Assembly (NCBI GenBank): GCA_012729785.1
Contig: JAAYCL010000042.1
Location: forward strand, 29,743-93,742
Direction of reading: 5' to 3'
Origin: Chlamydiota bacterium
Lineage (GTDB): Bacteria; Auribacterota; Tritonobacteria; UBA1439
DNA: 64,000 nucleotides
This document shows positions 1 to 64,000 of the stretch, one piece after another (within the stretch, counting starts at the first letter, position 1; the number at the start of each line of letters is the position of its first letter). A model generated the notes under the pieces. The model had not been told where the DNA came from. It worked only from the letters and a program-made list of their open reading frames with translations, and ran no database searches. The position numbers and the translations under genes are program-made.

Positions 1-1721
1 CCACGCTCTCCGGGGAGCTGTTGGTCGCCGGCGGGCCGATGGAGACGGTGGGACGAGGGCGCGCCGCGTCGCCGCTCATCACGCGCGATCGCGACCTCGA
101 CGCGCTCTCGAAGCGCGCCGAAACGCTCTCCCGGGACCGGGAGGCGCACACGGCCTCGCGAAACGGGCGGGAGGAGGAGTGCCGCCTGCGCGAGGAGGCG
201 CTTGGGGCGGCGCGCGAGACGCTCCGCCGGGGGGAGATCGAGCTCGCGGAGGCCCGGACCGAGGAGGCCCAGTCCGCGGGGGAGCTCGAGCGGCTCGCGG
301 CCGAGCTCGCGGCGGTGCGCCTGGAGGCGGCGGAGCTGGAGGAACAGCGGCGCGAGTCGGCCTCCCGCGAGGAGCGGATCGGGCGGGAGATCGCCCAGAG
401 CGAGGCGCGGGAGAAGTCGATCCAGGACGACCTGGCCGCCTCGCAGGCGGACACGGAGGCGGCGGGCCGGGGGCTCGAGGAGCGGCAGGCCGCCGCCGTC
501 GACGTGAAGATGCGGCTCGCGGCGGCGGGGGCGCGGGAACGCGCGCTCCGCGCCGATCGCGAGCGCGTCGCGCGAGAAATCGCGAAGGGGAGGGAGGCGC
601 TCGCCGCCAGGACCGCCCAGCGCGATCGCGAGGCGTCCCGGCGCCTCGAGCTCGCCGCGGAGAACGAGGAGCTGCGCCGCTCGATCGACGCCCTCCTCGC
701 CGAGCGGGACACGACCGAGACCGACGCGCGGGAACGGGAGGCGCGCAAATCCTCGCTGTACGAACGGCAGCGGGAACTGGACGAGCTTCTGCGCGAGAAG
801 GTCGCGGCGATGGGCGCCGTGAAGGACCGGGCCGCGGCGGTCGCGGTGTCCCTCGCCGAGCGGGGCGCGGAACGCGCCCGTGTCGTCGAGCGCATCCGCG
901 AGCAGTACGGAGACGATCCGGTCCCCGCCGCGGACGACGCCTCCGCCGAGGAGTGGGCGGCGCTCGAGGCGGAGGGGGCGGAACTCAGGGAGAAGCTCCG
1001 CCGCATCGGGCCCGTCAACATGGTGGCGCTCGAGGAGCACGAGGAGCTCGCCGGGCGGTTGACGTTTCTCACCACGCAGGAGGCCGATCTCCTCTCCGCC
1101 AAGGAGTCTTTGGTGAAGGCGATCGCGAGGATCAACGCCGAGACGACCCGGATGTTCTCCGAGACGTTCCAGGCGATCAGGGGGAATTTCAAGGGGATCT
1201 ACCGGGAGCTCTTCGGCGGGGGGGGCGCGGACCTCCTCCTGGAGGAGGGGGTGGATCTCCTTGAGGCGGGCATCAACGTCGTCGCGCGCCCCCCGGGCAA
1301 GAAGCAGCAGCCCATCTCCCTTCTCTCCGGCGGGGAGCGGGCGCTGACGGCGGTGGCGCTCCTGTTCGCGATCTTCAAGGTGCGGCCGAGCCCGTTCTGC
1401 GTCCTCGACGAGATCGACGCCCCGCTCGACGAATCGAACATCAACCGCTTCCTCGGGATGCTCGGGCAGTTCCTGGCGCAGACGCAGTTCATCATCGTGA
1501 CGCACAACAAGCGCACCATCAGCATGGCCGACGTGATGTACGGGATCACGATGGAGGAGTCCGGGGTCTCGAAGGTCGTCTCCGTCAAGTTCGGGAAGGG
1601 GCATCGCCGGGATGCGCGCCCCGCCGCCCCCGGTTCGGCGGCGGCGGAGGCGGAGCCGGCCCCCGCGGGCGCGGGGACCGGGACCGGCGAGGCGGAGCCG
1701 GACGCCGGGGGGACTGCATGA
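1..1721 (+). CDS. smc: Chromosome segregation protein SMC, C-terminal part (5' truncated by window)
   Basis: Long coiled coil followed by ABC signature LSGGE, Walker B/D-loop PFCVLDEIDAPLD and the HNK switch. Confidence 0.95.
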   Translation, partial: TLSGELLVAGGPMETVGRGRAASPLITRDRDLDALSKRAETLSRDREAHTASRNGREEECRLREEALGAARETLRRGEIELAEARTEEAQSAGELERLAAELAAVRLEAAELEEQRRESASREERIGREIAQSEAREKSIQDDLAASQADTEAAGRGLEERQAAAVDVKMRLAAAGARERALRADRERVAREIAKGREALAARTAQRDREASRRLELAAENEELRRSIDALLAERDTTETDAREREARKSSLYERQRELDELLREKVAAMGAVKDRAAAVAVSLAERGAERARVVERIREQYGDDPVPAADDASAEEWAALEAEGAELREKLRRIGPVNMVALEEHEELAGRLTFLTTQEADLLSAKESLVKAIARINAETTRMFSETFQAIRGNFKGIYRELFGGGGADLLLEEGVDLLEAGINVVARPPGKKQQPISLLSGGERALTAVALLFAIFKVRPSPFCVLDEIDAPLDESNINRFLGMLGQFLAQTQFIIVTHNKRTISMADVMYGITMEESGVSKVVSVKFGKGHRRDARPAAPGSAAAEAEPAPAGAGTGTGEAEPDAGGTA

Positions 1722-1749
1722 GGCGTTCGTTCCGGAAAGGCGGGGCGGG

Positions 1750-2232
1750 ATGTCGTTGTCGATGATCGACAGGATCGTCGGGTATGAGAAGGGGAAACGC
1801 CTCTCGGCGCTGAAGGTGCTGTCGCGCGGCGAGGAGTACCTCGCCGACCATTTCCCCTCGTTTCCGATCCTGCCCGGGGTGCTGATGCTCGAGGCGATGG
1901 TGCAGGCCGGCGCCTGGCTGATGCGTCTGAGCGAGGGGTTCTCCCCGCCGGTCATCGTCCTCCGCGAGGCGCGGGCGGTGCGCTACGGGAACGTCGTGAA
2001 GCCCGGCGACGAACTCAGGGTCGAGGTGGAGCTCGTGCACGGAGGCGGCGGCGAGGCCTCCTTCAAGGGGAGCGGGAGGACGGGGGACAAAAACGCCGTC
2101 CTCGGGCGGTTCGTCCTCAGGCGGGTGCCCCTCGCCCGACTCGGCCCCGGACTGGCTCAGACGGACGAGACGATCGCGCGGCTTCTGGAGGAGCGGCTCC
2201 CCTCGCTCATGGAGTGCGACAGGGGATTGTGA
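1750..2232 (+). CDS. FabZ/FabA-like hotdog 3-hydroxyacyl-ACP dehydratase (copy A)
   Basis: DHFPSFPILPGVLMLEAMVQ motif and VKPGDEL; ATG at 1750 lies in frame within ORF 1612..2232. Confidence 0.85.
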   Translation: MSLSMIDRIVGYEKGKRLSALKVLSRGEEYLADHFPSFPILPGVLMLEAMVQAGAWLMRLSEGFSPPVIVLREARAVRYGNVVKPGDELRVEVELVHGGGGEASFKGSGRTGDKNAVLGRFVLRRVPLARLGPGLAQTDETIARLLEERLPSLMECDRGL

Positions 2233-2254
2233 CGGAGTCGAGGCGGGAGGGCTG

Positions 2255-3013
2255 ATGGAGGCCGTATTCACGGGCGCGTCGGTGCTGGTCACCGGGGGCG
2301 CGCGGGGCATCGGGAGGGCGATCGCGCTCGCGTTCGCCCGGCGCGGCGCCTCCGTCGCCGTCATCCACGCCAGGAACCGTGCGGCCGCGGAGCGCACAGT
2401 CGCCGAGATGCGGAGGCACGGCGCGGCGGCGATGGCGATCTGCTGCGACGTGGGCGACCCGGAGGCGGTCGCGGCCGCGGCGGCGGCGGCCGAGGCGGCG
2501 CACGGACCGATCGAGATCCTCGTCAACTGCGCCGGGGTCGTGCGGGACGCCCTGCTCGCCTCGATGGAGACGGAGGCGTGGCGGGAGGTGATCGACACGA
2601 ACCTGAGCGGCGCCTTCTACTGCATGCGCGCGGTCGTCCCGGGGATGGTGCTCCGGAGGTCCGGGAGGATCATCAACGTCTCGTCGCTCGCCGGGGAGCG
2701 CGGCGGGCGGGGCCAGGCGAACTACGCCGCGTCGAAGGGGGGGCTGAACGCCTTGACCCGGGCGGCAGCGCTCGAACTGGCGCCGCGCGGGATCACCGTG
2801 AACGCGGTGGCCCCGGGGATGGTGGTGACGGAGATGACGGAGACGGTGCGCGGGCTCGCCGGCGACAGGCTCAAAAAACGGATCCCCGCACGGCGTTTCG
2901 CGGAGCCCGAAGACATCGTCGGGACGGTCCTGTTCCTTGCCTCCGCCGCGGCCTCGTACCTGACCGGGCAGGTGATTGCTGTGGACGGCGGCCTCGGCGC
3001 TGCGATAGAATAA
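2255..3013 (+). CDS. fabG: 3-oxoacyl-ACP reductase (SDR family)
   Basis: TGGARGIG, NCAG, NYAASK (YxxxK) and NAVAPG motifs; GGAGG RBS; adjacent to ACP. Confidence 0.9.
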   Translation: MEAVFTGASVLVTGGARGIGRAIALAFARRGASVAVIHARNRAAAERTVAEMRRHGAAAMAICCDVGDPEAVAAAAAAAEAAHGPIEILVNCAGVVRDALLASMETEAWREVIDTNLSGAFYCMRAVVPGMVLRRSGRIINVSSLAGERGGRGQANYAASKGGLNALTRAAALELAPRGITVNAVAPGMVVTEMTETVRGLAGDRLKKRIPARRFAEPEDIVGTVLFLASAAASYLTGQVIAVDGGLGAAIE

Positions 3014-3114
3014 TTCTCTATTCGCGTCTCACGTCGCGGAGGCAGCGGACAACGAACGCGTGAGCACTGCGCCGCCGTCGGGCGCGGCGTCCGGAATACG
3101 AGCAGGAGGGGGAG

Positions 3115-3498
3115 ATGGTGGACAAGAGCCAAGTCTACGGGAAGATCAAGGAGTGTCTGGTGGAGGCGCTCGGCGTCGAGGAGGCCGAGATCGTTCCCGG
3201 CGCCCGCATCATGGACGATCTCGGGGCCGAGTCGATCGATTTCCTCGACATCGTCTTCAGGCTCGAGAAGGCGTTCGGCATCAAGATCCCCCGCGGCGGC
3301 CTCTTCCCCGAAAACATCCTCTCCAACGACCAGTTCGTCAAGGACGGGAAGGTGACCGCGCGGGGCATCGAGGAACTCAGGAAGCGGATGCCGTGCGCGA
3401 ACCTCGCCTCGTTCGAGAAGGACCCCCGCGTGAGCAACTTCTCGAACCTCTTTACCGTCGAGATGATCAACCGCTATGTCGAGAGCATGCTCGGCTGA
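3115..3498 (+). CDS. Acyl carrier protein with a long internal insertion (127 aa)
   Basis: DDLGAESIDFLDIVFRLEKAFGIKIP phosphopantetheine helix and terminal FTVEMINRYV helix; strong RBS. Confidence 0.9.
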   Translation: MVDKSQVYGKIKECLVEALGVEEAEIVPGARIMDDLGAESIDFLDIVFRLEKAFGIKIPRGGLFPENILSNDQFVKDGKVTARGIEELRKRMPCANLASFEKDPRVSNFSNLFTVEMINRYVESMLG

Positions 3499-3904
3499 GC
3501 GGGGAGGGACGCCCGGACGCCCGGTTCCCCTCTCCGTGGGCGCGGACATCGTCGAGATCGGCTCCATGGCCCGTCTCCTCCGCCACGGGACGCCGCGCCT
3601 CCGCAGGGTCTTCACCCCCGCCGAGTTATCCGCGCGCGGCGGCCCGGCATCCGTGCGGCGGGACCTCCGCCTCGCCTGCGCCTTCGCCGGCAAGGAGGCG
3701 GTCTTCAAGGCGCTGGGGCGCGGGTGGGGGCAGGGGCCGCGGTGGCGCGAGGTCTCCGTGGTCAGGACGCCGGGAGGCCGCTGGGAGGTCCGGCTCTCGG
3801 GGGGGGCGGAGAGGAGGAGACGGGAGATGGGCGCGTCGTCGATCGAGCTCTCCGTCGCGAAGACGCGCGGGCACGCGGTGGCGTGCGCAATCCTGTACGG
3901 GTGA
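3476..3904 (+). CDS. acpS: Holo-ACP synthase (AcpS-type phosphopantetheinyl transferase); start uncertain
   Basis: VGADIVEI, RVFTPAE, FAGKEAVFKALG and ELSVA motifs. Confidence 0.85.
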   Translation: MSRACSAERGGTPGRPVPLSVGADIVEIGSMARLLRHGTPRLRRVFTPAELSARGGPASVRRDLRLACAFAGKEAVFKALGRGWGQGPRWREVSVVRTPGGRWEVRLSGGAERRRREMGASSIELSVAKTRGHAVACAILYG

Positions 3905-3908
3905 TTCG

Positions 3909-4364
3909 ATGCGCTGGATTCACATCGAGGAGTGGCGCGAGACCGCGGCGGGGGAGTCCGCCGAGGCGGTCCGCACGGTCCCGTCCGACCTCGACTTCAT
4001 GCACGACCAGTATCCGTCGTTCCCCCTGATGCCCCACAGCCTCCTCATCGAGTCGATGGCGCAGACCGGGGGCATCCTGGTCGGCAAGCTCCACGGCTTC
4101 CGGCGCGATGTCATCCTCGCCAAGATCGACCGGGCCGTATTCACGGCGCTCACCCGCCCCGGCGACCGCCTCCAGGTGACCGCCAGAATCGAGGAGCGGC
4201 GGGAGGAGGGGGCGCGGGTCGCCTGCCGCATCACCCGCCAGGGTGAGGAGGTCGCGCAGGCGACGCTCTTCTTCGCGCTCCTCGGCGCCGAGGACGCCGG
4301 GAAGCTCGGTGCGCGCGGGTTCGTCTTCGAGGCGGGGACGTTCTCCCAATTCATCGGGGGCTGA
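3909..4364 (+). CDS. FabZ-like hotdog dehydratase (copy B) with the catalytic His apparently replaced
   Basis: MRWIHIE...DQYPSFPLMPHSLLIESMAQTGG...TRPGDRL; ATG 3909 is the C-terminal part of ORF 3060..4364. Confidence 0.8.
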   Translation: MRWIHIEEWRETAAGESAEAVRTVPSDLDFMHDQYPSFPLMPHSLLIESMAQTGGILVGKLHGFRRDVILAKIDRAVFTALTRPGDRLQVTARIEERREEGARVACRITRQGEEVAQATLFFALLGAEDAGKLGARGFVFEAGTFSQFIGG

Positions 4365-5583
4365 CCGCGGGGGCGAGCAGGTGGAGCGCGGCGCGCTGCT
4401 TCACCCGGTCGTCGAGGGAGAGGAGCATCTCCGCCACCGCGCGCGGGGGTGGCGGCGGGTCCAGCCGCTCGGCGCGCGCGCAGCCCCGGAGCCCGAAGGC
4501 GCGCGTTGCCATCCTGATCCCGTGCGTCACCAGCAGGCCGTTCGCCCCCTCCAGCGGAAGCCCCGACGCGAGCGTCCCCAGCGCGGCGAGCTCGAGCTGT
4601 TCCCGCACCCTGAGCTCGGGGATCGCCCCCGCCCCCTCCCTCAGGAGCGCGAGGTAGAGCAGCGCGGCCGCCCGCGCGTCGTTCACCGCCCGGTGCCACC
4701 CCTCGAAGGCGATGCCCATCAGGCGCGCCATATCCCCGAGACGGTGGCCGGGCGCGTCCGGGTGGAGCCACCGGGAGAGGGCGAGCGTGTCCTCGGCGCG
4801 CCCCCCCGCCTCGCGGCCGAGGCCGAGCAGCGTCTGCTGCCGGAGGAAGGCGAGGTCGAAGGGGGCGTTGTGGGCGACCAGGATGCGCCCCCCGCAGAAG
4901 CCGAGGAGTCCCCGCAGCGCGTCCGGGGCCGCGGGCGCGTCCCGCACCATCTCCTCCGTGATCCCCGTGATCCCGCTGATCTCCTCGGGGATGGGGCCGC
5001 CGGGTTTCACGAAGGTCGAGTAGGCCTCGACCTCGGCGCCGTCGGCGAACCTGACGGCGCCGATCTCGATGATCTCGTCCGCCCACGGGTCCCTGCCGGT
5101 GGTCTCGAAATCGAATGCGACGAAGTCGGACGGATAGTCCAAGGCGCCGCGGCGCGCCGCGGCGTCCACCAAGGCGAGCGCCGCTCCGGAAAGCGAGCAT
5201 CCCGGGGGGGGACAAATCGAAACGCCCGCCCCGCCCTCGAGGATTCCGAGTCGTGTGCCCTGAACCGTCACCCGGAGGCTCGGCCGCGCGGGAACGGCGT
5301 CGAACAGATCGCCCTGCAGGCGGGGCGCGGGGATGTCGAGGCGGGCCGCGAGGGCCAGGACGATCGCCGCCGCAGCGACGGCATCCCCGGAATCCTCGAC
5401 CGAGATCTCAACGGGGCGTTGCGCGGCGGCGGCGTCCAGGAGCGCCTCGACGGCGCCCTCGACGCCCGAAGGAGGGGGGGAAGGGAGGAGGGGGAAGCGC
5501 AGCGGCGAGGAGACCGCATACGGAGGTCGCAGTCGGTCCCTGAGGTATCCGTCGATGCACGCGGGAACCTTGAAAGGCTTCAC
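4351..5583 (-). CDS. DEDDh (DnaQ/epsilon-like) 3'-5' exonuclease embedded in a degenerate RecJ-like scaffold
   Basis: DFETTG, HNAPFD and HRAVND Exo motifs; flanks resemble RecJ segments; GTG start at 5583 after GGGG. Confidence 0.8.
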   Translation of the reverse strand: MKPFKVPACIDGYLRDRLRPPYAVSSPLRFPLLPSPPPSGVEGAVEALLDAAAAQRPVEISVEDSGDAVAAAAIVLALAARLDIPAPRLQGDLFDAVPARPSLRVTVQGTRLGILEGGAGVSICPPPGCSLSGAALALVDAAARRGALDYPSDFVAFDFETTGRDPWADEIIEIGAVRFADGAEVEAYSTFVKPGGPIPEEISGITGITEEMVRDAPAAPDALRGLLGFCGGRILVAHNAPFDLAFLRQQTLLGLGREAGGRAEDTLALSRWLHPDAPGHRLGDMARLMGIAFEGWHRAVNDARAAALLYLALLREGAGAIPELRVREQLELAALGTLASGLPLEGANGLLVTHGIRMATRAFGLRGCARAERLDPPPPPRAVAEMLLSLDDRVKQRAALHLLAPAVSPR

Positions 5584-5666
5584 ATCCCCGCCGCCTTTGT
5601 CTGCGCCGAAAAAACGGCGGAGGGAGACCCGTTCGGGGTCCCCCTCCGCGCGCCCCATGCGACTCG

Positions 5667-6014
5667 CTATTCGATCTCCGCGGGCTTGGCTTCCTCCTCC
5701 TGCGGCTCCTCAACCGCTGCGGGAACCGAGGCCTTGGCGGCCTTCTTCTTGCCCACGCACAGATGCTCGCGCCACTTCTCGAGGGTCTTCGCGCCCACGC
5801 CCTTGACCCTGTCCAGGTCGTCGACGCTGCTGTACGGGCGCCCCTCGATGATGGCCTCGGCCTTCTTCTCGCCGATGCCCTTGACCGTTCTCAACTGGGC
5901 CGCTGTCGCCGTGTTGATGTCCACCTGTCCCTCTTTGCACTGCGCCTGAAGGGGCGAGACGCACAGCAACGAGGCGACCACCGCCAGAAGCACCACTGCT
6001 GCCAGGCACCTCAT
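5667..6014 (-). CDS. comEA: ComEA-family secreted helix-hairpin-helix DNA-binding protein
   Basis: Signal peptide then DINTATAAQLRTVKGIGEKKAEAII...VKGVGAKT; RBS AAAGGAGG before ATG 6014. Confidence 0.85.
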   Translation of the reverse strand: MRCLAAVVLLAVVASLLCVSPLQAQCKEGQVDINTATAAQLRTVKGIGEKKAEAIIEGRPYSSVDDLDRVKGVGAKTLEKWREHLCVGKKKAAKASVPAAVEEPQEEEAKPAEIE

Positions 6015-6076
6015 GGATACACCTCCTTTCCCTGATCCGAAAAGCATAGCATGCCCCCCTGTGGGCGGCAAGTCCC

Positions 6077-6116
6077 AAAAAGCCGCCGAGCCCGCCGGAC
6101 CGGCTGGCTCGACGGC
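6077..6116 (-). terminator. Probable intrinsic terminator after pdp
   Basis: GC-rich imperfect hairpin followed by TTTTT on the minus strand, ~30 nt after the pdp stop. Confidence 0.5.
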
Positions 6117-6143
6117 CCCCGGCGCACCGGCCGTCCCCGCCGT

Positions 6144-7451
6144 TTACGGCGTGACGGTCTCGTAGATCATCGGCGGCTTTTTCGCGGGCGAGCCCTGGAT
6201 GCGGAACGCCCTCTGGAGACGCCCGCGGACGGCGTCGGCCTTCTTCTGGTCGTTGTAGTGGACGGTCAGGAGACTCTCGCCCTTTTTCACCGCATCGCCG
6301 ATCTTCTTGTTGACGGTAAAGCCCACCGCCATGTCGATCTTCGCATCCACGCTGTCGCGCCCGGCCCCGAGCGCCACGCCGCAGAGACCGACCTCGAGGG
6401 TGTCCACGGACCCGATCCATCCGTCCTGCGCCGCGACGATCTCCCCCCGGTGCGCGGCGGTGGGGAGCATATCCGGGTTGTCCACGACCGACGGGTCGCC
6501 GCCCTGCCGGGCGACCATCTGCCTGAACTTCTCGAGGCCCTTGCCTCCCGACAGGTTCTCCTCGGCGATGCGGCGCCCCTCATCGACGTTCCCGGCGACG
6601 CCGCCGAAGACCATCATCCACTGGGCGAGCCCGAGCACGAGCTCCTTCAGATCCTCCGGACAATCGCCCCTGAGCGCCCGGATCGTCTCGCGTATCTCGA
6701 GGGCGTTGCCGATCTCGCGGCCCATCGGCTGGTTCATGTCGGTGATGAGGGTCACGACATCCTTTCCGGCGTTCTTCGCCACGGCGGTCATCGTGCGGGC
6801 GAGCTCCTCGGCGAGCGGCATCGTGCTCATGAAGGCGCCGTTGCCGGTTTTGATGTCGAAGACGAAGGCGTCGGGTCCCGCGGCGAGCTTCTTGCTCATG
6901 ATGCTGCCGCAGATGAGCGGGATGCTGTCCACCGTGGCGGTCACGTCCCTGAGCATGTAGATCTTCTTGTCGGCCGGGGCGAGCGAGCGGGTCTGCCCGA
7001 TGATGGCGAGCCCGGTGGCCTTGATCGCCTCGACGAACTCCGCCTCCGTGAGGTCGGTGCGGAATCCGGGGATCGACTCGAGCTTGTCGAGCGTTCCGCC
7101 GCTGTGACCGAGGCCGCGGCCGCTCATCATCGGGATCGGGATGCCGCTCGCCGCGACGATCGGGGCCAGAACCAGGCTCGTCTTGTCGCCGACCCCGCCG
7201 GTGGAGTGCTTGTCCACGGTCTTCCTGCCGATCGCGCCCAGGTCGATCGTGTCCCCCGAGCGGAGCATCGCCATCGTGAGCGCCGTGGTCTCCTCCGGCG
7301 CCATCCCGCGGATGAAGACCGCCATCAGAAACGCCGCCATCTGGTAGTCGGGGATGGCGTCCTTCGTGTACCCCTCGATCATGAACTCGATCTCGCGGTC
7401 CTCCAGGCGTTTCCCGTCCCGCTTCTTGAGGATGATCTCGTACGCGCGCAT
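6144..7451 (-). CDS. pdp: Pyrimidine-nucleoside/thymidine phosphorylase
   Basis: MRAYEIILKKRDG, DKHSTGGVGDK, SGRGLGHSGGTLDKLESIPG and RDVTATV motifs. Confidence 0.95.
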   Translation of the reverse strand: MRAYEIILKKRDGKRLEDREIEFMIEGYTKDAIPDYQMAAFLMAVFIRGMAPEETTALTMAMLRSGDTIDLGAIGRKTVDKHSTGGVGDKTSLVLAPIVAASGIPIPMMSGRGLGHSGGTLDKLESIPGFRTDLTEAEFVEAIKATGLAIIGQTRSLAPADKKIYMLRDVTATVDSIPLICGSIMSKKLAAGPDAFVFDIKTGNGAFMSTMPLAEELARTMTAVAKNAGKDVVTLITDMNQPMGREIGNALEIRETIRALRGDCPEDLKELVLGLAQWMMVFGGVAGNVDEGRRIAEENLSGGKGLEKFRQMVARQGGDPSVVDNPDMLPTAAHRGEIVAAQDGWIGSVDTLEVGLCGVALGAGRDSVDAKIDMAVGFTVNKKIGDAVKKGESLLTVHYNDQKKADAVRGRLQRAFRIQGSPAKKPPMIYETVTP

Positions 7452-7499
7452 CGTCGGCGCCCTCCCGTGGATGGTGGTGCGTGCAGCGTGCAGGGTGCC

Positions 7500-7601
7500 A
7501 TGGTAGACGATCGCGCGCGGCGGAGTCAACGCCGAAGATCGACGAAGATCGACCGGGGGCCCCGTTGCAGGATTGAAGCCCCTCCCCGGCGATGGTACCA
7601 T
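7500..7601. promoter_or_regulatory. Divergent sigma70-like promoters for pdp and glcD
   Basis: Plus: TTGAAG(7573)-17-TACCAT(7596). Minus: TTGACT(7529-7524)-18-TACCAT(7505-7500). Confidence 0.55.
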
Positions 7602-7640
7602 GGTGCCACGCCGCGCACGGCGGCGGGAGGAAACCGCTAA

Positions 7641-9023
7641 ATGGACGATGCCAAAGGCCTCCTCGCGGCCCTTGCGGCCGTCGTGGGAGAGGACCACGTC
7701 GTGTCGGCGCCGGAGGAGCTCGCCTGCTACGGCGTCGACGCCGCGAAGGTGCGCGCCGTGCCCGACGTCGTCGTGCGGCCCGCCACCGCCGCGGAGGTCT
7801 CCGGCGTGCTCCGCCTCGCCAACGAGCGGCGCGTGCCCGTCTACCCTCGCGGGGCCGGTTCCGGGCTCACCGGGGGCGCGTCCCCGCTGCGCGGCGGCAT
7901 CGCGCTCGAGATGGCGCGGATGAACCGCATCCTCTCCGTCGATCCAGACGACCTGGTCGCCGTCGTCGAGCCCGGGGTGGTCCTCGCCGACCTCCAGGCC
8001 GCCGTCGAGCGGAAAGGCCTCTTCTACCCGCCGGACCCGGCGAGCAGCGGGTTCTGCACCGTCGGGGGGACGCTTGCGGCGTGCGCGGGGGGGCTCCACT
8101 GCGTGAAGTACGGCGTGACCCGCGACTACCTCCTCTCGGCGGAGGCGGTGCTGCCGACCGGGGAGATCGTCCACACGGGGAGCCGGACCCTGAAGAGCGT
8201 GGTCGGGTACGACCTTGGCCGCCTCCTGGTCGGCTCCGAGGGGACGCTCTGCGTCTTCACCCGCGCCGTCCTGCGCCTCATCCCCCTCCCGGCGTGCGTG
8301 CGGACGGTGATGGCGTTCTTCCGGCGTGTCGACGACGCCGTGGACGCGGCGCACGGCGTCATGCGGAGCGGCATCCTGCCCAGGACGCTCGAGCTGATGG
8401 ACGAGATGACCATCCGGTGCATCGTGGCCTATAAGCCGTTCCCGATGCCGTCGGGCACCCGGGCGATCGTCCTCGCGGAGTCCGATGGCAGCGCGGAGGA
8501 AGCGTCCCGGGAGGTTGGGCGCATGGCGGGGCTCCTTGAATCCTCCTCCGCGCTCGCCGTCGACTGTCCGCCTGACCGGGCGGAGGCCGACCTGCTCTGG
8601 GAGATACGCCGGGCGGCGTCTCCGGCCCTCTATGCCTTGAGCCCGGGCAAGCTGAACGAGGATGTCTGCGTGCCGCTGAGCGGGATGAAGGATCTGCTCC
8701 GCGGCGCCGCCGCGATCGCGGAGCGGAACCGGGTCGCCATCGCCTCGTTCGGGCATGCGGGCGACGGAAACATCCACGTGAACATCCTCTACGACACCGC
8801 GGACGCGGCGGAGCGGGGGAGGGCGGAGAAGGCGGTCGAGGAGCTGTTCCGCCTGGTGCTGGAGGCGGGGGGGAGCATCTCGGGCGAGCACGGGATCGGC
8901 ACCGCCAAGGCCCGCTTCCTCAGCTGGGAGGTCGGGGCGCGCGAGATCGCCCTGATGCGGAGCATCAAGCGACTCCTCGACCCGAATGAGATCCTCAATC
9001 CGGGCAAGATATTCCCGGACTGA
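7641..9023 (+). CDS. glcD: FAD-linked oxidase, glycolate/D-lactate dehydrogenase GlcD family
   Basis: PRGAGSGLTGG, FYPPDPAS, VKYGVTRDY, GHAGDGNIH, SGEHGIG and LNPGKIF motifs. Confidence 0.85.
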   Translation: MDDAKGLLAALAAVVGEDHVVSAPEELACYGVDAAKVRAVPDVVVRPATAAEVSGVLRLANERRVPVYPRGAGSGLTGGASPLRGGIALEMARMNRILSVDPDDLVAVVEPGVVLADLQAAVERKGLFYPPDPASSGFCTVGGTLAACAGGLHCVKYGVTRDYLLSAEAVLPTGEIVHTGSRTLKSVVGYDLGRLLVGSEGTLCVFTRAVLRLIPLPACVRTVMAFFRRVDDAVDAAHGVMRSGILPRTLELMDEMTIRCIVAYKPFPMPSGTRAIVLAESDGSAEEASREVGRMAGLLESSSALAVDCPPDRAEADLLWEIRRAASPALYALSPGKLNEDVCVPLSGMKDLLRGAAAIAERNRVAIASFGHAGDGNIHVNILYDTADAAERGRAEKAVEELFRLVLEAGGSISGEHGIGTAKARFLSWEVGAREIALMRSIKRLLDPNEILNPGKIFPD

Positions 9024-9087
9024 TTCCGAGGGAACCGGGCCGGGCCCCGCGCGCGGTGCGGGCGGCGGTTCGGAGGGGGCGCGCCCC

Positions 9088-10374
9088 ATGGCGACGGATC
9101 CGTGCATACACGAGCTGCGGCAGGAGATCGCGCGCTGCGCGCGCTGCGGGAAATGCCGCGCCGTGTGCCCGACGTTTCTCGCCACCAGGGACGAAGCGCG
9201 GGCAGCCCGCGGGCGCATCAACCTGATGGAGTCGATCCTCGACGGCGCCGCGCCGTTCAGCGCGCGCGCAGCCGAGCTGCTGACGAGCTGCTACGGGTGC
9301 ACGCGCTGCGTGGAGCAGTGCCCCAGCGGCGTCCGCGTCGATCTTCTGATGCAGCGCGCCCGGGAGATGGCGGCGCGCCGGTTCGGCATCCCGCTCCCCG
9401 CGCGCCTGCTGTTCCGGCACGTCCTCCCCCGCCGCCGGCTCTACGACGCGGCGGTGCGTCTCGCGCGCTTCACCCAGCGGTTTCTCCGCAGGAGTCGGGC
9501 GCAGCCGCTGCGCCACCTTCCGCTCCTCTACGAAGGGCGGCGCAGCGTCCCCGCGCTCGCCCGGCGTTCGGCGCTGCATTCGCTTCCGGAGCTGCACAAG
9601 GGGCGCGGGGAGATCAAGGTCTCGCTTTTCCTCGGCTGTCTGCTCAACTACGTCTATCCCGACATCGCCGCGTCGATTTTGAAGATCCTTTCGCTGCACG
9701 GCGTGGACGTGATCGTCCCGAAGGCCCAGCTCTGCTGCGGGGCGCCGGTACTGGCCTCCGGCGACGAGGAGGCGGCGCGCCGCCTCGCCCGGCGCAACCT
9801 GTCCTGTCTAGAGCCGGGGAAGGTGGACGCGGTCGTCTTCGGGTGCGCCTCGTGCGCCCTCACGATGAAGCGGGACTATCCGCGGCTGCTCGGGGGGGCC
9901 GAGGCGCTCGCGGCGAAGATCACCGACATCTCCGAGTTCATACACGCGCGCCTCGGCTACAGCAACCTCCCCCTCGACGACACGGTCACCTACCACGATC
10001 CGTGCCACCTGCGGTGGGGCAGGGGGGTGGGGGAGCCGCCCCGGGAGGTCCTCCGGCGGAGTGCCCGTTACGTGGAGATGGACAGGGCGGGGGACTGCTG
10101 CGGTCTCGGCGGCAGCTTCAGTCTCTCCCACTACGATATCTCCTGTCTCCTGGGGGAGGCGAAGGTCGCCTCGATCCGCGCGAGCGGGGCAACCATCGTG
10201 GCGACCTCCTGTCCGGGCTGCATCCTCCAGCTCGAGGACCAGCTCGCGCGGCAGGGGATGGGAAATCCCGTGGTGCACGTCGCCCAGCTGTACGAGAGGA
10301 GCTTCCTGAAGGGGCGCCTGCCGCTGCCCGGCAGCTCCTCGTCCTCCTCCGGGTTCCTCACCTTGAGCAGGTGA
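9088..10374 (+). CDS. Fe-S oxidoreductase, GlcF family (2x4Fe-4S plus two CCG domains)
   Basis: CARCGKCRAVCP, CYGCTRCVEQCP, LCCGAP, YHDPCHL, CCGLGG and TSCPGC motifs. Confidence 0.85.
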   Translation: MATDPCIHELRQEIARCARCGKCRAVCPTFLATRDEARAARGRINLMESILDGAAPFSARAAELLTSCYGCTRCVEQCPSGVRVDLLMQRAREMAARRFGIPLPARLLFRHVLPRRRLYDAAVRLARFTQRFLRRSRAQPLRHLPLLYEGRRSVPALARRSALHSLPELHKGRGEIKVSLFLGCLLNYVYPDIAASILKILSLHGVDVIVPKAQLCCGAPVLASGDEEAARRLARRNLSCLEPGKVDAVVFGCASCALTMKRDYPRLLGGAEALAAKITDISEFIHARLGYSNLPLDDTVTYHDPCHLRWGRGVGEPPREVLRRSARYVEMDRAGDCCGLGGSFSLSHYDISCLLGEAKVASIRASGATIVATSCPGCILQLEDQLARQGMGNPVVHVAQLYERSFLKGRLPLPGSSSSSSGFLTLSR

Positions 10375-10607
10375 CAATCCCCGGTTCAGGCGCATCATCC
10401 GCCCCGCCCCGGGGCTCCTTCCGTTCCGGTTGTCGGCCTCGCGCCTCGTATCGCGTGCACGAGAGCGGCGCAACCAAGGTTGACAGTGACAACCGGCGTT
10501 GACACCCTCCCCGCGCCTGTCCCCGGCATCCCGCACGAACCGGCATCGTTGCGTTTTGCGCCCGAACACGTTGTGTGCTGTACGCGGCCAGGCCGGTCGC
10601 GGCGGCT

Positions 10608-10624
10608 TGGGCACGAATCTTGCT
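10608..10624 (+). promoter_or_regulatory. Probable sigma-54 (-24/-12) promoter
   Basis: TG-GGCACG-AATC-TTGCT, with GG at 10610-11 and GC at 10622-23 separated by exactly 10 nt. Confidence 0.6.
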
Positions 10625-10698
10625 GTAGTAGACAGATGCGCCCGCGTCGGCGTAGGCGCACGAGGCGCACGGAAAGCGGGGGCGAAGCCGGGGCAGCC

Positions 10699-11847
10699 GT
10701 GAGCGCGCGTCGCGTCCTGCATCGTCTATCTCCGGCGGTTCGGCGCCGCGCGGCGTTGGCGGCGGCGCTCGTCGCCCTGCTGTCCGCGCCGGCCGGCGCG
10801 CAGAAGGCCGAGAAGACGGCGCTCCGCTGCTGGCGCTGCGGGGAGGTGTTCACCGTCCTCCAGCAGGCTTCGGCGGGGCGCTGTCCCGCGTGCCGCACCG
10901 TCTGCAGGAGGGTGGAGGAACCGGGGCTCCTCAAGATCCACTGCCTCGACGCGGGCGCCTCCGGCTGCTCGTTCGTCTGCCGCTGTCCCGGAGGGGAGAC
11001 GGCGGTCTTCGTCGGCGGGCGGGACGGCGAGGGCGAGCGGATCGCCGGCTACCTGGCGGAGCTGGGCGTCGGCGAGATCGCCGTGCTGATCGGCGCGGAG
11101 CCGGAAGGCGGCTGCCTGCGCTCGGTCGTGGAACTGATGCGGCGCTTCAAGGTCGCGCAGCTGTTCGACCCGGGCTTCGGGAGCGGGGAGGCGCGCTACG
11201 CGGAGTATATCGACCTGCTCAGGAGAGAGGAGGTCGACTACCGGGTGGTGCGGGCGATGGAGAACCTCGCCCTGGGGCCGGTCAGGATGTACGTCGTGCG
11301 CGCGGGATCGTTCGGGGACGAGGCGGCGGGGGGCAGGCGCGTGAGCCTCTGCATCGTCCACGGAGGCAACTCGTTTTTGCTCTCCAGGGGCGCGCGCGCC
11401 GGCGCGGCGCCCGCGCAGCCGCCCGTGGACGCGGCGCTCCCCGGATTCCTCTTTACGGGCGACGTCGCGGAGCTGAAGGCGTGCGGCGCCCCGTACGGCC
11501 CGCGCGGCGCGCTGGTGCTGGAGAGCAACGGCGTCGGCATCGGCGTCAAACAGTTCGGGCGGATCACCGTCGCCTCGGCCGGCGGGTCGGACGCGGGGGG
11601 AGGGCCGGGTCCGCCTGCACAGGGCGCCGCGGCCGCCCGTTCCGCCTCGAAGGAGAGGATCAACATCAACAGCGCCTCGGCGCAGGAGCTCGACGCCTTG
11701 AGCGGGATAGGGGCGGCGAAGGCCGCGATGATCGTCGAGTTCCGGCAGGCGAACGGGAGATTCAACCGCATCGAGGATTTGAAGAAGGTCCCCGGTATCG
11801 GGGAGAAGCTCTTCCAGCGCAACAGGGACCGGATCTGCGTCGACTGA
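10699..11847 (+). CDS. Secreted protein: Zn-ribbon, degenerate ComEC-type metallo-beta-lactamase fold, C-terminal ComEA HhH domain (alternative start 10636)
   Basis: Signal-like N-terminus; CWRC..CPAC; LKIHCLDAG...YLAELGV; C-terminal ININSASAQELDALSGIGAAKA...KVPGIGEK. Confidence 0.7.
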   Translation: MSARRVLHRLSPAVRRRAALAAALVALLSAPAGAQKAEKTALRCWRCGEVFTVLQQASAGRCPACRTVCRRVEEPGLLKIHCLDAGASGCSFVCRCPGGETAVFVGGRDGEGERIAGYLAELGVGEIAVLIGAEPEGGCLRSVVELMRRFKVAQLFDPGFGSGEARYAEYIDLLRREEVDYRVVRAMENLALGPVRMYVVRAGSFGDEAAGGRRVSLCIVHGGNSFLLSRGARAGAAPAQPPVDAALPGFLFTGDVAELKACGAPYGPRGALVLESNGVGIGVKQFGRITVASAGGSDAGGGPGPPAQGAAAARSASKERININSASAQELDALSGIGAAKAAMIVEFRQANGRFNRIEDLKKVPGIGEKLFQRNRDRICVD

Positions 11848-11901
11848 GAGGCGAGGGCCCTCTCCCCGGACGCCCGCCCCCGCTGTGGTATACTCTGGGC
11901 G

Positions 11902-13689
11902 ATGAGTGTGCGCACCCTCCGCCGTGCGCGGGCCGCCGCGGCAGCAGGCCCGGGCGCGGCCGCCCTGATCCTCGCCGCCCTCCTGCCGGGCATCGCCGCG
12001 GGGGCGGCGATCCCCGCGCCGCCGGCGGGGGGCGGTTCCGCCTCTTCACGGCAACCGGGGGTCGTTGCCGTTCCGCCGTCACCGCCATCCCCGACGCCGT
12101 CCGTTGTCCCCTCCCCGCCGCCGCTCGAGACGCAGGGGGCGTCCACGGAGTTTCTTCTGCGCTGGGACCGGCGGTACCGGCTCGTGGATCCGGAGGTGGA
12201 TCCGTCGCGCCGCGGCGCCTCGAAGGATTTCGCACGGGGGATCGCCGAGCTCAAGAAGGCGATCCTTACGGGCATCCCCGACGAGGGGATGTACTACCGT
12301 CTCGGCTACTGCTACGAGAAGCTGGGGGATCTCGAGCGGGCGCTGGACGCCTATCGGCGCGCCGCCCCGGACGAGGCGCCTGAAGGGGACGGAGAGTTCG
12401 CCTGCGCGCTCGCCTATCGGCTCGGTCTCGTGCTCGCTCGGATGGGGAAGCACGCGGAGGCGGCGGCGGAGTTCGAGAAGGCGCTCGCCTGTCCCGCCCT
12501 GGCCGCCGCCGCGCGCAACAACCTCGGCAGCTGCTACCGCGTCCTCCACCTGAAAAGGAAGGCGATCGATGAGTTCGAGGCCGCCGCGGCGCTCGATCCG
12601 CGGATGGCCGAGGCGCACCTGAACCTGGGCATCACGCAGGCCGAGCTGGGGCGGACCGATGCCGCCGTGGAATCGCTCCGCAGGGCGCTGGGGCTGGACC
12701 CCCGTCTTCGTGGCGCGGCATACAGTCTCGGCGTCGTGCTCGCCGCGCGGGGCGACGCACGGGGAGCGGAGGAGGCGCTGAGGGCGGCCGCCGCGGCGTT
12801 CCCTGACGACGAGAAGACGCACCTCGCCCTCGCGCGGCTCTACCTCGATTCCGGACGGAAGGAGGAGGCGCGGCGCGCCGCCCGCAGCGCCTTCGCCCTC
12901 ATGCCGGTGCTGCGGGCCGAGAATCTCGACCTCGACACCGCCCTCGGCGGGGAGGCGCCCGCCCCGGCCGCATCCCCCGCCCCGGGGCGGGAGGAGGACG
13001 AGGAGCTCCTCGGGCGGGCGCGCGCCGCCGTCGCGGGGGGGGACCGGGCGGAGGCGGAGCGCCTCTTCTCGGCGCTGCTGAGGCGGAACCCGTCCTCCGC
13101 GGCCGCGTGCCTCGGCCTGGCGTTCCTCAGCGAGTTCTCCGGTTCCGAGCGCTACGGCGCGGGGTTCCCGGAGGAGCGGTGTATCGGCTACTACCGCAGG
13201 GCGCTGGAGGCGCAGCCGGGGATGAGCACGGCCTGGTTCGGCCTTGGGAATGTCTACGAAAAGATCGGCAGGCACGCGGAGGCCGCGGATGCGTTCCGGA
13301 GGGCGGGGGAGCTCTCCCCTGAGATGCGCTTCGCCTGGTACAACCTCGGCGTCTGCTACATCCGCCTCGGGAAGAGGGAGGAGGCGGAGGCGCAGTTCCG
13401 CAGGGCGCTCGCGCTCGACCCCGCGTTCGCCGACGCCCGCTTCCAGCTCGGCGAGGTCCTCGCGTCGCGTCGCGACTACGGGGGGGCCATCGCGGAGTAC
13501 GAGAAGGTGATCGATCTCGTCCCCTCCCACGCGGATGCGCACTACAGCCTCGCGCGGATCTGCCACCGGGAGGCGGCCGATTCGAAAGCGGCCGCCGAGC
13601 ATTACCGCGCCTACCTGGAGCTGCGGCCGGACGCGCCGGACGCGGCGGAGGTACAGGGCTGGATCGAGGAGATGGAAGGGGGGGGCTGA
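11902..13689 (+). CDS. Exported tetratricopeptide-repeat protein
   Basis: Many TPR-like units (AHLNLGITQAELG, AWFGLGNVYEKIG, AWYNLGVCY, ARFQLGEVL); TGTGGTATACT extended -10 upstream. Confidence 0.85.
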   Translation: MSVRTLRRARAAAAAGPGAAALILAALLPGIAAGAAIPAPPAGGGSASSRQPGVVAVPPSPPSPTPSVVPSPPPLETQGASTEFLLRWDRRYRLVDPEVDPSRRGASKDFARGIAELKKAILTGIPDEGMYYRLGYCYEKLGDLERALDAYRRAAPDEAPEGDGEFACALAYRLGLVLARMGKHAEAAAEFEKALACPALAAAARNNLGSCYRVLHLKRKAIDEFEAAAALDPRMAEAHLNLGITQAELGRTDAAVESLRRALGLDPRLRGAAYSLGVVLAARGDARGAEEALRAAAAAFPDDEKTHLALARLYLDSGRKEEARRAARSAFALMPVLRAENLDLDTALGGEAPAPAASPAPGREEDEELLGRARAAVAGGDRAEAERLFSALLRRNPSSAAACLGLAFLSEFSGSERYGAGFPEERCIGYYRRALEAQPGMSTAWFGLGNVYEKIGRHAEAADAFRRAGELSPEMRFAWYNLGVCYIRLGKREEAEAQFRRALALDPAFADARFQLGEVLASRRDYGGAIAEYEKVIDLVPSHADAHYSLARICHREAADSKAAAEHYRAYLELRPDAPDAAEVQGWIEEMEGGG

Positions 13690-13796
13690 CCGGCGCGCGG
13701 CGCCTTCTCGGCGGCGGGCCGGGGGCGGCGCGGTGAACGGGTGGGCGGGCCGGGCGGCACTGTGCGATAATGGGGGAGACGGGGGAGGGCGGCCGC

Positions 13797-14603
13797 ATGG
13801 GACGGAGCGGGATCCGGAGGAGTCGGGGGCGGGCCGGGGAGGAGCCGGAACGCCGGGCCACGCCGGTCCTGTACCTTTCCCTGACCGCCGCCGTCTCCGC
13901 GCTGCTCGCCGCGGCCGCCGCGGGCCTCTGGCTTCTGCTCGCCCCGCATCTCGCCGCATGGCACCCGTCCGCCGCGGCGGCCTCCTGGTGCGCGCTGGCG
14001 GCGCTCGCCGCCGCATGGGGCGCGTACATCGCCGTCGAGGGGCTCTCCGCCGGGCTTGGGAAGGACCTTCTGGGGCGGGCGCCCGGGGTCCGGCGGGCGC
14101 TCCTGGGCGCGTGCTACCCGCTTTGCCGCGCGGCGGGACGCCTCCTCGGCCGCTCCGCCGAAGCGGTCGGGGCCTCGTTCATCGCCTACAGCAACGCCCT
14201 GGCGGTCCGGGGGGCGGCGCGTCCGGGAGGCGGGGGCCTGCTCGTTCTTCTTCCCCGCTGCCTCCAGCGCGAGGGGTGCGCGCAGGCGGTCAGCATGGAT
14301 GTGCGGAACTGCCGCCGGTGCGGCGGATGCGATCTCTCGAACCTCGTGCCCCTGATGGAGCGGTACGGGTTCCAAATGGCGGTCGCGACCGGCGGGCGGC
14401 TCGCGCGGGCGCTGGTGCGGGACCTGAAGCCGTCCGGGGTGATCGCGGTCGCCTGCGAGCGCGAACTGCTCGAGGGGATCGCGGGCATCGGGGGCATTCC
14501 GGTCCTCTGCATCGCCAATCGCAGGCCCGAGGGGCCGTGCAGGAACACGCGGGTGGACCTCGAGGAGTTCGAGTCGGCGGTGCGTCGTCTCGCGGAGAGG
14601 TGA
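13797..14603 (+). CDS. DUF116-family membrane protein
   Basis: LLPRCLQ, CRRCGGCD, VATGGRLAR, AVACERELLEG and GPCRNT motifs; two N-terminal TM segments. Confidence 0.8.
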   Translation: MGRSGIRRSRGRAGEEPERRATPVLYLSLTAAVSALLAAAAAGLWLLLAPHLAAWHPSAAAASWCALAALAAAWGAYIAVEGLSAGLGKDLLGRAPGVRRALLGACYPLCRAAGRLLGRSAEAVGASFIAYSNALAVRGAARPGGGGLLVLLPRCLQREGCAQAVSMDVRNCRRCGGCDLSNLVPLMERYGFQMAVATGGRLARALVRDLKPSGVIAVACERELLEGIAGIGGIPVLCIANRRPEGPCRNTRVDLEEFESAVRRLAER

Positions 14604-14610
14604 GGAGGGC

Positions 14611-15096
14611 GTGAACGAGGTGAAGGGGATCGAGTTCGTCGCGGGCGGCGCGGAGCTGCTGCCGCGCGTCCGGCCGCTCTGGGAGGAGCTCAATCGCCAC
14701 CAGCGCGGGCTCTCGACGCACTTCGCGGACAGGTTCGCGGGATTCAGCTTCTCGTTCAGGGAGGCGGCGCTCCTCGAAAAGGCGCGCCGCGGCGCCGTGC
14801 GGATAGAGCTGGCCGTCCTCCCCGGAGTCGGGGACGCGGCCTACTGCGCCGGTTCCGTCCAGTCCAACGGGGACGGGGAGATCGACTCGCTCTTCGTCGA
14901 CGAGCGATTCCGCGGGCGCGGGATCGGAAGCGAGCTCGTGCGGCGGGCGCTGGACTGGATGGACGGGGAGGGGGCGCTGGCGCGGTCGGTCGTCGTGGCG
15001 GAGGGAAACGAACGGGCGCGCGCCTTCTACGCGAGGTTCGGCTTCCTCCCGTTCAGCGTCACGCTCGCACGCAGGGATCCGGCGAGGCGCGGTTGA
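14611..15096 (+). CDS. GNAT family N-acetyltransferase
   Basis: IDSLFVDERFRGRGIGSEL motif A; NERARAFYARFGF. Confidence 0.85.
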   Translation: MNEVKGIEFVAGGAELLPRVRPLWEELNRHQRGLSTHFADRFAGFSFSFREAALLEKARRGAVRIELAVLPGVGDAAYCAGSVQSNGDGEIDSLFVDERFRGRGIGSELVRRALDWMDGEGALARSVVVAEGNERARAFYARFGFLPFSVTLARRDPARRG

Positions 15097-15252
15097 CGAG
15101 GCGAGGGCCTTCCGCCCCGCGCGCGCCGCGGCGGGGGGCGTGCGTGCGCCGGTTCCGGGCGGCGGCACGGAGGCGCGCCTCGATCGGCAACCGATCGCGC
15201 CGTTATTTATCCTTGCCGGTCGGCGGGGGTATGCGATAATGTCCCTTGCGTC

Positions 15253-15945
15253 ATGCACCGGGTCACCTACTCCAAAGAGGGGCTGATTAGGTTCATCTCC
15301 CACCTCGATCTCATCAGGCTCTGGCACAGGGCGTTCAGGAGAGCCGGCCTGCCGGTGAGGATGTCGCGCGGATTCACGCCGCATCCGTCCGTGTCGTTCG
15401 GCCCGCCCCTGCCGCTTGGCGTGGCGGGACAACGGGAGATGCTCGACGTCGCGTTCGACGTCGGCTGCGACCTCTCGGGGGCGCGGGAACGGCTTCAGCA
15501 GGCCCTCCCCGCCGGGGTTCGCGTCGTCGAGCTCCGGCCGGTCCCGGAAGACGGCCCGTCGCTCTGCGCGGAACTGGATCGCGCGACGTACGAGGCGGAG
15601 CTGTGCGGCGCCGAGGCGAACGGCGCCGCGGAGAAGATCGCGGCCGCGCAAGCCGCCGCGAGCATCGTCGTGAAGAAGCATACCGCGAAAGGGGAGCGGT
15701 ACCGCGACATACGTCCCCTTGTGCACCGGCTCGAATGCGGAGAAGGCCCCGGGGGCACCGTCCGGCTCACCTGCACGGTCGGCGTCGGGGACAAGGGGAA
15801 CCTGAACCCGCACGAGCTTCTCGAGGCGCTGCTCGGGGTGCCGGCGGAGCGCGCGAGGGAGATCCCCGTCACGCGCACGGCGCTCCACACGAGCAGGGAC
15901 ACGTCACAGGACAGGCCGCGCGGGCCTGCGTTGAAGAGGCGGTGA
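15253..15945 (+). CDS. Radical-SAM-linked protein, TIGR03936/DUF2344-like
   Basis: YSKEGLIRFISHLDL..RAFRRAGLP..SRGFTPHPSVSFGPPLPLG; usual position upstream of rne/rng. Confidence 0.85.
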   Translation: MHRVTYSKEGLIRFISHLDLIRLWHRAFRRAGLPVRMSRGFTPHPSVSFGPPLPLGVAGQREMLDVAFDVGCDLSGARERLQQALPAGVRVVELRPVPEDGPSLCAELDRATYEAELCGAEANGAAEKIAAAQAAASIVVKKHTAKGERYRDIRPLVHRLECGEGPGGTVRLTCTVGVGDKGNLNPHELLEALLGVPAERAREIPVTRTALHTSRDTSQDRPRGPALKRR

Positions 15946-16139
15946 CCGGACACGCGGCCGCCGTCGGAGCCACCTGATGCAACGTACGTTCGGAACGGTG
16001 ACAGGGCGCGAAAGCGGCGGGGGCCGGGACACGGCCGCCCGGCCGCCCTGGGAGGCGATCCTCCCGGTCTTTCGGCGCGCCCGCCCTCTCCGCACGGCTC
16101 CGTGCAACGCGTCGCGCGGACCGGAAAGGATCCAGTTCG

Positions 16140-17678
16140 ATGGACCGGCAGATCATCATCAGCGTCGAGCCCCGCGAGACCCGCGTGGGCATACTGGAGG
16201 ACGGCAAGCTCCAGGAGATACTCATCGAGCGTGCGCAGGAGAAGACGCTCGTCGGCAACATCTATAAAGGGGTGGTCCGGAACGTCCTCCCGGCGATCCA
16301 GGCCGCCTTCGTGGACATCGGGCTCGATCGCAACGGCTTCCTCCACGCCTCCGACATCACCAGCGAGGTGGCCGCCTGCAGGGAGATCGCGGGCGAGGAG
16401 GTCGAGGGGATCGAACTCTCCCCGAGGGAGCTGAAACGGGAGCCGATCGACACGCTGATCCAGAAGGGCCAGGAGGTGCTGGTCCAGATCATCAAGGAGC
16501 CGATCGGCACCAAGGGCGTCCGCCTCTCCACCAACCTCTCCATAGCCGGCCGCTACCTGGTGATGATGCCCGGTGCGCGGCAGATCGGGATCTCCCGGCG
16601 CATCGAGGAGCAGGCGGAGCGCCGCCGGCTCCGGCAGATCCTCCGCGAGATTCAGCCCCCCCACGACGTCGGGTTTATCGTCCGCACCGTCGGCCAGGGC
16701 GCATCGCGGGAGGAGTTCGAGAAGGATATCCGCTACCTCACCGACCTCTGGCGCGGCATCCAGCGGCAGGCCCCGCAGGCGGCCTGTCCCTCCCTCGTGC
16801 ACGAGGAGCTCAACCTCGTCCTCCGCGTGCTCCGCGACTCCCTCACCGAGGACGTATCGAAGATCGTCGTGGACTCCAAGGACGAGCACGCCGCCATCGC
16901 GCGCTTCGTCGACGCCCTGATGCCGAACATGGGGGCGAAGATCGTCTACCACGGCGACCGCGACCATGTCTTCGACAGTTACGGGATCGAGAAGGAGATA
17001 GAGAAGGCGCAGCGCCGGAAGGTGTGGCTCAGGTGCGGCGGCTACCTGATCGTCGACCAGACCGAGGCGATGGTGGTCATCGACGTGAACAGCGGCCGGT
17101 GCCTGAACAAGCGCAACATCGACGACACCATCCTCGAGACCAACATGCAGGCGGTCGAGGAGGCTGCGCGCCAGATACGGCTCCGCAACATCGGGGGGAT
17201 CATCATCATCGACTTCATCGACATGCATTTCCGCAAGCACCAGCGGATGGTCGAGAAGGCGATGGAGCAGGCGGTGCGGCGGGACAAGGCCAAGACCAAC
17301 ATCTTCTCCCTGTCGCCGCTGGGGATACTCCAGATGACGCGCGAGCGGGTGAAGGAGAGCCTGAGCGAGGCCGTCTACGAGGCCTGCCCCTACTGCGGCG
17401 GCGGCGGCAAGGTCAAGTCGGCGGAGAGCATGAGCATCGAGGTGCAGCGCCTGGTGAAGCTGGCGCTGCGCGGGACCCGAAGGTTGCGGCGGCTGCCGAT
17501 CCGCGTCCAGGCCCACCCGAGCGTCTGCCGGCTCCTCGAGCACGGGGACCGGGAGGCGCTGCGGGAGCTCGAGGAGCACTATCGCGGGACCGTCACGATC
17601 GAGCCGAGGGAGGAGTTCCACATCGAGACGGTGAAGCTCGTCAACGAGCGGACCGGGAAGACGCTGCGGGAGGAGTAG
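16140..17678 (+). CDS. rng: Ribonuclease G/E family
   Basis: GNIYKGVV..LPAIQAAFVDIG S1 domain, VIDVNSG, IIIDFIDM, CPYCGG; 512 aa with no long scaffold tail. Confidence 0.9.
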   Translation: MDRQIIISVEPRETRVGILEDGKLQEILIERAQEKTLVGNIYKGVVRNVLPAIQAAFVDIGLDRNGFLHASDITSEVAACREIAGEEVEGIELSPRELKREPIDTLIQKGQEVLVQIIKEPIGTKGVRLSTNLSIAGRYLVMMPGARQIGISRRIEEQAERRRLRQILREIQPPHDVGFIVRTVGQGASREEFEKDIRYLTDLWRGIQRQAPQAACPSLVHEELNLVLRVLRDSLTEDVSKIVVDSKDEHAAIARFVDALMPNMGAKIVYHGDRDHVFDSYGIEKEIEKAQRRKVWLRCGGYLIVDQTEAMVVIDVNSGRCLNKRNIDDTILETNMQAVEEAARQIRLRNIGGIIIIDFIDMHFRKHQRMVEKAMEQAVRRDKAKTNIFSLSPLGILQMTRERVKESLSEAVYEACPYCGGGGKVKSAESMSIEVQRLVKLALRGTRRLRRLPIRVQAHPSVCRLLEHGDREALRELEEHYRGTVTIEPREEFHIETVKLVNERTGKTLREE

Positions 17679-17683
17679 GGCGC

Positions 17684-18799
17684 TCAGGCCGCCCGGACGA
17701 ACGCCATCACGATCTCGAACAGGATGAGCAGCACGATGATCAGTTCGAGCAGGTTGGAGCGCATGTTGTAGGCGCGCATCGTGAGGGTGTCGGAGATTTC
17801 GCCTAGCGCCGCGAGCTTGCGGTCGAGCCCCCGCTTCCATTCGTTGAGATAGAGGCGCGCGCCGATGGCGCGGTGCACCCGCGCGGCGTAGAGGGTGTCG
17901 ATCGCCTTGAGCGAGTTGTCGATCTGGTCGGTGAGCCAGACGACCTCCGCCATCAGCAGCATCGTGCGCTTGGAGAGACGGCGCACCCCCGTCCCGACGA
18001 GGGTCGACCCGCGCCCCCCCTCCCGGCGGATGTCGCGTTCCAGCGCGTCCAGCTCCCCGTCCAGCCACCAGTCGTAGTACCGCATCTCGAGGAGCTGGGT
18101 GTTGGCGAACTCGATGATGTGGATATGGTCGGTGTGCTCCTCCCGGTCGTAGATGAACGCCCGGTCCCAGTCCACCACGAGCAGGTCGTCGGGGTAGTAG
18201 GAGATGCGGTTCGAGAGGGCGTTGGCCGTCTCCTGGGCGCTCAGCGGACGCTCCTCGGCCCTGAGGATCCTCGCGATCTCGTCTCCGTGCCGTTCGATCA
18301 ACTCCTGTTCGGTCAGCGGCTCGTCCAGGCGTGTGACATGGATGATGGTATAGTCCTCCACGAGGTCGCTCTCGATCGGGCGGTGGAGGGCGGGGGCGAC
18401 GATGCCGCGCACCTTCCGGAGGTAGTGCGCCGAGAGCGCGGGGAACGGCCCCTCCTCGGAGAGCTCCGCGGAGAGGGCGGCGAGCGTCTCGAGGCCGCCG
18501 TGGAACGGCAGCGAGAAGCGGAGGCTGACCACGCCGTAGTCGAAGACGCGCGCCTGCACCGACACGGACACGGCCGCATGGCGGAGCCGCACCTTCTCCT
18601 CGCCGAGCCGGATGATGAGCGGCAGATTCTCGAAGCGGAGGTAGTGGCTCCTGGAGCGGCGCATCGACAGGACCCCCTCGGTCTGCTGCGCGCTGAGGAG
18701 CCTCTCGAGCGTGTCCACCTTCACCGCGTAGGCGAGCTCGTGGCAGTAGAAAAGATGTACGGCGCCCCTGACGACGGGGCCGCGGCCGCGCGTGGTCAT
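17684..18799 (-). CDS. Conserved protein, DUF155/RMD1-like, with C-terminal TM helix
   Basis: RVFDYGVVSL, DLLVVDWDRAFIYD, EFANTQLLEMRYYD, LELIIVLLILFEI; RBS GGAGGAG. Confidence 0.65.
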   Translation of the reverse strand: MTTRGRGPVVRGAVHLFYCHELAYAVKVDTLERLLSAQQTEGVLSMRRSRSHYLRFENLPLIIRLGEEKVRLRHAAVSVSVQARVFDYGVVSLRFSLPFHGGLETLAALSAELSEEGPFPALSAHYLRKVRGIVAPALHRPIESDLVEDYTIIHVTRLDEPLTEQELIERHGDEIARILRAEERPLSAQETANALSNRISYYPDDLLVVDWDRAFIYDREEHTDHIHIIEFANTQLLEMRYYDWWLDGELDALERDIRREGGRGSTLVGTGVRRLSKRTMLLMAEVVWLTDQIDNSLKAIDTLYAARVHRAIGARLYLNEWKRGLDRKLAALGEISDTLTMRAYNMRSNLLELIIVLLILFEIVMAFVRAA

Positions 18800-18914
18800 T
18801 CGTCTCCTCCAACGATACAGTATACCAGAGTTCAGGGAGGGGGGCGTCTCCGGAAGGCCCGTATTGCGGGGGCCGGCAGTCCGTGCTACATTGAAAAACA
18901 AAGGGAAACGTTCG

Positions 18915-20309
18915 ATGCCGCGTCTGCAAAAAGTCCTCCTCATCGTCGTCGCCTGCGTCCCGTGGGGCGCCCCCGCCGCCGGCGCGCCGAGGGAGCTTCT
19001 CCGCTTCGAGCGCGGCGATTCGTTGGAGACGCTCCGCTTCAAGATCAGGCACAACGGCTACTCGTTCACGGTCGGCCGCACCTGGGTCTACGATCTCTCC
19101 CCGGATGCGCGGGAGGCGATGCGCGGCCGCCGTCCGGGCGCGGTCGTCGCCTCCGCCGCGGACGACATCGGCCCGCTGGCCAACCGCCTCGGGGAAACGC
19201 TCCCCGAAAAGTTCGACTGGCGCGACCTCGCCGGACGCTCCTACATAGGCCCGATCCGGAACCAGGGGACCTGCGGCTCGTGCTACGCCTTCGCCGCGGC
19301 GGCCGCGGCGGAGGGGACGTACAATTTCGCCCTCGGCATGTACGACGGCGCCTGCGTCGATTTCTCCGAGGCGTTCATCGTCTGGTGTCTCGGCGCACTG
19401 CCGGAGTACCAGACCCACCTCTACGGCTGCGGCGGCGCCGATTACAAATACGCGGAGCTCGACGCCCTCACCCGCGAGGGGATTCCGTTCGAGTCGGTGT
19501 TTCGGTATGCCGACGAGGATTCGCAGGCGTGCCCCGACGCGGCCCGTGCCGCCCCGCGGGCGGTGTTCAAATCCTGGCACCGGATCACCAGCGGCGACAT
19601 CGAGGCGATCAAGACCGCGATAAACGCCTACGGCCCGGTGGACGCGGCGGTTTTGACGAACGATGCGTTCCTCGCCTATACGGGAGGCGTCTACGATGAC
19701 GCCAACACCGACTGTCCGGATGGCGACCAGACGGAGACGGACCACGCGGTCTCGCTTGTGGGATGGGACGACAGCCCCCCGGATGGCGGAGGGGGATACT
19801 GGATCCTGCGGAACTCGTACGGACGGGACTGGGGCGAGGACGGCTACATGCGGATACGCTATGGCGCCGCGAGGGTCTCATGCGCGGTCAGCTACCTTGT
19901 CTACGACGCCTCCGCGGGCCCGGTGCCCACGCCGGTCCCTCCGGTGCTCCTCTCATGCGCCCCCGACCCTCCCACGGTGGGAGCCCCGTTCACCGTCGAC
20001 GTGACGGTACAGCCCTGGTCGGGGCGGACGGTGGATGCGTGGGCGGTCATTTTCAGTCCGCAGGGCGCCGTCTACTCGTTCAATCCCGCCGATCCCGCCT
20101 CCCTCCTGAACCGTGCCGCGCCGCTGGCCGTCTCCATCCCGGGGCTCGCGGGCGCGTATTCGCATCGGCTGCTCGCCCTGACCGTCCCGCAGGGCGTTTC
20201 CGGGGGCTACCGGATCGTCGCCGGGCTCGTGCCGGCGGGCGTGGCGCCGACCGGTCCCGAGAGCGCGGTCGACGGCTATCTGGCGCAGCGGGAGATCGTC
20301 GTCCCCTGA
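18915..20309 (+). CDS. Secreted papain-like C1A cysteine protease with C-terminal beta-rich domain
   Basis: FDWR, QGTCGSCYAF (Gln/Cys), DHAVSLVGW (His), WILRNSYG (Asn); signal peptide. Confidence 0.9.
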   Translation: MPRLQKVLLIVVACVPWGAPAAGAPRELLRFERGDSLETLRFKIRHNGYSFTVGRTWVYDLSPDAREAMRGRRPGAVVASAADDIGPLANRLGETLPEKFDWRDLAGRSYIGPIRNQGTCGSCYAFAAAAAAEGTYNFALGMYDGACVDFSEAFIVWCLGALPEYQTHLYGCGGADYKYAELDALTREGIPFESVFRYADEDSQACPDAARAAPRAVFKSWHRITSGDIEAIKTAINAYGPVDAAVLTNDAFLAYTGGVYDDANTDCPDGDQTETDHAVSLVGWDDSPPDGGGGYWILRNSYGRDWGEDGYMRIRYGAARVSCAVSYLVYDASAGPVPTPVPPVLLSCAPDPPTVGAPFTVDVTVQPWSGRTVDAWAVIFSPQGAVYSFNPADPASLLNRAAPLAVSIPGLAGAYSHRLLALTVPQGVSGGYRIVAGLVPAGVAPTGPESAVDGYLAQREIVVP

Positions 20310-20749
20310 TGCGCGGGAGCTGACGCGCCGGATCTCCTCGCGTCCCGCCGCGTCGGAGCGCCGCCGCCGGCGGAGACAAGCCCGATGGAGCGGTTCGCCC
20401 TCGCGCGGTGCCTCCCCGCCACTCTCGCCTGCGCCGCGCCCGGCCCGCTCCGATGCGTCCGAGAAACCGATCATGCGGCCGGGGATCGAGATTCCGCGCC
20501 GATGGATGGAGGAGGACCCCGCCCTCCCCGAGGCCTCTTCCTGCTCCCTCCGGTGGCGGAACCTCGGCCGCGGCGCCCGCCGCCTCGAGGGGGGCGGGGT
20601 GAGCGCCGTGAGCCCGCGCACCCCCTCGGGCGCCCGCGCCTGCATCGGCTCGGTTCACCGCGCCGCGTTCACGATGCGCCGAATCGGCGCGGTTGATTCA
20701 GGGCGGCGGGTGTGCTACAAAAGGGCGAGCAGCAACCGGGAGGTTTGCC

Positions 20750-20983
20750 ATGGCGGTGCGCGCGTACATATTCGTGGAGGTCACGCAGGGCAAGGCGCTT
20801 GAGATCAGGGACCGGGTCGCGGTCATCCGCGGCGTGAAGGAGGTGCACTCGGTCACGGGCCCCTACGACCTGATCGCCCGCGTGGAGGGGGACGACATCG
20901 GGATGCTCGGGGAGTTCATCGTCTCGCAGATACAGAACGTCCCCGGCGTGGTGCGGACGCTGACGAACATCATCGTGGAGTGA
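20750..20983 (+). CDS. Stand-alone Lrp/AsnC ligand-binding (RAM) domain protein
   Basis: AYIFVEV...HSVTGPYDLIARVE...VPGVVRTLT; 77 aa with no HTH. Confidence 0.85.
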   Translation: MAVRAYIFVEVTQGKALEIRDRVAVIRGVKEVHSVTGPYDLIARVEGDDIGMLGEFIVSQIQNVPGVVRTLTNIIVE

Positions 20984-21022
20984 GGGGGAACCGAGGCGGT
21001 GATACCAAGCGGAGCGGTGCGG

Positions 21023-21421
21023 ATGACAAAGATCGGATCGGTTCGGATGGCGGCCGCGGCGCTGCTGCTTTCGGGGGCGGGCCTGTGCTGCGGGTGCGAC
21101 CGGCTGCAGGGGGTGCTCGACTCGCTCGGCGGGGTCTTCGGGGGCGCGGCGGCGTCGGGGAAGAGGAGCGCGCTCGCGAGCGATCATGCGCGGGTGCTGC
21201 GCAGGTTCGGGGAGCCGCGCGAGAAGATCGGGGTGGGGAGGAAACCCCGCACGGAGAACGGCATCAGCCACGACCGCAAGTGGAACTACTACTACCCCTC
21301 CCGGCCCGGCGCCAAGCCGGTGATGCGGACCGTCTACTTCCTGAACGACCGGTGCGTCGGCTCGGTCATCCACCAGCCCGACGGAAAGATCAGGAAGGAG
21401 ACCCTCCGGTTCAGCTACTGA
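21023..21421 (+). CDS. Hypothetical lipoprotein
   Basis: Hydrophobic leader ending GLCCGC; GC3-biased coding pattern. Confidence 0.6.
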   Translation: MTKIGSVRMAAAALLLSGAGLCCGCDRLQGVLDSLGGVFGGAAASGKRSALASDHARVLRRFGEPREKIGVGRKPRTENGISHDRKWNYYYPSRPGAKPVMRTVYFLNDRCVGSVIHQPDGKIRKETLRFSY

Positions 21422-21455
21422 ATCCGGCCGTCCGGGCGTCCCCCGCCGCGCGCGC

Positions 21456-21998
21456 CTACTCCACCATCCCCGCCGCGTCCAAGGCGCGCTCCCCCTCGAC
21501 GATCTCGGCGTCGCTCGGGGCCTCGGACGGCGGGGGAGGGAGGGGAGGCGCGTCCGCGGGGACGAGCTGCGGTTCGGGATCGGGGGGCGCCCCGGCGGGC
21601 AGGGCCACCTGCTCGGTCACCGTCTCCACTCCCGGCGGGGGGACCAGCATCTGCCCCATCGCCTCCACCTTCACCTTCCGGTCCTTCTTCTTCCCGTCCG
21701 CCCCGAGGAAGGTCAGCTTGATCGAGTCCTTCAGCATCGAGGGGATCCGCACCGCGAACGAGCCGTCGGCGGCGACCATCCCGGCGGCGCTCTGCTTGGT
21801 CTTCTTGCTCTGCGCCATCACCCGCACCGGCGCCAGCCCGCCGATCACGGTCCCCGGCGCCCCTTGGACGACGACGAACCCCTGCGCGTCGATCGGGCTC
21901 ACGGCGATGGTCTCCTTGACGATTTTGATGTCGACCCCGCCGGCGTGCGCGGCGCCGGCGAGGAGGAGAAGAACGGCTGCTGCTGCGATCGTCTTCAT
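21456..21998 (-). CDS. Hypothetical secreted protein with Pro-rich tail
   Basis: MKTIAAAAVLLLLAGAAHA signal peptide; GGTATACT -10 upstream. Confidence 0.65.
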   Translation of the reverse strand: MKTIAAAAVLLLLAGAAHAGGVDIKIVKETIAVSPIDAQGFVVVQGAPGTVIGGLAPVRVMAQSKKTKQSAAGMVAADGSFAVRIPSMLKDSIKLTFLGADGKKKDRKVKVEAMGQMLVPPPGVETVTEQVALPAGAPPDPEPQLVPADAPPLPPPPSEAPSDAEIVEGERALDAAGMVE

Positions 21999-22189
21999 GC
22001 GGTGCGGCCCCCTCGTGTTGTCCGGTTTCCCAGAGCAGTATACCCGAGCCCGCGCGCGGAGGGCAACGGGGAACGGCGACCCCTTCGGCGCCGCGGACGC
22101 GTCGGCGCGCGGGGTTTCCCACGGCGCGGTTGCGTCTGCCGCTCGCAGGGCATATACTACCCCCCGCTGCGCAACGGAAGGAATGCGAA

Positions 22190-22870
22190 ATGGACACGCT
22201 GAAGACGAAGGCGGTGGGGCGGATCGAGGAGGCGATGCGGGGCGTCGAGGATGGGTCGCTGCGGCACCGGATCTTGAAGAGCGCCAAGGAGTTCAAGGTT
22301 TCATGGGTGGAGCTCGGCAGGGCGCTCTACACGGCATGGAAAGACAAGCTGTTCAAGTCGTGGGGCTACACGACCTTCGACGCCTACACCGCCGGGGAGA
22401 TCGGCATACGGAAGGCGACGGCGCTGAAGCTCCTCAAGTCGTACTACTTCCTCGAGAAGGAGCGCTCGCCGTACCTCGACGAGGAGTACCTGGACTCCTC
22501 CGAGGCGGTCAGGGTGCCGCCGGTCGAGTCGATCGACCTCCTGCGGCGCGCGAAGGAGGGGAAGAAGATCGACGAGGAGGATTATGCGGCGCTGCGCTCG
22601 TCGGTCTTCGAGAAGGGGAACGACCCCGGCGACGTCAAGCGCGAGCTCACGCGGATGATCACGCAACGGCGGGAGCTCGATCCCGACGAGGCGTTCGCGA
22701 CGCGGCAGCGGGCGGCGCTGAAGCGGCTTCTCGGGACGCTCCGGTCGCTCGCTCGGGAGGCGGAGGTCTCCACGCTCCTCTCCGCGGCGCTGCTCCGGGA
22801 GATCGCGGGGCTTGTGCAGAGACTCGAGGCGGAACTCGGCGGCGCGGCGGGACGGGGGGAGGAGCGATGA
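22190..22870 (+). CDS. Conserved hypothetical helical protein (possible DUF3102-like/HTH N-terminus)
   Basis: FKVSWVELGRAL..WGYTTFDAYTAGEIGIRKATALKL; strong coding bias; overlaps the next gene by ATGA. Confidence 0.65.
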   Translation: MDTLKTKAVGRIEEAMRGVEDGSLRHRILKSAKEFKVSWVELGRALYTAWKDKLFKSWGYTTFDAYTAGEIGIRKATALKLLKSYYFLEKERSPYLDEEYLDSSEAVRVPPVESIDLLRRAKEGKKIDEEDYAALRSSVFEKGNDPGDVKRELTRMITQRRELDPDEAFATRQRAALKRLLGTLRSLAREAEVSTLLSAALLREIAGLVQRLEAELGGAAGRGEER

Positions 22871-23214
22871 AGGACCGGACCGCGACCGTCGCGGCGCTCA
22901 AAGGGGCGGTGGCGCGCTTCATCCGCGCGCGGGAGTGGGAGCAGTTCCACTCGCCCAAGAATCTCAGCATGGCGGTGAGCATCGAGGCGGCCGAACTGAT
23001 GGAGCTCTTCCAGTGGATGGAGGTGGAGGAGGCGCGGCGGAAGGCCGCCTCCCCGCGGCTGCGGAAGAGGATCGAGGAGGAGATCGCGGATATCGCCATC
23101 TACACCCTGAGTCTCTGCCACGCGCTGGGCCTCGATCTCTCCTCGTGCATCGAGAAGAAGATCGTCAGGAACGAGAAGAAATACCCCGTCGAGAAGTGCA
23201 GGGGCAGGTACTGA
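22867..23214 (+). CDS. MazG-like nucleotide pyrophosphohydrolase (dCTPase-like)
   Basis: REWEQFHSPKNLSMAVSIEAAELMELFQW...EEIADIAIY...KKYP. Confidence 0.9.
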   Translation: MKDRTATVAALKGAVARFIRAREWEQFHSPKNLSMAVSIEAAELMELFQWMEVEEARRKAASPRLRKRIEEEIADIAIYTLSLCHALGLDLSSCIEKKIVRNEKKYPVEKCRGRY

Positions 23215-23387
23215 GACGCGTCGGGCCTGTCGGGCACGGCCCTTTTCCATACGCCTCTTTCCCGCGGTATACAGGCGCACACCATTCTTCTTCCCACCGG
23301 CCGCACCGTCGAATTCCGCTCCCAAACGACATATCGACATACCGGGAGAACGACATACCGGAATTGGAAAAATACTGATTTTTCTCG

Positions 23388-23416
23388 TTGACATAGTGGG
23401 GGGACTACTCTATATT
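23388..23416 (+). promoter_or_regulatory. sigma70 promoter of the dcw operon
   Basis: TTGACA(23388)-17 nt-TATATT(23411). Confidence 0.85.
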
Positions 23417-23450
23417 TTGGCGCAGAGTGGTGAGAAGTGGAGTAAAGTGG
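23395..23450 (+). promoter_or_regulatory. MraZ-binding direct repeats
   Basis: AGTGG at 23426, 23436 and 23446 (exact 10-bp period) plus one at 23395, matching the known GTGG repeat architecture upstream of mraZ. Confidence 0.8.
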
Positions 23451-23483
23451 TGTAAGCGCTTCTAAGCCCGAGGTGTCAAGACA

Positions 23484-23942
23484 ATGTTCTACGGCCAGTT
23501 CAGACATTCGATTGACAGCAAGGGACGCCTGATCATCCCCGCCAAATTCAGGGACGCGCTCCGCGAGAATTACATCGAGAAGTTCTGGGTGACCCGCGGC
23601 ATCGAGCGCTGCGTCTACGTCTACACCCCGCGCGAGTGGAACCTCCTGATGGCGAAGTTCAAGGAGCTCTCCCTCACCGCCGGGAAGGCGAGGGACTTCC
23701 TCCGGGGCATGGTCTCCAACGCCTCCGAGGTCGAATGCGACAAGCAGGGGCGGATCATGCTCCCGCAGAACCTCCTCGCGCTCGCCGGGATCACCCGGGA
23801 CGTGGTGGTGGCGGGGATGCTGAGCAGGTTCGAGATATGGGACGAGGCGAGCTGGAAGAGGTACGAGGAGGAGCGAGGGGAGAACTTCGAGGAGATCGCC
23901 GAACAGCTCAACGCGCAGCTCGATGCGGCGCGGGGGCTGTGA
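23484..23942 (+). CDS. mraZ: Division/cell wall cluster transcriptional repressor MraZ
   Basis: MFYGQFRHSIDSKGRLIIP and DKQGRIMLP repeats. Confidence 0.95.
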   Translation: MFYGQFRHSIDSKGRLIIPAKFRDALRENYIEKFWVTRGIERCVYVYTPREWNLLMAKFKELSLTAGKARDFLRGMVSNASEVECDKQGRIMLPQNLLALAGITRDVVVAGMLSRFEIWDEASWKRYEEERGENFEEIAEQLNAQLDAARGL

Positions 23943-24031
23943 GGGGACCGGGCGGGGGGACGCGCACGACGATGCATGCGGCGACGGGATCGACGGTGTT
24001 CGGGAAGCTGGAATTCGGGAGGGGGGTTCTG

Positions 24032-24247
24032 ATGAGACCTGCTCGAACGAGAAGGCCGCTTGCCGAGAAGATCCTCTTCTGGTGCCCCAGACTCGCCTCG
24101 GCGCTCACCGCGGCATGCGCGAAGGATGCGCGGCGGGGGGGGGGCGACGCGGGGACGCTGGCGTCGATGATGGCCGTGAGCGGGAGCATCGACCGCGCGG
24201 GGCGGGCGAGGAACTACTACCGGTTCTACATCCGCCCGATGGCCTGA
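24032..24247 (+). CDS. Small hypothetical protein (71 aa; alternative start 23972) coupled to rsmH
   Basis: GGGAGG RBS; TGA overlaps the rsmH ATG (TGATG); mostly G/C third positions. Confidence 0.5.
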   Translation: MRPARTRRPLAEKILFWCPRLASALTAACAKDARRGGGDAGTLASMMAVSGSIDRAGRARNYYRFYIRPMA

Positions 24248-25173
24248 TGGATGCGCCCCACCTTCCGGTGATGCGGGAGGAGGCGCTGCGGTTGCTCGGC
24301 CTCCGGCCGGGGATGCGCGTGGTCGACGCGACGGTGGGGTGCGGGGGGCACGCGGAGGAGATCGCGAGGCGGATCGGGCCCGGCGGGGTGTTGGTGGGGC
24401 TCGATTGGGACGGGGAGGCGCTCGAGATCGCGCGGAGGCGGCTCGAGAAGGCGGGCCCGGCGGTGCGGTTGCACCGGCGAAGTTTCGCGGAGCTCGCGGC
24501 GGTGCTCGCGGAAGAGGGGATCGGGGAAGCGGACGCACTGCTCTTTGACCTCGGGGTTTCGAGCTTGCAGCTCGACACGGCGGCGCGAGGATTCGGGTTT
24601 CGCGCCCGGGGACCCCTGGATATGCGGATGGACCGGCGCCGCGGCGTCACCGCGGAGGCGCTCCTCAGGGAGAAGGATCCGCGGGAACTGGAGCGGATCT
24701 TCAGGGAGTACGGCGAGGAGACGCTGGCGCGGCCGATCGTTCGGGAGTTCCTCAGGGCGGGCGCGCCGCGCGACACGGAGGCGCTCGCCGGGATCGCGTC
24801 GCGGGTCTACCGGCGCTTCGGGAGGAAGGGCGCGATCCATCCGGCGACGCGGATCTTTCAGGCGCTCCGGATCGCGGTGAACGACGAGCTCGGCGCCCTC
24901 GCCGCGGCCCTGCCGCAGGCGGCGGCGGCGGCCGCGAAGGGGGCGCGGATCGTGGTGATCAGCTTTCACTCGCTCGAGGACCGGATCGTGAAGAGGGCGT
25001 TCGCGGAGGGGGCGCGCGGGTGCATCTGCCCGCCGGGATTGCCGGTCTGCGGGTGCGGCGCCGCGGCGGCGCTGCGGCTGATCACGCGCAAGCCGCTGCG
25101 GCCGACAGCCGAGGAGACGGCGGCGAACCCGCGGGCGCGGAGCGCGCGGTTGCGGGCGGCGGAGAAGCTGTAA
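24247..25173 (+). CDS. rsmH: 16S rRNA m4C1402 methyltransferase
   Basis: HLPVMREE, DATVGCGGH, DLGVSSLQLD, HPATRIFQALRIAVNDEL, ISFHSLEDRIVK, NPRARSARLR. Confidence 0.95.
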   Translation: MDAPHLPVMREEALRLLGLRPGMRVVDATVGCGGHAEEIARRIGPGGVLVGLDWDGEALEIARRRLEKAGPAVRLHRRSFAELAAVLAEEGIGEADALLFDLGVSSLQLDTAARGFGFRARGPLDMRMDRRRGVTAEALLREKDPRELERIFREYGEETLARPIVREFLRAGAPRDTEALAGIASRVYRRFGRKGAIHPATRIFQALRIAVNDELGALAAALPQAAAAAAKGARIVVISFHSLEDRIVKRAFAEGARGCICPPGLPVCGCGAAAALRLITRKPLRPTAEETAANPRARSARLRAAEKL

Positions 25174-25182
25174 ACGGCGTTG

Positions 25183-25329
25183 AACGCGCACACGGGGGCA
25201 GGCCGGGATGGACGGAAGATCTTTATCCGCATCCATTGAAGAGACCAGGAGCTGCGCGGTGCAGCTCGTCAATGATGCACCTCCAACCCTAAAGGTCCCT
25301 GCCGTCGCCGGTCCTGCTCCCGGCGCGTT
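25183..25329 (+). ncRNA. Candidate rod-shaped structured RNA with central bubble (6S-like or novel)
   Basis: About 52 nested base pairs traced by hand over 147 nt; three G-U pairs favour the + strand. Confidence 0.45.
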
Positions 25330-25366
25330 TTCGGATTCCGCGGCTCGAGGCGGGGAGGGCGGAGCG

Positions 25367-25711
25367 ATGCAGCGGGTCCTGATCGTCGACGACGAGCCGG
25401 TCGTGAGGAGGCTCATCGGGATATACCTGCGCGGGCGCTTCATCGTGGAGGAGGCCGAGGACGGCGAGAAGGCGCTTCGCAAGGCCGCCGGCGGCGGGTA
25501 CGACTACGTGATCACCGATGTGCAGATGCCGCGGATGGACGGTCTGCACCTGCTCGGGGAGCTCAAGCGGATCTGTCCGCGCACCTCGGTCATCGTGATG
25601 TCGGCGCTCGGCGAGCTCTACGCCGAGTCGGCGATGGAGCGCGGCGCGCAGACGGTCATCTCGAAACCGTTCGTGCGGGACACGATCCAAACCGCCCTGC
25701 AGTGCGCCTGA
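25367..25711 (+). CDS. Single-domain (CheY-like) response regulator
   Basis: VLIVDDE, ITDVQMP (phospho-Asp), VMSA and SKPF motifs; no output domain. Confidence 0.9.
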   Translation: MQRVLIVDDEPVVRRLIGIYLRGRFIVEEAEDGEKALRKAAGGGYDYVITDVQMPRMDGLHLLGELKRICPRTSVIVMSALGELYAESAMERGAQTVISKPFVRDTIQTALQCA

Positions 25712-25743
25712 ACGCGGCGCGCGGCGGCGGAGGAGGAGCGGGG

Positions 25744-26166
25744 ATGAGGAAGAGGAACCGGAGGCTCAACGAGGGGTTCTCGACCGCCGCGCTCACCGGC
25801 AGATGGATGCTCGTCGCCGTCATCGCGGTCTCGTTGTCGCTCCTCTACGTCTGGCAGCATGTGCAACTGGTGCGCACCGGGTACGCCATCAAGAGGATGG
25901 AGCGGGACCTCGAGAAGTGGCAGAAGGCCAACGAGGCGCTCCACCTCGCCAACGAGCGGCTGAAGAACCCGCAGCGCGTCGAACAGGCGCTCATGCACAA
26001 CAAGCTCGGCCTGGTCTTTCCGCAGGCCAAGGATATCGTCCGGCTTCGCTACCCCCGCCATTCAAAGGCATACGGGAGGGATATATCGGGGAGCGAAGGG
26101 GGCACCGACACTCTTCTGAGCTATATGAGTGGCGGGGGCAGCGCGGCCGGACGGCACAACAGCTAG
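25744..26166 (+). CDS. ftsL: Cell division protein FtsL-like
   Basis: Basic N-terminus, one TM helix, coiled coil ending LKNPQRVEQ..LGL; position just before the PBP gene. Confidence 0.75.
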   Translation: MRKRNRRLNEGFSTAALTGRWMLVAVIAVSLSLLYVWQHVQLVRTGYAIKRMERDLEKWQKANEALHLANERLKNPQRVEQALMHNKLGLVFPQAKDIVRLRYPRHSKAYGRDISGSEGGTDTLLSYMSGGGSAAGRHNS

Positions 26167-26257
26167 TGGCGGTCGCCCCGCCTCCAGGGGCGGGGGTGCG
26201 AGGCGCACCCGTTGTGGGGCGGGGGCGCGTCGGCGGACGCGAAAAGGCGAGTGTGCG

Positions 26258-27988
26258 GTGAGCGGGAACCGGTATCGGCTGAAGTCGTACTCTGTCTACG
26301 CGGTGTTCCTCCTCTGCTTCGCCGGCCTCTACGCCCGCCTCTACGTCCTCCAGATCGTCAACCACCGGGATCTGTCCACGCGCGGCGAGCAGCTCCACCG
26401 CTTCAACGTCAAGATCCAGCCGCGCCGCGGCACCATCCTGGATCGGGAGGGCCGCCCCCTCGCCATGAGCGTCAGCGTGAAGTCCGCCTACGCCGTCCCC
26501 GAGGTCATCGAGTCGCCCGCCGAGACGGCCGCGCTCATCGGGGGCGCGCTCGAGATCCCCCCGGCCGAGATCCTCGAGAAGCTCAACAGAAAATCCAGGA
26601 AGTTCGTCTGGCTCGCCCGGAAGCTCGACGGGAGGGCGGCGGAGCGGCTCGAGGCGCTCGGGCTCGAGGGGGTCGGCTTCCGCGAGGAGGTGCGGCGGGT
26701 CTACCCCCAGGGCGCCCTGCTGAGCCACGTCCTCGGCTTCGTGGATATCGACAACCGCGGGCTCGAGGGGCTCGAGCGCCACGCCGACGCGACCCTGCGC
26801 GGGCAGGCGGGCTGGATGGCCTCCTACCGCGACCGCAAGGGGCGGGAGATCATGACCCTCCGGCGGCGCGACGTGCAGCCGATCGACGGGGCCGACCTCA
26901 CCCTCACGCTGGACGTGGTCATCCAGCACATCGTCGAGAGCGAGCTCGAGAACGGCTGCCGCACCTTCAACGCCCAGGCGGGGTGCATCATCGTGATGAA
27001 CCCGCAGACCGGGGCGGTGCTCGCGATGAGCAGCTGGCCGACCTACGATCCGAACCGCCCCGCGGAGTACCCCCCCGAGGCGCGCCGCAACCGGTGCATC
27101 ACCGACGTCTTCGAGCCGGGTTCGACCTTCAAGGTCATCACGGTGGCCACCGCCCTGGACCGGGGCGTTGTGGCGATCGACGACAAGTTCTTCTGCGAGA
27201 ACGGCGCCTTCAGGGTCGGGAGGCACACCCTCCACGATGTGCACGCCTACGGGACGCTCACGACCGCGGAGATCGTGAAAAAGTCGAGCAACATCGGGGC
27301 CGTGAAGATCGCGATGGTGCTGGGGGAGGAGCAGCTGTACGAGGGGATACGGCAGTTCGGCTTCGGGTCGCCCACGGGGATCGGCCTCCCGGGCGAGGTG
27401 GCGGGGATACTGCATCCGCTGTCGACATGGTCCGGCCTCTCCATCGCGGCGGTCCCGATGGGGCAGGAGATCGGCGTGACGCCGCTCCAGCTCGCCTCGG
27501 CGGTCGCCGCGATCGCCAACGGCGGCCTGGCGATGAAGCCGTACCTCGTCGACTCTGTCCGGGACTCGTCGGGGCGCGTCGTGAAGACGTTCGCCCCGGA
27601 GGTGCGCGGGCGGGTGGTGCGCGAGGCCGCGGCGAAGCTGCTGTCGGAGGCGATGGAGGGGGTGCCGACCCGGGAGGGGACCGCGCCGAAGGCGGCGCTG
27701 GCGGAGTACACGGTCGCGGGGAAGACCGGGACCTCGCAGAAGGTCGAGCCCACCGGGCGCTACTCGCACTCGCGCTTCATCGGGTCGTTCATCGGGTTCG
27801 CCCCTTCGCGGAACCCGGAGGTGCTCGTGCTCGTCGTGCTGGACGAGCCGAGACCGGTCTACTACGGCGGGTCGGTGGCGGGCCCGATCTTCAAGGAGGT
27901 CGCGGGGAGGGTGCTCAAGTATCTCGGGGTGCCGCCGGACAAGGAGACGGACGGGAAGATCGAGGTGGCGATGGGGAGGCCGCGCTGA
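26258..27988 (+). CDS. ftsI: Class B penicillin-binding protein (FtsI/PBP3)
   Basis: RGTILDR, EPGSTFK (SxxK), KSSNIG (SxN) and AGKTGT (KTG) motifs. Confidence 0.92.
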   Translation: MSGNRYRLKSYSVYAVFLLCFAGLYARLYVLQIVNHRDLSTRGEQLHRFNVKIQPRRGTILDREGRPLAMSVSVKSAYAVPEVIESPAETAALIGGALEIPPAEILEKLNRKSRKFVWLARKLDGRAAERLEALGLEGVGFREEVRRVYPQGALLSHVLGFVDIDNRGLEGLERHADATLRGQAGWMASYRDRKGREIMTLRRRDVQPIDGADLTLTLDVVIQHIVESELENGCRTFNAQAGCIIVMNPQTGAVLAMSSWPTYDPNRPAEYPPEARRNRCITDVFEPGSTFKVITVATALDRGVVAIDDKFFCENGAFRVGRHTLHDVHAYGTLTTAEIVKKSSNIGAVKIAMVLGEEQLYEGIRQFGFGSPTGIGLPGEVAGILHPLSTWSGLSIAAVPMGQEIGVTPLQLASAVAAIANGGLAMKPYLVDSVRDSSGRVVKTFAPEVRGRVVREAAAKLLSEAMEGVPTREGTAPKAALAEYTVAGKTGTSQKVEPTGRYSHSRFIGSFIGFAPSRNPEVLVLVVLDEPRPVYYGGSVAGPIFKEVAGRVLKYLGVPPDKETDGKIEVAMGRPR

Positions 27989-28025
27989 AAATCGATCAGA
28001 AGGCGACGGGGAGGGGGCGGAACAG

Positions 28026-29480
28026 GTGAAGCTGGGCGAGCTGCTGGCCGCCGTGCCGGAGTGCCGGGTCAGGGGGGGGCGCGACGCGGAGATCGCGGGG
28101 CTGAGCCTCGATTCCCGGACGGTGCGGGAGGGGTTCCTCTTCGCCGCCCTCCCCGGCGCCCGGAGGGACGGCTGCGACTTCGTGGAGGACGCGGTGAGGC
28201 GGGGGGCGGCGGCGGTGCTCGCGCACCGGGAGATCCCCATCCACGGGCGCGTCCCGCTCGTCATCGCCCCCGACAGCCGGGCGGCGCTGGCGAGGATCGC
28301 GGACCGGTTTCACGGAAGCCCTTCACGCGAGCTCGCGGTGACCGGCGTGACCGGCACGAACGGGAAGACGACCGTCTGCTACCTCGCCCGTTTGATCCTC
28401 GATGCGGCGGGACACAAGACCGCCCTCCTCGGGACCGTGGAGTACCTCCTCGGGAAGCGCTCCATCCCCGCAGAACGCACGACGCCGGAGTCCCCGGCGC
28501 TCCAGGCGATGCTGCGGGAGGCGAAACGGGAGGGGTGCGACGGGGTGGTCATGGAGGTCTCCTCGCACGCGCTCGCGCAGCGCCGGATCGACTGCGTGCG
28601 GTTCGCCACCGCGGTCTTCACCAACCTCGGGCGCGACCACCTCGACTACCACGGCTCCCCGGACGGCTACTTCGAGGCCAAGGCGTCGCTCTTCGCCGCC
28701 CCCGGCCTCGGCCGCGCGGTGGTGAACGTCGACGACCCGCGCGGCCGCCTCCTCGCGGAGCGGAGCGCGGCGCCGGTGATCGCCTATGGGACCGGCGAGC
28801 GGGCGGCGCTCGCGGCGCGGGCGATCGAGACCGGGCCGCGCGGCAGCGGGTTCCAAATGGAGTACGAGGGGCGGCAGATGCCGGTCCGCCTGCCGCTCAT
28901 CGGCCGGCACAACGTGCTCAATGCGCTCGCGGCGGCGGGCGTCGCCCTGGTGGCGGGGGTCGAAGCGGAGGCGGCCGCGGAGGCCCTCTCGAGGGCGGAC
29001 CGGGTGCCGGGACGGCTCGAGGAGGTGCGGGGGAAGCTCCCGTTCCGTGTCTTCATAGACTACGCGCACACCGCCGAGGCGCTCGAGTGCGCCCTCGCCG
29101 CCGCCCGCGGGGCGGGCGGGGGGAACCTCATCGTCGTCTTCGGCTGCGGCGGCGACCGCGACCAATCGAAGCGCCGGCCGATGGGACGAACGGCCGCGCG
29201 GCTGGCGGACGCCGCGATCATCACCACGGACAACCCGCGGGGCGAGGACCCGCTCGAGATCATCGCGGAGATCAGGCGCGGCTTCGAGGAAACGGGGAAA
29301 CGCCCGGTCACGATCCCGGACCGGCGGGAGGCGATCGCGGCGGCTTTGGCGGGGGCGCGGGCGGGCGACGTGGTGCTGGTGGCGGGGAAGGGGCACGAGC
29401 GCACCCAGGAGATCGGGTCCACGGTCGTGCCGTTCAGCGACCGCGACGTCATCGCGGAACTGGCGGGGCCGGGCGAGTGA
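28026..29480 (+). CDS. murE: UDP-MurNAc-tripeptide synthetase
   Basis: GVTGTNGKTT, MEVSSHAL, TNLGRDHLDYH, IDYAHT, FGCGGDRD, DNPR (meso-DAP-type motif) and AGKGHE. Confidence 0.95.
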   Translation: MKLGELLAAVPECRVRGGRDAEIAGLSLDSRTVREGFLFAALPGARRDGCDFVEDAVRRGAAAVLAHREIPIHGRVPLVIAPDSRAALARIADRFHGSPSRELAVTGVTGTNGKTTVCYLARLILDAAGHKTALLGTVEYLLGKRSIPAERTTPESPALQAMLREAKREGCDGVVMEVSSHALAQRRIDCVRFATAVFTNLGRDHLDYHGSPDGYFEAKASLFAAPGLGRAVVNVDDPRGRLLAERSAAPVIAYGTGERAALAARAIETGPRGSGFQMEYEGRQMPVRLPLIGRHNVLNALAAAGVALVAGVEAEAAAEALSRADRVPGRLEEVRGKLPFRVFIDYAHTAEALECALAAARGAGGGNLIVVFGCGGDRDQSKRRPMGRTAARLADAAIITTDNPRGEDPLEIIAEIRRGFEETGKRPVTIPDRREAIAAALAGARAGDVVLVAGKGHERTQEIGSTVVPFSDRDVIAELAGPGE

Positions 29481-29548
29481 TCACGCGGGAGGAGAGGCGG
29501 GCGGGGCGGCCGGAGTGGCGCGGCCTGATCGGGAGGAGCGAGCTCCGG

Positions 29549-30946
29549 ATGGAACCGATGCGCATCGACGAGGTGCTCGAGGCGACGGGGGGGGCGCTCG
29601 CCGCGGGCGAGGCGGAGGGGGCGGTCGGCGCGGTGTGCATCGACAGCCGCCGCGCCCGGCCCGGCGGCCTCTTCATCGCCCTCAAGGGCGTGCGGTTCGA
29701 CGGGCACGACTATATCCCGGAGGCGCTCCGGAAAGGGTGCCGCGCCGTCGTCTTCTCGTCTCCGGACGTTCCGGCCCGCACGGCCGCGCGCGGGATCGCC
29801 TTCATCAGGGTGGCGGACACCCTCGACGCCTTCGCGCGGATCGCGCAGCGGCACCGGAGCCGCTTCGAACTGCCGCTCGTGGCGGTGACCGGCTCCAACG
29901 GCAAGACGACGACGAAGGAGATGATCCGCGCGATCGCCGCCTCCCGTTTCTCGGTTTTGGCGAGCGAGGGGACGTTCAACAACTTCGTCGGCGTGCCCCT
30001 GACCCTCCTCAGGATCGAGGCGTGGCACAGCCTCGCGGTCCTCGAGCTGGGGATGAACGCGCGGGGGGAGATACGCAGACTCGCGGAGATCGCGGCGCCC
30101 GATGTCGGGGTCGTGACGAACGTCGGGCCCGCCCACCTCGAGTTCCTGGAGACGCTCGAAAACGTCGCCGCCGCCAAGGCGGAGCTGCTCGATGCGATGG
30201 CGGCCCCCGGCCGCGGCAGGACCGCGGTGCTCAACCTCGACGATCCGCGGGTTGCCGCGATGGGCGGGCGCGCCGGCCTCGCGGTGAGGACCTTCGGCCT
30301 CAGGGAGGGGGCGGACGTGCGGGGCGAGGCGGTGCGCGCCGTGGAGGGGGGGGTGTCGTTCCGGATGCGCTTCATGCGCGCGGGGCGGGCGCTGGACGCG
30401 ACGCTCCCGGTCCTCGGGCTCCACAACGTCTCCAACGCCCTGGCGGCGGCCGCCGTCTGCGAGGTGCTGGGGATGGAACCGGAGGAGATCGCGGCGGCGA
30501 TGCGCGGGGTGCGGCTGCCGCCGATGCGGATGGAGCCGCTCTCACGCGGGGGGGTGGCGTTCATCAACGACGCCTACAACGCCAATCCCGCCTCGATGCG
30601 GGCGGCGGTCGAGACGCTCGCGGCGACCCGAACGAGCGGCAGGAGGATCCTGGTGGTCGGGGAGATGCTCGAGCTGGGAGCGGCCTCGGAGGAGGCGCAC
30701 CGCGGCATCGGGACCCTCGCCGCGGAGCGGGGGATCGACGCCCTGATCGCCGTCGGGCCCCTCGGCGCCTCCGCCGCCGACGCGGCGGCGGCGGCGGGGA
30801 TGCCCGCCGCATCCGTGGCCCGCTGCGCCGGCGTCGGCGAGGCGGCGGAGGCCCTCCGGGCGATGGCGCGGGAGGGGGACGTCGTGCTGCTCAAGGCGTC
30901 GCGGCGGGTGGGTCTGGAGAAGATGCTGGAGGGGTGGCGGCGGTAA
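29549..30946 (+). CDS. murF: UDP-MurNAc-pentapeptide synthetase
   Basis: AVTGSNGKTTTKEM, FNNFVGVPLT, ELGMN, AHLE, NDAYNANPASM, EMLELG and KASR. Confidence 0.95.
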   Translation: MEPMRIDEVLEATGGALAAGEAEGAVGAVCIDSRRARPGGLFIALKGVRFDGHDYIPEALRKGCRAVVFSSPDVPARTAARGIAFIRVADTLDAFARIAQRHRSRFELPLVAVTGSNGKTTTKEMIRAIAASRFSVLASEGTFNNFVGVPLTLLRIEAWHSLAVLELGMNARGEIRRLAEIAAPDVGVVTNVGPAHLEFLETLENVAAAKAELLDAMAAPGRGRTAVLNLDDPRVAAMGGRAGLAVRTFGLREGADVRGEAVRAVEGGVSFRMRFMRAGRALDATLPVLGLHNVSNALAAAAVCEVLGMEPEEIAAAMRGVRLPPMRMEPLSRGGVAFINDAYNANPASMRAAVETLAATRTSGRRILVVGEMLELGAASEEAHRGIGTLAAERGIDALIAVGPLGASAADAAAAAGMPAASVARCAGVGEAAEALRAMAREGDVVLLKASRRVGLEKMLEGWRR

Positions 30947-30970
30947 GGCGCACGAGACGGTGAGGGACGC

Positions 30971-32068
30971 ATGCTGTACTACATCCTGTACCCGCTGCGG
31001 GAGCGGTTCTTCGGCTTCAACGTCATCCGGTACATCACCTTCCGGTCCGTGGCGGCGGCCGTGACCGCGATGGTGCTGAGCATCGTCATCGGCCCGTGGG
31101 TGATACGGAAGCTGCACGAGCTCGAGATCGGCCAGCCCGTCCGGCGCGACTGGTTCCCCCTCTTCGCGCAGCACAAGGGCAAGGAGGGGACGCCCACCAT
31201 GGGCGGGGCGCTCGTCATCCTCGCGGTGCTCGTCTCCTGCGCCCTCTGGGCCGACATCCTGAACCGGTTCGTGCTCCTCGCCCTCTTCGCCCTCATCTGG
31301 CTCGGGGGGATCGGATTCATCGACGACTATTTGAAGGTGGCCAGGCGAAGCCCGCAGGGATTGGGCGCCAAGCGCAAGCTCGCGGGACAGGTCGTCCTCG
31401 GGCTCTTCGTGGGATTCTATCTCCTCCACCACCCGGTCACGGCGCCGTACGCCGCCGAGATCAGCGTGCCGTTCCTCAAGACGCCGGTGGTCACGGATCT
31501 GGGCCTCCTCTACATCGTCTTCGCCCTGCTCATCCTCGCCGGGAGCTCCAACGCGGTGAACCTCACCGACGGCCTCGACGGGCTGGCGATCGGCTGCGTG
31601 GTCAGCGCGGCCCTCGTCTACGCGGTGATGAGCTACGTGGCCGGCCACGCGCAGTTCGCCTCCTACCTCCAGATCCGCCACATCCCGGGGAGCGGGGAGC
31701 TGGCGGTCTTCTGCGCGGCCATCGTGGGCGCGGGGCTCGGCTTCCTCTGGTACAACGCCCACCCCGCCGATATCTTCATGGGCGATACGGGGTCGCTCGC
31801 CCTCGGCGGCGCCGTCGGGATCGTCGCCATCCTGATCAAGCGGGAACTCGCCCTGCTGCTGGTGGGCGGGGTCTTCGTGATGGAGGCCGTCTCGGTTATG
31901 CTCCAGGTCGCCTCGTTCAAGCTCACTGGGAAAAGGATCTTCCGGATGGCGCCGATCCACCACCATTTCGAGATGAAGGGGTGGTCCGAGACGAAGGTCG
32001 TGGTCCGGTTCTGGATCCTGGCGCTCGTTTTCGGGCTGATCGGGCTCGGGGCGTTGAAGCTGCAGTAG
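30971..32068 (+). CDS. mraY: Phospho-MurNAc-pentapeptide transferase
   Basis: KEGTPTMGG, GFIDDY, SNAVNLTDGLDGL, FMGDTGS, MAPIHHHFE. Confidence 0.97.
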   Translation: MLYYILYPLRERFFGFNVIRYITFRSVAAAVTAMVLSIVIGPWVIRKLHELEIGQPVRRDWFPLFAQHKGKEGTPTMGGALVILAVLVSCALWADILNRFVLLALFALIWLGGIGFIDDYLKVARRSPQGLGAKRKLAGQVVLGLFVGFYLLHHPVTAPYAAEISVPFLKTPVVTDLGLLYIVFALLILAGSSNAVNLTDGLDGLAIGCVVSAALVYAVMSYVAGHAQFASYLQIRHIPGSGELAVFCAAIVGAGLGFLWYNAHPADIFMGDTGSLALGGAVGIVAILIKRELALLLVGGVFVMEAVSVMLQVASFKLTGKRIFRMAPIHHHFEMKGWSETKVVVRFWILALVFGLIGLGALKLQ

Positions 32069-32110
32069 GACGCGCGCGGCGCGCGGCGGGACCGGAGAGG
32101 GCGGACGGGG

Positions 32111-33466
32111 ATGGAGCTGCGAGGGCGGGAGGTGCTGGTGCTGGGGATCGGGGAGAGCGGGACCGCCGCCGCGCGCCTCCTCGTGCGCGAGGGGGCGCAG
32201 GTGCGGTGCAGCGACGGCGGCGCGGGGCCCGAGGTGCGTCGCCGGGCCGCGGCGCTCGAGAAGATCGGGTGCCGGGTCGAGTTCGGGGGGCACACCGCGG
32301 ACTTTTCCCGCGGCGTCTCCCTCGCGGTGCTGAGCCCGGGGATCGACCCCTCGGTGCCCGCGGTGCGGCGGCTGCGGGACGCCGGGACCGAGCTGATCTC
32401 GGAGATCGAGCTCGCGTTCGCCCTCTGCCGGAGGCCGGTGACCGCGGTGACGGGGACCAACGGCAAGACCACCGTCGTGACCCTGATCGAGCGCATCCTG
32501 CGGGAGGACGGGCGGCGCGCAGACGCCTGCGGCAACATCGGCCGGGCATTCTCCGACTGCGTGCGAAACGACGGGGAGGAGGGGATCTTCGTGGTCGAGG
32601 CGAGCTCGTTCCAGCTCGAGGCGTCGCGCCGCTTCAGGCCGCGGGTCGCCGTCGCCTTGAACCTCTCCGACGACCACCTCGACCGTTACCGCACCATCGA
32701 GGAGTACGGCGCGGCGAAGGCGGCGATCTTCCGCAACCAGGGGGAGGGGGATTCGGCGCTCGTGAAGGCGGAGGAGCGCCCGGCGTGGGAGCGCCGGGGG
32801 CTGCGGAGGGGGCAGCGGATCCTGGAGTTCTCCGCGGCGCGGCGCGTCGCGGAGGGGGCGTGCCTCGACGGCGATGCGCTCACCCTGGTATCCGGGGGGA
32901 AGCGCGAGACGGTCTGCCGCAGGGACGAGCTGCCCCTCGCCGGGGGGCACGACCTCGAGAATGCGCTCGCCGCGGCCGCGGCCGCGGCGGCCTCCGGGGC
33001 CCGCCCGGCGTCGATCCGGCGGGTGTTGGGGGAATTCAAGGGCCTCCCGCACCGGATGGAGCCGGTCGGATCGCGAAACGGCGTCCTCTTCGTGAACGAT
33101 TCGAAGGCGACCAACCCCGACGCGGTGCGCCGCGCGCTGGAGTCGGCGAAGAAACCGGTGGTGCTCATCGCCGGGGGGAGGGACAAGGGGTTCGACTACG
33201 CGCAGCTCCGCGCCGCGGTCAGGCACGCGGCCAAGGGGGTCGTGCTCTTCGGCGAGGCGCGCGACACGATGGCGCGCGCGTTGTCGGGCGCGGCGCCGAT
33301 CCGTCTCGCGGGAACGCTCGAGGAGGCGGTGCGGGCGGCGGCGGATCAGGCGGAACCGGGGGAGACGGTGCTGCTCTCGCCGGCGTGCGCGAGCTACGAT
33401 ATGTTCAAGAACTACGAGGAGCGGGGGGATGCGTTCAAGCGGATCGTCGGGCAACTGCGCCCCTGA
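32111..33466 (+). CDS. murD: UDP-MurNAc-L-Ala:D-Glu ligase
   Basis: SPGI, TGTNGKTT, EASSFQL, DHLDRY, NDSKATN, GGRDKG, SPACASYDMF. Confidence 0.95.
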   Translation: MELRGREVLVLGIGESGTAAARLLVREGAQVRCSDGGAGPEVRRRAAALEKIGCRVEFGGHTADFSRGVSLAVLSPGIDPSVPAVRRLRDAGTELISEIELAFALCRRPVTAVTGTNGKTTVVTLIERILREDGRRADACGNIGRAFSDCVRNDGEEGIFVVEASSFQLEASRRFRPRVAVALNLSDDHLDRYRTIEEYGAAKAAIFRNQGEGDSALVKAEERPAWERRGLRRGQRILEFSAARRVAEGACLDGDALTLVSGGKRETVCRRDELPLAGGHDLENALAAAAAAAASGARPASIRRVLGEFKGLPHRMEPVGSRNGVLFVNDSKATNPDAVRRALESAKKPVVLIAGGRDKGFDYAQLRAAVRHAAKGVVLFGEARDTMARALSGAAPIRLAGTLEEAVRAAADQAEPGETVLLSPACASYDMFKNYEERGDAFKRIVGQLRP

Positions 33467-33505
33467 ACCCCGCCTGCTGAAACGACGGAGGGAAAGGAGG
33501 ACCGG

Positions 33506-34354
33506 ATGAGCAGGAGAACCCTGGTGGCGGTGGTGGCCGCGGCGCACCTGTGCGTGCTCGTCGTGCTGGCGCTGAGCGGCGGCTGCGCCTTCGACAGGAA
33601 GGAGCCGAAGCTGATGGCGGCGGGGCCCGTGCAGGAGATCCGCGCGCCGGAGGGTGAGCCGGAGTCCATCCTCGAACCGAAGGGGATGGCGGAGGAGTTG
33701 GACCTGCTGGTGTCGCGCGAACCGGAGCTGATCCCGGCCGTGCGGGAAGAGGCCGTGGAGCCGGAAGCGGCCGCGGCGGCGACCGCCGCCCCCCCGACCC
33801 CGCTGCCGTTCGTCGAGGCGCCGCCCGCGGCGGAGAAGGCGGAAGCGCCCGGTAAAGAAACGATCGCCGAGGCGCCCGCCGGGACGACGCACAAGGTCGC
33901 GCCCGGCGAGAGCCTCTGGAAGATCGCGCGCAGGTACGGGCTCACCGTCGCCGAGCTCGCCTCGCACAACAACCTCCCCCCCGACGCGCGGCTGAAGGCC
34001 GGCCGGCTGCTCTCCGTGCCGGCGCCGTCGGCGGGCGCGGCGGCGCCCGCGGCCGCCGCGGCGCCCGCGGCCGCCGCGGTGACCGAGACCGCCCGGCCGG
34101 CCGTCGTCGCGGAGCCCGCGAGGGGGCCGGTCATCCGGCGGCCCGCCCCACGCCCCGCGGCGCGGGCCGTCGCCCCGGCGGCGCCGCGCCCCGGCGCGGC
34201 GGCGGTCACGCGGCATCTGGTGAAGAAGGGGGAGACCCTCTCGTCGATCGCCAGGATGCACGGCGTGCCGTTGCAGCGGATCGTCGCCGCCAATGAGATC
34301 AAGGACGCGGGGAGGATACGCGCGGGGCAGGTTTTGACGATACCGCTCCGGTAG
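33506..34354 (+). CDS. Lipoprotein with two LysM domains
   Basis: Lipobox LSGGC; HKVAPGESLWKIARRYG and HLVKKGETLSSIARMHG; Ala/Pro linker. Confidence 0.9.
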   Translation: MSRRTLVAVVAAAHLCVLVVLALSGGCAFDRKEPKLMAAGPVQEIRAPEGEPESILEPKGMAEELDLLVSREPELIPAVREEAVEPEAAAAATAAPPTPLPFVEAPPAAEKAEAPGKETIAEAPAGTTHKVAPGESLWKIARRYGLTVAELASHNNLPPDARLKAGRLLSVPAPSAGAAAPAAAAAPAAAAVTETARPAVVAEPARGPVIRRPAPRPAARAVAPAAPRPGAAAVTRHLVKKGETLSSIARMHGVPLQRIVAANEIKDAGRIRAGQVLTIPLR

Positions 34355-34405
34355 CGTGGCGGCGCGGGCGAAACGGACAACGGCAGGCGGAAGAGGGAAC
34401 AACCG

Positions 34406-35542
34406 GTGAACCAGCGGACGTTGCTCTTCTTCACGGTGATCGCGCTTTTGGGCATCGGCATCGTGATGATCTACTCCACGAGCGCCATCTTCGCCCAGGA
34501 GCGCTTCGGGGACGGGTACTACTACCTGAAGCGCCAGGCGCTCTGGGTGTTCATCGGCCTCGCCGCCTTCGCCGCGGCCATGAACGTCGACTACCACCGG
34601 CTCCGCGCGCACAGCCTCACGCTGGTCTTCGCCAGCATCGCCCTCCTCGCGCTTGTCTTCGTTCCCGGGGTCGGGAGGACGGCGGGGGGGGCGAGCCGCT
34701 GGATCAGGATGGGGCCGGTCAACTTCCAGCCGTCCGAGTTCGCCAAGCTCGCCGTCGTCCTCTACATGGCGGACGTGATGGCGAGGAAACAGCGCCAGAT
34801 CGCCCTGTTCTGGAAAGGGCTGGCGCTGCCGCTCGCCCTCTTCGGGGGGATGCTCTGCATGATCATGCTCCAGCCGGATCTGGGGACGACGATCCTCTGC
34901 GCGCTCGTCATCGGCATACTGCTGTTCGTGGCGGGGGTGCGGATGCGCCTCCTCCTCCCGCTCTGCCTCGCCGCCCTGCCCGCGATCTACGCGCTTGTCT
35001 TCAGTTCCGACTACCGGAGGAGGCGGATCCTGGCGTTCGTGAATCCGTGGGCGGACCCGGAGGGGACCGGTTTCCAGATCATCCAGTCGTTCATCGCCCT
35101 CGGCTCCGGCGGGGTCGCGGGGCTCGGGCTCGCCCAGAGCCGACAGAAGTTCTACTACCTCCCCGCGGCGCACACGGATTTCATCTTCTCCATCATCGGG
35201 GAGGAGCTCGGCATCCTCGGGGCGGGCGCCGTCGTCACGCTGTTTTTGGGCCTGCTCGTCTTCGGGATGCGGGTGTGCGCGAAGGCGCCCGACCTGTACG
35301 GGCACCTGCTGGCACTCGGGATCGTCTCGATGCTCACCCTCCAGGCGCTGATCAACATCGCGGTGGTGACCGGGAGCCTGCCGACGAAAGGGTTGCCGCT
35401 CCCGTTCATCAGCTTCGGCGGATCGAGCATGATCTTCAACCTGTTCTCCCTTGGGGTGCTGATGAACATCGGCAGGCACGAGGGGACGGACCAGGTGGCG
35501 CACTATCTCGAGAGCCGTTCCGACAGGACGATGCGCATATGA
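34406..35542 (+). CDS. ftsW: SEDS family peptidoglycan polymerase FtsW
   Basis: GASRWI, FQPSEFAK, LQPDLGT, LPAAHTDFIFSIIGEELG, LPFISFGGSS. Confidence 0.95.
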   Translation: MNQRTLLFFTVIALLGIGIVMIYSTSAIFAQERFGDGYYYLKRQALWVFIGLAAFAAAMNVDYHRLRAHSLTLVFASIALLALVFVPGVGRTAGGASRWIRMGPVNFQPSEFAKLAVVLYMADVMARKQRQIALFWKGLALPLALFGGMLCMIMLQPDLGTTILCALVIGILLFVAGVRMRLLLPLCLAALPAIYALVFSSDYRRRRILAFVNPWADPEGTGFQIIQSFIALGSGGVAGLGLAQSRQKFYYLPAAHTDFIFSIIGEELGILGAGAVVTLFLGLLVFGMRVCAKAPDLYGHLLALGIVSMLTLQALINIAVVTGSLPTKGLPLPFISFGGSSMIFNLFSLGVLMNIGRHEGTDQVAHYLESRSDRTMRI

Positions 35543-36654
35543 GGATCGCCTTCGCGGCGGGGGGGACCGGCGGGCACCTGTACCCGGCGATCGCCGTCGC
35601 GGAGGCGCTCGCGGCGGCGGGCCGCGCGCATGACTGCTTCTTCTTCGTGTCGCGGCGCGGCGTCGAGCGGAGGATACTGGAGGGCGGCGGGTTCCCGTTC
35701 GCGGAGCTGCCGGCGTGCCCGGTCGCGTCCGCCGCGCCGCACCGGCTCCTGCCCGCGGCGGCGCGGATGCTGTGGGCCTACCGGGCGGCGCGGCGGCTGA
35801 TGCGGGAGCGAAACACCGAGGTGCTGGTCGGTTTCGGGGCGTACGCGTCGGTGCCGCCCGCCTTGGCGGCGCGCGCCCTGGGGCTCGGCCTGGTTATCCA
35901 CGAGGCGAACGCGGTGATGGGGAGGGCGAACCGGCTGCTGAGGCGCGTCGCGCACGCGGTCGCGTTGGGGATGCCGCAGGGGGAACGCCGAGGCGAAACG
36001 CCGGGGGAGGTCACCGGCACCCCGCTCCGCGCCGGGATCCTGCGCGGGGCCGACCGGAACGAGTCGCGCCGGCTGCTCGGCCTCGCGCCCGACCGGTTCA
36101 CCCTCCTCGTGACGGGGGGGAGCCAGGGGGCGCGCGCCTTGAACGGGGCGGCGGCGGGGGCGGCGGGGGCGTTCACGCGCGAGGGGATCCAGGTGCTGCA
36201 CCTCGCGGGGGAGGAGGGATGCAGCGAAGTGCGGGAGGCGTACCGCCTCGCGGGGCTGGCGGGCGCGGTGCTGCCGTACCTCGGCGGGATGGAGCGGGCG
36301 TACGCCGCGGCGGACATCGCCGTCTGCCGCGCGGGGGCGATGACGCTCGCCGAACTCGCGCAGGCCGGGCTTCCGGCGATCGCGGTGCCGTTCCCGGGGG
36401 CGACCGGGAACCACCAGGAGGCCAACGCCCGCTTCTACGAGAGGGCGGGCGGCGTGCGGGTGCTCCCGGAGCGCGATCTGACGCCGGGGCGCCTGGCCGA
36501 ACTGGTGATCGGGTGCATGCGCAGCCGCGCGGAGAGGGAGGCGATGTCGCGCGCCATGCGCGCCGCGGCGAGGCCGGACGCCGCGGCGCGGGTGGCGGAG
36601 ATCGTCGAGAGGGTTGCGGGACGGCGGAGGGGAGGCCGGAGACGAGATGCGTGA
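35539..36654 (+). CDS. murG: UDP-GlcNAc:lipid I transferase
   Basis: GGTGGHLYP, HEANAVMGRAN, GGSQGA, RAGAMT, HQEANA. Confidence 0.95.
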   Translation: MRIAFAAGGTGGHLYPAIAVAEALAAAGRAHDCFFFVSRRGVERRILEGGGFPFAELPACPVASAAPHRLLPAAARMLWAYRAARRLMRERNTEVLVGFGAYASVPPALAARALGLGLVIHEANAVMGRANRLLRRVAHAVALGMPQGERRGETPGEVTGTPLRAGILRGADRNESRRLLGLAPDRFTLLVTGGSQGARALNGAAAGAAGAFTREGIQVLHLAGEEGCSEVREAYRLAGLAGAVLPYLGGMERAYAAADIAVCRAGAMTLAELAQAGLPAIAVPFPGATGNHQEANARFYERAGGVRVLPERDLTPGRLAELVIGCMRSRAEREAMSRAMRAAARPDAAARVAEIVERVAGRRRGGRRRDA

Positions 36655-37555
36655 CGCCGCCCTCCAGGGACGCCTCCGCGAGCTGTTCGGGGCGCGGGTC
36701 CGCTTCGACGAACCGCTCGCCCTGCACACGAGCCTGCGGATCGGCGGGGCCGCGGAGGCGTGGGTCGAGGCGGAGACGGAGGAGGAGCTCCGGCAGCTTC
36801 TCTCCCTCTGCGCGGAGAGGGGGGCGCCGTTCCTGGCGGTCGGCGGGGGGACGAACCTCCTGGTGCGGGACGGCGGCTTTCGCGGTGTCGCGGCGCGGCT
36901 CGCCGGACGACTCGCGGAGACGCGTTTCGACGGCCGCGAAGCGGTGTCGGGCGGAGGCGCCCGGCTCCAGACGCTCGTCGCGGGGGCGCTGCGGCGCGGC
37001 CTCGCCGGCCTCGAGCGCCTCGCCGGGATCCCGGGCACGGTGGGCGGCGCGGTGCGGATGAACGCGGGGGCGGGCGGCGCGGCGATCGGGGACAGGGTCG
37101 CATGGGCGCGCCTCCTCGATCCCTCGGGCGCGGCGCGCCGGGTGGAGGGAACGGCGATGGGTTTCGGCTACCGCGAGTGCGGGGCGGCGCGCAGGGCGGT
37201 CGTCGTGGAGGTCGGCCTGGCGCTCGTTCCGGGCGACCCGTCGGCCCTGGCCGCCGAGGCGGAGGCACGCCTGCGGAGCCGGGCGGAGCGGCTCCCGGAT
37301 GAGCCGAGCGCCGGCTGCGTATTCAGGAACCCGCCCGGCGGGCCGCCCGCAGGGGCGCTCATCGAGCGGCTCGGCCTGAAGGGGGCCCGGGAGGGCGGCG
37401 CCGCGGTGCATGCGCGGCACGCGAACGTGATCGTGAACCGCGGCTCCGCCACGGCCGCCGACGTGCTGTCCCTGATGGGCCTGATCGAGGAGAGGGTCCG
37501 CGAGGCGACGGGGACGGTTTTGGTGCCGGAACTGGTCGTGGAGGGGGAGGGATGA
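36647..37555 (+). CDS. murB: UDP-N-acetylenolpyruvylglucosamine reductase
   Basis: HTSLRIGG, GGGTNLLV, GIPGTVGGAVRMNAG, SAGCVFRNP, HANVIVN. Confidence 0.93.
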   Translation: MRDAALQGRLRELFGARVRFDEPLALHTSLRIGGAAEAWVEAETEEELRQLLSLCAERGAPFLAVGGGTNLLVRDGGFRGVAARLAGRLAETRFDGREAVSGGGARLQTLVAGALRRGLAGLERLAGIPGTVGGAVRMNAGAGGAAIGDRVAWARLLDPSGAARRVEGTAMGFGYRECGAARRAVVVEVGLALVPGDPSALAAEAEARLRSRAERLPDEPSAGCVFRNPPGGPPAGALIERLGLKGAREGGAAVHARHANVIVNRGSATAADVLSLMGLIEERVREATGTVLVPELVVEGEG

Positions 37556-37580
37556 CGGGGGATACGGGGGGATCAGGCGG

Positions 37581-38477
37581 ATGAGGAAGAAGGGGAACGT
37601 CAAACTGCGGAAGGGTCGCCGCACGATCGTCTTCAACGTCGACGTGGCGCGCCGGCGGCGCGCGCGGGAGCAGCACGCCGCGCACGACCGCGCCGCCCTG
37701 TGGCGGCGGGCCAAGCTCGCCGCGGCGATCGCCGCGGCGGCGGCCCTCGGCCTCCTCGGCACGGCGAGCGTCCGAGAGCGGTTCCAGACGCCGCCGCGCT
37801 TCACGGTCCGGTGGATCGAGGTCGCCAACGAGGAGACGCTCTCGAAGCGGGAGATCGCCGCCATCTCCCGCGTGCAGGTCGGCGACAACCTGATCACCGC
37901 GGACCTCGAGGCGGTCCGCCGGCGCCTCTGCGCGCACCCCGATATACGGGACGCCGTCGTGAGCCGGAGGATCCCAGGGGGGATCCTGGTGCGGGTCTAC
38001 GAGCGCACCCCGATCGCCGCGGTGGAGGCGGGGGGGCGCTATGTGCTCGACGAGGAGGGCTTCGTCCTCTCCCCGAAGAAGGCGGCGGCGTGCCGCGCCC
38101 TTCCGTTTGTCACCGGCCCGTCATTCAAGGCGCTTCGGCCGGGCGACCGCATGCGCAGCCCCGCCGTCCGCCGGGCGCTCGACGTCGTCAAGACCTGCCG
38201 CGAAACGGAGCTCGGCGGGCAGGTCGAGCTTGTGGGCGTGGACGTGCGCGACCCGGAGAACACGGTGCTGCGGTCCGGTTCCATACAGGAGATACGGATG
38301 GGCGGCGACGACCTCGACGAGCGGCTCCGGCTGCTGTCGTTCGTGCTGAAGCAGCGGAGATTGCGCGGCATCGAGGGGCCGGCCTCCTATCTCGATCTGC
38401 GCTGGAAGGACGTCGCCGAGATGCCGCTGCGGCGGGACGTGGCCTCGGTGCGTTCGTCGCGGGGAGGGGCGGAATGA
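37581..38477 (+). CDS. ftsQ: Cell division protein FtsQ/DivIB
   Basis: TM helix, POTRA-like segment, VYERTPIA, YLDLRWK; position before ftsA. Confidence 0.85.
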   Translation: MRKKGNVKLRKGRRTIVFNVDVARRRRAREQHAAHDRAALWRRAKLAAAIAAAAALGLLGTASVRERFQTPPRFTVRWIEVANEETLSKREIAAISRVQVGDNLITADLEAVRRRLCAHPDIRDAVVSRRIPGGILVRVYERTPIAAVEAGGRYVLDEEGFVLSPKKAAACRALPFVTGPSFKALRPGDRMRSPAVRRALDVVKTCRETELGGQVELVGVDVRDPENTVLRSGSIQEIRMGGDDLDERLRLLSFVLKQRRLRGIEGPASYLDLRWKDVAEMPLRRDVASVRSSRGGAE

Positions 38478-39712
38478 CGGCCGGCGCGAACCTCGTCATC
38501 GGTCTCGACGTCGGCACGACCGCGGTGCGGACCGTCGTGGCGGAGCTGGACCGCGAGACGCGGTCGCTCCGGGTCATCGGCCTCGGCCACGCCGCGGCGC
38601 GGGGGCTCCGCAAGGGGCTGGTGACGAACCTGGACGGGGCCGTCGAATCGATCACCCGCTCCGTCGAGGACGCCGAGAAGATGGCGAATGTGGAGATCCA
38701 CTCGGTCTTCGCCGGGATCACCGGGGGGCACGTCAGGTCGTTCAACAGCCGCGGCGTCGCGGCGATCGGCGAGGGGGGGGAGATAGGCCGCAAGGACGTG
38801 GATCGCGCGATCGCGGCGGCGCGCGCCGTCTCGCTCTCGGCCGACCGGGAGATCCTCCACACGATCCCCCAGGAGTTCACCGTCGACGGGCAGGCGGGGA
38901 TATGGGAGCCGGAGGGGATGGCGGGGGTCCGCCTCGAGGCGGAGGCGCACATCGTCACCGGAACCATCACGGCCGCGCAGAACATCGTCAAGGCCGTCAA
39001 CAAGGCGGGGTTCGAGGTGGAGGATATCGTCCTCCAGTCGCTCGCCGAGAGCATCGCGGTCCTCGGCGAGGACGAGAAGAACTCCGGCGTGCTGCTCGTC
39101 GGGCTCGGGGGAGGGACGACCGGCTTCGCCGCGTTCCACCGCGGCTGCATCCGCCGGTCGGGGGTGCTCGCCGTCGGCGGCGACCACGTCACCAACGACA
39201 TCTCGGTCGCGCTCAGGGTGCCGATCACGCTCGCTGAGGAGGCCAAGGTGACATGGGGCAGCATGGCGGAGGAGCGCGCGGAGGCGGGGGAGGAGATCGA
39301 GGTGCCGCCGTCGCCGGGCCGGGACGCGTTCCGTTTCGGGCGGCGGGACCTCGCGCGGGTGATCGAGAGCAGGATGACCGAGATCCTCACGCTCGTCAGG
39401 CGCCAGGCGGACCGGTCGGGGCTGCGCCGGATGATGGCCGCGGGGGTGGTGCTCACGGGCGGCGGCGCGCTCGGCGACGGGGCTGTCGAACTCGCGGCGA
39501 GGATCTTCGACCTCCCGGTGCGGATCGGGAGACCGGCCGGAATCTCGGGCATCTCGGAGGCGCTGGACAACCCCGTCTTCGCGACCGGGACCGGCCTCGC
39601 CCTGTACGGGCAGCGGATGAGGAACGAGGGGAGGGTCTCCCGGTTCAGGCGGCGGGGCCGTCTGTCGCGCGCCGCGGACCGGCTGCGGGAGTGGGTGGGG
39701 AAGCGTTTCTGA
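38474..39712 (+). CDS. ftsA: Cell division protein FtsA
   Basis: GLDVGTT, GLRKG, GVRLEAEAHIV, GGDHVTNDI, GVVLTGGG. Confidence 0.95.
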   Translation: MTAGANLVIGLDVGTTAVRTVVAELDRETRSLRVIGLGHAAARGLRKGLVTNLDGAVESITRSVEDAEKMANVEIHSVFAGITGGHVRSFNSRGVAAIGEGGEIGRKDVDRAIAAARAVSLSADREILHTIPQEFTVDGQAGIWEPEGMAGVRLEAEAHIVTGTITAAQNIVKAVNKAGFEVEDIVLQSLAESIAVLGEDEKNSGVLLVGLGGGTTGFAAFHRGCIRRSGVLAVGGDHVTNDISVALRVPITLAEEAKVTWGSMAEERAEAGEEIEVPPSPGRDAFRFGRRDLARVIESRMTEILTLVRRQADRSGLRRMMAAGVVLTGGGALGDGAVELAARIFDLPVRIGRPAGISGISEALDNPVFATGTGLALYGQRMRNEGRVSRFRRRGRLSRAADRLREWVGKRF

Positions 39713-39750
39713 CCTTCCGTCCCCGTCACGGGTGCAAGGAGGGAAGATCG

Positions 39751-40887
39751 ATGGATTCAAAGGAAGGACGCCAGGTGCAGATCAGGGTGCTGGGGGTCGG
39801 CGGGGCGGGCTCCAACGCCCTCGACCGGATGCTCGGGACGGACGGCGAACGGATCGACTGCGTGGCGGTCAACACCGACCGCCAGGCACTGGAACGGTCA
39901 AGCGCTCCGCAGAAGATCCAGATCGGGGAACAGATCACCCGCGGACTCGGCGCGGGAGGGAATCCGGAGGTCGGGCGGCGGGCGGCGCTGGACTCGACCT
40001 CCGCGCTCGAGGCGGCGATCGACGGGTGCGACCTCCTGTTCGTCGTGGCGGGGTTCGGCGGCGGGACGGGAACGGGGGTCTGCCCCGTGGTGGCGCAGAT
40101 GGCCCGCGATCGCGGGATACTCACCGTGGTGATCGCCACCACGCCGTTCGACTTCGAAGGGCAGAAGAGGAAGGCGCAGGCGATGGAGGGGCTTCGGCTC
40201 GTCGACGAGGTCGCCGACACGGTGATCGTGGCGCCGAACGACCGGCTCTTCCAGGGCGCCGACCCGGCCAGCTCGATGGTGGATGCGTTCGCCTTCACCA
40301 ACGACATCCTCGCGGAAGGGGTCGGGTGCATCGTGCGGCTCATCACCAGGACCGGGCTCATCAACCTCGACTTCGCCGACGTCAGGACGATCCTATGCGG
40401 CGGGGGGCGTGCCGCGCTCGGTTTCGGGACGGGCGCCGGGGAGGGGGGCGCCGTCGAGGCGGCGCGCCGTGCGCTGGAGAACCCGCTCTTCGACCGGGAA
40501 GCGCTCTCCCGCGCGCGCGGGCTGCTCATAAGCGTGATGGGCGGCGACGACCTCGGCCTAGGCGAGGTCCGGGAGGCGGCGGTGACGGTCAGCGGGATGG
40601 GCGACGGGAACGCGCACGTGATCTTCGGCGCCGTGGTCGATGCGGAGTTCCGGGGCAGGCGCCTGGTGACGGTGCTGGCGACGAGCCGCGACGGAACGGG
40701 GATGGCGGAGGCCGGGCACACGGAGGAAACAATCGCCGCGCCCGTCCCGCTGCAGACGATGATCGACCTGGATTTCAACAGCTACGAGCATTTCGAGCAG
40801 ACGGAGCCCACGATATTCGAAGGGGAGAACCTCGACATCCCGACCTTCATGCGCAAGGGGGTGCGCGTCGGCGCCGCGGCGGGGTGA
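39751..40887 (+). CDS. ftsZ: Cell division protein FtsZ
   Basis: GVGGAGSNA, AVNTD, GAGGNPEVG, GGGTGTG, GLINLDFADV; C-terminal LDIPTFMRK. Confidence 0.96.
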   Translation: MDSKEGRQVQIRVLGVGGAGSNALDRMLGTDGERIDCVAVNTDRQALERSSAPQKIQIGEQITRGLGAGGNPEVGRRAALDSTSALEAAIDGCDLLFVVAGFGGGTGTGVCPVVAQMARDRGILTVVIATTPFDFEGQKRKAQAMEGLRLVDEVADTVIVAPNDRLFQGADPASSMVDAFAFTNDILAEGVGCIVRLITRTGLINLDFADVRTILCGGGRAALGFGTGAGEGGAVEAARRALENPLFDREALSRARGLLISVMGGDDLGLGEVREAAVTVSGMGDGNAHVIFGAVVDAEFRGRRLVTVLATSRDGTGMAEAGHTEETIAAPVPLQTMIDLDFNSYEHFEQTEPTIFEGENLDIPTFMRKGVRVGAAAG

Positions 40888-41042
40888 TCCGCCGCCTGCG
40901 GAAGACGATTCGGGGCGACCGCCGGCCAGTTACCCACACTCGCCTCTGGACGGTCGGCCGCCCTGATCTTCATTGCACGGGGCCCACAGGAGCCCTGAAA
41001 ACCGAAGGTGGCCGGACCCGGGCGCAGCGCCGCTGCGCGCAC

Positions 41043-41079
41043 TCCGCGGTTGAACGGGGGGGGCGGGATAGGGTATAGT
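41043..41079 (+). promoter_or_regulatory. sigma70-like promoter carrying a TCCGCGGTTGAACG element
   Basis: TTGAAC(41050)-18-TATAGT(41074). Confidence 0.55.
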
Positions 41080-41105
41080 CTGTGCCGCACGGGGGGAGGC
41101 GGACG

Positions 41106-41786
41106 ATGCGGCTGCTCCAGTTCCTTCTGCGGGTCGCCAAGTTCATCGCGGGCCTCCTGCTCATCCCCGCCTGCGCCGGGGCCACGGTGGCCCTCTACCG
41201 AGACCTCCTGGGGCCGATCAGTTCCCAGGTCTGGTTTCTCGCCGGCTTCGGCGTCTTCGTCCTGATCTTCGCCATCTTTCAACAGCCGATAAAGTCGTAC
41301 GTCTTCGGGCACGAGCTCACCCACGCCTTCTGGATACTCCTCTTCCGCGGCGAGGTGACCGCCTTTTCCGCCTCCTCGAAAGGGGGGAGGGTGGAGGGGA
41401 CGAAAGGGAACTTCCTCATCGCGCTCTCCCCGTACTTCTTCCCCGTCTACACCATCCTCCTCATCGCCCTCTACTTCGCGGGGAAGCTGTTCTGGGAGCC
41501 GCAGCGGTTCACCGAGGGGTTCGTCTTCCTGATCGGCTTCACCTGGGCGTTCCACATCATCCTGACCATCTCGGTTCTGATCAAGGGGCAGACGGAGGTC
41601 AAGAAGAACGGCTACCTGTTCTCGATCGCCGTCATCTACCTGATGAACATCCTGGTGCTCGGGCTCGTGCTCACCTTCATCTGCGATACGTTCGACCTGG
41701 CGGACCTCGCCTCCGCGATGCGCGGGAGCGTCTCCGAGGCGTACGCCCGTTTCGCGCGCGCGGCGGGGACCCTCTCCGCGCGCTGA
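41106..41786 (+). CDS. Membrane protein with HExxH motif, peptidase M50B-like
   Basis: FGHELTHA within TM segments; GG.V and ALSPYFFP motifs. Confidence 0.65.
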   Translation: MRLLQFLLRVAKFIAGLLLIPACAGATVALYRDLLGPISSQVWFLAGFGVFVLIFAIFQQPIKSYVFGHELTHAFWILLFRGEVTAFSASSKGGRVEGTKGNFLIALSPYFFPVYTILLIALYFAGKLFWEPQRFTEGFVFLIGFTWAFHIILTISVLIKGQTEVKKNGYLFSIAVIYLMNILVLGLVLTFICDTFDLADLASAMRGSVSEAYARFARAAGTLSAR

Positions 41787-41874
41787 CGGGGAGGCGGAGA
41801 GGGGAGGGGGCCGACGGGCCCCGGCTCCCGGGGGAAAGGCCCCGGGGGACGCGGCGGAGCCGCCGCGCGGGGAT

Positions 41875-41910
41875 TCCGCGGTTGAACGCGGCGGCCGGTG
41901 GCGCTATACT
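41875..41910 (+). promoter_or_regulatory. sigma70-like promoter carrying the same TCCGCGGTTGAACG element
   Basis: TTGAAC(41882)-17-TATACT(41905). Confidence 0.6.
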
Positions 41911-41952
41911 GTCGCCGTCGCACCGGTCTGGATCATCGGGAGGAGGTTCACA

Positions 41953-42528
41953 ATGAGCTATGCGGGACGTGTCGCCGCGCTCGCCGCGGCCGCGGCGTGC
42001 GCCGCGGGGTGCGCGGCGGTGCTGCACCCGTACAAGTCCGCGTCCACCGGCTTTCATATCGCCTCGGTGAAACGCGAGGACAAGCTGCTCGCCATCGACG
42101 GACAGTCGCGTCTCGTGGAGGCCCGCGGCATCAAGTCCGAGGGGAGCAGCGGTTCCGGGAAGTTCACCGGCCTCGGGGGGCTCGACAAGTGGCGCTACGA
42201 GGCGCGGTTCCTCCCCCCCGAGAAGCAGGGCGAGGAGTACGTCGTCACCTTCGTGGCCCGGGGGCCCGACGCGGCCCTGCCGAGGCCGCTGACCGTCGTC
42301 TTCGAGTATATGTACACGAAGGAGGTCGAGGTCCACTCCTCCCGGAGGGTGTACGAGAACCTCCCCGTGGGGCGGCACAAGTATGTCTGGAAGAACCTCG
42401 GCGCGCAGAACCTGGAGAAGGGGGATATCGCCAGCTGGCGCGTCACGCTCCAGTACGACGGCGTCGAGGTCGCCGAGAAGCGCTCGGCGCTCTGGCGGCC
42501 GTGGGGCAAGGTCGTTCTTGACGAGTAG
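41953..42528 (+). CDS. Hypothetical lipoprotein
   Basis: Ala-rich leader ending AAGC; RBS GGAGGAGG. Confidence 0.65.
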   Translation: MSYAGRVAALAAAAACAAGCAAVLHPYKSASTGFHIASVKREDKLLAIDGQSRLVEARGIKSEGSSGSGKFTGLGGLDKWRYEARFLPPEKQGEEYVVTFVARGPDAALPRPLTVVFEYMYTKEVEVHSSRRVYENLPVGRHKYVWKNLGAQNLEKGDIASWRVTLQYDGVEVAEKRSALWRPWGKVVLDE

Positions 42529-42547
42529 CCGTCCGGATCCCCCGTCC

Positions 42548-44149
42548 ATGCGCGTGCGCGATACGGGCGTCCCGGCGGAACGGTGCGAGAGTCTCGGGCG
42601 GATGCTCGAGGAGACCGCCTCCCGCCACCCGCGACGCCCGGCGCTCTTCACCGAGGGGCGCGTCGTCAGCTACCGTCTCCTGGATGCGCGGACGAACCGT
42701 TTCGCCTCCGTTCTCCGCACCCGCCTCGGGATCAGGCGCGGCGACCGCGTCGCCGTCCTCCTCGGCAATGGGCGGCATTTCGTCTACTCGTTCCTCGGCG
42801 CGCTCAAGGCGGGCGCGACGGTCGTCCCCCTCAACACCTTCCTGACCGCCCCGGAGCTCCGGTACATCATGGAGGACTCGGGCGCGAAGGTCCTCGTGAC
42901 CTCCGACGCGTTCGCCCCCGCGGTCAGGGGGTTCTCGGATTCCGTCCGGTCCCTCGAGGCGATCGCCACCTTCGGCCGGGAGGATCTCGGCGCCAAGGGC
43001 CGGCGCTGCGACGAGCTCCTCCGCGGAGCGGGGGCGGGGCCGCCGGGGGTCCCCGTCGGCAGGGAGGATCTCGCCGTCGTCATCTACACCTCCGGGACGA
43101 CCGGAAGGCCGAAGGGCGCGATGCTCACCCACGGCAACCTCCTTTCCAACCTCTCCGCCTCGGCGAAATGCATCAGGATCGGGCCGCGCGACCGGGTCGT
43201 CTTCTTCATCCCGATGTTCCACTCGTTCGCCCTGACCGCCTGCATCCTGATGCCGATCGCCGTGGGGGCGGGGTGCGTCGCCGTGGCGCGGCTCGCGTCG
43301 TTCCCGCGGCTCGTCGGGGAGATGCTCAAGCGGCGGGCGACGATATTCATCGGCATCCCGCATCTGTATGACGTGCTCGCGCAGCGCGGGTTCCCCTGGT
43401 GGGTGAGGCGGATCCTGCGGCTTCGGCTCTGCATCTCCGGCTCCGCCCCGCTCTCGGCGGCGACGCTCAGGGCGTTCGAGAAGCGCGTGCGGATCCCGCT
43501 CCTCGAAGGGTACGGCCTCTCGGAGACGTCGCCGGTCGTCTCGATCAACCCGCTCGACGGGGTGCGCAAACCGGGCTCGGTCGGCCAGCCGATCCCCGGC
43601 GTCGAGGTGCGGATCGTCTCCGGGGACGGGGCGTCCCTCCCGCAGGGGGAGCGGGGCGAGGTCGCGGTGCGGGGGCCGAACGTGATGCGGGGCTACCTGA
43701 ACAGGCCGCGCGAGACCAAGGAGACGATCCGGGACGGCTGGTTGCTGACAGGCGACATCGGCACGCTCGACGAGGACGGGTACCTGTACATCGTCGACAG
43801 GAAGAAGGATATGATCCTGTTCCACGGGATGAACGTCTACCCGCGCGAGATCGAGGAGGTGCTCTATCGCCACCCGCGCGTGGCGGAGGCCGCGGTCGTG
43901 GGCGCGCCCGACACACACCGGGGCGAGGTGCCGGTCGCCTTCGTCTCCCTCAGGGAGGGCGGGGGCGATCCGGTGCGCGAGCTCGTCTCCTGGTGCCGCC
44001 GCCACCTCGCCGCGTACAAGGTCCCCCGCCGGATCGTCGTGCGCGACAAACTGCCCCGGAATGCGGCGGGGAAGATCGTGAAATCGGGCCTCAGGGAGGC
44101 CTCGGCCGCCGGTGCGGCTTCGATCGACGGGGCGGCCCCGGGCGCTTGA
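42548..44149 (+). CDS. Long-chain fatty acid-CoA ligase (ANL family)
   Basis: YTSGTTGRPKG, EGYGLSE, TGD, DRKKDMI, PRNAAGK. Confidence 0.9.
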   Translation: MRVRDTGVPAERCESLGRMLEETASRHPRRPALFTEGRVVSYRLLDARTNRFASVLRTRLGIRRGDRVAVLLGNGRHFVYSFLGALKAGATVVPLNTFLTAPELRYIMEDSGAKVLVTSDAFAPAVRGFSDSVRSLEAIATFGREDLGAKGRRCDELLRGAGAGPPGVPVGREDLAVVIYTSGTTGRPKGAMLTHGNLLSNLSASAKCIRIGPRDRVVFFIPMFHSFALTACILMPIAVGAGCVAVARLASFPRLVGEMLKRRATIFIGIPHLYDVLAQRGFPWWVRRILRLRLCISGSAPLSAATLRAFEKRVRIPLLEGYGLSETSPVVSINPLDGVRKPGSVGQPIPGVEVRIVSGDGASLPQGERGEVAVRGPNVMRGYLNRPRETKETIRDGWLLTGDIGTLDEDGYLYIVDRKKDMILFHGMNVYPREIEEVLYRHPRVAEAAVVGAPDTHRGEVPVAFVSLREGGGDPVRELVSWCRRHLAAYKVPRRIVVRDKLPRNAAGKIVKSGLREASAAGAASIDGAAPGA

Positions 44150-44174
44150 CGGCCTCAGGGGAACGTGCTATATA
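44146..44174 (+). promoter_or_regulatory. sigma70 promoter of the pilZ-pilT pair
   Basis: TTGACG-17-TATATA with TG extension. Confidence 0.6.
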
Positions 44175-44192
44175 TGCTGCAAGGAGTGATTC

Positions 44193-44972
44193 ATGAAGAA
44201 GCGTGGCGTAAAGAAGCCCGTGCCGTTCGGGGCGGAGCGCCGGGTGGAGTTGCGGGCGGATGTCGACGTGCCGCTCAAGATCAAAAAGGATAGGAACGTC
44301 ATCGAGGCCCACACAAGGAACCTGAGCGCCTCCGGGGCATTCTGCACGCTCGACAGGTTCGTCCCTCTCAACTCGACCCTCGACGTGACGCTCCTGGTCC
44401 CCGAGGCGCCCCGAAAGGGGCGCCCGGCGCAGAAGAAGGTCCGATGCCACGGCATCGTGGTCCGGAACACGCCCGAGGGCGCGGACGCCGCGCACCCGCA
44501 CTACGGCATCGCGCTCTGCTTCACGGACCTGTCAACGGCGGACCGGGAGCGCCTCGACACCCTGGTGCACGAGAAGCTGCACGTCCCGCCGTCGAAGGGA
44601 ACCCCCGCGCCGGCTTCGCGCGAGGGGGCGGGAAAGATCTTCTCGTCGAGATGCTTCGGGAGGAAAGGATTCAGTGTGCGCTCGGCGAACTTCAAGGTCA
44701 TGGGCGACGGGATCAGCTTGAGCAAGAACGGCATCTGTTTCCAGGCCGACCGCAGCATACCGCTCTTCAGGGAGATCGCCGTCAACCTGGTGCTCCCCCC
44801 CCGGGCCAAGGAGCGCCGCGAAAAGGCCCACGAGGCGCTCCAGTGCAGCGCGGTGGTGGTGGGGTGCGAGCAGGCCGCCGACTCCGAGAGGTACGATATG
44901 GCCGCCTATTTCGTCGGTCTCACGAAAGAACAGAAGGAACGGCTCGACCGCTGCATCAAGGAGATCCTCTGA
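44193..44972 (+). CDS. Tandem PilZ-domain protein
   Basis: Domain 1 has RRVELR and NLSASG; domain 2 has SLSKNG; each ends with YGIAL/YDMAAYF-type strands. Confidence 0.75.
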   Translation: MKKRGVKKPVPFGAERRVELRADVDVPLKIKKDRNVIEAHTRNLSASGAFCTLDRFVPLNSTLDVTLLVPEAPRKGRPAQKKVRCHGIVVRNTPEGADAAHPHYGIALCFTDLSTADRERLDTLVHEKLHVPPSKGTPAPASREGAGKIFSSRCFGRKGFSVRSANFKVMGDGISLSKNGICFQADRSIPLFREIAVNLVLPPRAKERREKAHEALQCSAVVVGCEQAADSERYDMAAYFVGLTKEQKERLDRCIKEIL

Positions 44973-45023
44973 TCTTCCCGGGCCGCGTCCCGCCCGCCGC
45001 GGCCGCCCTGGTGAAAGGAGCCG

Positions 45024-46121
45024 ATGGCCGAACTGCCGTGGATACTCGGGGAAGCGGTGAGGCGCGGGGCCTCCGACATCCATCTGAAGGTGGGGTGTCC
45101 GCCGATATTCAGGATCGCGACGAAGCTCGTGACCCTTGACCACCCCCCGCTCTCGCCCGCCGATACCGAGGCGATCGCCCAGTCCGTCGTCACCGGCGCG
45201 CAGTGGGCCTCGTTCCAGAAGGGCGCCGAGCTGGACGTCGCCCATATCGACCCCGCATCCGGCAGGTTCCGCACGAACATCTTTCTCCAGCGGGGCATGG
45301 TCGGCGTTGTGATGCGGCACGTGCGGACGCGGATACCCGACTTCAAGGAGCTCGGGCTTCCGCCGATCGTCGAGAAGATCGCCCTCTTCGACCGCGGCAT
45401 CGTCATCGTCAGCGGCGCAACCGGCTCCGGGAAGTCCACCACGCTCGCCGCGATGGTCGATTTCGTCAACGCCAGGGTCCGCCGCCACATCGTGACGATC
45501 GAGGACCCGATCGAGTTCATACACGAGGACGTGAAGTCGGTGATCGACCAGCGCGAGGTCGGCATCGACACGCGCTCCTTCCCCTCGGCCCTCCGTTTCG
45601 TGATGCGGCAGGACCCGGACATCATCCTGATCGGGGAGATGCGCGACAAGGAGAGTTTCATGGCGATGCTCACCGCCGCCGACGTGGGGCGGCTCTCGCT
45701 CGCCACCCTGCACACCTCCAACGCCGCCCAGGTGGTGCTCCGGGTGATGGACTTCTTCCCCGCGGCGGAGCGCGAGCAGGCCCGGCTCCAGCTCGCGGCG
45801 AACCTCGGCGCGGTCATCTGCCAGCGTCTCCTCCCGCGCGCCGACGGCGCCGGTTCCGTCCCCGCCGTGGAGGTGATGCTCGGGACCGCCACCGTGCGCA
45901 AGCTCATCCGGGAGAACAAGGTCGAGAAGCTCTCCGCCGCGATCCAGGAGGGACGGGACCAGGGGATGCAGACGTTCAACCAGTCCCTCGTGGACCTCGT
46001 GCAGTCGGGCGTCATCACGGACGAGACCGCCTTCGCCTACTCGCCGAACCCCGAGAGTCTCAAGATGAACCTCCAGGGGATCTACCTCGACGAGTCCCGC
46101 CAGATCCTCGGCGACGATTGA
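45024..46121 (+). CDS. Type IV pilus retraction ATPase, PilT/PilU family
   Basis: GASDIHL, GATGSGKST, TIEDPIE, RQDPDIILIGEMRD, TLHT, GMQTFNQSL. Confidence 0.92.
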   Translation: MAELPWILGEAVRRGASDIHLKVGCPPIFRIATKLVTLDHPPLSPADTEAIAQSVVTGAQWASFQKGAELDVAHIDPASGRFRTNIFLQRGMVGVVMRHVRTRIPDFKELGLPPIVEKIALFDRGIVIVSGATGSGKSTTLAAMVDFVNARVRRHIVTIEDPIEFIHEDVKSVIDQREVGIDTRSFPSALRFVMRQDPDIILIGEMRDKESFMAMLTAADVGRLSLATLHTSNAAQVVLRVMDFFPAAEREQARLQLAANLGAVICQRLLPRADGAGSVPAVEVMLGTATVRKLIRENKVEKLSAAIQEGRDQGMQTFNQSLVDLVQSGVITDETAFAYSPNPESLKMNLQGIYLDESRQILGDD

Positions 46122-46282
46122 GCCGCGCCTCCGCGCCCCGCATCCGGCTCCTTTCCCCCGCGGCCGGGCGCGCCTGCCCGGCCGGGCGGAGCGCCGGAAC
46201 GGCCGAAACCCCCCGAGGCGCCGGACGCGCCCGGCCGACATCTTCCGTGTCCCCCGCCTTCGATCCGTGGCACAATGGTGCC

Positions 46283-47953
46283 GTGTCCGACTATCTTGAT
46301 TCCGTCCGCGAGCTGAAGCGCCTCGCCGCCCTCGAGCGCGGCGCGTTCCCCCCGAGGCCCGCCGCCTGCGCCGTCGCGCTCGTCTACCCGGACTCGTATT
46401 TCGTGGGGATGAGCAGTCTCGGCTTCCAGTTCGTCTACGCGCTCCTCAACTCCCTCCCCGACGTGCGCGCCGAGCGCGCCTTTTTCTCCCCCCGCCTCGA
46501 AAGCCGCACGGTGGAGAGCCGGGCGCCGCTGGGGACCTTCGACCTCGTCGCCTTCTCCCTCTCCTGCGAGCAGAACTACGGGAACGCGGCGGCGGTCCTG
46601 CGCGGCGCGGGCATCCCCCCGTTCGCCCGCGAGCGAGACGAGCGCTTCCCGCTGATCGTCGGGGGGGGCGTCTGCGCCTCGCTCAATCCGGAGCCGCTGG
46701 CGGACCTGTTCGATCTGTTCGTCCTCGGGGAGGCGGAGGAGATCCTCGGCCCGCTCTTCGAGCGCCTGCTGCGCCGGGGGAGGACGGTCGACAGGGGGCG
46801 GCTCCTCCGGTCGCTCGCGGAGATCCCCGGGGTCTACGTGCCGCGCCTCTTCGTCCCGCGCCTCGACGGAGAGGGACGGATCGCGGCGGTGGAGCCGGTC
46901 GACGCCTCCGTGCCGCGCCCGTCCGTCCGGCGGACGGCCGATCTCGACCGGTGGCCCGCCCTCGCCCCCGTGATCGCCCCGGAGACCGACTTCGGCGGCA
47001 AAGCGCTCGTGGAGGTGTCGCGCGGCTGCGGGCGGGCGTGCCGGTTCTGCGTCGCGGACTACGCCTACCGCCCCCCGCGCACGCGGAGCCGCGCGGCGCT
47101 GTCGCGCGCGATCCGGCGCGGGAGGGCGGCGCCGGGCGGCGTCGCGCTGCTCGGCGCATCGCTCTCGGACCTCCCGTGGACCGAGCAGATCTGCGCCGAG
47201 GCCGCGGCGGACGGCGGGCGCGTGTCGGTCTCCAGTGTGCGGGCCGACGCGCTCAGCGACGCGCTGCTGCGGATCCTCGCCGGGAGCGGCGCGAAAAGCA
47301 TCACGATCGCCCCCGAGACCCCCGCCGAGCGTCTCCAGCGTCGCGTGAACAAATCCGTCTCCGCGCGGGAGATCCTCTCCGCGGCCGAGCGGGCCGCGGC
47401 GGCGGGCATCCGCGAGTTGAAGCTCTATTACCTCGTCGGCATCCCGGGGGAAAACGACGGCGACCTCGATGCGATCGGGGCGCAGGTGGCGGCGGCGGCC
47501 TCCCGTATCCCCGCGAGGGTGAGCGTCGGCTGCCTGGTCCCGAAGGCGGCTACGCCGCTCCAATGGGCGGGGATGGAGGAGGAGCGTGCATTGCGGAAGA
47601 AGTTCGCGGCGCTCAGGGGGATGCTGGCGCGGATCCCGCGCGTCCGGGTGAGCGGGATGAGCGCGCGGGAGGCGCTCCTCGAAGGGGCCCTGGCGCGCGG
47701 GGACCGGTCGCTGGCGCGGCACCTTGCCGCGGGCGAGCGGATCCCGAGGGAGGCGATCACCCGGCATGCCGTGCGGCCGCGCGGCGCGGACGAGATCTTT
47801 CCCTGGGACCATCTCGACACGGGGGTGTCGAAATCCTACCTCCGACTCGAGTTCGAGCGGTTCATGCGGGGGGAGATGACGGCGCCGTGCGCCCCGGCGT
47901 CGTGCCGCGCCTGCGGCGCGTGCGGGGACGGGATCGCGGGACGGGAAGGGTGA
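46283..47953 (+). CDS. Radical SAM protein with B12-binding-like N-terminus (TIGR03960-related)
   Basis: LVYPDSYFVGMSSLG; EVSRGCGRACRFC (CxxxCxxC); C-terminal CRACGAC. Confidence 0.8.
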   Translation: MSDYLDSVRELKRLAALERGAFPPRPAACAVALVYPDSYFVGMSSLGFQFVYALLNSLPDVRAERAFFSPRLESRTVESRAPLGTFDLVAFSLSCEQNYGNAAAVLRGAGIPPFARERDERFPLIVGGGVCASLNPEPLADLFDLFVLGEAEEILGPLFERLLRRGRTVDRGRLLRSLAEIPGVYVPRLFVPRLDGEGRIAAVEPVDASVPRPSVRRTADLDRWPALAPVIAPETDFGGKALVEVSRGCGRACRFCVADYAYRPPRTRSRAALSRAIRRGRAAPGGVALLGASLSDLPWTEQICAEAAADGGRVSVSSVRADALSDALLRILAGSGAKSITIAPETPAERLQRRVNKSVSAREILSAAERAAAAGIRELKLYYLVGIPGENDGDLDAIGAQVAAAASRIPARVSVGCLVPKAATPLQWAGMEEERALRKKFAALRGMLARIPRVRVSGMSAREALLEGALARGDRSLARHLAAGERIPREAITRHAVRPRGADEIFPWDHLDTGVSKSYLRLEFERFMRGEMTAPCAPASCRACGACGDGIAGREG

Positions 47954-48089
47954 GATACAAGACGGCCGCGGCGCACCGCAGCGGGGCGGACGGCACTGTC
48001 GCGGCGCCGGCGGGGAGCGCGGGGAACAAGGCGATCGCAGCCCACCCGGACGCAGGCGCGAACCGGGTGAGCGCGGGAGGGGGCGGCGG

Positions 48090-48758
48090 ATGATCCAACA
48101 AGACGGCTGCGTCTTCTTCGACATCCTCGCCGCCGAGCGGTGGCTCGGGCACGCGTTCACCACGCGGGGCTTCGAGGGCGGCGCGGGCGCGTTCGAGACC
48201 AGGGAGGCGGCAGTCGGCCGCCTCAGGGACCGTTTCTTCCCCGGCGTCCGCGGCGCGGTCTGGGGCGAACAGGTGCACGGGAAGGCGGTCGCCCTCGCGG
48301 ACGGGCGGGGCGCCCCGTGGGGCGAGAGACCCGGGGTCGACGCGCTCATCGCCGGGGCGGAGGGCGTTCTGCTGGCGGCGTTCTCTGCGGATTGCCCGAC
48401 CGTCTTCATCGCCGACAGGCGCGCCCGCGCGATCGGCCTCGTCCACTCGGGGAGGCGGGGGACGGAGCAGGGGGTCGTCGGCGCCTGTCTCGACGAAATG
48501 GCCGCGGCGTTCAACACCTCGCCGGCGGACTGTGTCTGCGCGATAAGCCCCTCGATCGGCCCCTGCTGCTACCCGGTCGATCTCTGGTCGCTCCTCGAGG
48601 AGGAACTCGGGAAGCGCGGGGTCGCGGCCGTGGAGAACCCCCGGATCTGCACCTCCTGCAGCCCGGCGCTGTTCCATTCGTACCGGAGGGAGCGGGGGCG
48701 GTGCGGGAGGATGGTCGGGGCGATGACGGTGCGCGGGGGCGGGGTTGAAAGGCGTTGA
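48090..48758 (+). CDS. pgeF: Peptidoglycan editing factor PgeF/YfiH
   Basis: HAFTTR, QVHG, SADCPTV, HSGRRG, PSIGPCCY, CTSC, HSYRR. Confidence 0.88.
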   Translation: MIQQDGCVFFDILAAERWLGHAFTTRGFEGGAGAFETREAAVGRLRDRFFPGVRGAVWGEQVHGKAVALADGRGAPWGERPGVDALIAGAEGVLLAAFSADCPTVFIADRRARAIGLVHSGRRGTEQGVVGACLDEMAAAFNTSPADCVCAISPSIGPCCYPVDLWSLLEEELGKRGVAAVENPRICTSCSPALFHSYRRERGRCGRMVGAMTVRGGGVERR

Positions 48759-48807
48759 CCGAGGCGGCGCGACTGTGCTACACAATGGAACGGAGCGAGG
48801 CGGGGCG

Positions 48808-49476
48808 ATGATCGCCGACAACGTGAGGAAGGTGCGGAGCCGGATCGAGGCGGCGGCGCGGCGATCCAACCGCCCCGCAGGCGGAATCGAGCTCCTCGCC
48901 TCCACGAAGGGGCGGTCGGTAGAGGAGATCGGGGAGGCGCTGGCGGCCGGCGTCCGCCTGATCGGGGAGAACCGGGTGCAGGAGGCCGCCCGCAAGTTCC
49001 CGGAGCTCCGCGGCCGCGCGTCGATGCAGATGATCGGGCACCTCCAGCGCAACAAGGTCGCCGAGGCGCTGCGCATCTTCGATCTGATCCACTCCCTTGA
49101 CCGGCTCCGGCTCGCGGAGGAGATCGAACGGGAGGCGGCGAAGTCGGGGCGCCTGGTGCCGGTGCTCGTCGAGGTCAATGTCTCGGGCGAGGAACACAAG
49201 TTCGGGGTGCGCCCCGACGAGCTCCCCGAATTCCTCGCCGCCGTAGGGCGGTTCGAACGCCTTCAGGTGGAGGGGCTGATGACGATGGCGCCGTTCTCCC
49301 CGGACCCGGAGAGGGCGCGCCCCGTCTTCAGGCGCCTCCGCGAACTCGCCGGCCGTTTCGCGGACGGGCCGCGCCTCCGGATGCGGCACCTCTCGATGGG
49401 GATGACGCAGGACTACGAGGTGGCGGTGGAGGAGGGGGCGACGATCGTGCGCATCGGCACGGCGATATTCGGGTGA
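48808..49476 (+). CDS. yggS: PLP homeostasis protein YggS
   Basis: GENRVQE, IGHLQRNK, GLMTM, LSMGMTQDY, VRIGTAIFG. Confidence 0.95.
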   Translation: MIADNVRKVRSRIEAAARRSNRPAGGIELLASTKGRSVEEIGEALAAGVRLIGENRVQEAARKFPELRGRASMQMIGHLQRNKVAEALRIFDLIHSLDRLRLAEEIEREAAKSGRLVPVLVEVNVSGEEHKFGVRPDELPEFLAAVGRFERLQVEGLMTMAPFSPDPERARPVFRRLRELAGRFADGPRLRMRHLSMGMTQDYEVAVEEGATIVRIGTAIFG

Positions 49477-49536
49477 CGCATCCCTGCGGGGAGAGGCGCC
49501 GGTCGCGGGGCAGGCGCGTTCGGCACGGAGGACGAT

Positions 49537-50355
49537 ATGGCGGCGCGGATTGACCGGAGGATCGGATTCATAGGCGGCGGCAACATGGCGGAGGCGATCA
49601 TCCGAGGTCTGCTCGACGCGGGGCTCTCTCTCGCCTCCGAGATCCTCGTCAGCGACACGAGGCGGGAGCGGCTCACGCATCTGTGCGGGAGTTTCGGGGT
49701 CGAGGCCGCGGAGTCGAATGCCGCCTGCGCGACGGCGAGCGACATCGTCATCCTCGCCGTCAAACCGCAGCATATGGGCGCCGTGCTCGAGGGGCTCTCG
49801 GGCGCCGGGGCCGCCGGGAAGCTCGTCATCTCCATCGCCGCGGGCGTCACGACCGCCGCCATCGAGCGGGCGCTCGGCCGGACGGCCGTGGTGCGGGTGA
49901 TGCCGAACACCCCCTCCCTGATCGGCGAGGGGATGTCCATCTGGGCGCGGGGGAGCGCGGTCGGGGAGGGCGACGCGGAGTACGTGCGCTGCATCCTGCG
50001 GGCGCTCGGCAAGGAGATCGAGGTCGAGGAGAAACTCATCAACGCCGCGACCGCCGTGTCGGGAAGCGGCCCGGCGTACGTCTTCTATCTGCTCGAGGCG
50101 ATGGAGAAGGCGGGGGAGGAGCTCGGGTTCACCGCGGCGCAGGCGCTCACCGTCGCGACGCAGACCCTCATCGGGGCCGCGCGGCTCGTGGAGAGTTCCG
50201 GACAGCGCCCCGAGGAGCTCCGCAGGCGGGTGACCTCCGCCGGGGGGACGACGGCGGCGGCCGTGAAGGTCCTCGATGAGAACGACGTCAAGAAGTCGCT
50301 CATCGCGGCGATCAAGGCCGCGGGCGCGCGGGCGGAGGAGTTGAGCGGGATCTAG
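49537..50355 (+). CDS. proC: Pyrroline-5-carboxylate reductase
   Basis: IGFIGGGNM, LAVKPQ, RVMPNT, SGSGPAY, VTSAGGTT. Confidence 0.95.
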   Translation: MAARIDRRIGFIGGGNMAEAIIRGLLDAGLSLASEILVSDTRRERLTHLCGSFGVEAAESNAACATASDIVILAVKPQHMGAVLEGLSGAGAAGKLVISIAAGVTTAAIERALGRTAVVRVMPNTPSLIGEGMSIWARGSAVGEGDAEYVRCILRALGKEIEVEEKLINAATAVSGSGPAYVFYLLEAMEKAGEELGFTAAQALTVATQTLIGAARLVESSGQRPEELRRRVTSAGGTTAAAVKVLDENDVKKSLIAAIKAAGARAEELSGI

Positions 50356-50451
50356 TCCGCGTTTCCCCCGCACGCCGCCCGGTCCTCGGGCCTGTGTGCC
50401 GTGAACGGGGCCGTTTTCCGTCGGCCGAACGGGTGTACATTCAAGGTGCGT

Positions 50452-50757
50452 GTGCTCGATCTCCGCGAAAAGAACGGCGTCGCGCTTCTCAAAATCCGCC
50501 TCCAGCCGGGCGCCTCCACCAACGCCGTGGTCGGCGAATACGCAGGCGCCCTCAAGGTGAAGGTCCACGCCCCTCCGGAGAAGGGGAAAGCGAATCGCGC
50601 CGCCGCGGAGTTTCTTGCCGATCTTCTCGGGCTCAAACGCTCCGCCGTCACCCTTGTCCGCGGGGACCTCGCGAGAGACAAGATCTTCGCGATCGAGGGG
50701 ATGGATCTCCCCCGCCTGCGCGCCCGCCTGGGGTGCGCCGGGAACGGCGCACGGTAG
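50452..50757 (+). CDS. yggU: DUF167/YggU family protein (start uncertain)
   Basis: IRLQPGAS...LKVKVHAPPEKGKAN...LVRGDLARDK. Confidence 0.85.
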   Translation: MLDLREKNGVALLKIRLQPGASTNAVVGEYAGALKVKVHAPPEKGKANRAAAEFLADLLGLKRSAVTLVRGDLARDKIFAIEGMDLPRLRARLGCAGNGAR

Positions 50758-50788
50758 CCGCCGCGGGCGCGGAATCCGCCTTGTGCCC

Positions 50789-51331
50789 CTACCGCAGCAG
50801 GCCTTTGAGTTCCTCCACCACGGCCCGGTACTTCTCGTGGATCAGTGTGCGGTCGAACTCCCAAAACCCGGCCAGCATCGCCTGGTCTTCCTCGTCGGTG
50901 AAGTAGGCCCGCGCCGCCGGGAAGAAGATCTTGTCCTCCTTCTCGATATGCTTCGGATAGAATTCGACCAGCGTCTTCAGCCTCGCGGCGATGTCGGCGA
51001 GGGCCGACGCATCGCCGGCGCGATACCGGCTGTTGGCGTCCACGAGCGCCTCGGTGGTCTTCCGTCCGAACAGATGTTCCCCGATCAGTTCGTTCATGCG
51101 CTGTCGGTCCTCGGCTGACAGCTCCTTCTTGTTCAGCTCGCGGAACAGGATGTCCTCTTCCTTTCCGTGGTGGGTGCGGTCGGCATAGATCCGGATGAAG
51201 TCGACCGCGGTATCGACGAACAGCGGATCGAACCAGCCCGCCGACTCGATATCCCGGAGGGCGTTTTCGATAAGACCGAGCATCCGCTCTATCAGCCGAT
51301 GCTCCACCATGAGCGGTCCGCGCGCCTGCAT
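50789..51331 (-). CDS. Hemerythrin (HHE) domain protein
   Basis: EHRLI, THHGKEEDILF, EH, HIEKEDKIFFP motifs. Confidence 0.85.
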   Translation of the reverse strand: MQARGPLMVEHRLIERMLGLIENALRDIESAGWFDPLFVDTAVDFIRIYADRTHHGKEEDILFRELNKKELSAEDRQRMNELIGEHLFGRKTTEALVDANSRYRAGDASALADIAARLKTLVEFYPKHIEKEDKIFFPAARAYFTDEEDQAMLAGFWEFDRTLIHEKYRAVVEELKGLLR

Positions 51332-51491
51332 ACGCACTCTTCCTTTCGCGATGTTTCGATCCCCTCGCGCCGCCGTCGGCGACCGGATTCTAGCACGTAT
51401 GCGGAGGGGATGTCCCGGAAAGGCGGCGACTCGAGGCCGGGGGGGCGGAGGAGGGGAATCCCCCCCCTCCGGAGGCCTTTCGCCTCCGCTA

Positions 51492-51520
51492 TTGCTTCTC
51501 CCGCTCGCTCGTGCTATAGT
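51492..51520 (+). promoter_or_regulatory. sigma70 promoter of the ileS operon
   Basis: TTGCTT-17-TATAGT with TG extension. Confidence 0.6.
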
Positions 51521-51596
51521 CCCGTTTCGTCTTTCACCTCGGGCGCACGGCGGCGGGAATGCGCCCGGCGTGGAACTCTCCGTATTGGAACGCAGT

Positions 51597-54380
51597 ATGG
51601 ACACGCACGACTACAAGGGCACGCTGAACCTTCCCAGAACCTCCTTCCCGATGAAGGCGTCCCTGAGCCTGCGGGAGCCGGAGCTGCTCGCATTCTGGGA
51701 GCGGGAGCGGGTCTACGAGAAGGCGCTGGCCAACCGGAAGGGCGGCCGGCCTTTCATCCTCCACGACGGCCCCCCCTACGCCAACGGCGACATCCATATG
51801 GGGCACGCCCTCAACAAGCTCCTCAAGGACATGGTCGTGAAGTACAAGACGATGCGCGGGTTTTACAGCCCCTTCGTCCCCGGCTGGGACTGCCACGGCC
51901 TTCCCGTCGAGCACCAATTGATGAAGGAGCTCAAGGTGCGCAAGCACCAGATCGACCGGGCGCGGTTCAGGGAGAAGGCGCGCGACTACGCGCTCCGGTT
52001 CGTCGACGTCCAGCGGGAGCAGTTCAAGCGGCTCGGCATCTTCGGCGACTGGGAGCGGCCGTACCTCACGCTCGACCCCGCCTACCAGGCCGCCATCATC
52101 GGCTGCTTCGGCAGGATGTACCTCGACGGATACGTCTACCGCGGGATGAAGCCGATCCACTGGTGCCCGGCCTGCGAGACCGCCCTCGCCGAGGCGGAGG
52201 TCGAGTACGACGACCACACCTCGCCGTCGGTCTACGTGGCGTTCGAGGCCGTCTCCGGCATCGAGAAGGCGCTCCCCGGGGCGCGCGGCGCCTCCCTGCT
52301 CATCTGGACCACGACGCCCTGGACGCTCCCCGCAAACCGCGCCGTCGCCGTGCGGCCCGAGTTCGAGTACGCCGCGGTCAGGATGAAGGGGCGCCTTCTC
52401 GTCGTGGCCCGGGAGCTCGCGGGCAGGGTGGCCGACGAGCTGGGCGAGCCGGCGCCGGAGGTTATGGGCGTCTGCCGCGGCCGCGATCTCGAGGGGGCGG
52501 TCGCCGCCCATCCGCTCACGGGGGACGGTTCGCCCGTGGTCCTCTCCAACCACGTGACGCTCGAACAGGGCACCGGCCTCGTCCATATCGCCCCGGGGCA
52601 CGGCGACGAGGATTACCAGATCGGCCTGAAATACGGCCTCGAGATCTTCGCGCCGGTGGACGGGCGCGGGGCGTTCACCAAGGCGGCGGGGCGGTTCGCC
52701 GGGATGCGGGTCGAGGAGGCCAACAGACCGATCGTCGACGAGCTGCGCGGCAGCGGTGCGCTCCTCCTCTCGCGCGAGATCGCGCACTCGTACCCGCACT
52801 GCTGGCGATGCAGGCGGCCGGTGATCTTCAGGGCCACCGAGCAGTGGTTCATCGGCGTCGACCGGCGCGACCTGCGCAGGCGCGCACTCGAGGAGGCGGA
52901 AAAAACCGCCTGGATCCCCGAGCGGGGGCGCGGCAGGATCGCCAGCATGCTGGAGTCGCGGCCCGACTGGTGCCTCTCGCGCCAGCGCCACTGGGGGGTG
53001 CCGATCCCCGTGCTCTACTGCGCCGGCTGCGGCGAGCCGGTTCTGACCGCCCAGACCCTGGCGCGCGTGCGGGAGGCAGTCGCCGCGCGGGGCGCCGACG
53101 CGTGGTTTTCCGAGCCGGCCGTCTCGTTCGTCCCGGAGCGGTTCGGCTGCCCCTCCTGCGGGAAGGGGGAGTTTCGCAAGGAGGAGGATATCATCGACGT
53201 CTGGTTCGACTCCGGCGTCAGCCACCAGGCGGTTTTGGCCGCGCGGCCCGAGCTCGGGTTCCCTGCCGCGCTCTACCTCGAGGGGAGCGACCAGCACCGC
53301 GGATGGTTCCAGACCTCGCTCCTCACGGCGGTCGCCCTCGCGGGCCGCGCCCCGTTCGCGACGGTCCTGACGCACGGCTTCATCACCGACGGCGAGGGGA
53401 AGAAGATGTCCAAATCCGCGGGGAACGTGATCGCCCCCCGGAGCGTCATCGAGCGGTACGGGGCGGACATACTCCGCCTCTGGGTCGCCTCCGTGGACTA
53501 CGGCGTCGATGTCCGGATCTCGCGGGAGATCCTCGACCAGCTCGTCGACGCGTACCGGAGGCTTCGGAACACGTTCCGGTACCTGCTCGGCAACCTGTGC
53601 GATTTCTCTCCTGAACGGCACCGCGTCCCCCTCGAACGGATGGAGGAGACGGACCGCTGGATCCTGAGCCGGCTCGAGCGCCTCCGCTCCGGCGTGACCG
53701 ACGCGTACGAACGGTACGACTTCTGCCGGGCGTACCATCTGCTGCACCAGTTCTGCGCCGTGGATCTGAGCAGCCTCTACCTCGATGTCTTGAAGGACCG
53801 GCTCTACACCGCCGGGGGGGACTCGCCGCGGCGCCGCTCCGCGCAGACCGCCCTCTGCGCCGTCCTCGAGACCCTCGTCCCGCTCTCCGCCCCGATCCTC
53901 GCCTTCACCGCGGAGGAGGCGTGGCGCGCCGCGCCGTTCCTGACGGCGCGGGCGGCGAGCGTGCACTGGGCGGACTGGCCCGCGGCGCGGGAGGAGCATC
54001 TCGACGCGGCGCTCGAGGCGGAGTGGGAACGGCTGCTCGAGGTGCGGCGCGAGGCGGCGAAGGCGCTCGAGGAGGCGCGGCGGGGCGGGATGATCGGCAA
54101 TGCGCTCGAGGCGCGGGTGGCGATCGTGTGCGGAGACGAGGGGCTGTTCAGGCTCCTGGACGCCAAGCGGCCCCTCCTCGCCGATCTGTTCATCGTCTCC
54201 GGCGTGGCGCTTTCGTTCGATCCGTCGGCGGGCGCCGCGGCGAAGGTGACGGTGGCGCGCGCGGAGGGGGGGAAGTGCGGGCGCTGCTGGAGATACGCCA
54301 CGAACGTCGGGCGCAGCGCGGCGCACCCGTCGCTCTGCGGGCGGTGCGTCGAGGTGCTTCAATCGTACGGCCGCGCCTGA
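51597..54380 (+). CDS. ileS: Isoleucine-tRNA ligase
   Basis: TLNLPRTSFPM, HDGPPYANGDIHMGH, PGWDCHGLP, IWTTTPWTLP, KMSKS, C-terminal CGRCW..CGRC. Confidence 0.97.
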   Translation: MDTHDYKGTLNLPRTSFPMKASLSLREPELLAFWERERVYEKALANRKGGRPFILHDGPPYANGDIHMGHALNKLLKDMVVKYKTMRGFYSPFVPGWDCHGLPVEHQLMKELKVRKHQIDRARFREKARDYALRFVDVQREQFKRLGIFGDWERPYLTLDPAYQAAIIGCFGRMYLDGYVYRGMKPIHWCPACETALAEAEVEYDDHTSPSVYVAFEAVSGIEKALPGARGASLLIWTTTPWTLPANRAVAVRPEFEYAAVRMKGRLLVVARELAGRVADELGEPAPEVMGVCRGRDLEGAVAAHPLTGDGSPVVLSNHVTLEQGTGLVHIAPGHGDEDYQIGLKYGLEIFAPVDGRGAFTKAAGRFAGMRVEEANRPIVDELRGSGALLLSREIAHSYPHCWRCRRPVIFRATEQWFIGVDRRDLRRRALEEAEKTAWIPERGRGRIASMLESRPDWCLSRQRHWGVPIPVLYCAGCGEPVLTAQTLARVREAVAARGADAWFSEPAVSFVPERFGCPSCGKGEFRKEEDIIDVWFDSGVSHQAVLAARPELGFPAALYLEGSDQHRGWFQTSLLTAVALAGRAPFATVLTHGFITDGEGKKMSKSAGNVIAPRSVIERYGADILRLWVASVDYGVDVRISREILDQLVDAYRRLRNTFRYLLGNLCDFSPERHRVPLERMEETDRWILSRLERLRSGVTDAYERYDFCRAYHLLHQFCAVDLSSLYLDVLKDRLYTAGGDSPRRRSAQTALCAVLETLVPLSAPILAFTAEEAWRAAPFLTARAASVHWADWPAAREEHLDAALEAEWERLLEVRREAAKALEEARRGGMIGNALEARVAIVCGDEGLFRLLDAKRPLLADLFIVSGVALSFDPSAGAAAKVTVARAEGGKCGRCWRYATNVGRSAAHPSLCGRCVEVLQSYGRA

Positions 54381-54413
54381 CGCGGCGAAAAGGCAGCAGA
54401 GGGGAGGCGCGCG

Positions 54414-54914
54414 ATGAGTACGGCGAGGACCGGATCGAAAAAGGCGAACAAGAGGCCGGCGAAGGGGGGGAAGGCGGCGGCGAAAACGCGCCGGCCCGCG
54501 GCGCCCCCGCGGCGGGCGAAGTCGCCCGTCACCGCGGCGTTGCGCAAGAAGCTGCGGGACGCGCTGATCGCCCAGAAGGAGCGGATCATGGGGAACTTCA
54601 TGAACCTCCGCAAGACGCACCTTCGCAGCTCGCAGCGCGAATCGACCGGGGATCTGTCCGGCTACTCGCTGCACATGGCCGACATCGGCACCGACACCTT
54701 CGACCGCGAGTTCGCCCTGACCGTCGCCTCGAGCGAGCAGGACGTCCTGTACCGGATCGACCAGGCGCTCAGGCGGATGGAGGAGAAGCAGTACGGCCTC
54801 TGCGAGTCGTGCGGCCGCGCCATCAAGCTCGCGCGCTTGAAGGCGATGCCGTGGGCGCGCCTCTGCCTCCCGTGCAAGCAGAAGGAGGAGAAGGGCGTCG
54901 AGGAGGAGTCCTGA
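54414..54914 (+). CDS. TraR/DksA family transcription factor
   Basis: Coiled-coil tip HMADIGTD; CESC..RLKAMPWARLCLPC zinc finger; basic N-terminal tail. Confidence 0.9.
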   Translation: MSTARTGSKKANKRPAKGGKAAAKTRRPAAPPRRAKSPVTAALRKKLRDALIAQKERIMGNFMNLRKTHLRSSQRESTGDLSGYSLHMADIGTDTFDREFALTVASSEQDVLYRIDQALRRMEEKQYGLCESCGRAIKLARLKAMPWARLCLPCKQKEEKGVEEES

Positions 54915-55412
54915 ATGGCGACCGCCCTCGCCGCCGCCCTGGTCCTGGCGGCGGACCAGCTGACCAAACTCTGGGTGCGGAGCGCCTTCCTCGAGGAAGA
55001 GGTGGCGGTGGTCGTCCGCGGGTTCCTCAACCTCACCTACGTGCGCAACCGCGGCGGCGCATTCGGGATATTCCCGCACCAGCAGGCGCTCTTCATCGTG
55101 CTGTCGTTCGCGACCATCGCCGTCCTCGTCTGGTTCCACCGAAGCATCGGGGCGCACCACCGCCTCTGCAAAATCGCCCTCGGGATGATCCTCGGAGGGG
55201 CGGTCGGCAACCTCGCGGACCGGCTCCTGGTGGACCGCGAGCGGTGCGTGATCGACTGGATCGACGTCCACTGGGGCGCGTACCACTGGCCCGCGTTCAA
55301 CGTCGCCGACAGCGCGATCAGCGTCGGCGTCGTCCTGCTCCTGTACTACCTGATGCTCAACGCCGAAACCAAACCCGCGCGGGGCGCGCCGGCGCCGCCG
55401 CCTGGGGGGTGA
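54915..55412 (+). CDS. lspA: Lipoprotein signal peptidase II
   Basis: DQLTK, NRGGAFG, GAVGNLADR, IDWI, FNVAD. Confidence 0.95.
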   Translation: MATALAAALVLAADQLTKLWVRSAFLEEEVAVVVRGFLNLTYVRNRGGAFGIFPHQQALFIVLSFATIAVLVWFHRSIGAHHRLCKIALGMILGGAVGNLADRLLVDRERCVIDWIDVHWGAYHWPAFNVADSAISVGVVLLLYYLMLNAETKPARGAPAPPPGG

Positions 55413-55433
55413 GGCGGCGGAAAGGGAGTGCGC

Positions 55434-56249
55434 ATGCGTCCGGTCCTGTTCAGCGTCGGCCCCCTGACCGTCTACTGGTACGGGGTCTTCGTCGCCCTGG
55501 CGTTCCTCGCCGCTCTCGCCACCGCCGCGGGGCGGCTGAAACGGTACGGCTGGCGGCCGGAGATCGCCTACGACATCGGCATCTACGCCCTGCTGGCCGC
55601 GATCGCTGGATCGCGCCTCCTCTACATCCTCGAGGACCCGCGGGAGTTCCTCTCCTCCCCGCTGGAGATCTTCAAGGTCTGGAAGGGGGGGCTCTCGTTC
55701 CTCGGCGGCCTCGCCGGCGCCGTCCTGGCCGGCGCCGTCTACCTCCGCCTCCACCGGCTTCCGGTGCTCGCGGGGTTCGATCTCCTCGTCCCCTCCGTGG
55801 CGCTCGGGCACGCGGTGGGGCGCATCGGCTGCTTCCTGAACGGCTGCTGTTTCGGCGCGGCGTCCGGCGTGCCGTGGGCGGTCGTCTTCCCGGACGGGAG
55901 CGCGGCGCACGCGTACCAGCTCCGCGAGGCGGGGCTCCTGCCGCCGGGGAGCGCGTGGAGCATCCCGGTCCACCCCGTCCAGATCTACGAGTCGCTCGCG
56001 GAGATCGGGATCTTCGTCGCGCTCTCGTGCTGCCTCCCGCGCAGCCGGTTCCGCGGCGAGATCTTCCTCCTGTACCTGTTTCTCTACGGGATCGCCCGGT
56101 TCGTCCTCGAGGAGTTTCGCGCCGACACCCCCGCGATCCTCGCCGTGGGCCGGTCGGCCCTGAGCCTGCCGCAGCTGACGGGACTCGGGATGGCGCTGGT
56201 CTCCGCGGCGCTGATCCTCGCCGCGGGGCGGCGGCGCCAGGGGGCGTGA
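55434..56249 (+). CDS. lgt: Prolipoprotein diacylglyceryl transferase
   Basis: WYG, GSRLLY, GGLSFLGG, GRIGCFLNGCC, HPVQIYE, EEFRAD. Confidence 0.93.
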   Translation: MRPVLFSVGPLTVYWYGVFVALAFLAALATAAGRLKRYGWRPEIAYDIGIYALLAAIAGSRLLYILEDPREFLSSPLEIFKVWKGGLSFLGGLAGAVLAGAVYLRLHRLPVLAGFDLLVPSVALGHAVGRIGCFLNGCCFGAASGVPWAVVFPDGSAAHAYQLREAGLLPPGSAWSIPVHPVQIYESLAEIGIFVALSCCLPRSRFRGEIFLLYLFLYGIARFVLEEFRADTPAILAVGRSALSLPQLTGLGMALVSAALILAAGRRRQGA

Positions 56250-56258
56250 GCGGGGACG

Positions 56259-57209
56259 ATGGACACCGCGACGCGGTTCGAGACAGACGCCGGGGGCGGC
56301 GGGGCGCGCCTCGACAGGTTCCTGGCGGAACGGATGGAGGGGGTGTCCCGCGCCGCGGTGCAGCGGCTGATCGCGGACCGGCGCGTCCTCGTGAACGGGA
56401 AGGCCGTCAAGGCGCACCAGCGCCTTCGACCGGGCGATCGGGTCGAGGTCTGCGTGCCGCCGCCCCGGCCGACGGGCATCCAAGCGGAGCCGGTCCCGCT
56501 CTCCGTCCTGTACGAGGACGACGATCTCCTCGTGGTGGACAAGCCGGCGGGGATGATCGTCCACCCGGCGGGGCGCATCGTCTCGGGGACGCTCGTCAAC
56601 GCGCTCCTCGCCCGGTGCCCGGACCTGTCCGGGATCGGCGGCGCCCTGAAGCCGGGGATCGTGCACCGGCTTGACAAGGGCACGAGCGGCTGCATCGTCG
56701 TCGCCAAGGGCGACGAGGCGCACCGGCTGATCGCCGCCCAGTTCGCGCGCCGCGAGGTGTACAAGGAGTATCTCGCCGTCGTGCGCGGGGCCCCCCCTGC
56801 GAAACGGGGGATCGTCGAGGGATTGATCGCGCGGCACCCGGTGGAGCGGAAACGGATGGCGGTACGGAAGGACCGCGGCCGCCTCTCGGTCACCCGCTAC
56901 GAGGTGCGGGAGCGGTTCGACGGATTCTCGCTCGTCTCGCTGCTGCCGGGCACGGGGAGGACGCACCAGATCCGGGTTCACATGGCGCACCTCGGCTGCC
57001 CGCTGCTCGGCGACACGCTCTACGGCGGACGGGGGGCGAAGCGGAGGGAGGGGCCGGAGGCGGAGCGGCCGATGCTCCACGCGCGGCGCCTCGGCTTCAG
57101 GCACCCGCGCACCGGGGCGGAGGTGCGGGTCGAGGCGCCCGTCCCCGAGGATTTGTTGCGGGTCCTCGCGGCGCTGCGGGCGAAAACCGAATCCACCACG
57201 AGAGAGTAG
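56259..57209 (+). CDS. rluD: RluA-family pseudouridine synthase with S4 domain
   Basis: RLDRFL S4 domain, DKPAGMIVHP, HRLDKGTSG, TGRTHQIRVH. Confidence 0.9.
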   Translation: MDTATRFETDAGGGGARLDRFLAERMEGVSRAAVQRLIADRRVLVNGKAVKAHQRLRPGDRVEVCVPPPRPTGIQAEPVPLSVLYEDDDLLVVDKPAGMIVHPAGRIVSGTLVNALLARCPDLSGIGGALKPGIVHRLDKGTSGCIVVAKGDEAHRLIAAQFARREVYKEYLAVVRGAPPAKRGIVEGLIARHPVERKRMAVRKDRGRLSVTRYEVRERFDGFSLVSLLPGTGRTHQIRVHMAHLGCPLLGDTLYGGRGAKRREGPEAERPMLHARRLGFRHPRTGAEVRVEAPVPEDLLRVLAALRAKTESTTRE

Positions 57210-57213
57210 AAAC

Positions 57214-58209
57214 GTGAGACGGGCAGCCGTTCCTCTGTATCCGCTCAGGTTCGAGCCGATCTGCAAGGAGAAGGTCTGGGGCGGGCGGCGCATCGAGGGC
57301 GTCTACGGGCGCCCCCTGGCGCCGGGCGCCCGCGTCGGGGAGTCGTGGGAGATCGCCGACCATGGGGGGGACGTGAGCCGCGTGGCGGAGGGGCCGCTGG
57401 CGGGCCGTTCCCTGCGGGAGCTCGTCGCGGAGGATCCCGAACGGATCCTCGGCGAAGCGCTCGCCGCCCGCCGCTTCGACCGGTTCCCGCTGCTCTTCAA
57501 GCTCCTCGACGCCTCGGCGCACCTCTCCGTCCAGGTCCACCCGCCGGACGGCTACGCGGCGGGGCACGAGCGCGGCGAGTGGGGGAAGACGGAACTCTGG
57601 TACGTCGCGGCCGCGGAGCGGGGGGCGGCGCTGCTCTGCGGGCTCCGGCCGGGGCTGGGGCGGGAAGAGTTGACGCGGGCGCTCGCGGAGGGCCGCGTCG
57701 ACGGGTGCCTCAGGCGGATCGCGGTGAAGCCGGGAGACGCGCTCTTCGTGCCGGCGGGGATGGTGCACGCCGTCTGCGCGGGCGTCCTCCTGTTCGAGAT
57801 CGAGGAGAACTCGGACGTCACCTACCGGCTCTTCGACTGGGGGCGCGCGGGGCGGCCGTTGCACCTGGCCAAGGCGCTCGAGGTCGTCGACTTCGACCTC
57901 CGCCTCGATCCGCTGGTCTGCGCCCGGTGGGAGGAGGGGGACGGTTTCCGCGCCGCGCCCCTCGCCCGCTGCCGCCACTTCGCCGCGACCGTCTGCGAGG
58001 TGCGGGGGCGGATCTCCTCCTCCTGCGCGGGGGAGCGGTTCCGGGTGCTCGCCGTCGCCTCGGGGCGCGGGCTCCTGCGCCACGGGGGCCCATGCGGCGA
58101 AGTCGTCCTCCGCGGCGGCGACCATCTCCTGCTCCCGGCGGCGCTGGGCGACTACACGGTGGAGGCGGAAGGGGCGGGGATGGTCCTGCTCCAGACGGAG
58201 GTTCCATAG
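57214..58209 (+). CDS. manA: Type I phosphomannose isomerase
   Basis: EKVWGG, FPLLFKLLDA..LSVQVHP, GKTELWY, HA, EIEENSDVTYRLFDW. Confidence 0.88.
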   Translation: MRRAAVPLYPLRFEPICKEKVWGGRRIEGVYGRPLAPGARVGESWEIADHGGDVSRVAEGPLAGRSLRELVAEDPERILGEALAARRFDRFPLLFKLLDASAHLSVQVHPPDGYAAGHERGEWGKTELWYVAAAERGAALLCGLRPGLGREELTRALAEGRVDGCLRRIAVKPGDALFVPAGMVHAVCAGVLLFEIEENSDVTYRLFDWGRAGRPLHLAKALEVVDFDLRLDPLVCARWEEGDGFRAAPLARCRHFAATVCEVRGRISSSCAGERFRVLAVASGRGLLRHGGPCGEVVLRGGDHLLLPAALGDYTVEAEGAGMVLLQTEVP

Positions 58210-58212
58210 CGC

Positions 58213-59088
58213 ATGAAGAGCATGACCGGCTACGGCGAGGGGACGGCGAGAGGTCCGTTCGGACGCTGCAGCGTCCAGATCCAGAGCGTCAACGGGAGGT
58301 ACTTCAAGCTCACGGCGAACATCCCGCGGGAGATCGCCCCGTTCGAGCCGAGGATACGCAGCTATCTGCAGGAGCGGACCGGCCGGGGCCAGGTCACCGC
58401 CTACGTGATCTTCACCCCCCCCGAGGGGAGCACGGAACGCGTGGTGATCGACCGGCGCGCCTGCCGGGAGCTGGCCGCGCAGCTCAGGAACGTGGGCGCG
58501 TGGCTCCGTCTCGAGGGGGGGCTCGATCTCTCCACGCTCGTCGCCACGGGAGCGGTCGTCCGCACCGAGATGGCGAATCTCGCGCGGCGCCCGGTCTGGG
58601 GGCTCGTCCGCCGCGCCCTCGCCGTCGCCTGCGACGACCTCGCGCGGAGCCAGGAGCGCGAGGGGAGCCGGCTGGCGGGCGATTTCGTCAGGCGCTGGAG
58701 ACGGGTGGACTCGTTGATCGCCCGGATCGACGCCCTCCGCGCGCAGAGCACGCGGCGCTACGAGGAGAAGATCCGCAGGAAGGTGCGCACGGTGCTCGAG
58801 GGCGCCTCGTACGACGAGGCGCGGCTGCTCGCCGAGGTGAGCCTTTACGCCGACAAGGTGGACATCACGGAGGAGATCGTGCGCCTGCGGAGCCACATGA
58901 AGAGCTTCCGCGCGCTCCTCGCCGCGAACGGGGAGGTCGGCAAGAAGCTGGACTTCACGATGCAGGAGATCCAGCGCGAGGTGAACACCTCGGCGAACAA
59001 GGCCAACGACGCGCGCATCTCGACCTTCGCCATCAAGATCAAGGCGGAGCTGGAGAAGATCCGGGAACAGCTCCAGAACATCCAGTAG
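58213..59088 (+). CDS. yicC: YicC/YloC family endoribonuclease
   Basis: MKSMTGYG, SVNGRY, DITEEIVRL, GKKLDFTMQEIQREVNT, EKIREQLQN. Confidence 0.92.
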   Translation: MKSMTGYGEGTARGPFGRCSVQIQSVNGRYFKLTANIPREIAPFEPRIRSYLQERTGRGQVTAYVIFTPPEGSTERVVIDRRACRELAAQLRNVGAWLRLEGGLDLSTLVATGAVVRTEMANLARRPVWGLVRRALAVACDDLARSQEREGSRLAGDFVRRWRRVDSLIARIDALRAQSTRRYEEKIRRKVRTVLEGASYDEARLLAEVSLYADKVDITEEIVRLRSHMKSFRALLAANGEVGKKLDFTMQEIQREVNTSANKANDARISTFAIKIKAELEKIREQLQNIQ

Positions 59089-59134
59089 CGCCGCCGGGCG
59101 TTTCCGGTTGCCAGTTTCCCGGGAGTAAGGTTTA

Positions 59135-59755
59135 ATGATGCGAGGATCCATGCGCACCGGCATACTGTTCGTCATCACCGCCCCGTCGGGGGCCGGCAAG
59201 ACCACGCTGCTCGACCTTCTCCTGAAGGAGGTCCCGCTCCTCGACTACTCGGTCTCCGTCACCACCCGCGGCCCGCGGCGCGGCGAGGTGGACGGCAAGG
59301 CGTACCATTTCACGACCCGGGTCAGATTCGAGGAGCTGCTCGCCGCCGGCGAGTTCCTCGAACACGCCCTCGTCTACGACAACTACTACGGCACGCGGAG
59401 GAGCGTGATAGACAAGACGCTGGCGGCGGGGCGGGACGTCATCCTCGACATAGACGTCCGCGGCGCGCTCCAGGTGATGGAGAAGGACTGCCCGGCGGTC
59501 TTCATCTACATCCTCCCCCCCTCGATGCGGGAGCTCGAACGCCGGCTGCGGGGGAGGGCGACCGACGCGGAGGAGGTCATCCAGAAACGCCTTTCGCTCG
59601 CCCGCGAGGAGATGGGCTACGCGGGGCGGTACGACTACGTCGTCGTGAACGACCAACTCGACACGGCGTGCGGGGAGCTGAAGGCGGTCATCGCCGCGGA
59701 GCGCCTGCGCGCGGCCCGCAACGCGAAGCTGATCGAAAGGATACGCACGGGATGA
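59135..59755 (+). CDS. gmk: Guanylate kinase (alternative start 59150)
   Basis: APSGAGKTT, SVTTRGPRRGEVDG, NYYGT, LDIDVRG, YDYVVVND. Confidence 0.95.
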   Translation: MMRGSMRTGILFVITAPSGAGKTTLLDLLLKEVPLLDYSVSVTTRGPRRGEVDGKAYHFTTRVRFEELLAAGEFLEHALVYDNYYGTRRSVIDKTLAAGRDVILDIDVRGALQVMEKDCPAVFIYILPPSMRELERRLRGRATDAEEVIQKRLSLAREEMGYAGRYDYVVVNDQLDTACGELKAVIAAERLRAARNAKLIERIRTG

Positions 59756-60318
59756 AGAAGCCCAACGCCGCCCGCCCGCCGTTGTCGGGCAGGAAGGTCC
59801 TCGTCGGGGTATGCGGGGGGATCGCCGCGTACAAGGCGTGCGAGCTCGTGCGCCGGCTGACGAAGGCCGGCGCCGAGGTGCGGGTCGTGATGACCCGGGC
59901 CGCGCGCGAGTTCGTCGCGCCGCTCACCTTCAGGACGCTCTCGCGCGCCCCCGTGGTGTCGGAGCTCTTCGACTCGCCCCCCGAGTTCGACCCGGTCCAT
60001 ATCAGTCTCGCCGAATGGGCCGACGTCGTGCTGATCGCCCCGGCGACCGCCAACGTCATAGGGAAGATCGCCTGCGGCATCGCCGACGACCTCCTCTCCT
60101 GCACCGTCATGGCCGCACGCCCGCCGGTCGTCGTCGCCCCGGCGATGAACGAGGCGATGTGGCGCAGCGCCGCCGTCCGCCGGAACGTGGCGCTCCTGAA
60201 ACGCCGCGGCTTCCTGATCGTCGGCCCGGAGGAGGGGCGCCTCGCCTGCGGCAGCGAGGGGCCGGGGAGGCTCGCGGAGGTCGACGAGCTGTACAAGGCG
60301 GTCGAGAGGCTGGTGTGA
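59752..60318 (+). CDS. coaC: Phosphopantothenoylcysteine decarboxylase (stand-alone CoaC)
   Basis: GVCGGIAAYK, HISLAEWAD, APATAN, APAMN, LACG. Confidence 0.9.
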   Translation: MKKPNAARPPLSGRKVLVGVCGGIAAYKACELVRRLTKAGAEVRVVMTRAAREFVAPLTFRTLSRAPVVSELFDSPPEFDPVHISLAEWADVVLIAPATANVIGKIACGIADDLLSCTVMAARPPVVVAPAMNEAMWRSAAVRRNVALLKRRGFLIVGPEEGRLACGSEGPGRLAEVDELYKAVERLV

Positions 60319-60319
60319 G

Positions 60320-60997
60320 GTGACCGTCCGTTTCCTCGTCACCGCGGGCCCCACCCGCGAGTACCTCGACCCGGTTCGCTTCATCTCCAACCCATCCAGC
60401 GGGAGGATGGGCTACGCGGTCGCGGAGGCGGCGCTCCGGGCGGGGGGGCGCGTCACCCTGGTGAGCGGCCCGGTCGCGCTCGTCCCCCCCGCGGGGGTTC
60501 GTCTCATCGAGGTCGAGACGGCGGAGGAGATGCGCCGGGCGGTGCGGGACGAGGCGGCCGGCGCCGACGTGGTCGTGATGGCGGCCGCGGTGGCGGACTA
60601 CCGCCCCGCCCGGCGTTCCCGCCGCAAGTTGAAGAAGGGGCCGTCCTCCCTCTCCGTGCGGATGGTGAGGACGCCCGACATCCTCGCCGAGCTGGGGCGG
60701 AGGCGGGGAAAGGCGCTGCTGGTCGGGTTCGCGGCGGAGACGGGGGACCCGGCCCGGGAGGCGGCGCGGAAGCTCGCGCAGAAGGGCCTCGACCTCGTCA
60801 TCGGGAACGACGTTTCGCGGCGCGGTTCGGGATTCGGCAGCGGTTTCAACGAGGCCGTGTTCGTCGGCCGAAACGGGGAGTGCGAACGGCTTCCGCGGAT
60901 GCGGAAGGAGCGGCTGGCGCGGCTGATCGTGCGCCGCTGTCTCGCCCTGCGGGGCTCTGGTGCCGGAGGCCGGACTCGAACCGGCACGCCCGCCTGA
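60320..60997 (+). CDS. coaB: Phosphopantothenate-cysteine ligase (stand-alone CoaB)
   Basis: VTAGPTREYLDPVRFISNPSSGRMG, AAAVADY, VGFAAET, KLAQKGLD. Confidence 0.9.
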   Translation: MTVRFLVTAGPTREYLDPVRFISNPSSGRMGYAVAEAALRAGGRVTLVSGPVALVPPAGVRLIEVETAEEMRRAVRDEAAGADVVVMAAAVADYRPARRSRRKLKKGPSSLSVRMVRTPDILAELGRRRGKALLVGFAAETGDPAREAARKLAQKGLDLVIGNDVSRRGSGFGSGFNEAVFVGRNGECERLPRMRKERLARLIVRRCLALRGSGAGGRTRTGTPA

Positions 60998-61049
60998 AGC
61001 GGACTCGGGATTTTAAGTCCCGTATGTCTGCCAATTCCATCACTCCGGC
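60958..61049 (-). tRNA. tRNA-Leu (anticodon TAA)
   Basis: GCCGGAG acceptor stem, CGGGA-CTTAAAA-TCCCG anticodon arm, long variable arm, GGTTCGAGTCC, encoded CCA. Confidence 0.95.
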
Positions 61050-61113
61050 GCCCGCAGCCGGGGGCATTATCGCATCACCGGGTCGGTTTTCCAAGCGACA
61101 AGGGGAGAGACAC

Positions 61114-62235
61114 ATGGAACGGGTTGACGTCACCATCGTGGGCGCGGGCGTCGTCGGGCTCGCGATCGCCGCGGAGCTCGCCGAAGAGGGGCTCGACTCC
61201 GCGGTCGTCGAGCGCCACGACTCCTTCGGGAGGGAGTGCAGCAGCCGCAACAGCGAGGTCGTCCACGCCGGCATCTACTACCCGCGGGGTTCGCGCAAGG
61301 CCTCCCTCTGCGTGGAGGGGCGCCGGGAGCTCTACCGGCTCCTCGAGGAGCGCGGGATCCCGTTCCGGAAAACGGGCAAGCTCATCGTCGCGTGGGACCG
61401 GTCGCAGGTGCCGACACTCGAAAAGCTCAAGGCGCAGGGCGACCAGAACGGGGTCGAGGGGCTCCGCCTTCTCGGCCGGGCGGAGACGGCGGCGCTCGAG
61501 CCCGACATCCGCGCCGAGGCGGGGCTCCTGTCGCCGGAGACGGGGATATTCGACACGCACCGTTTCATGGCCTTTCTCGAGAAGAAGGCGTCGCGGCGGG
61601 CGACGATCGCCTACCGGTGCGAGGCCGTCGGCATCGCGAAGGAGCCGGGCGGCTACACGGTGCGCGTCCGGGACGCCGACGGCGAGGAGTACCGGTTCGA
61701 GAGCCGCCTGGTCGTCAACGCCGCGGGCCTCGGCGCCGCGCGCGTCGCCGAGATGGCGGGCATCGACACCGCCGCCGCCGGCTACACGATCAGCCCGTGC
61801 AAGGGGGAGTATTTCAGTCTCGGGCGCGGGAAGGGGAGGGGGCTCCGGCACCTGATCTACCCGCCCCCCACAGATATCAGTCTCGGGGTGCACACCGTGC
61901 TCGACCTGCAGGGCGGGGTGAAGCTGGGCCCGAACGCGTTCTACGTCAACGACGATTCAGACTACGCGGTGGACGAGGGGCACCGCAGGGAGTTCTTCCT
62001 CGGGGCGCGGGAATACCTGCCGTTCATCGAGGAGGAAGACCTCTCGCCCGACATGGCCGGGATACGGCCGAAGCTCTACCGGACCGGCGAACCGCAGCGG
62101 GACTTCGTGATCCGGGAGGAGGCGGACAAGGGGCTCGAGGGATTCATCAACCTGCTGGGGCTGGAGTCGCCCGCCCTCACCGCGTCGCTGGCCATAGGGC
62201 GGCTGGTGGGGCGGATGGTGAAGGCGGCCGGGTGA
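61114..62235 (+). CDS. FAD-dependent oxidoreductase, L-2-hydroxyglutarate oxidase (LhgO) family
   Basis: IVGAGVVG, SSRNSEVVHAGIYY, NAAGL, KGEYF, GIRPKL, GLESPALTAS. Confidence 0.85.
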   Translation: MERVDVTIVGAGVVGLAIAAELAEEGLDSAVVERHDSFGRECSSRNSEVVHAGIYYPRGSRKASLCVEGRRELYRLLEERGIPFRKTGKLIVAWDRSQVPTLEKLKAQGDQNGVEGLRLLGRAETAALEPDIRAEAGLLSPETGIFDTHRFMAFLEKKASRRATIAYRCEAVGIAKEPGGYTVRVRDADGEEYRFESRLVVNAAGLGAARVAEMAGIDTAAAGYTISPCKGEYFSLGRGKGRGLRHLIYPPPTDISLGVHTVLDLQGGVKLGPNAFYVNDDSDYAVDEGHRREFFLGAREYLPFIEEEDLSPDMAGIRPKLYRTGEPQRDFVIREEADKGLEGFINLLGLESPALTASLAIGRLVGRMVKAAG

Positions 62236-62250
62236 GGCGAACGCCCCCGG

Positions 62251-62469
62251 TCACTTGACGAACGAAGGGGAGACCACGTCGTCCGGCGCCTCTCGGAGCA
62301 TCGACCCGGCGGTCTCCGGCACCACCAGTTCGTCCCCGAAGGGGGCCGACGGCCCTGTTCTGAACGCGGGTATCCTCGGCGCCGCGGCCTGCGGGACGCA
62401 GCCGGCGGAGACGGCGGCCGCGACGGTCGCGAGGAAAAGCCGCGGCCTTGAGATGCGGAACTGCTTCAT
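62251..62469 (-). CDS. Small putative lipoprotein (72 aa)
   Basis: Basic N-terminus, hydrophobic core, VSAGC lipobox; GGGGGG upstream of ATG. Confidence 0.45.
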   Translation of the reverse strand: MKQFRISRPRLFLATVAAAVSAGCVPQAAAPRIPAFRTGPSAPFGDELVVPETAGSMLREAPDDVVSPSFVK

Positions 62470-62502
62470 TGGCGAACGCCCCCCGGTGTCTGCGAGAGAA
62501 GA

Positions 62503-62578
62503 TGGAGGCGGCGGTCGGAGTTGAACCGACGAATAGAGGTTTTGCAGACCTCCGCCTTAGCCACTTGGCTACGCCGCC
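62503..62578 (-). tRNA. tRNA-Cys (anticodon GCA)
   Basis: GGCGGCG acceptor stem, GAGGT-CTGCAAA-ACCTC anticodon arm, GGTTCAACTCC, U73 discriminator, CCA. Confidence 0.96.
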
Positions 62579-62665
62579 GCTATTCTCGACACGTAGGGTA
62601 GCACAGCTGCCCGCCGCGCCGCAACAGTATCCGCACCGCCGGGCCGCATTTGCCGCATTTGGCGG

Positions 62666-62694
62666 TTGACGCCCGGCACGCGGGATGGTAGAGT
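62666..62694 (+). promoter_or_regulatory. sigma70 promoter of rplM-rpsI
   Basis: TTGACG-17-TAGAGT. Confidence 0.7.
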
Positions 62695-62725
62695 CCGTCT
62701 CCGCACTCAATGGGAGGAATCGCGG

Positions 62726-63154
62726 GTGAAGACCTATATGGCCCGGACGGGCGAGATTTCCAGGAAATGGCACCTGATCGACGCCGACGGGCAGGTGCTC
62801 GGACGGATGGCCACGAGGATCGCCGATCTCCTGCGCGGCAAGGGGAAGGCGGAGTTCACCCCCCACGTGGACACGGGGGATTTCGTGGTCGTGATCAATG
62901 CGGCGAAGGTGAAGCTCACGGGCAAGAAGGATCTCCAGAAGACCTACACCCGCTACTCGGGCTACCCAGGCGGGCTCAAGACGATACCGGTGGCGCGGGT
63001 CCGCGAGCGGCACCCGGAGCGGCTTGTCGAACACGCGGTGGCCGGGATGATGCCCAAGAACAAGCTCGGGCGCGCCCTGCTTTCGAAACTCAAGGTCTAC
63101 GCGGGGTCCGAGCATCCGCACGCGGCGCAGAAGCCCGCCGCGGCGGCGCGGTGA
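62726..63154 (+). CDS. rplM: 50S ribosomal protein L13
   Basis: [45 protein letters not shown]. Confidence 0.97.
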
Positions 63155-63177
63155 CCGAGCGTTCCACGGAGGGGAAG

Positions 63178-63576
63178 ATGACGGTGCAGCACGCGGCGGT
63201 GAGAACCACCGGGAGACGGAAGACGGCGGTTGCGACGGTGCGGCTCGCGCCGGGCACCGGGCTGATGACGGTGAACGGCGTCCCGATCGAGCGCTACTTC
63301 CGGACCGAGGAGATGCGGGTGATCGTGGCGCAGCCGCTCACGGTCACGAAAACGAAGGAGAAGTACGACGTCACCGCCGTCGTCAAGGGCGGCGGGCTGA
63401 TGGGGCAGGTGGGGGCGCTTCGGCACGGGCTCGCGCGCGCGATCTCCCGCCACGACGAGACGATGCGCCAGAGCCTCAAGCAGGCGGGACTCCTCACGCG
63501 CGATCCCCGCGCGAAGGAGAGGAAGAAGTACGGACGCCCGGGGGCGCGGAAGAGATTCCAGTTCTCCAAGCGCTGA
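63178..63576 (+). CDS. rpsI: 30S ribosomal protein S9
   Basis: [38 protein letters not shown]. Confidence 0.97.
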
Positions 63577-63600
63577 GCGGATGCGGGGCGAACACGCACG

Positions 63601-63634
63601 GGGCAGGGCCGGACGCCGGCGCCTGCCCCGTTTG
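63601..63634 (+). terminator. Possible terminator hairpin after rpsI
   Basis: GGGCAGG-GCCGG-ACG-CCGGC-G-CCTGCCC stem followed by a T-rich stretch. Confidence 0.45.
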
Positions 63635-63646
63635 TCACTGTTTTCA

Positions 63647-63674
63647 TTGACACCGGGTGCGGCGATACTATAAT
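63647..63674 (+). promoter_or_regulatory. Consensus sigma70 promoter of argC
   Basis: TTGACA-16-TATAAT. Confidence 0.8.
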
Positions 63675-63695
63675 GCCGCCCAGCGAGGTGAATCG

Positions 63696-64000
63696 ATGCT
63701 GCGCGTGGCGATCGTGGGGGCGACCGGATACGCCGGGTGCGAACTGCTCGAGATCCTGCTCAGGCACCCCCGGGTGAAGGTGGCGTCGCTCACCGCCAAG
63801 CTGGACCGCGAGATCCGCATCAGCGACGAATATCCGCGCTTCACCGGGCGAATCGACCTCCCCTGCGCCCCGCTGGACGTCGAGGAGGTCTGCCGGAAGG
63901 CGGACCTGGTTTTCCTCTCGCTGCCCCACGGCGTGTCGATGAGATTCGCCCGCCCGTTCCGCCTCGCCGGGAAGAAGGTCATCGACCTGAGCGCCGACTT
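63696..64000 (+). CDS. argC: N-acetyl-gamma-glutamyl-phosphate reductase (3' truncated by window)
   Basis: MLRVAIVGATGYAG, LLRHP, FLSLPHG, VIDLSAD. Confidence 0.93.
   Translation, partial: MLRVAIVGATGYAGCELLEILLRHPRVKVASLTAKLDREIRISDEYPRFTGRIDLPCAPLDVEEVCRKADLVFLSLPHGVSMRFARPFRLAGKKVIDLSAD

Follow-up and report, generated by a model that had tools for sequence, protein, structure and literature searches.

The five genes at 1750-4364 of the DNA stretch analysed here (the window, 64,000 nucleotides) probably constitute one part, locus A, of a dedicated acyl-chain synthase of type II, i.e., one built from discrete enzymes, whose genes are found at two loci with the ketosynthase (KS) half at locus B. 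The module is the carrier-and-reduction half of a specialised synthase of the fatty-acid or polyketide type, and not a ketosynthase-less oddity. Its long acyl carrier protein (ACP) belongs to a family with members in at least 586 genomes at species level, most of them from Planctomycetota, and the long-ACP synthase is widespread in this group and its relatives. The window originates from an uncultured member of the Auribacterota that is common in anaerobic digesters, and its clade is Candidatus Auribacterota/Aureabacteria.

The module and its surroundings

The five genes of the preliminary description are found on the plus strand at these positions, and each of them is backed by both Pfam and NCBIfam (Table 1). 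The hd1 gene starts 28 bp after the smc stop codon, and the gaps that follow are 22 bp (hd1 to KR), 101 bp (KR to ACP), -23 bp (ACP to AcpS, unless AcpS starts later) and 4 bp (AcpS to hd2). The start codon of AcpS is uncertain; its domain begins at residue 20 of a 142-aa ORF, and it is the start of this ORF that overlaps the ACP gene by 23 bp. At the right-hand end of the module hd2 overlaps the convergent RNase_T gene by 14 bp, at the spot that holds one or more ketosynthases in other genomes. In the related loci L089-L091 ComEA or another gene is found at this position, and a KS is likewise missing there.

Table 1. Positions of the module genes and their neighbours in the window, and the genes of locus B.
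Feature	Position	Strand	Evidence or composition
smc, 3' part	21..1721	+	ORF list; precomputed Pfam SMC_N/SMC_hinge on the identical locus L005
hd1, FabZ/ApeI-like hotdog dehydratase, 160 aa	1750-2232	+	Pfam FabA-like PF07977, E=1.5e-16
KR, FabG-type 3-oxoacyl-ACP reductase, 252 aa	2255-3013	+	Pfam adh_short_C2, E=2.7e-65; KR domain
sigma-70-like promoter match (weak candidate)	2982..3011	+	TGGACG, 18 nt, TAGAAT; at the KR end, upstream of the ACP gene
long ACP, 127 aa	3115-3498	+	Pfam PP-binding, residues 10-59 only
AcpS-type 4'-phosphopantetheinyl transferase	3476-3904	+	Pfam ACPS PF01648, E=3.7e-13; passes TIGR00556
hd2, second FabZ/ApeI-like hotdog, 151 aa	3909-4364	+	Pfam FabA-like, E=2.7e-8
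RNase_T/DEDDh exonuclease, convergent	4351..5658	-	Pfam RNase_T, E=1.2e-30; synteny in L004, L005
locus B genes			CLF-like KS, KS, SAM methyltransferase, GH3, DUF1571 (LolA-like), enolase-type racemase, two alpha/beta-hydrolases, two extended SDRs

The name giant ACP, used in the preliminary description, proved accurate, since the protein is an ordinary four-helix ACP with an added insert. Canonical helices I and II, with Ser40 in the motif DLGAESIDFLD, come first, and the insert, which covers approximately residues 55-105 and amounts to about 45-50 aa, separates them from helices III and IV. ACPs in the PDB align to residues 2-62 only. The AlphaFold model has a pLDDT of 88, and Foldseek matches it best to ACPs of the ordinary kind, with a TM on the target of 0.80-0.85. 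Members of the long-ACP family are 127-133 aa long, display the motif DLGAESIDFLDIVFRLEK.F.IK.PRG.LFP, carry the insert between helix II and helix III, and are 60-85% identical across phyla with 31-45 invariant columns. Every invariant column, 45 in A1 and 31 in A2, is matched by the window protein.

TGGARGIG, Ser and YxxxK motifs can be recognised in the KR. The protein clears NF009466, the NCBIfam model for the FabG subfamily (264.7 bits, cut-off 222), but falls below TIGR01830 (275.4 against 297.75). AcpS scores 55.6 on TIGR00556, for which the cut-off is 45.35. Loci of the Auribacterota type (the window, L002-L004, L009 and L089-L091) are the only ones with an AcpS gene placed like this, and Planctomycetota modules have it in 1 of 80 loci. 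Since these modules do without it, the AcpS encoded here may be the only holo-ACP synthase of the genome rather than a dedicated one.

The two hotdog proteins differ when it comes to their catalytic residues. In hd1 the pair is complete, with the His in DHFP and the Glu in LEAM 14 residues apart, and this motif is conserved in 76 orthologues. With 79.2 bits on the NCBIfam FabZ model NF000582 (cut-off 113), hd1 is nevertheless not a canonical FabZ. In hd2 the catalytic His has given way to Gln (HDQYP) and the Glu remains (IESM), and the score on the FabZ model TIGR01750 is 62.1 bits against a cut-off of 155. Among 78 hd2 orthologues the Glu is conserved, while the His has become Gln or Tyr in many lineages. 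The His is still present in the relative L004, and L002 and L009, both with complete contiguous clusters, share the change to Gln. By comparison of the orthologues, hd2 can do without the His and hd1 cannot. Both proteins match PF22818 (ApeI-like) in the precomputed Pfam calls, and two diverged hotdogs are found on either side of the ACP in 71-74 of 80 loci. Judged from these motifs, hd2 is likely to be a non-catalytic or Glu-donating partner of hd1. The motifs together with the analogy to ApeI:ApeP suggest an hd1:hd2 heteromer, and as hd2 has lost the His but keeps a Glu that could complete a shared site, one active site per dimer is proposed.

As stated in the preliminary description, no ketosynthase, FabD or enoyl reductase family is found within the 64 kb by Pfam. 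The window ORFs gave no match to PF00109, PF02801, PF08541, PF00698 or NMO, nor did another SDR turn up. The first 12 kb or so were covered by precomputed calls on the identical locus L005, and beyond this all other ORFs with coding-type GC3 were scanned singly. This absence is explained in part by the point at which the window starts, because a fabD-fabG-acpP-fabF set ends about 5.4 kb to the left of base 1. In the same organism (L005) the gene order upstream of smc is fabD-fabG-acpP-fabF-ACAD-etfB-etfA, where the housekeeping fabG adjoining acpP is separate from the KR, and the layout fabD-fabG-acpP-fabF-ACAD-etfBA-smc-module is kept throughout the clade. The module is hence not the sole ACP/KS/AT set of the genome, and with a canonical set nearby the long ACP must be an additional carrier, of a specialised kind. 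According to the preliminary description, its reading would be refuted by fabF paralogs of the cluster type directly before smc, or if this were the only ACP of a genome with ordinary dispersed FAS II. As worded, neither is the case. The fabF in question is a housekeeping gene (643.9 bits on TIGR03150, cut-off 493.75) with three genes between it and smc, and beside it an ordinary AcpP of 81 aa is encoded. The long ACP stays below the NCBIfam ACP cut-off (54.1 against 71), which means that hd1, hd2 and the ACP all fail the equivalog scores for canonical FAS II.

Both loci are covered by contigs from the metatranscriptome runs X33, X36, and X37. One contig from an RNA run, 1604-3138, starts in the last part of smc and takes in both hd1 and KR. 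In run X37 the contig depth is about 10 for ACP-AcpS-hd2 and about 2-4 for hd1-KR, although contigs from such runs can include DNA, as X30 with its 20-kb contigs clearly does. A scan of 1500-4700 for sigma-70-like promoters gave a single match where 0.1 was expected, and it is a weak promoter candidate upstream of the ACP gene.

The ketosynthase half at locus B

A cluster split across the genome was one of two alternatives offered by the preliminary description, and it is the one that other genomes support. One or more KS genes directly follow hd2 in 64 of the 69 informative loci, i.e., those with enough downstream DNA, and 12 loci have two. The full cluster is contiguous in the Auribacterota-type loci L002, L003, and L009, in the order hd1-KR-ACP-AcpS-hd2-CLF-KS-abH-GH3-MT-DUF1571 x2-MR_MLE. 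In a set of 51 loci dominated by Planctomycetota, abH-GH3 is found further downstream of the module in only eight, and the amide step consequently lies outside the universal core of hd1-ACP-hd2-KS.

In three MAGs related to the window organism locus A has the form smc-hd1-KR-ACP-AcpS-hd2, while locus B is found on another contig. Loci A and B are L004 and L096 in GCA_028716845.1, L089 and L094 in GCA_026392035.1, and L091 and L092 (GC 57.5% and 56.3%) in GCA_026392015.1. Locus B is positioned between comEC and rplU-rpmA-obg. A metagenome scan with an alignment of the GH3 proteins of the clade identified L100, a 200-kb contig of JGI metagenome 3300009770, in which the window sequence is also present (L006). 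The GC content of L100 is 70.1% compared to 70.7% for L005, and its proteins are 58-76% identical to those of L096, which is the same divergence as that of locus A from L004. Its DNA has a word share of 1.00 in runs X1-X14 and X16, and 15 of the 18 runs that contain the window at this share also carry L100. Four runs that come from different studies gave assembly depths for loci A/B of 41.8/39.3, 15.3/16.5, 13.7/13.8, and 13.2/11.8, and the contigs were 100% identical. Co-occurrence, depth, GC and divergence, rather than one shared contig, thus support that L100 is locus B of the window organism.

Protein searches with KS and GH3 had pointed to a window species without locus B, since none of the matches showed the abundance signature of this species (many contigs, and contigs longer than 100 kb); this reading was rejected when L100 was found. 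The word-seeded search is not exhaustive, as even the KS of L096 is missing from the matches. One match, P0253, is 75.467% identical to the L096 KS, and since the L100 KS has the same identity P0253 is probably this protein. It is listed with one contig and 11 member sequences, and the contig count of such matches does not track abundance.

The genes of L100 were confirmed by Pfam and NCBIfam, and the locus is intact. Its KS has the Cys-His-His triad (TACAAS, HGTST, GHL). The adjoining CLF-like protein retains Cys and the first of the two His, but the second is lost, as GHL has become GDL; CLF-like proteins of other lineages have lost the Cys. A complete KS and, beside it, a KS-like protein whose triad is incomplete are accordingly encoded outside the window, and these motifs, together with the analogy to ApeO:ApeC, suggest that the two form a KS:CLF heteromer. 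The enolase-superfamily enzyme of locus B is of the N-acyl-amino-acid racemase/dipeptide epimerase type. The apparent lack of a ketosynthase in a 64-kb view can therefore stem from cluster splitting or from the window edge, and for this clade antiSMASH-type cluster tools would probably overlook locus A or score it wrongly.

Other readings of the module

The preliminary description also considered a private tailoring line. The five genes would then work without a dedicated KS and independently of locus B, the long ACP being loaded by the housekeeping FabD/FabF about 7 kb upstream or by an acyl-ACP synthetase or ligase, and the KR and the hotdogs would modify chains made or scavenged elsewhere. 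The conserved layout of the fab genes, ACAD, etfBA, smc and module fits such a line, as does the fact that locus A is intact without an adjacent KS in relatives with only 55-83% identity in the module proteins; a few Planctomycetota loci (L031, L045, L059, and L086) also have no KS beside the module. However, a KS is the next gene in nearly all informative loci, and the orthologous KS/CLF half is retained in all three clade MAGs examined as well as in the window organism. With the KS half found at locus B a tailoring line is not needed, and we consider it unlikely. The acyl-CoA ligase at 42548-44149, an AMP-binding protein suggested as a possible loader, was rejected, being 38 kb away, cut off from the module by the whole dcw cluster, and linked to neither locus in relatives; neither synteny nor co-occurrence supports it.

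It is even less probable that all or some of the module genes belong to ordinary FAS II. AcpS would here be the sole holo-ACP synthase, one or both hotdogs the FabZ of the cell, and the long ACP a redundant AcpP. The neighbourhood is one of core genes (smc, the dcw cluster, and fab genes), the approximately 74 kb examined did not reveal a canonical fabZ, and the near absence of AcpS from Planctomycetota modules might mean that an essential gene has been placed here incidentally. The scores of hd1, hd2, and the ACP are, on the other hand, well under the equivalog cut-offs (79/113, 62/155, and 54/71), canonical AcpP, FabG, FabF, and FabD are encoded nearby, hd2 is without the catalytic His, and the insert and the 31-45 invariant residues of the ACP point to special partners. 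It is most improbable that locus A is a decaying remnant left after break-up of the cluster and kept only for an essential AcpS. Its separation from the KS, and the Gln in hd2 where L004 has His, could be taken as signs of decay, but the same Gln is found in the complete clusters of L002 and L009. The family-invariant ACP residues, the His/Glu pair of hd1 and the KR motifs are all intact, as are the five ORFs in four diverged relatives and locus B itself, and both loci are present in metatranscriptome assemblies.

Known systems and a possible product

The type II polyketide synthase for aryl polyenes (APE) comprises the ACPs ApeE/F, the KS:CLF pair ApeO:ApeC, the KR ApeQ, the dehydratase pair ApeI:ApeP, and the LolA-like ApeL. 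The two-locus synthase resembles it in having discrete enzymes, a dedicated ACP, a FabG-like KR, a KS whose KS-like partner is catalytically impaired, and two different FabZ-like hotdogs that both match the ApeI-like family; the cluster is also without an enoyl reductase, and a methyltransferase and a LolA-like envelope protein are present. It differs in the insert of the ACP, which solved ACPs do not show, and in that the cluster is split in two in the window clade. None of the APE families for starter, anchoring, and export (ApeH, ApeD, ApeJ, ApeK, ApeM) were found in locus A or B; there is thus no ApeH-type AMP ligase, ApeD/ApeJ acyl- or glycosyltransferase, ApeK hotdog thioesterase, or MMPL exporter. 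Instead, the loci carry a GH3 amide synthetase, an enolase-type racemase (MR_MLE), alpha/beta-hydrolases, and extended SDRs. While APE clusters are found in Proteobacteria and Bacteroidota, the present one occurs in Planctomycetota and Auribacterota.

The bacterial GH3 enzyme OlsH uses ATP and a free fatty acid to form N-acyl ornithine, and it is encoded in one operon with the alpha/beta-hydrolase OlsI and the methyltransferase OlsG in Singulisphaera acidiphila (PMC12493201). OlsH requires the fatty acid to be free, and preferably 3-hydroxylated, while the acyl donor of OlsI was left open; neighbouring genes for ACP, KS, or dehydratase are not mentioned (PMC12493201). The same three families (GH3 acyl-acid amide synthetases, alpha/beta-hydrolases, and SAM methyltransferases) are encoded together in the present clusters and in the same bacterial group, and at family level the hydrolase and the methyltransferase are found beside GH3 in L002, L009, L092, L094, L096, and L100. 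However, a racemase-type enolase enzyme is added, and the GH3 proteins score far below the cut-off of 620 bits on the NCBIfam OlsH model (93.4 for L100, 110.4 for L002, and 99-125 for nine other cluster-linked GH3s). An OlsH orthologue, and thus an ornithine-lipid cluster, was therefore rejected and the chemistry kept as an analogy only; on these scores the cluster GH3 enzymes appear as paralogues of OlsH.

In the mechanism proposed for the two-locus synthase, locus A would supply the long ACP, the AcpS converting it to the holo form, the beta-ketoreductase, and a FabZ-like dehydratase of two proteins, in which hd1 would provide the catalytic His and hd2 the Glu of the shared active site. Locus B would supply the condensing enzymes, i.e., the KS and its CLF-like partner. 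The housekeeping FabD would load malonyl units on the long ACP, KS:CLF would elongate the chain, and KR and hd1:hd2 would process the beta-carbon. As neither locus encodes an enoyl reductase, the chain should be 3-hydroxylated or unsaturated, unless a reductase is borrowed from the housekeeping set. A hydrolase would then release the acid and GH3 couple it to an amino acid, after which the conjugate might be racemised, methylated, and O-acylated, and passed to the envelope by the LolA-like protein. From this we infer a lipid of the N-acyl amino acid type as the product.

It is possible, if still short of probable, that these genes represent an undescribed pathway of Planctomycetota and Auribacterota, in which a long-ACP synthase acts together with the paralogous GH3, racemase, methyltransferase, hydrolases, and LolA-like protein. 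On a private carrier the pathway would assemble an acyl chain of its own, either 3-hydroxylated or unsaturated, and turn it into an N-acyl (possibly D-) amino acid lipid of the membrane or outer membrane, and the ACP insert would be the element giving specificity versus housekeeping FAS II. A dedicated ACP line could supply both the free fatty acid for an OlsH-type enzyme and the acyl donor for an OlsI-type one. If this is true, it would answer where the free 3-hydroxy fatty acids and acyl donors for GH3-type aminolipid synthetases come from, and the link between the cluster and GH3 offers a testable idea for the acyl-chain supply to amino-acid lipids in some bacteria. The envelope lipid could also serve as a biomarker, if it is a signature of the digester organism. 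In the literature searched no description of a cluster with a long ACP and a hotdog pair was found, and the Ace Lake Auribacterota paper contains nothing on lipid or fatty-acid genes. The long ACP with its flanking hotdogs is thus a marker of an uncharacterised cluster in hundreds of genomes of Planctomycetota and related bacteria.

A second, specialised ACP is known from anammox planctomycetes, where amxACP has its own amxFabZ and FabF-like KS beside canonical FAS II (PMC10139942). The amxFabZ acts on its own ACP only and forms homohexamers (PMC10139942), and this provides a precedent for carrier-specific processing. However, amxACP is by structural description an ordinary four-helix ACP for which no insertion is mentioned (PMC10139942). 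The amx cluster has radical SAM and phytoene-desaturase-like genes, but no GH3, CLF-like KS, or hotdog pair, and the ladderane cluster was for these reasons rejected as the identity of the module. AcpXL of Rhizobium and RPA2022 (PDB 2KW2/3LMO) are likewise second ACPs with dedicated FabZ- and FabF-type genes, and make a special acyl chain for an envelope lipid. Their partner enzymes differ, and these ACPs are about 92-101 aa long with C-terminal extensions and no internal insert; RPA2022 aligns to residues 8-61 only of the window ACP.

The long acyl carrier protein and its locus

The long acyl carrier protein (ACP) of the window belongs to a very widespread, uncharacterised type II synthase that is built around this unusual, insert-bearing carrier. 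Thousands of relatives of 126-133 aa, with 60-85% identity, are found in Planctomycetota and Candidatus Auribacterota/Aureabacteria, and a scan using one genome per species found the protein in at least 586 genomes. The family motif DLGAESIDFLDIVFRLEK.F.IK.PRG.LFP hardly varies, and the same holds for many positions within the extra segment. Solved ACP structures align to residues 2-62 only. In the AlphaFold model (pLDDT 88), helix I is predicted to span residues 4-19, helix II residues 40-54 starting from Ser40, and helices III and IV residues 106-126; the inserted segment has about 50 residues and includes a short β-bridge and two helices. Among PDB structures the model is closest to ordinary ACPs, with target-normalised TM scores of 0.80-0.85, and none of the best matches covers the insert. 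Neither the long ACP nor its cluster was found described in full-text literature searches of incomplete coverage, which is absence of evidence only.

The ACP is encoded in locus A together with two FabZ/ApeI-like hotdog proteins (hd1 and hd2), a ketoreductase (KR) and an AcpS (see table). The scores of hd1, hd2 and the ACP are far below the FabZ and AcpP equivalog cut-offs of NCBIfam, and the FabG subfamily model is the only NCBIfam model passed by the KR. The window has a GC content of about 71%, and a GC3 of 0.85-0.95 marks the real genes. Precomputed calls on an identical locus (L005) were used for the first 12 kb, and all other coding-type ORFs were scanned with Pfam. No ketosynthase (KS), thiolase-type KAS III, malonyl transferase, NMO/FabK or further SDR was found by Pfam in the 64-kb window. 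The five genes are thus as given in the preliminary description, which had also noted that KS, FabD and enoyl reductase are missing here.

Features of locus A and of the rest of the window
Feature	Position	Strand	Length	Remarks
smc, 3' end	21-1721	+		directly before the five genes
hd1	1750-2232	+	160 aa	FabA-like hotdog
KR	2255-3013	+	252 aa	FabG-type SDR
long ACP	3115-3498	+	127 aa	PP-binding, residues 10-59 only
AcpS	3476-3904	+	142-aa ORF	ACPS PF01648
hd2	3909-4364	+	151 aa	FabA-like hotdog
RNase_T exonuclease gene	4351-5658	-		convergent; 14-bp overlap with the end of hd2
ComEA and thymidine phosphorylase genes		-		after the RNase_T gene
DUF2344 gene	15097-15945
ORF	17684-19057	-		coding-type GC3; no Pfam match at E<=1e-4
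ORF	20984-21421	+		as preceding
ORF	21456-22292	-		as preceding
ORF	21929-22870	+		as preceding
dcw cluster	23466-40887			no murC seen within it
response-regulator receiver gene	25184-25711			unusual insert in the dcw cluster; at the usual place of ftsL
LysM-domain protein gene	33467-34354			unusual insert in the dcw cluster; between murD and ftsW
ORF	41079-42528	+		coding-type GC3; no Pfam match at E<=1e-4
radical SAM protein gene	45140-47953	+		PF19864 N-terminal domain; real gene roughly 46400-47950
long antisense ORF	46082-48568			opposite the radical SAM gene; no Pfam match
coaBC-like region	59755-60997			CoaB (DFP, PF04127) domain only, at 60218-60997
ORF	60319-62235			translates through an apparent tRNA-like stretch that precedes an FAD oxidase (DAO) gene

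In a FabZ-type dimer, each active site is made up of a histidine from one subunit and a glutamate from the other. Both catalytic residues, 14 positions apart, are kept in hd1 throughout the family. In hd2 the glutamate is always kept, and the histidine is replaced by glutamine or tyrosine in many lineages, including that of the window. This residue pattern is consistent with an hd1:hd2 heterodimer having a single active site.

Further contigs of the same organism were retrieved by an exact look-up of the hd1 protein; they are identical over the common stretch and reach 8.2 kb further left. The gene order there is fabD-fabG (245 aa)-acpP (81 aa)-fabF (412 aa)-acyl-CoA dehydrogenase-etfB-etfA-smc, followed by the five genes of locus A. 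The FabF encoded next to acpP is a bona fide FabF (643.9 bits on TIGR03150, cut-off 493.75), and its gene ends about 5.4 kb before the first base of the window. An ordinary FAS II set is thus encoded close to locus A, and the long ACP is a second, specialised carrier.

The acyl-CoA dehydrogenase, etfB and etfA genes lie between fabF and smc (L005:3012-6265, about 5.2 to 2.0 kb left of the window). The dehydrogenase is most similar among NCBIfam models to the acryloyl-CoA reductase AcrC (478 bits, under the cut-off of 640), and EtfA carries an N-terminal 2x[4Fe-4S] ferredoxin domain. These proteins could be a fermenter's Etf-coupled enoyl-CoA reductase, which might conceivably act in fatty-acid synthesis in place of the usual enoyl reductase. 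The arrangement from fabF to smc is kept clade-wide, being found also in L004 and L089-L091, which are contigs of relatives.

Ketosynthases at a second locus

The architecture of the cluster in other genomes was counted by mapping reference proteins with tblastn onto the best 80 loci from the at least 586 genomes. In these, hd1 lies ahead of the ACP in 71 of 80 and hd2 after it in 74 of 80; KR is present in 24 and AcpS in one. A KS gene directly follows hd2 in 64 of the 69 loci having at least 1.8 kb downstream, and 12 loci have two. In the two-KS loci the protein encoded next to hd2 is without the active-site cysteine and/or the second histidine and is thus similar to a chain length factor (CLF), while the distal KS has the full Cys-His-His triad. 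An α/β-hydrolase and a GH3 protein are encoded further downstream in 8 of the 51 loci with at least 6.5 kb downstream. Three other loci of Auribacterota type (L002, L003 and L009) carry everything in one row, hd1-KR-ACP-AcpS-hd2-CLF-KS-α/β-hydrolase-GH3-methyltransferase-two DUF1571-MR_MLE.

The clade of the window organism differs from this layout. L004, L089, L090 and L091 are arranged like the window, with smc, the five genes and the convergent genes, and are without a KS; identities to the window are 71-83% for the ACP, 65-69% for KR, 55-67% for hd1 and 58-59% for hd2, and FabF is 76-78% identical to that of the window organism. The missing half, locus B, was located in relatives by searches with the GH3 protein of L002 and the KS of L092. 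It is found in three MAGs (GCA_026392015.1, GCA_026392035.1 and GCA_028716845.1), each of which has locus A on another contig, in the order comEC-(DUF3006)-CLF-like KS-KS-methyltransferase (PF12147)-GH3-DUF1571-MR_MLE_C-α/β-hydrolase-two extended SDRs-α/β-hydrolase-hypothetical-rplU-rpmA-obg. The whole clade thus has the cluster divided into loci A and B.

Locus B of the window organism was found by using aligned GH3 proteins of the clade to scan metagenome contigs from JGI. The contig returned, L100, is 200.6 kb long and comes from metagenome 3300009770, in which the window sequence also occurs (as L006). It has a GC content of 70.1% and a complete locus B with unchanged gene order, all ten genes of which were confirmed by Pfam and NCBIfam. 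Compared with L096, locus B of a clade MAG, its proteins show 58-76% identity, a divergence in line with that of locus A. The KS has Cys-His-His, while an aspartate replaces the second histidine in its CLF-like partner. In a word index of public runs, L100:6522-11692 has a word share of 1.00 in X1-X14 and X16; these are 15 of the 18 runs in which window:1750-4364 has this share, and they belong to nine studies, on bioreactors, manure and wastewater. Assembly depths of 100% identical contigs carrying loci A and B are nearly equal in all four runs compared, each from a different study (A and B, respectively: X1, 41.8 and 39.3; X5, 15.3 and 16.5; X10, 13.7 and 13.8; X12, 13.2 and 11.8). Composition and gene order, motifs, co-occurrence and depth together give strong, though indirect, evidence that locus A and this locus B belong to one genome, where they would be separated by more than 62 kb rightward or more than 8 kb leftward.

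The preliminary description had offered two readings. The more striking one, a private line working without a condensing enzyme, does not hold: condensing enzymes are encoded at locus B, and an ordinary FAS II set is found a short way beyond the window edge. The fallback, a split cluster, is correct.

Both loci are covered by assembled contigs from the metatranscriptome runs X33, X36 and X37. One X33 contig (1604-3138) takes in the end of smc together with hd1 and KR, another (3123-4456) covers ACP-AcpS-hd2, and an X36 contig (2589-3701) joins KR, ACP and AcpS. X37 contigs are deeper across ACP-AcpS-hd2 than across hd1-KR, contig depth being a poor measure. The sole sigma-70-like match of the region (2982-3011) lies shortly before the ACP gene. 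This fits transcription by read-through from smc combined with an internal promoter, although DNA carry-over is possible in RNA runs; X30 clearly contains DNA.

In four Planctomycetota loci (L031, L045, L059 and L086) hd1-ACP-hd2 is present with no KS within 6.8-9.5 kb downstream. Splitting of the cluster has probably occurred more than once. A contig labelled 'Actinomycetes bacterium' (L078) carries a KS-KS-α/β-hydrolase-GH3-methyltransferase-DUF1571 set of Planctomycetota type together with a long ACP gene, hotdog genes being absent from the vicinity; this points to mis-binning. Its GH3 gene (L078:2937-4667) has an in-frame stop codon and could be a pseudogene, contain a recoded codon or reflect an assembly error.

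Proposed pathway and related systems

The encoded parts and their catalytic motifs are established, as are the contiguity of loci A and B in most genomes and the presence of both in the clade of the window organism; the steps described next are inferred. AcpS would convert the long ACP to its holo form, which the housekeeping FabD would then malonylate. The KS:CLF pair would condense, KR reduce and hd1:hd2 dehydrate. Because enoyl reductase is absent from both loci, the chain is expected to be 3-hydroxylated or unsaturated, unless a reductase is borrowed from housekeeping metabolism. The acid would be set free by one of the α/β-hydrolases, and the GH3 protein, by analogy with OlsH, might adenylate it and couple it to an amino acid. 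The MR_MLE protein could then racemise the N-acyl amino acid conjugate; the best NCBIfam matches of that in L100, all below cut-off, are N-acetyl-D-Glu racemase, L-Ala-D/L-Glu epimerase and o-succinylbenzoate synthase. Transfer of the lipid to the outer membrane may be the task of the DUF1571 proteins, one of which, in L002/L003, also weakly matches the LolA-like family TP_0789-like.

In architecture, the closest system is the type II PKS for aryl polyenes, which has KS:CLF, an ApeI:ApeP dehydratase pair, KR, a private ACP and a LolA-like protein, and no enoyl reductase. The long-ACP synthase shares these traits, with hd1:hd2 as a putative dehydratase pair and DUF1571 as a putative LolA-like protein, but is without the aryl polyene-specific genes for loading, anchoring and export, and its ACP is of another kind.

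In late-step chemistry, OlsH, OlsI and OlsG are closest. Adenylation and joining to an amino acid have been shown for the planctomycete GH3 enzyme OlsH, the substrates being a free fatty acid and ATP, and OlsH is encoded with the α/β-hydrolase O-acyltransferase OlsI and the methyltransferase OlsG (PMC12493201). That paper makes no mention of neighbours of ACP, KS or dehydratase type. The GH3 proteins of the cluster are distant OlsH paralogues only, with 93-125 bits on the OlsH equivalog model, the cut-off of which is 620. The anammox amxACP/amxFabZ cluster, where a specialised FabZ can be active on its own ACP alone (PMC10139942), is a precedent for a carrier-specific FabZ, but differs otherwise. 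Members of the long-ACP family in the window clade and in part of the Planctomycetota are linked to lipid chemistry of the GH3 type, in which amides are formed.

Further observations on the window and its organism

The remaining window is core genome, comprising the dcw cluster (mraZ, rsmH, ftsI, murE, murF, mraY, murD, ftsW, murG, murB, ftsQ, ftsA and ftsZ) plus ileS, lspA, lgt, rluD, gmk, rplM and argC. The 5' part of the PF19864 radical SAM gene has a weak GC3 signal; DUF2344 proteins, one of which is encoded elsewhere in the window, are frequent partners of radical SAM proteins. The 460 bp upstream of the CoaB domain, where the CoaC flavoprotein domain of coaBC is expected, gave no call. 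One of the coding-type ORFs without a Pfam match encodes a protein of 457 aa.

The window organism is near-clonal across many data sets from anaerobic digesters, manure, sludge and wastewater from 2016 to 2025 (X1-X18 and X30-X47), and its contigs from different studies are 100% identical over 2.6-5.2 kb.

Follow-up and report, generated by a model that had tools for sequence, protein, structure and literature searches.

A putative sigma-54-dependent promoter with tandem upstream palindromes ahead of a gene for a predicted secreted ComEC-like/ComEA-type protein in the candidate phylum Auribacterota

Gene Order at the Locus

The stretch of DNA analyzed here as a whole (64 kb; in the following referred to as the window) has a G + C content of 71% and belongs to a member of the candidate phylum Auribacterota, an uncultured bacterium from wastewater. 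DNA identical to it was found in runs from activated sludge, bioreactors, manure, and anaerobic digesters. The local gene order around the intergenic region under study, which is conserved across orthologous contigs, comprises the following features.

Minus strand: pyrimidine-nucleoside phosphorylase-like gene, recognized from its own sequence and from the syntenic gene in the orthologous locus L176
7641–9023: gene of a glcD-like FAD oxidase, upstream of the glcF-like gene
8986–10374: gene of a glcF-like Fe-S protein, the last gene before the intergenic region
Intergenic region of 324 bp between the glcF-like gene and the 382-aa gene
10699–11847, plus strand: coding sequence of 382 amino acids with a GTG start at 10699; predicted product with signal peptide, CxxC...CxxC zinc ribbon, ComEC-like metallo-beta-lactamase (MBL)-fold domain, and C-terminal ComEA-type HHH_3 domain
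11902–13689: gene of a tetratricopeptide-repeat (TPR) protein, directly downstream neighbor of the 382-aa gene
After the TPR gene: genes of DUF116, GNAT acetyltransferase, DUF2344, and RNase G

The Predicted Product of the 382-aa Gene

The GTG at 10699 is supported as start codon by the N-termini of homologues. The protein carries a Sec-type signal peptide at its N-terminus and is predicted to be soluble and secreted. Its CxxC...CxxC zinc ribbon gave a weak Pfam match (E 9e-4, below the Pfam cut-off), with cysteines that are invariant, and the C-terminus consists of a double helix-hairpin-helix DNA-binding domain (HHH_3, PF12836; E 4e-23). An AlphaFold2 model of the protein reached a mean pLDDT of 73. 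When this model was queried with Foldseek, the best structural match of residues ~75–295 was the beta-lactamase-like domain of ComEC (9ic4; E 6e-9, target-normalized TM-score 0.53), and the HHH domain matched ComEA (8dss_B; 43% identity, rmsd 0.7 Å over 63 residues). The metal-binding motif HxHxDH was found in none of 23 homologues; H221 is the only invariant histidine (22–23 homologues), and invariant cysteines are present instead. The MBL-fold protein probably is not a nuclease. Full-length relatives of the 382-aa protein were found only among sequences named Candidatus Aureabacteria or Auribacterota and among unnamed metagenome contigs.

Canonical ComEA is a small protein composed of an anchor, an optional SLBB domain, and the HhH domain that follows. 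The 382-aa protein shares the C-terminal HHH_3 domain with ComEA (that of Geobacillus; PDB 8dss), but differs from it as a predicted secreted protein of 382 amino acids in which a zinc ribbon and an MBL fold precede the HhH domain. Likewise, its modeled central part most closely resembles the beta-lactamase-like domain of ComEC (PDB 9ic4), but the protein has neither the HxHxDH motif nor the competence channel or membrane domain of ComEC. An earlier interpretation of the window from its letters alone (the sequence-only reading) had described a DNA-uptake-type gene with a ComEA domain, subject to an unusual mode of competence regulation. The first of these terms is fair for the parts of the protein, and the HHH_3 match confirms the domain; the canonical small ComEA architecture, however, is absent, and the predicted product is a fusion of a ComEC-like MBL fold and a ComEA-type HhH domain. 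For a secreted protein of this kind, competence regulation was an over-reading. The ComEA of model organisms is under the control of ComK or of TfoX/QstR/CRP-type regulators, and a literature search for comEA in connection with sigma-54 or rpoN found no link. The combination of a ComEC-like MBL fold without catalytic residues and a ComEA helix-hairpin-helix suggests an undescribed extracellular DNA-handling protein. On a more far-reaching and doubtful reading (the phylum-specific module taken up below), and if this protein captures extracellular DNA, be it for uptake, nutrition, or matrix building, it would be part of a signal-gated DNA-capture system that has no described counterpart.

A small canonical ComEA-like HHH_3 gene is located elsewhere in the window (5667–6143, minus strand). 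It adjoins the gene of an RNase_T-family exonuclease (4351–5709) and the pyrimidine-nucleoside phosphorylase gene, all of them within or near 4351–6143 on the minus strand, and this trio is also kept in the distant locus L176 (535–2329).

The Sigma-54-Type Promoter Core and Its Conservation

The intergenic region and the stretch past the 3′ end of the 382-aa gene contain the following elements.

10468–10485, plus strand: site A of the putative enhancer (upstream activating sequence, UAS), 18-bp palindrome GCGCAAC-CAAG-GTTGACA, center at about −158
10487–10504, plus strand: site B of the putative enhancer, 18-bp palindrome TGACAAC-CGGC-GTTGACA, center at about −139
10505–10608, plus strand: non-conserved enhancer-promoter spacer of about 105 bp (presumed DNA loop), kept in length and not in sequence
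10609–10624, plus strand: sigma-54-type promoter GGGCACGAATCTTGCT, with GG at 10610–10611 (−25/−24) and GC at 10622–10623 (−13/−12)
10633–10637, plus strand: predicted transcription start (+1 at about 10635), derived from the −12 position
11848–11990, plus strand: 3′ boundary zone, as seen from contig ends, in which most transcript contigs end

The GGCACG-N4-TTGCT element that the sequence-only reading had reported, with its exact GG-N10-GC spacing, is indeed present: GGCACG occupies 10610–10615, AATC 10616–10619, and TTGCT 10620–10624, and the gap between GG and GC measures exactly 10 nt. Compared with the consensus TGGCAC-N5-TTGCW, GGGCACGAATCTTGCT matches at 10 of the 11 specified positions, the sole mismatch being a G for T before the GG. 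It is the only sequence with at most one mismatch to this consensus on both strands of the 64 kb. The chance expectation per 64-kb window is 0.66 for such a match and 0.33 for GGCAC-N5-TTGC, and since the motif count is not above chance (0.33–0.66 expected), the window sequence alone establishes nothing. The site is intergenic and on the strand of the gene, 235 nt past the stop codon of the glcF-like gene and 76 nt ahead of the GTG start (10699); the chance of finding the core motif in one such intergenic region is 0.001–0.007. Its significance derives from this position and from conservation, and not from the number of matches in a single window. No credible sigma-70 promoter was detected within the intergenic region, the only candidate being a weak GTGACA-16-CATCAT at 10371–10398.

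Fourteen orthologous loci, with the window counted as one of them, were compared. Protein-alignment scans of genome and metagenome contigs were dominated by the generic HhH pattern, and L001 was the sole true orthologue there. The motif GGCA[CT]-N5-TTGC occurs on the strand of the gene in the orthologous intergenic regions of 10 of the 14 loci (the window, L161, L162, L164, L166, L168, L170, L001, L172, and L178; referred to as sigma-54-type loci), which have a G + C content of 55–71% and encode proteins 40–88% identical to that of the window. In a comparison anchored at the GG only GGCA.g..tcTTGC was conserved, and the 30 nt on each side were not. A MAFFT alignment of nine regions (A2) yielded as invariant columns GGCA, TTGC, and the upstream half-sites, plus three isolated positions. 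The core is invariant in the ten orthologous loci while the flanks diverge, which bears out the −24/−12 promoter of the sequence-only reading.

A chance match without function would fit the window taken by itself, as one match per 64 kb is within expectation (0.33–0.66). It is, however, effectively refuted by the ten orthologous loci in which motif, orientation, and spacing to the palindromes persist amid unalignable flanks, and its probability is practically nil. A neighbor-joining tree of the proteins placed the sigma-54 architecture in three deep lineages. From the position of protein P0022 in the protein tree, a promoter of the sigma-54 type was predicted before the corresponding locus L178 was fetched, and this locus contained the full architecture as predicted, with palindromes at 1410 and 1429, the core CTGGCACTCTTCTTGCG at 1544, and a spacing of 135 bp.

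Tandem Palindromes Upstream of the Core

The enhancer that had been proposed to lie about 150 bp upstream was upheld by the comparison. Tandem palindromes, situated ~140–160 bp upstream in the window, accompany the promoter core in all ten sigma-54-type loci, although the intervening sequence cannot be aligned. Their consensus is TG(G/A)CAAC-N4-GTTGACA, and the first CAAC is located 135–140 bp upstream of the −24 GG in 10/10 loci. Site B begins exactly 19 bp after site A (the positions −158 and −139 being reckoned from a start at 10635), an offset that is the same in all ten loci, with half-sites of site B being partly degenerate in L001, L172, and L178. Site A reads CAAC-N4-GTTGAC at the equivalent position in nine of the ten loci and CAAC-N4-GTTTAC in L168; the chance of this motif is ≤0.0007 per intergenic region. 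Enhancers of bacterial enhancer-binding proteins (bEBPs) are dyad-symmetric sites, usually in tandem, about 80–200 bp upstream of the −24/−12 element, and the UAS of the window has this form, consisting of two 18-bp palindromes 19 bp apart with the same geometry in ten loci.

The comparison also redefined the repeat units recognized before. The palindrome GGTTGACAGTGACAACC (10478–10494; GGTTG-N7-CAACC) exists, but joins the right half of site A to the left half of site B; the units proper are the two CAAC-N4-GTTG palindromes. CAACC-AA-GGTTG (CAACCAAGGTTG) is found at 10471–10482. Of the inverted pair CCGGTTGTC (10426–10434) and GACAACCGG (10488–10496), both arms are in place, but the one at 10426 is not conserved: in the window it does not reach the cut-off score of the enhancer weight matrix, and it has no counterpart upstream in L161, the closest ortholog. 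This third arm is probably due to chance. The weight matrix, which was built from the palindrome sites, gave no further match in scans of the window and of other Auribacterota loci. The enhancer is thus specific to the 382-aa gene in the sequence available, and its motif can serve in searches for the cognate activator and the regulon of that activator.

Both palindromes end in a perfect TTGACA hexamer (10480 and 10499), and the two hexamers are kept in orthologues, as one would expect if they were −35 boxes of a sigma-70 promoter and the GG-N10-GC match were incidental. Yet no −10 element is present 16–18 bp downstream of them in the window, the sequence following the hexamers is not conserved, and the hexamers are accounted for as right halves of the CAAC-N4-GTTGACA palindromes. 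Together with the transcript data and the sister-clade promoters described below, this makes a −35 function extremely unlikely.

The spacer at 10505–10608 contains modestly AT-richer patches. A site for IHF or another bending protein between enhancer and promoter is common and not obligatory; the E. coli-type IHF consensus WATCAANNNNTTR (≤2 mismatches) had no positionally conserved match in the enhancer-promoter spacers. A weakly conserved (A/T)T..G block was observed ~40–45 bp upstream of the −24 GG in 9/9 aligned regions (A2 columns 122–125; ~10568–10575 in the window), which could be a site of a bending protein or a product of chance.

Transcript Boundaries

A contig over the 382-aa gene was present in each of 13 metatranscriptome assemblies of low depth, which came from five studies (X25, X27–31, X34–36, and X42–45). 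As assembled contigs are strandless and have lost the transcript ends, they only bracket the start. Their 5′ ends were located at 10612, 10626, 10645, 10649, 10650, 10655, 10655, 10658, 10659, 10659, 10679, 10693, and 10716, and the median of 10655 compares with the predicted +1 at 10635 (a comparison based on assembled, strandless contigs). Depth over the gene was 6–30 and over the flanking genes 0–6, corresponding to 2–8 times the highest depth of the neighbors. A transcript boundary and a depth step coincide with the promoter, and the 382-aa gene is among the best-expressed genes of its neighborhood in anaerobic digesters. No contig of the 13 assemblies covered 10505–10611. A start at the TTGACA hexamers (10480/10499), which the sequence-only reading had named as the contrary outcome, thus finds no support; this gap equally disagrees with their use as −35 boxes. 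Two contigs, with 5′ ends at 10612 and 10626, extend upstream beyond the predicted +1 by 23 and 9 nt. We assume that these reflect background read-through, the alternative being a different, heterogeneous start.

Co-transcription of the 382-aa gene with the upstream glcD/glcF-like genes would turn the 5′ boundary at ~10612–10660 into a product of RNA processing and leave the motifs to serve another purpose. The two contigs starting upstream of the predicted +1 are compatible with this scenario, as are contigs that cross the intergenic region in the very deep or DNA-containing runs X26, X32, and X33. It is contradicted by the depth of the gene relative to its neighbors and by the coverage gap in the 13 runs; moreover, processing leaves unexplained why GG-N10-GC lies at a fixed distance from tandem palindromes and why a sigma-70 promoter takes their place in sister clades. 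We regard co-transcription as very unlikely. Runs X18–20, X26, X32, and X33, although labeled RNA, were set aside due to their 20-kb contigs or very deep coverage; their contigs span everything and therefore are uninformative on transcript ends.

Contig 3′ ends were found at 11912, 11915, 11915, 11922, 11951, 11973, and 11986; two contigs read through to 12127 and 12189. Since most contigs end within 11912–11990, the mRNA appears to be largely monocistronic, and depth over the downstream TPR gene was much lower than over the 382-aa gene. The 3′ boundary zone at 11848–11990 contained no canonical terminator. RNA folding z-scores of 0.07 for the 5′ UTR and 1.12 for the 3′ boundary indicate that neither is structured beyond chance, and no RNA family was found close to the promoter locus with Rfam.

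A leaderless mRNA starting at the in-frame ATG at 10636 was considered because an ATG is situated exactly at the predicted +1 of L164. It was rejected as a general feature since the −12 C and the start codon are separated by anything from 24 to 351 nt, in L178 the ATG closest to the +1 is not in frame, and alignment of the protein N-termini coincides with the GTG at 10699.

Replacement by Sigma-70-Type Promoters in Sister Clades

The remaining 4 of the 14 loci lack the sigma-54 core and contain either sigma-70-type promoters (L171, L174, and L176) or a short, repeat-filled spacer (L175). The sigma-70-type promoters of the orthologues are located as follows.

L171, 271–299: sigma-70 promoter
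L174, 3357–3385: sigma-70 promoter
L176, 4076–4104: sigma-70 promoter

The sister clade represented by L171 and L174 has neither the −24/−12 element nor the palindromes and shares a conserved TTGCCA-N17-TATAAT ~45 bp before the ATG. L176, which also lacks both the −24/−12 element and the palindromes, contains TTGGTC-N17-TATAAT with a TG extension (extended −10). In the short spacer of L175, neither a sigma-54-type nor a sigma-70-type promoter was found. The absence of both parts from L171 and L174 and the extended −10 promoter of L176 indicate that promoter core and enhancer are gained or lost as one unit, and where the two are absent an ordinary sigma-70 promoter appears to replace them. The canonical spacing of TTGCCA-N17-TATAAT close to the start codon also shows what genuine sigma-70 promoters of this gene look like in the sister clades, which is a further argument against a −35 function of the distant TTGACA hexamers in the window. 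The exchange of a sigma-54 promoter plus enhancer for a sigma-70 promoter among orthologues makes this gene a useful case of promoter-class turnover; if the idea of a phylum-specific module taken up below holds, nature would have carried out here an experiment on the exchange of sigma-54 for sigma-70 promoters.

Candidate Factors, Comparison with Known Systems, and Proposed Mechanism

Taken together, 10468–10624 is likely a genuine sigma-54-dependent promoter with a tandem upstream activating sequence, as judged from motif conservation and geometry. The six-frame translations of the 64-kb window and the Auribacterota loci scanned contained no rpoN (RpoN box), no bEBP (GAFTGA, Walker A) was encoded in either, and a Pfam search of 28 window ORFs gave no Sigma54_activat domain. 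Sigma-54 and the bEBP are therefore assumed here and not seen. The same lack of both genes would agree with other factors binding the two elements: GGCA-N6-TTGC might be recognized by a repressor or by a sigma factor particular to this lineage, for instance, and the palindromes by a classical dimeric regulator. In addition, the palindrome TG(G/A)CAAC-N4-GTTGACA is not known to correspond to any bEBP site. However, the conserved GGCA[CT]G...TTGC positions with their GG-N10-GC spacing are exactly those contacted by sigma-54, and this spacing is not known from any other sigma family. The two dyads are located ~115–140 bp from the promoter at a conserved distance that is typical of enhancers and not of repressors, and a second locus of the phylum (in L172) has the same layout with different dyads. 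Binding by other factors is thus unlikely, and sigma-54 together with a bEBP is the preferred explanation.

The archetype of a sigma-54 promoter with enhancer is the enterobacterial glnAp2 with its tandem NtrC sites. The arrangement in the window resembles it in having a TGGCAC-N5-TTGC-type GG-N10-GC core without −35/−10 elements and a tandem pair of dyad-symmetric activator sites that lie over 100 bp upstream, about two helical turns apart. It differs in the dyad itself, which is TG(G/A)CAAC-N4-GTTGACA as opposed to the TGCACC-N5-GGTGCA type of glnAp2, and in the location of the sites, with an offset of 19 bp and a greater upstream distance (−139 and −158). Furthermore, the target is a predicted secreted DNA-binding protein instead of a nitrogen-assimilation gene, and the host belongs to the Auribacterota. 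A second parallel is the control of type IV pilin genes by PilR and sigma-54 in Pseudomonas, Geobacter, and Myxococcus. There, too, sigma-54 and a bEBP (proposed here) drive a component of the cell exterior that is linked to DNA uptake, but the target in the window is not a pilin, and neither PilR nor PilS was seen. On its reverse strand (…GTGTC…TTGTC…CTGTC…), the enhancer may resemble PilR sites. One study, which makes no mention of sigma factors, reports that type IV pili are encoded in Auribacterota genomes (PMC9324843).

We infer sigma-54 and a bEBP as binding factors, DNA looping, the exact +1, and a dependence on a signal. The sigma-54 holoenzyme would bind GG (10610–10611)-N10-GC (10622–10623) as a closed complex, and a dimer of dimers or hexamer of the bEBP would occupy both 18-bp palindromes near −158 and −139. 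By looping of the ~105-bp spacer the bEBP would reach the polymerase, and its ATP hydrolysis would open the promoter. Transcription would then start near 10635 and give rise to an essentially monocistronic mRNA for the secreted ComEC-like MBL/ComEA HhH protein. Such a mechanism is textbook; what is notable are the lineage, the activator motif, the unusual target protein, and the promoter-class turnover. With promoter class, enhancer motif, and target gene, this provides a first regulatory element with good support for the Auribacterota, a candidate phylum that is uncultured. A more far-reaching idea, which is conceivable but doubtful, is that of a phylum-specific module in which a secreted pseudo-nuclease (the ComEC-like MBL fold lacking catalytic histidines) joined to a ComEA domain was ancestrally gated by a dedicated bEBP that recognizes TG(G/A)CAAC-N4-GTTGACA and, in some lineages, came under constitutive sigma-70 promoters.

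Additional Observations

Locus L172, part of another, metagenome-assembled Auribacterota genome, contains a second strong sigma-54-type site, TGGCATGAATCTTGCTT, at 15445 (element span 15285–15461). It is preceded at about −130/−150 by the different palindromes CTGTTC-N7-GAACAG (about 15285–15303 and 15308–15325), and the gene downstream of it lies beyond the end of the locus. This second site suggests that a sigma-54 system is in general use in the Auribacterota.

Short tandem or inverted repeats fill the leaders or spacers of some orthologues (L172, 3926–4275; L174, 3120–3160; L175, 3020–3110). They include copies of ATCTGTGTTCATCTGTG in a leader of ~350 nt, GAAACGA repeated five times, and arrays of CAGAATYCAGAAT.

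In the window, an extended −10-like element, TGGTATACT, was noticed at 11886–11904, ending 7 nt before the ATG of the TPR gene (11902), which suggests that the mRNA of this gene may be leaderless or near-leaderless. ARAGORN called a tRNA-Ser(cga) at 53617–53704 on the minus strand within an ORF of 1064 amino acids; this is probably a false positive, as Rfam gave no confirmation at the gathering threshold. The dcw cluster of cell-division and cell-wall genes extends from mraZ to ftsZ (23466–40887). Between its mraW (23824–25173) and a PBP/ftsI-like gene (26129–27988), the gap in which ftsL usually resides, it contains a gene for a receiver-only response regulator (25184–25711).

Follow-up and report, generated by a model that had tools for sequence, protein, structure and literature searches.

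A genuine, previously undescribed family of structured RNAs is encoded in the dcw cell-division cluster of a little-known group of bacteria, in the gap between rsmH and the gene of a CheY-like response-regulator receiver. In the window, by which the whole 64,000-nucleotide stretch of DNA analysed is meant throughout, its member occupies positions 25183-25329 of the plus strand and folds as one long rod. The rod is maintained by covariation, carries an invariant stretch on one of its strands and recurs at the same place in relatives. It is read here, tentatively, as a cis leader for the downstream part of the operon.

The rsmH-receiver gap and the fold of its RNA

All neighbouring genes are carried by the plus strand: a MazG-like gene, mraZ, a small ORF, rsmH, the receiver gene and ftsL, followed by ftsI and then murE and murF. 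Nine nucleotides separate the rsmH stop codon from the start of the element, and 37 nt lie between its end and the ATG of the receiver gene, the 114-aa product of which gives a generic match in NCBIfam. The genes and the parts of the element are as follows.

23484-23942, plus strand: mraZ, preceded by the MazG-like gene
23972-24247, plus strand: small ORF of 91-92 aa between mraZ and rsmH
24244-25173, plus strand: rsmH, 16S rRNA m4C1402 methyltransferase (Pfam PF01795, E = 6e-95), the upstream neighbour of the element
25183-25329, plus strand: whole element, 147 nt, with its MFE fold and its matches to the covariance models R1 (154.8 bits) and R2 (146.8 bits)
25183-25189, plus strand: 5' arm of P0, AACGCGC, pairing with 25323-25329 in a 7-bp outer stem
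25193-25215, plus strand: 5' arm of the basal stem P1, G-rich, CGGGGGCAGGCCGGGAUGG-A-CGG, pairing with 25299-25322
25218-25225, plus strand: 5' arm of P2, GAUCUUUA, AU-rich, pairing with 25290-25297
25226-25228, plus strand: 5'-side strand of the internal loop, UCC, 3 nt, variable in sequence
25229-25239, plus strand: 5' arm of the AU-rich helix P3, GCAUC-C-AUUGA, pairing with 25269-25278
25240-25248, plus strand: asymmetric loop on the 5' side, AGAGACCAG, variable in sequence and 9-12 nt in length
25249-25267, plus strand: apical hairpin P4, GAGCUGC-GCGGU-GCAGCUC
25269-25278, plus strand: 3' arm of P3, UCAAUGAUGC, nearly invariant
25270-25289, plus strand: longest invariant run, CAAUGAUGCACCUCCAACCC, 20 nt, including the exposed 11-nt loop
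25279-25289, plus strand: 3'-side internal loop, ACCUCCAACCC, 11 nt, C-rich and invariant, containing the anti-Shine-Dalgarno-like CCUCC
25290-25297, plus strand: 3' arm of P2, UAAAGGUC
25299-25322, plus strand: 3' arm of the basal stem P1, C-rich, CUGCCGUC-G-CCGG-U-CCUGCUCCCG
25367-25711, plus strand: CheY-like response-regulator receiver, single-domain, 114 aa (Pfam PF00072, E = 5.5e-26), the downstream neighbour of the element
25744-26166, plus strand: ftsL, assigned from a TIGR02209 match (E = 1.6e-4) under the curated cutoff together with its position and its PBP and Mur ligase neighbours

An earlier note, made from the sequence of the window, had described a rod-shaped RNA of about 147 nt at this place, and the minimum free energy (MFE) structure computed with ViennaRNA for the plus strand contains every pairing listed there. 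The computed fold, one rod with no branches, comprises 54 bp, including four G.U pairs (25197/25318, 25209/25304, 25214/25300 and 25220/25295); the previous count of about 52 bp with three G-U pairs fell slightly short on both figures. The MFE of -74.7 kcal/mol compares with -54.2 +/- 3.9 kcal/mol in 200 dinucleotide shuffles, of which not one folded as well (z = -5.25). Folding of the minus strand is less favourable (z = -3.4) and gives another, branched shape; at the site of the element this strand scores only 20 bits with R1 and 18.9 bits with R2. From the base upwards, the confirmed helices are AACGCGC/GCGCGUU, CGGGGGCAGG/CCUGCUCCCG, CCGG/CCGG, GAUGG/CCGUC, CGG/CUG, GAUCUUUA/UAAAGGUC and GCAUC-C-AUUGA/UCAAUGAUGC, topped by the GAGCUGC/GCAGCUC stem, which closes the loop GCGGU. 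The asymmetric bubble of UCC against ACCUCCAACCC (25279-25289), which had been traced by hand, is present in the computed fold, together with another asymmetric loop, 9 nt long and in the 5' strand (25240-25248), that the hand tracing had not mentioned. The conserved rod, about 130 nt long and composed of the four helices P1-P4, has its limits at about GGGGG (25194) and CCC (25321). P0 is common only to the window and its closest relative (L081), the flanks being different in all other members, and this outer stem is taken to be a lineage-specific extension outside the conserved core.

Conservation of structure, sequence and position

When the species representatives of GTDB were scanned with the RsmH of the window, the best relative was 51% identical; a metagenomic protein collection contained a graded series of RsmH proteins with identities from 87% down to about 62%. 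One of these was named Candidatus Aureabacteria, the name of which is now that of the phylum Candidatus Auribacterota in the PVC group. The DNA around eleven RsmH relatives from the metagenomic collection was fetched. Every fetched locus with an RsmH identity of at least 62% has the same gene order, small ORF and receiver included, and every one of them has the rod in the rsmH-receiver gap, before ftsL and ftsI. The receiver accompanies the element in each of the element-bearing loci. The outgroup relative at 56% RsmH identity (L099 and L100) is without small ORF, receiver, gap and element, and no match to the covariance model was obtained in 80 dcw loci of other phyla, taken from the GTDB RsmH scan as negative controls. 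The small ORF is a marker of this dcw arrangement and counts only 11 representatives in 1.84 billion proteins, which indicates that the clade is narrow. The host clade is a narrow, uncultured, Candidatus Auribacterota-like one of the PVC group. The 92-aa product of the small ORF has no family match in Pfam, NCBIfam or PDB; it was considered as an RNA-binding partner of the element and rejected, as it has no family support and an apparent repeat match (P0133) proved misleading, the protein being one with PKD repeats.

Nine distinct sequences of the element were folded individually, and all nine gave the same rod. A covariance model built on this rod matched each locus of the clade over its full length with 89-161 bits. 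Standard pairs fill 91.8% of the cells in a model-based alignment of 13 distinct sequences (a previous version with 11 was similar), against 36-51% when the 3' partners were slid by one to three columns. Changes on both sides of a pair that preserve the pairing occur in 16 pairs, as compared with 6.2 +/- 1.6 in shuffles, and none of 500 shuffles reached 16. Covariation across relatives, which the earlier note had named as a check, is thereby borne out. The alignment was fitted to the model and favours the structure; since the single-sequence folds are independent of it and the slid controls fail to pair, the covariation signal is nevertheless regarded as real. In the basal helix, with P1 and P2 counted together, 14 of the 30 pairs have changed on both sides, and in L086 and L087 a near-perfect P1 is formed from a different sequence. 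The CUUUA/UAAAG pairing of P2 is invariant in 10 of 12 sequences; the other two, L096 and L098, keep the helix through an A-to-G change, which gives U.G, and a register shift of one base. All cells of P4 pair (100%), with compensatory changes in two of its seven pairs, A-U having become G-C in L087 and C-G having become U-A in L096 and L098. P3 hardly varies, and a U.G pair in it is kept in 12 of the 13 sequences.

At several fixed positions of the alignment a G.U pair is retained, and the model scores 147-161 bits on the plus strand against 19-26 bits on the minus strand. These two observations identify the plus strand, which is also that of the genes, as the functional one, in agreement with the use made of the G-U pairs in the earlier note.

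Arms that form an imperfect inverted repeat, and the ORFs called over the hairpin, would be accounted for by a MITE/REP-type mobile element, or by translation across the hairpin into a small protein or an N-terminal extension of the receiver, but these readings are extremely improbable. With filters off, the model finds a single match in the 64-kb window (146.8 bits), the next best, with 18.9 bits, being the opposite strand of that site. A scan of metagenomes with the 20-mer core, which misses variants such as L096 and L098 (UAGAG in place of UAAAG), yielded five further instances, all of them syntenic, and one chance match; no copy of the element was present among phages, plasmids and viral contigs. 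The element is found as one copy, in the rsmH-receiver slot without exception, and its arms covary with G.U pairs, as those of an RNA do. The miniature palindromic element proposed in the earlier note is refuted by these results, on the criterion of dispersed copies that the note itself had set.

As to translation, in the window and in L082 the ORF from the ATG at 25208 continues into the receiver gene in the same frame, but the ATG is missing in four of nine loci, the fusion frame is not conserved, and L089, L096 and L098 have stop codons in all three frames. The invariant run lacks third-position wobble, and the hairpin peptide has no match in Pfam. Gene callers translate the element either as ORFs of 54-60 aa or as an N-terminal extension of the receiver; a census of such spurious peptides in a collection of 5.8 billion proteins returned only the 60-aa call that was known already. 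The ORFs called across the element are judged to be artefacts on these grounds, and the element itself is judged to be non-coding.

A promoter scan that finds sigma-70-like sites elsewhere in the window found no promoter at the element. Terminator scans of the plus strand were empty at the element in the window and in L089, L096 and L098. The stem is followed by UUUU in the window only, the relatives being without it. A classical attenuator, another of the earlier suggestions, does not agree with the missing U-tract in most members, the empty terminator scans and the lack of a conserved alternative pairing.

Over the same relatives in which RsmH falls to 62% and the receiver to 60% amino-acid identity, CAAUGAUGCACCUCCAACCC (25270-25289) is the same in all 12 full-length distinct sequences, so that the invariance is one at the nucleotide level. 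Within it, the loop ACCUCCAACCC has zero substitutions in these 12 sequences. Its mean predicted probability of being unpaired is 0.86-0.99 in 10 of the 12 and 0.66-0.67 in L096 and L098. The invariant segment of the 3' strand measures 20-23 nt and is made up of the 3' strand of P3, the loop and the beginning of the 3' strand of P2. Nucleotide identity of the element to that of the window is 70-93%, about the same as for the flanking genes; the constraint is concentrated in the invariant run, in the GCG that opens the apical loop GCGGU and is invariant, and in CAUUGA (25234-25239), conserved in all but L086 (CAUUGG), and is not spread over the whole element. Opposite the invariant loop, the three positions of the UCC strand (25226-25228) depart from the majority base in 6, 6 and 3 of 12 sequences. 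The paired columns of P3 vary in 4 of 10 positions on the 5' strand, often giving a mismatch, and in 1 of 10 on the 3' strand. This asymmetry is modest; it suggests a constraint on the 3' strand beyond that of pairing. The length of the rod is almost constant, with model matches of 145-148 nt.

The concentration of constraint bears on the idea that the element is purely a structural hairpin, serving as an RNase III site, a stability barrier or a U-less terminator with no specific recognition. Duplexes of about 30 bp are typical RNase III substrates, the basal duplex of the element is of about that length, very stable and placed right after the rsmH stop codon, and four relatives carry another long hairpin at the same junction. 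A purely structural role would leave the 20-nt run, the 11-nt loop, the apical GCG and the fixed length unexplained, and the U-tract is missing in most members; it is considered improbable.

The main rival of the cis leader is a stable trans-acting sRNA, cut from the dcw transcript, in which the rod would protect the molecule from RNases. The C-rich loop would be the toehold, and the AU-rich helices P2 and P3 would open, extending the pairing with G-rich, Shine-Dalgarno (SD)-like targets elsewhere. An invariant strand of 20-23 nt with a varying 5' partner in P3 (4 of 10 against 1 of 10 columns) is a seed-like pattern, the loop is predicted to be unpaired, the rod is constant in length and its ends are paired. 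Without a promoter or terminator of its own, such an RNA would be consistent with processing from the operon. The search for targets gave no convincing one: seven matches in the 64-kb window against 3.0 expected, all with three mismatches, do not go beyond chance. Among nine loci no initiation region stands out, whether of mraZ, the small ORF, rsmH, the receiver gene, ftsL or ftsI, and in the metagenomes the 20-mer scan of both strands met the element alone, without any complementary site. An sRNA would explain neither the constrained spacing to the start of the receiver gene nor the joint occurrence of receiver and element, and the P3 asymmetry is modest. On balance a trans-acting sRNA appears somewhat unlikely.

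Relation to known RNA families

Rfam 15 contains nothing that matches at gathering thresholds in the whole window, nor at E <= 1 in four relatives, and a cmscan of positions 25000-25500 at E <= 10 gave four chance matches, none of them to 6S RNA. The comparison with Rfam that the earlier note had called for gave no relevant family. In the literature no paper on an RNA between rsmH and ftsL was found, and the invariant string matches unrelated primers only. It is the novel ncRNA among the earlier proposals that stands, the structure being conserved, covarying and strand-specific, with no family in Rfam.

The same note had placed a divergent 6S RNA first among its suggestions. Such an RNA would mimic an open promoter and sequester the RNA polymerase holoenzyme. 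The element resembles 6S RNA (RF00013, 6S-like) in its rod shape, paired ends, internal loops and length of ~147 nt, close to 150 nt, and melting of P3 would, from the fold, give a two-sided P2-P4 bubble of about 22-23 nt per strand. As folded, however, it lacks a large central bubble with both strands open: each of its loops (3/11 and 9/1) is one-sided, and the two are staggered, with the 10 bp of P3 between them. The invariant sequence is on the 3' side only, and the variable loop on the 5' side is unlike a conserved pRNA template. No 6S, 6S-Flavo or related model matched at E <= 10, and none did so in four relatives at E <= 1. The element is embedded in an operon, and co-transcription with dcw genes is not known for 6S genes. 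A role as 6S RNA is therefore very improbable.

An RNA acting on RNA polymerase as a processive antiterminator would secure read-through of the long dcw operon. The single-rod architecture of the element is unlike known antitermination RNAs. EAR and put are conserved structured RNAs which lie in an intergenic gap early in a long operon and act as part of the nascent transcript (PMC7858274). The element is like them in being a structured RNA in an early intergenic position within an operon, and its extreme invariance would be in keeping with a strongly conserved partner, RNA polymerase for instance. It differs from them in that it is a single unbranched rod without a match to EAR or any other Rfam model, and terminator-like sites are not enriched downstream, with 4 between 25330 and 45300 against 5.7 +/- 2.2 expected. 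By analogy with these systems, antitermination would be a decidedly improbable function.

Two further kinds of RNA are known from dcw clusters. The mraW RNA motif of Rfam occurs in Actinomycetales upstream of mraW/rsmH and is, like the element, a conserved RNA at the start of the dcw cluster; it lies upstream of mraW and the element downstream of it, the phylum is another one, and no Rfam model matches the element. The dcw operon of E. coli yields stable, conserved RNA fragments (decRNAs), for example one of 173 nt derived from ftsI (PMC6156199). The present element shares with decRNAs a nucleotide conservation higher than that of its surroundings, at its invariant core, and stable helices at the ends. 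The decRNAs lie inside coding sequences of Enterobacteriaceae, whereas this element is intergenic and belongs to an Auribacterota-like clade, and there is no shared sequence or structure.

Rod-shaped aptamers offer another comparison. The THF-II motif (folE) and the xanthine motif NMT1 are unbranched hairpins with invariant nucleotides in an internal loop, located just upstream of a gene. The element is likewise unbranched and has its invariant nucleotides in an internal loop and the flanking helices; it is two to three times longer, no alternative pairing was found for it, and it matches no Rfam aptamer.

Possible action on the downstream dcw message

The distance from the element to the start of the receiver gene was measured as 6-43 nt in nine loci, and it amounts to 52 nt in L094. 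That from the rsmH stop codon to the element extends from about 0 to 249 nt, owing to insertions of long palindromic hairpins on the rsmH side in four relatives; insertions are tolerated on this upstream side only. Because a distance of 6-52 nt to the receiver start is kept while that to rsmH is free, action in cis is most likely, an argument that rests on 13 distinct sequences.

The explanation favoured here, though with less than even confidence, is a cis leader or recognition RNA inside the operon that would serve the receiver-ftsL-ftsI portion of the dcw message. The element would be transcribed within the dcw message, between rsmH and the receiver gene, and its invariant 3'-strand segment, held on a rod of fixed length, would be a docking surface for a conserved trans-acting partner, whether protein, RNA or small ligand. 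The leader would then set the translation or the stability of the receiver-ftsL-ftsI part of the message, and the GC-rich basal stem could be a processing or decay barrier that uncouples mraZ-rsmH from the part downstream. In support, element and receiver appear and disappear together across loci, but this co-occurrence could reflect common descent in a narrow clade instead of function. It also weighs against the cis leader that the SD sequence of the receiver gene is not sequestered by the rod and that no alternative fold is supported, and the fixed length, the closed G5/C5 ends and the invariant single-stranded segment would fit a stand-alone stable RNA equally well.

Direct masking of the ribosome-binding site was considered in two forms, both rejected. 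Sequestration of the SD in cis by the CCUCC of the loop would require loop-to-SD duplexes better than those of shuffled loops, which they are not. In L086 the rod abuts the start region (at ~14 nt) and there is hardly any SD, which makes a uniform SD-based mechanism unlikely and sequestration by CCUCC sterically implausible. A two-state switch, with the 5' arm pairing with the loop and the 3' arm with the SD, had come from RNAalifold on a MAFFT alignment that mis-registered the 3' arm; it does not outperform shuffled loops (fractions of 0.10-0.55) and breaks in L086 and L089.

A more elaborate proposal is that of a sensor RNA, through which expression of the receiver and ftsL/ftsI would be coupled to a conserved signal. 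The element could be a metabolite aptamer, for a cell-wall precursor or a nucleotide second messenger, or a reader or mimic of the 3' end of 16S rRNA. As in riboswitches, invariant nucleotides lie at an internal loop of a fold that is supported by covariation. No expression platform was recognised: the SD is outside the rod, loop-to-SD pairing is no better than in controls and there is no terminator. The invariant loop holds the anti-SD CACCUCC as well as UCCAACC, which is complementary to the conserved 16S sequence GGUUGGA just upstream of the anti-SD, and the element adjoins rsmH, the gene of the 16S methylase. A sensor of either kind is quite unlikely; if the 16S-reading version were true, the element would link ribosome status to division.

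Conserved structured RNAs with such covariation and an absolutely invariant core of 20 nt are rare, and those that have been studied are usually functional. A covariance model of the family would correct false annotations, namely the N-terminal extension of the receiver and the 'proteins' of 54-60 aa. As the clade is narrow and uncultured, functional work in the native host is hard. The element sits at a regulatory junction of the cell-division cluster, and it points to a lineage-specific module for the control of cell division in a little-known phylum of the PVC group.

Protein calls across the RNA element

The conserved structured RNA between rsmH and the gene of the CheY-like receiver (window 25183-25329, +) has been translated by gene callers: some calls lengthen the receiver by 53 aa at its N-terminus, others are separate "proteins" of 54-60 aa, one of which is present in a public protein collection (P0121). 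These protein calls are annotation artefacts. The ORFs called across the element are:

Window 25208-25711 (+), ORF extending the receiver
L083 (a relative's dcw locus) 3946-4128, ORF called across the element
L084 (likewise) 3332-3496, ORF called across the element

The invariant 11-nt internal loop on the 3' side of the rod (25279-25289, +) includes CACCUCC, the very sequence of the anti-SD end of 16S rRNA. It also includes UCCAACC, the complement of GGUUGGA, a conserved 16S sequence that lies shortly before the anti-SD. The element adjoins rsmH, the gene of a 16S methylase. Such 7-nt matches between loop and 16S are within chance, the probability being roughly estimated at a few per cent, and the lineage's own 16S lies outside the window.

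Hairpins flanking the rod

Directly 3' of the rsmH stop and 5' of the RNA element, four lower-GC relatives carry a long palindromic hairpin as an insertion, with the termini AAACCACYGA...TCAGTGGTTT; the window lacks it. The hairpin of L101 measures 70 nt (-38.9 kcal/mol). The inserted hairpin has the look of a MITE/REP-type insertion or of a terminator-like hairpin. Another hairpin, short, GC-rich and variable in sequence, separates the rod from the Shine-Dalgarno sequence of the receiver in most members and is clearest in L082, L083 and L089; L086 lacks it.

L089 2151-~2380, L096 3936-~4060, L098 1828-2076, L101 3440-3509: long palindromic hairpin, inserted
Window ~25338-25355 (+): short GC-rich hairpin, 3' of the rod and 5' of the Shine-Dalgarno sequence

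Other features of the window

At gathering score, Rfam matches nothing in the window except two tRNA genes, of which the first has a long variable arm. Two sigma-70-like promoter matches lie past the last of the dcw genes, and each starts near the end of one copy of a 46-nt direct repeat.

60961-61049 (-) and 62506-62578 (-): tRNA genes (Rfam)
41050-41079 (+) and 41882-41910 (+): sigma-70-like matches, TTGAAC, 17-18 nt, TATAGT or TATACT
41021-41066 and 41853-41898: the 46-nt direct repeat, copies 832 nt apart

Genes around mraZ and a possible module

22900-23214 (+): MazG-like gene (PF12643)
23972-24247 (+): ORF of 91-92 aa between mraZ and rsmH

In every relative whose flank reaches far enough, the MazG-like gene is the immediate 5' neighbour of mraZ, with an untranslated interval of about 260-690 nt between the two. 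The 91-92-aa ORF, whose stop overlaps the rsmH ATG in the window, is kept in all clade members with the C-terminus ...NYRFYIRPM. Its product had no match in Pfam, NCBIfam or the PDB, and only 11 representatives among 1.84 billion proteins. As the ORF, the RNA element and the receiver are all three missing from the outgroup (L099/L100, RsmH 56% identical to that of the window), they could constitute one clade-specific module.

Follow-up and report, generated by a model that had tools for sequence, protein, structure and literature searches.

A gene for an orphan single-domain response regulator (RR) is located between rsmH and ftsL in the dcw cluster of one subclade of the Auribacterota, where it directly follows a candidate new structured RNA, the rod. 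The rsmH-ftsL-ftsI junction is among the most fixed of bacterial gene orders. In the 64-kb stretch of DNA analysed here (the window; G+C content 70.7%) the gene lies at positions 25367-25711 of the forward strand and encodes a protein of 114 amino acids, assigned by its match to PF00072 and by synteny. The arrangement mraZ - small ORF - rsmH - rod - RR - ftsL - ftsI - murE - murF - mraY was found in 10 distinct lineages, whose FtsI proteins are 64-80% identical to that of the window. What is apparently new is a standard phospho-switch protein at an unprecedented and conserved position, together with an RNA motif that itself seems new, in an uncultured phylum of the PVC group. No description of a receiver gene inside the dcw cluster was found in the literature searched, although a prior mention is possible, and the same literature offered no precedent concerning the division genes of the Auribacterota. 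A detailed genomics paper on the phylum mentions neither cell division, FtsZ, dcw nor peptidoglycan, and neither two-component systems nor response regulators. An earlier note on this DNA had proposed a signalling input into cell division, which is what the position of the RR gene suggests.

The receiver protein and its relatives

RR matches the Response_reg family (PF00072) along profile positions 1-110 of 111, with an E-value of 5.5e-26 and a score of 91.3 bits (cutoff 30.2). In an alignment of 24 family sequences D8, D9, D51, K100 and P101 are invariant, while residue 79 is a Ser in 23 members and a Thr in one. The AlphaFold2 model (mean pLDDT 93.7) exhibits the canonical (βα)5 receiver fold, with strands at residues 3-7, 47-51, 74-79 and 96-99 and the catalytic residues at the strand ends. 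All of the testable features of a REC domain, namely the full-domain match, the catalytic quintet and the (βα)5 fold, are present in RR. The ORF stops after helix α5 and there is no output domain. Judged by its sequence, RR is an intact receiver-only protein with every phosphorylation residue, and the CheY-like receiver that the earlier note had read here, with a full set of catalytic residues (DD, D, S, K), is borne out by the PF00072 match.

A Shine-Dalgarno sequence (GGGGAGGG, forward strand, 25352-25359), recognised by reading the sequence and containing GGAGG, lies ahead of the gene with the ATG 8 nt downstream, and the relatives likewise carry a Shine-Dalgarno sequence ahead of RR. The longer ORF of 167 residues that is called in some assemblies, beginning at the ATG at 25208, was rejected as an over-extension through the conserved RNA element. 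The candidate peptide within it ('QLVNDAPPTLK') corresponds to a stretch without synonymous-site variation and with compensatory stem changes; because of both features the extension from 25208 is taken to be RNA and non-coding.

The RR family is discrete. Its members are 114-122 residues long and 55-86% identical, after which there is a gap to generic receivers at 45% identity or less. The nearest proteins outside the family are receivers of the NtrC/AtoC type (43-45% identity), some of which also carry PF00158. In a profile search of 1.84 billion representatives (50% clustering), the results of which were dominated by multi-receiver proteins, the family corresponds to two single-receiver clusters. 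Purifying selection, as estimated from the coding sequences, maintains RR: for the same genome pairs dN/dS was 0.08-0.57 for RR, 0.13-0.50 for RsmH and 0.10-0.45 for FtsL.

The closest structures are those of CheY, Spo0F, TrrA (TM1360) and RR468 (PDB chains; profile E-values of 1e-20 to 1e-24, 32-37% identity), and with Foldseek the RR model gave TM-scores of 0.89-0.94 to CheY, the receiver domain of DrrB and RR468. The top NCBIfam matches are the AtoC and NtrC receivers; RR is akin to the receivers of these sigma-54 activators but is without their AAA+ and DNA-binding domains. Assignment to a characterised single protein was rejected in each case. The score for the CheY equivalog (NF007901) was 56.3 bits against a cutoff of 189, and the vicinity is free of che and fli genes; the residue equivalent to CheY Y106 is a Val in the window's clade and a Phe in most other members of the family. 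For RssB the score was 58.6 bits against a cutoff of 329, and for the CpdR equivalog (NF046022) it was 44.4 bits against a cutoff of 180.

DivK and CpdR of Caulobacter and other Alphaproteobacteria are likewise receiver-only proteins of ~115-125 residues with an intact phospho-acceptor pocket. They are cell-cycle regulators, whereas for RR, from a candidate phylum of the PVC group, a part in the cell cycle or in division is only proposed. Neither is encoded in a dcw cluster, and it is the CckA-CtrA circuit and ClpXP that they act upon, rather than FtsL or FtsI. The likeness to DivK and CpdR drawn in the earlier note holds as an analogy but not as orthology, given the CpdR score below its cutoff and the lack of a DivK model among the best 25 of the 92 NCBIfam matches. 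A second parallel is EpsW of Myxococcus xanthus, a single-domain response regulator which in its phosphorylated form binds the phosphoglycosyl transferase EpsZ directly and so activates it (PMC12802240). EpsW and RR are both stand-alone receivers encoded beside machinery for envelope biosynthesis, the post-translational regulation of which by RR is proposed; EpsW has the Dif chemosensory pathway upstream and a target that has been shown, whereas RR is likened to it by REC fold and gene setting.

The dcw cluster, its transcripts and the rod RNA

The dcw cluster of the window is complete from mraZ to ftsZ and is on the forward strand throughout. It begins with mraZ (23484-23942; PF02381, E = 5.1e-39; TIGR00242, 137 bits against a cutoff of 98), which is followed by a small ORF of 91 codons (23972-24247), the stop of which overlaps the ATG of rsmH. 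The small ORF is represented in relatives by gene calls of 83-92 residues that are 41-59% identical, and it was called as 71 residues in two assemblies of the window's own sequence; PRLASAL, LAxMMxASGSID and FYIRPM are conserved motifs, and a Pfam search assigned the protein to no family. The rsmH (mraW) gene (24247-25173) encodes the 16S rRNA m4C1402 methyltransferase (PF01795, E = 6e-95; TIGR00006, 287.9 bits against a cutoff of 154) and is separated from RR by 193 bp. The RR stop codon is exactly 32 bp from the ftsL ATG and the two genes have the same orientation, both as read in the earlier note; this spacer (25712-25743) contains the ftsL Shine-Dalgarno sequence GGAGGAGGAG (25729-25738). 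The ftsL gene (25744-26166) encodes an FtsL-like bitopic protein of 140 residues, identified by its position and by one transmembrane segment and a coiled coil; it matches TIGR02209 and FtsL_Actino weakly (E = 1.6e-4), under the cutoffs, and the homologues are 139-140 residues long, one of them with a match to PF04977 (DivIC). Next is ftsI (26258-27988), encoding a class B PBP (PF03717 and PF00905, E = 2.9e-77), and then murE, murF, mraY, murD, a gene for a LysM protein, ftsW, murG, murB, ftsQ, ftsA and ftsZ.

Pfam scans found no HisKA, HATPase_c or Hpt domain in the ~57 ORFs that cover the window, in agreement with the earlier note, which had seen no kinase. Neither a kinase nor an Hpt protein nor a phosphatase is encoded within these 64 kb, and the window is also free of chemotaxis and flagellar (che/fli) genes.

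A strong putative sigma-70-like promoter (TTGACA-17-TATATT, 11 of 12 consensus positions) was identified upstream of mraZ at 23388-23416 on the forward strand and is probably the main dcw promoter. A sigma-70 scan and a scan for intrinsic terminators found no other promoter-like site and no terminator-like site in 22800-26400. The first position covered by metatranscriptome contigs is 23437-23441 in three runs and 23398 in another. Single contigs from four metatranscriptome runs (three studies) extend from 24395-24529 to 26091-26896, i.e. from mid-rsmH across the rod, RR and ftsL into ftsI; they are assembled and unstranded, with some DNA carry-over possible. Contigs from other runs cover the junctions at 24882-25865, 25167-26171 and 25359-26400. 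Three further runs labelled as metatranscriptomes (X1-X3) had flat depth and contigs of 80-110 kb, which is DNA-like, and were dropped as evidence for RNA. The rsmH-RR-ftsL-ftsI contigs apparently match the prediction of co-transcription. The earlier note had allowed that the insertion could be transcribed independently of the dcw mRNA; the unbroken contigs in four metatranscriptomes speak against this, to the extent that unstranded data with possible DNA carry-over can do so. The mean depth was 17-30 for the contig crossing RR, 2-9 for 5' rsmH and 2-7 for 3' ftsI. In three of the four runs the RR-crossing contig starts at 24395-24412, which may be an internal start or a processing site.

The spacer between rsmH and RR is largely occupied by the rod, a rod-shaped structured RNA of ~135 nt (25190-25331, forward strand) recognised by its covarying stems and its conservation. 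The rod RNA mentioned in the earlier note is indeed conserved, structured and directly upstream of RR. According to RNAalifold and the covariance model it consists of a 7-bp apical stem, a 10-bp stem, a 5-bp CUUUA/UAAAG stem and a long basal stem. The apical hairpin (25249-25267 in the window) is present in all relatives, as GAGCUGC-N5-GCAGCUC or, in five of them, as GAGUUGC...GCAACUC, and it is followed by the invariant UCAAUGAUGCACCUCCAACCCUA(A/G)AG. An invariant unpaired segment, CACCUCCAACCCUA, is found at 25278-25291, the invariant loop is CACCUCCAACCC and the 3' unpaired loop of 11 nt is ACCUCCAACCC. The core is flanked by long G-rich and C-rich arms, the complementarity of which is kept even though their sequences differ among lineages. 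The loop CACCUCCAACCC resembles the 3' tail of 16S rRNA (the anti-Shine-Dalgarno sequence).

All 13 distinct lineages within the subclade have the rod, with one copy degenerate. The covariance model scored 87-147 bits on the 12 well-conserved rods, and each of the 13 copies, when folded singly, gives a long hairpin despite the differences in arm sequence. In the alignment, which was fitted to the structure, 93.9% of cells are paired, compared with 41-51% when the partners are slid. At seven pairs both sides have changed, and none of 500 shuffles attained the observed covariation score. A metagenome-wide search with the 17-nt core recovered hairpin-bearing copies solely at rsmH-RR junctions, and the remaining matches, which have no hairpin, are due to chance. 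Two lineages of the subclade, L162 and L161, are without RR, and their rods (93.6 bits and a degenerate 17.6 bits, respectively) stand immediately before ftsL, so the rod belongs to the junction and not to RR.

An Rfam scan of the whole window at gathering thresholds returned two tRNAs only and no family for the rod, and an E-value scan of 25100-25450 against Rfam 15 gave a best E-value of 0.84, far under gathering scores; identification of the rod as 6S RNA, SRP RNA or the mraW motif was rejected, as there was no Rfam match. These sequence comparisons give good support to the rod as a candidate new RNA family. The Rfam mraW motif sits upstream of mraW. In Rhodobacter sphaeroides UpsM is a structured RNA in the extended 5' leader of the dcw transcript, upstream of mraZ (PMC5089854). 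Both are, like the rod, lineage-specific structured RNAs in a dcw transcript, and the rod, which matches neither, differs from them in its position, downstream of rsmH and upstream of RR or ftsL.

Pairing of the rod loop with the Shine-Dalgarno region of the next gene gave duplex energies that did not improve on those for ftsI, murE or mraZ and were poor in one lineage (L006). The energies are non-discriminating, and cis sequestration of the Shine-Dalgarno sequence by the loop is neither supported nor excluded. Speculatively, the long stem might be processed by RNase III, the invariant loop might be bound by a protein, or the loop might mimic the 3' tail of 16S rRNA.

Distribution within the Auribacterota

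Gene contexts were obtained by exact-protein look-ups, a scan of GTDB species representatives, a metagenome scan and local tblastn. Among the contexts inspected no second genomic setting was seen for members of the RR family. The distance from RR to ftsL is 10-45 nt in most lineages and 177 nt in one (L014). The earlier note had considered that the insertion might be unique to this genome; this is not the case, as at least 10 distinct lineages, all from one Auribacterota subclade, carry it. Outside the Auribacterota, the GTDB scan examined 74 loci with the most similar receivers (46% identity or less) and found no dcw gene within 5 kb of any of them. The hosts of these loci include Paenibacillus and Pontibacter.

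Of the blocks in the assembly collection, 331 index the exact RR protein, and the named samples that contain it include sludge, bioreactor and anaerobic-digester metagenomes. MAGs with RR are labelled at source as Candidatus Aureabacteria (equivalent to Auribacterota, PVC group), 'Chlamydiota bacterium' or 'bacterium'.

The homologues of FtsI fall into tiers and the RR-bearing genomes are all in the tier at least 59% identical to the window's FtsI. Three outgroups were examined, with these FtsI identities: L164 (52%), L165 (48%; Ca. Ancaeobacter aquaticus, of another Auribacterota class) and L166 (47%; another Auribacterota MAG). In all three rsmH and ftsL overlap or are 12 nt apart, and both RR and the rod are absent from the junction. 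Because rsmH abuts ftsL in these outgroups, two of which are Auribacterota, the insertion of RR and the rod appears to be derived and retained, and the two elements are, on this comparison, innovations of a single Auribacterota subclade.

Within the subclade all 13 lineages have the rod, and 10 have an intact RR. L162, a divergent member of the clade with at least 59% FtsI identity, has no RR, and a spacer of 175 bp separates its rsmH from ftsL. L161, another divergent member of this clade, has no RR in the 286 nt upstream of ftsL. In L019 the open frame breaks off at '...YDCVIT' and resumes in a different frame at '...GGASSFLAKPF', D51 being lost through this internal deletion; this copy is either a pseudogene or the product of an assembly error at a G-run. 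In midpoint-rooted neighbour-joining trees, which are not robust, L162 is placed beside the RR-bearing L009, and this placement suggests loss of RR. Since RR is absent from L162 and L161 and disrupted in L019, it is accessory and dispensable for the dcw cluster.

Possible roles of RR

From its position in the cluster RR is proposed to modulate division or septal wall synthesis, a reading to which we assign a probability of about one half. The rod, RR and ftsL-ftsI would be expressed as one unit, and the RR protein would therefore be made alongside the late divisome proteins. Phosphorylation of D51 would come from a histidine kinase or phosphorelay whose genes lie elsewhere. As there is no output domain, RR would be expected to act through protein-protein contact, and given the tight linkage the most economical target would be a product of the same operon. 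Candidate targets are the basic cytoplasmic tail of FtsL, the step at which FtsQLB activates FtsWI, or an enzyme of lipid II synthesis (MraY or MurG). Such contact would be comparable to that of phosphorylated EpsW with EpsZ. On this view the module would serve as an accessory phospho-switch by which septal cell-wall synthesis is adjusted to a signal, and would not belong to the core divisome. Points in favour of a role in division are the intact catalytic residues, the synteny across ten lineages, the discreteness of the family, the lack of dcw neighbours at the 74 loci outside the Auribacterota, the dN/dS values similar to those of the neighbouring genes, the mostly short distance to ftsL without a terminator, the contigs that span the junction, the abutting rsmH and ftsL of the outgroups and the precedent of EpsW. 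The N-terminal tail of FtsL showed no obvious difference between lineages with and without RR. Operon position by itself also fits plain hitch-hiking, and the absence or disruption of RR in L162, L161 and L019 does not separate the functional models.

In a stronger form of this proposal the rod and RR would together constitute a dcw checkpoint, with the rod controlling the translation or processing of RR-ftsL-ftsI and phosphorylated RR gating the activation of FtsWI by FtsQLB. We regard it as unlikely in this full form; if true, it would be the first two-component input inside the dcw cluster within the literature searched. In model bacteria the two-component inputs WalR, MtrA, CenR and GluR are transcriptional. 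Should RR contact FtsL, FtsWI or a lipid II enzyme, environmental sensing would be linked directly, and at the post-translational level, to septal wall synthesis, a route distinct from those transcriptional inputs. A subclade with a stably opened rsmH-ftsL junction represents a natural experiment in grafting new regulation onto the divisome. The host is abundant in anaerobic digesters, and the number of indexed blocks makes meta-omic follow-up realistic.

It is possible, though doubtful, that RR is instead part of an unrelated phosphorelay, as a Spo0F-like shuttle or a phosphate sink, and that placement in the dcw cluster merely gives it steady, growth-coupled expression. The window without a kinase or partner is in keeping with this, as are the generic nature of the closest structures and sequences (CheY, Spo0F, RR468 and TrrA) and the visibly unchanged remainder of the cluster in L162 and L161, which have no RR, and in L019, where it is disrupted. 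A neutral passenger in so constrained a gene order should, however, move or vanish more often, whereas the place between the rod and ftsL is held across lineages with FtsI only 64-80% identical, and the inspected members of the family are found in this one genomic context alone.

FtsL is intrinsically unstable in model bacteria, and CpdR, which works with ClpXP, is a single-domain response regulator acting in proteolysis. RR, phosphorylated or not, could be a CpdR-like adaptor or anti-adaptor that hands a division protein to an AAA+ protease and in this way sets the level of a limiting late divisome component. Co-translation of RR and FtsL would suit stoichiometric control, and the receiver of RssB is among the NCBIfam matches of RR (58.6 bits), but the scores are far under the cutoffs for both CpdR (44.4 against 180 bits) and RssB (58.6 against 329 bits), no protease gene is linked to RR and the idea is pure conjecture. 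We consider it improbable.

It is very improbable that the rod is the real functional novelty and the RR ORF a secondary, decaying or tolerated insertion, translated mainly so that ribosomes pass from the rod leader into ftsL. All 13 lineages have the rod, as against 10 with an intact RR, and it stands directly before ftsL in L162, but the catalytic residues of RR are invariant, its dN/dS is well below 1 and like that of its essential neighbours, and a mere spacer ORF would not keep a phospho-acceptor pocket.

A conserved RNA and variation at the response regulator locus

The spacer between rsmH and the gene for the single-domain response regulator (RR) contains a conserved rod-shaped RNA of approximately 135 nt (window positions 25190-25331), with covarying stems and an unpaired, invariant CACCUCCAACCC. 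The rod RNA has no match in Rfam and is likely to represent a new RNA family. Relatives without the RR have it immediately 5' of ftsL, and it is not present in the outgroups, where rsmH and ftsL abut.

The RR gene itself is disrupted in one relative, the Auribacterota MAG L019 (positions 5001-5303), by an internal deletion, which removes the phospho-acceptor D51 and about 40 other residues, and by a frameshift at a G-run. Either this copy is a pseudogene or the lesion is an artefact of the assembly. In two other RR-bearing relatives, L013 (1827-2266) and L014 (2145-2570 and 2915-3092), the spacers flanking the RR gene are enlarged to 177-440 bp. The expanded spacers are AT-rich and contain short direct repeats, e.g. 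GGATTT/GGGATTTT and CCGCGGATTA, and similar repeats are found 5' of the rod RNA in L161, a relative without the RR.

Metatranscriptome contigs, and a small ORF upstream of the regulator

In four metatranscriptomes (unstranded, with some DNA carry-over possible) a contig begins inside rsmH, at window position 24395, 24399, 24412 or 24529, and spans the 3' part of rsmH, the rod RNA, RR, ftsL and the 5' part of ftsI. The mean depth of this contig is several-fold above that of the 5' part of rsmH, and its start may mark an internal start or processing site within the gene.

The gap between mraZ and rsmH is occupied by a conserved small ORF of 91 amino acids (window positions 23972-24247), the stop codon of which overlaps the rsmH ATG. 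The predicted protein carries the conserved motifs LAxMMxASGSID and FYIRPM and has no match to a family in Pfam. At the equivalent position the outgroups L164 and L165 (Candidatus Ancaeobacter aquaticus) have small ORFs, of 81 and 99 amino acids, for which no homology to the 91-residue ORF was detected. One contig from sequencing run X4 (depth 283) has an additional G following position 24134, within a stretch of G residues (24125-24134) inside the small ORF. The insertion would shift the reading frame, and either homopolymer variation or an error in sequencing may account for it.

The FtsL-like protein and the start of ftsI

The C-terminus of the FtsL-like protein (window positions 26090-26140) contains a conserved motif, SG(S/T)xGGTDTLLSY, C-terminal to the coiled coil, which to our knowledge is not a described feature of FtsL. 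A second motif, AAAAGGCGAGU(G/A)U, precedes the ftsI start and is strongly conserved in all of the relatives examined (window positions 26240-26257; corresponding sites in L005, L006, L008, L009, L161 and L162). The ftsI start codon is GTG in most of these sequences and ATG in L008.

Other genes in the window

A minus-strand tRNA-Ser(CGA) called by ARAGORN inside the IleRS ORF (53617-53704) is probably a false positive because it has no support from Rfam. A few genes 3' of ftsZ are those for a PilZ-domain protein and a PilT/T2SSE-type ATPase (44190-46118), and the two ORFs between these and ftsZ (41079-42525) have no match in Pfam. Within the division and cell wall cluster, a gene encoding a protein with two LysM domains (33467-34351) is inserted between murD and ftsW, and the gene calls of the relatives also place a gene at this position.
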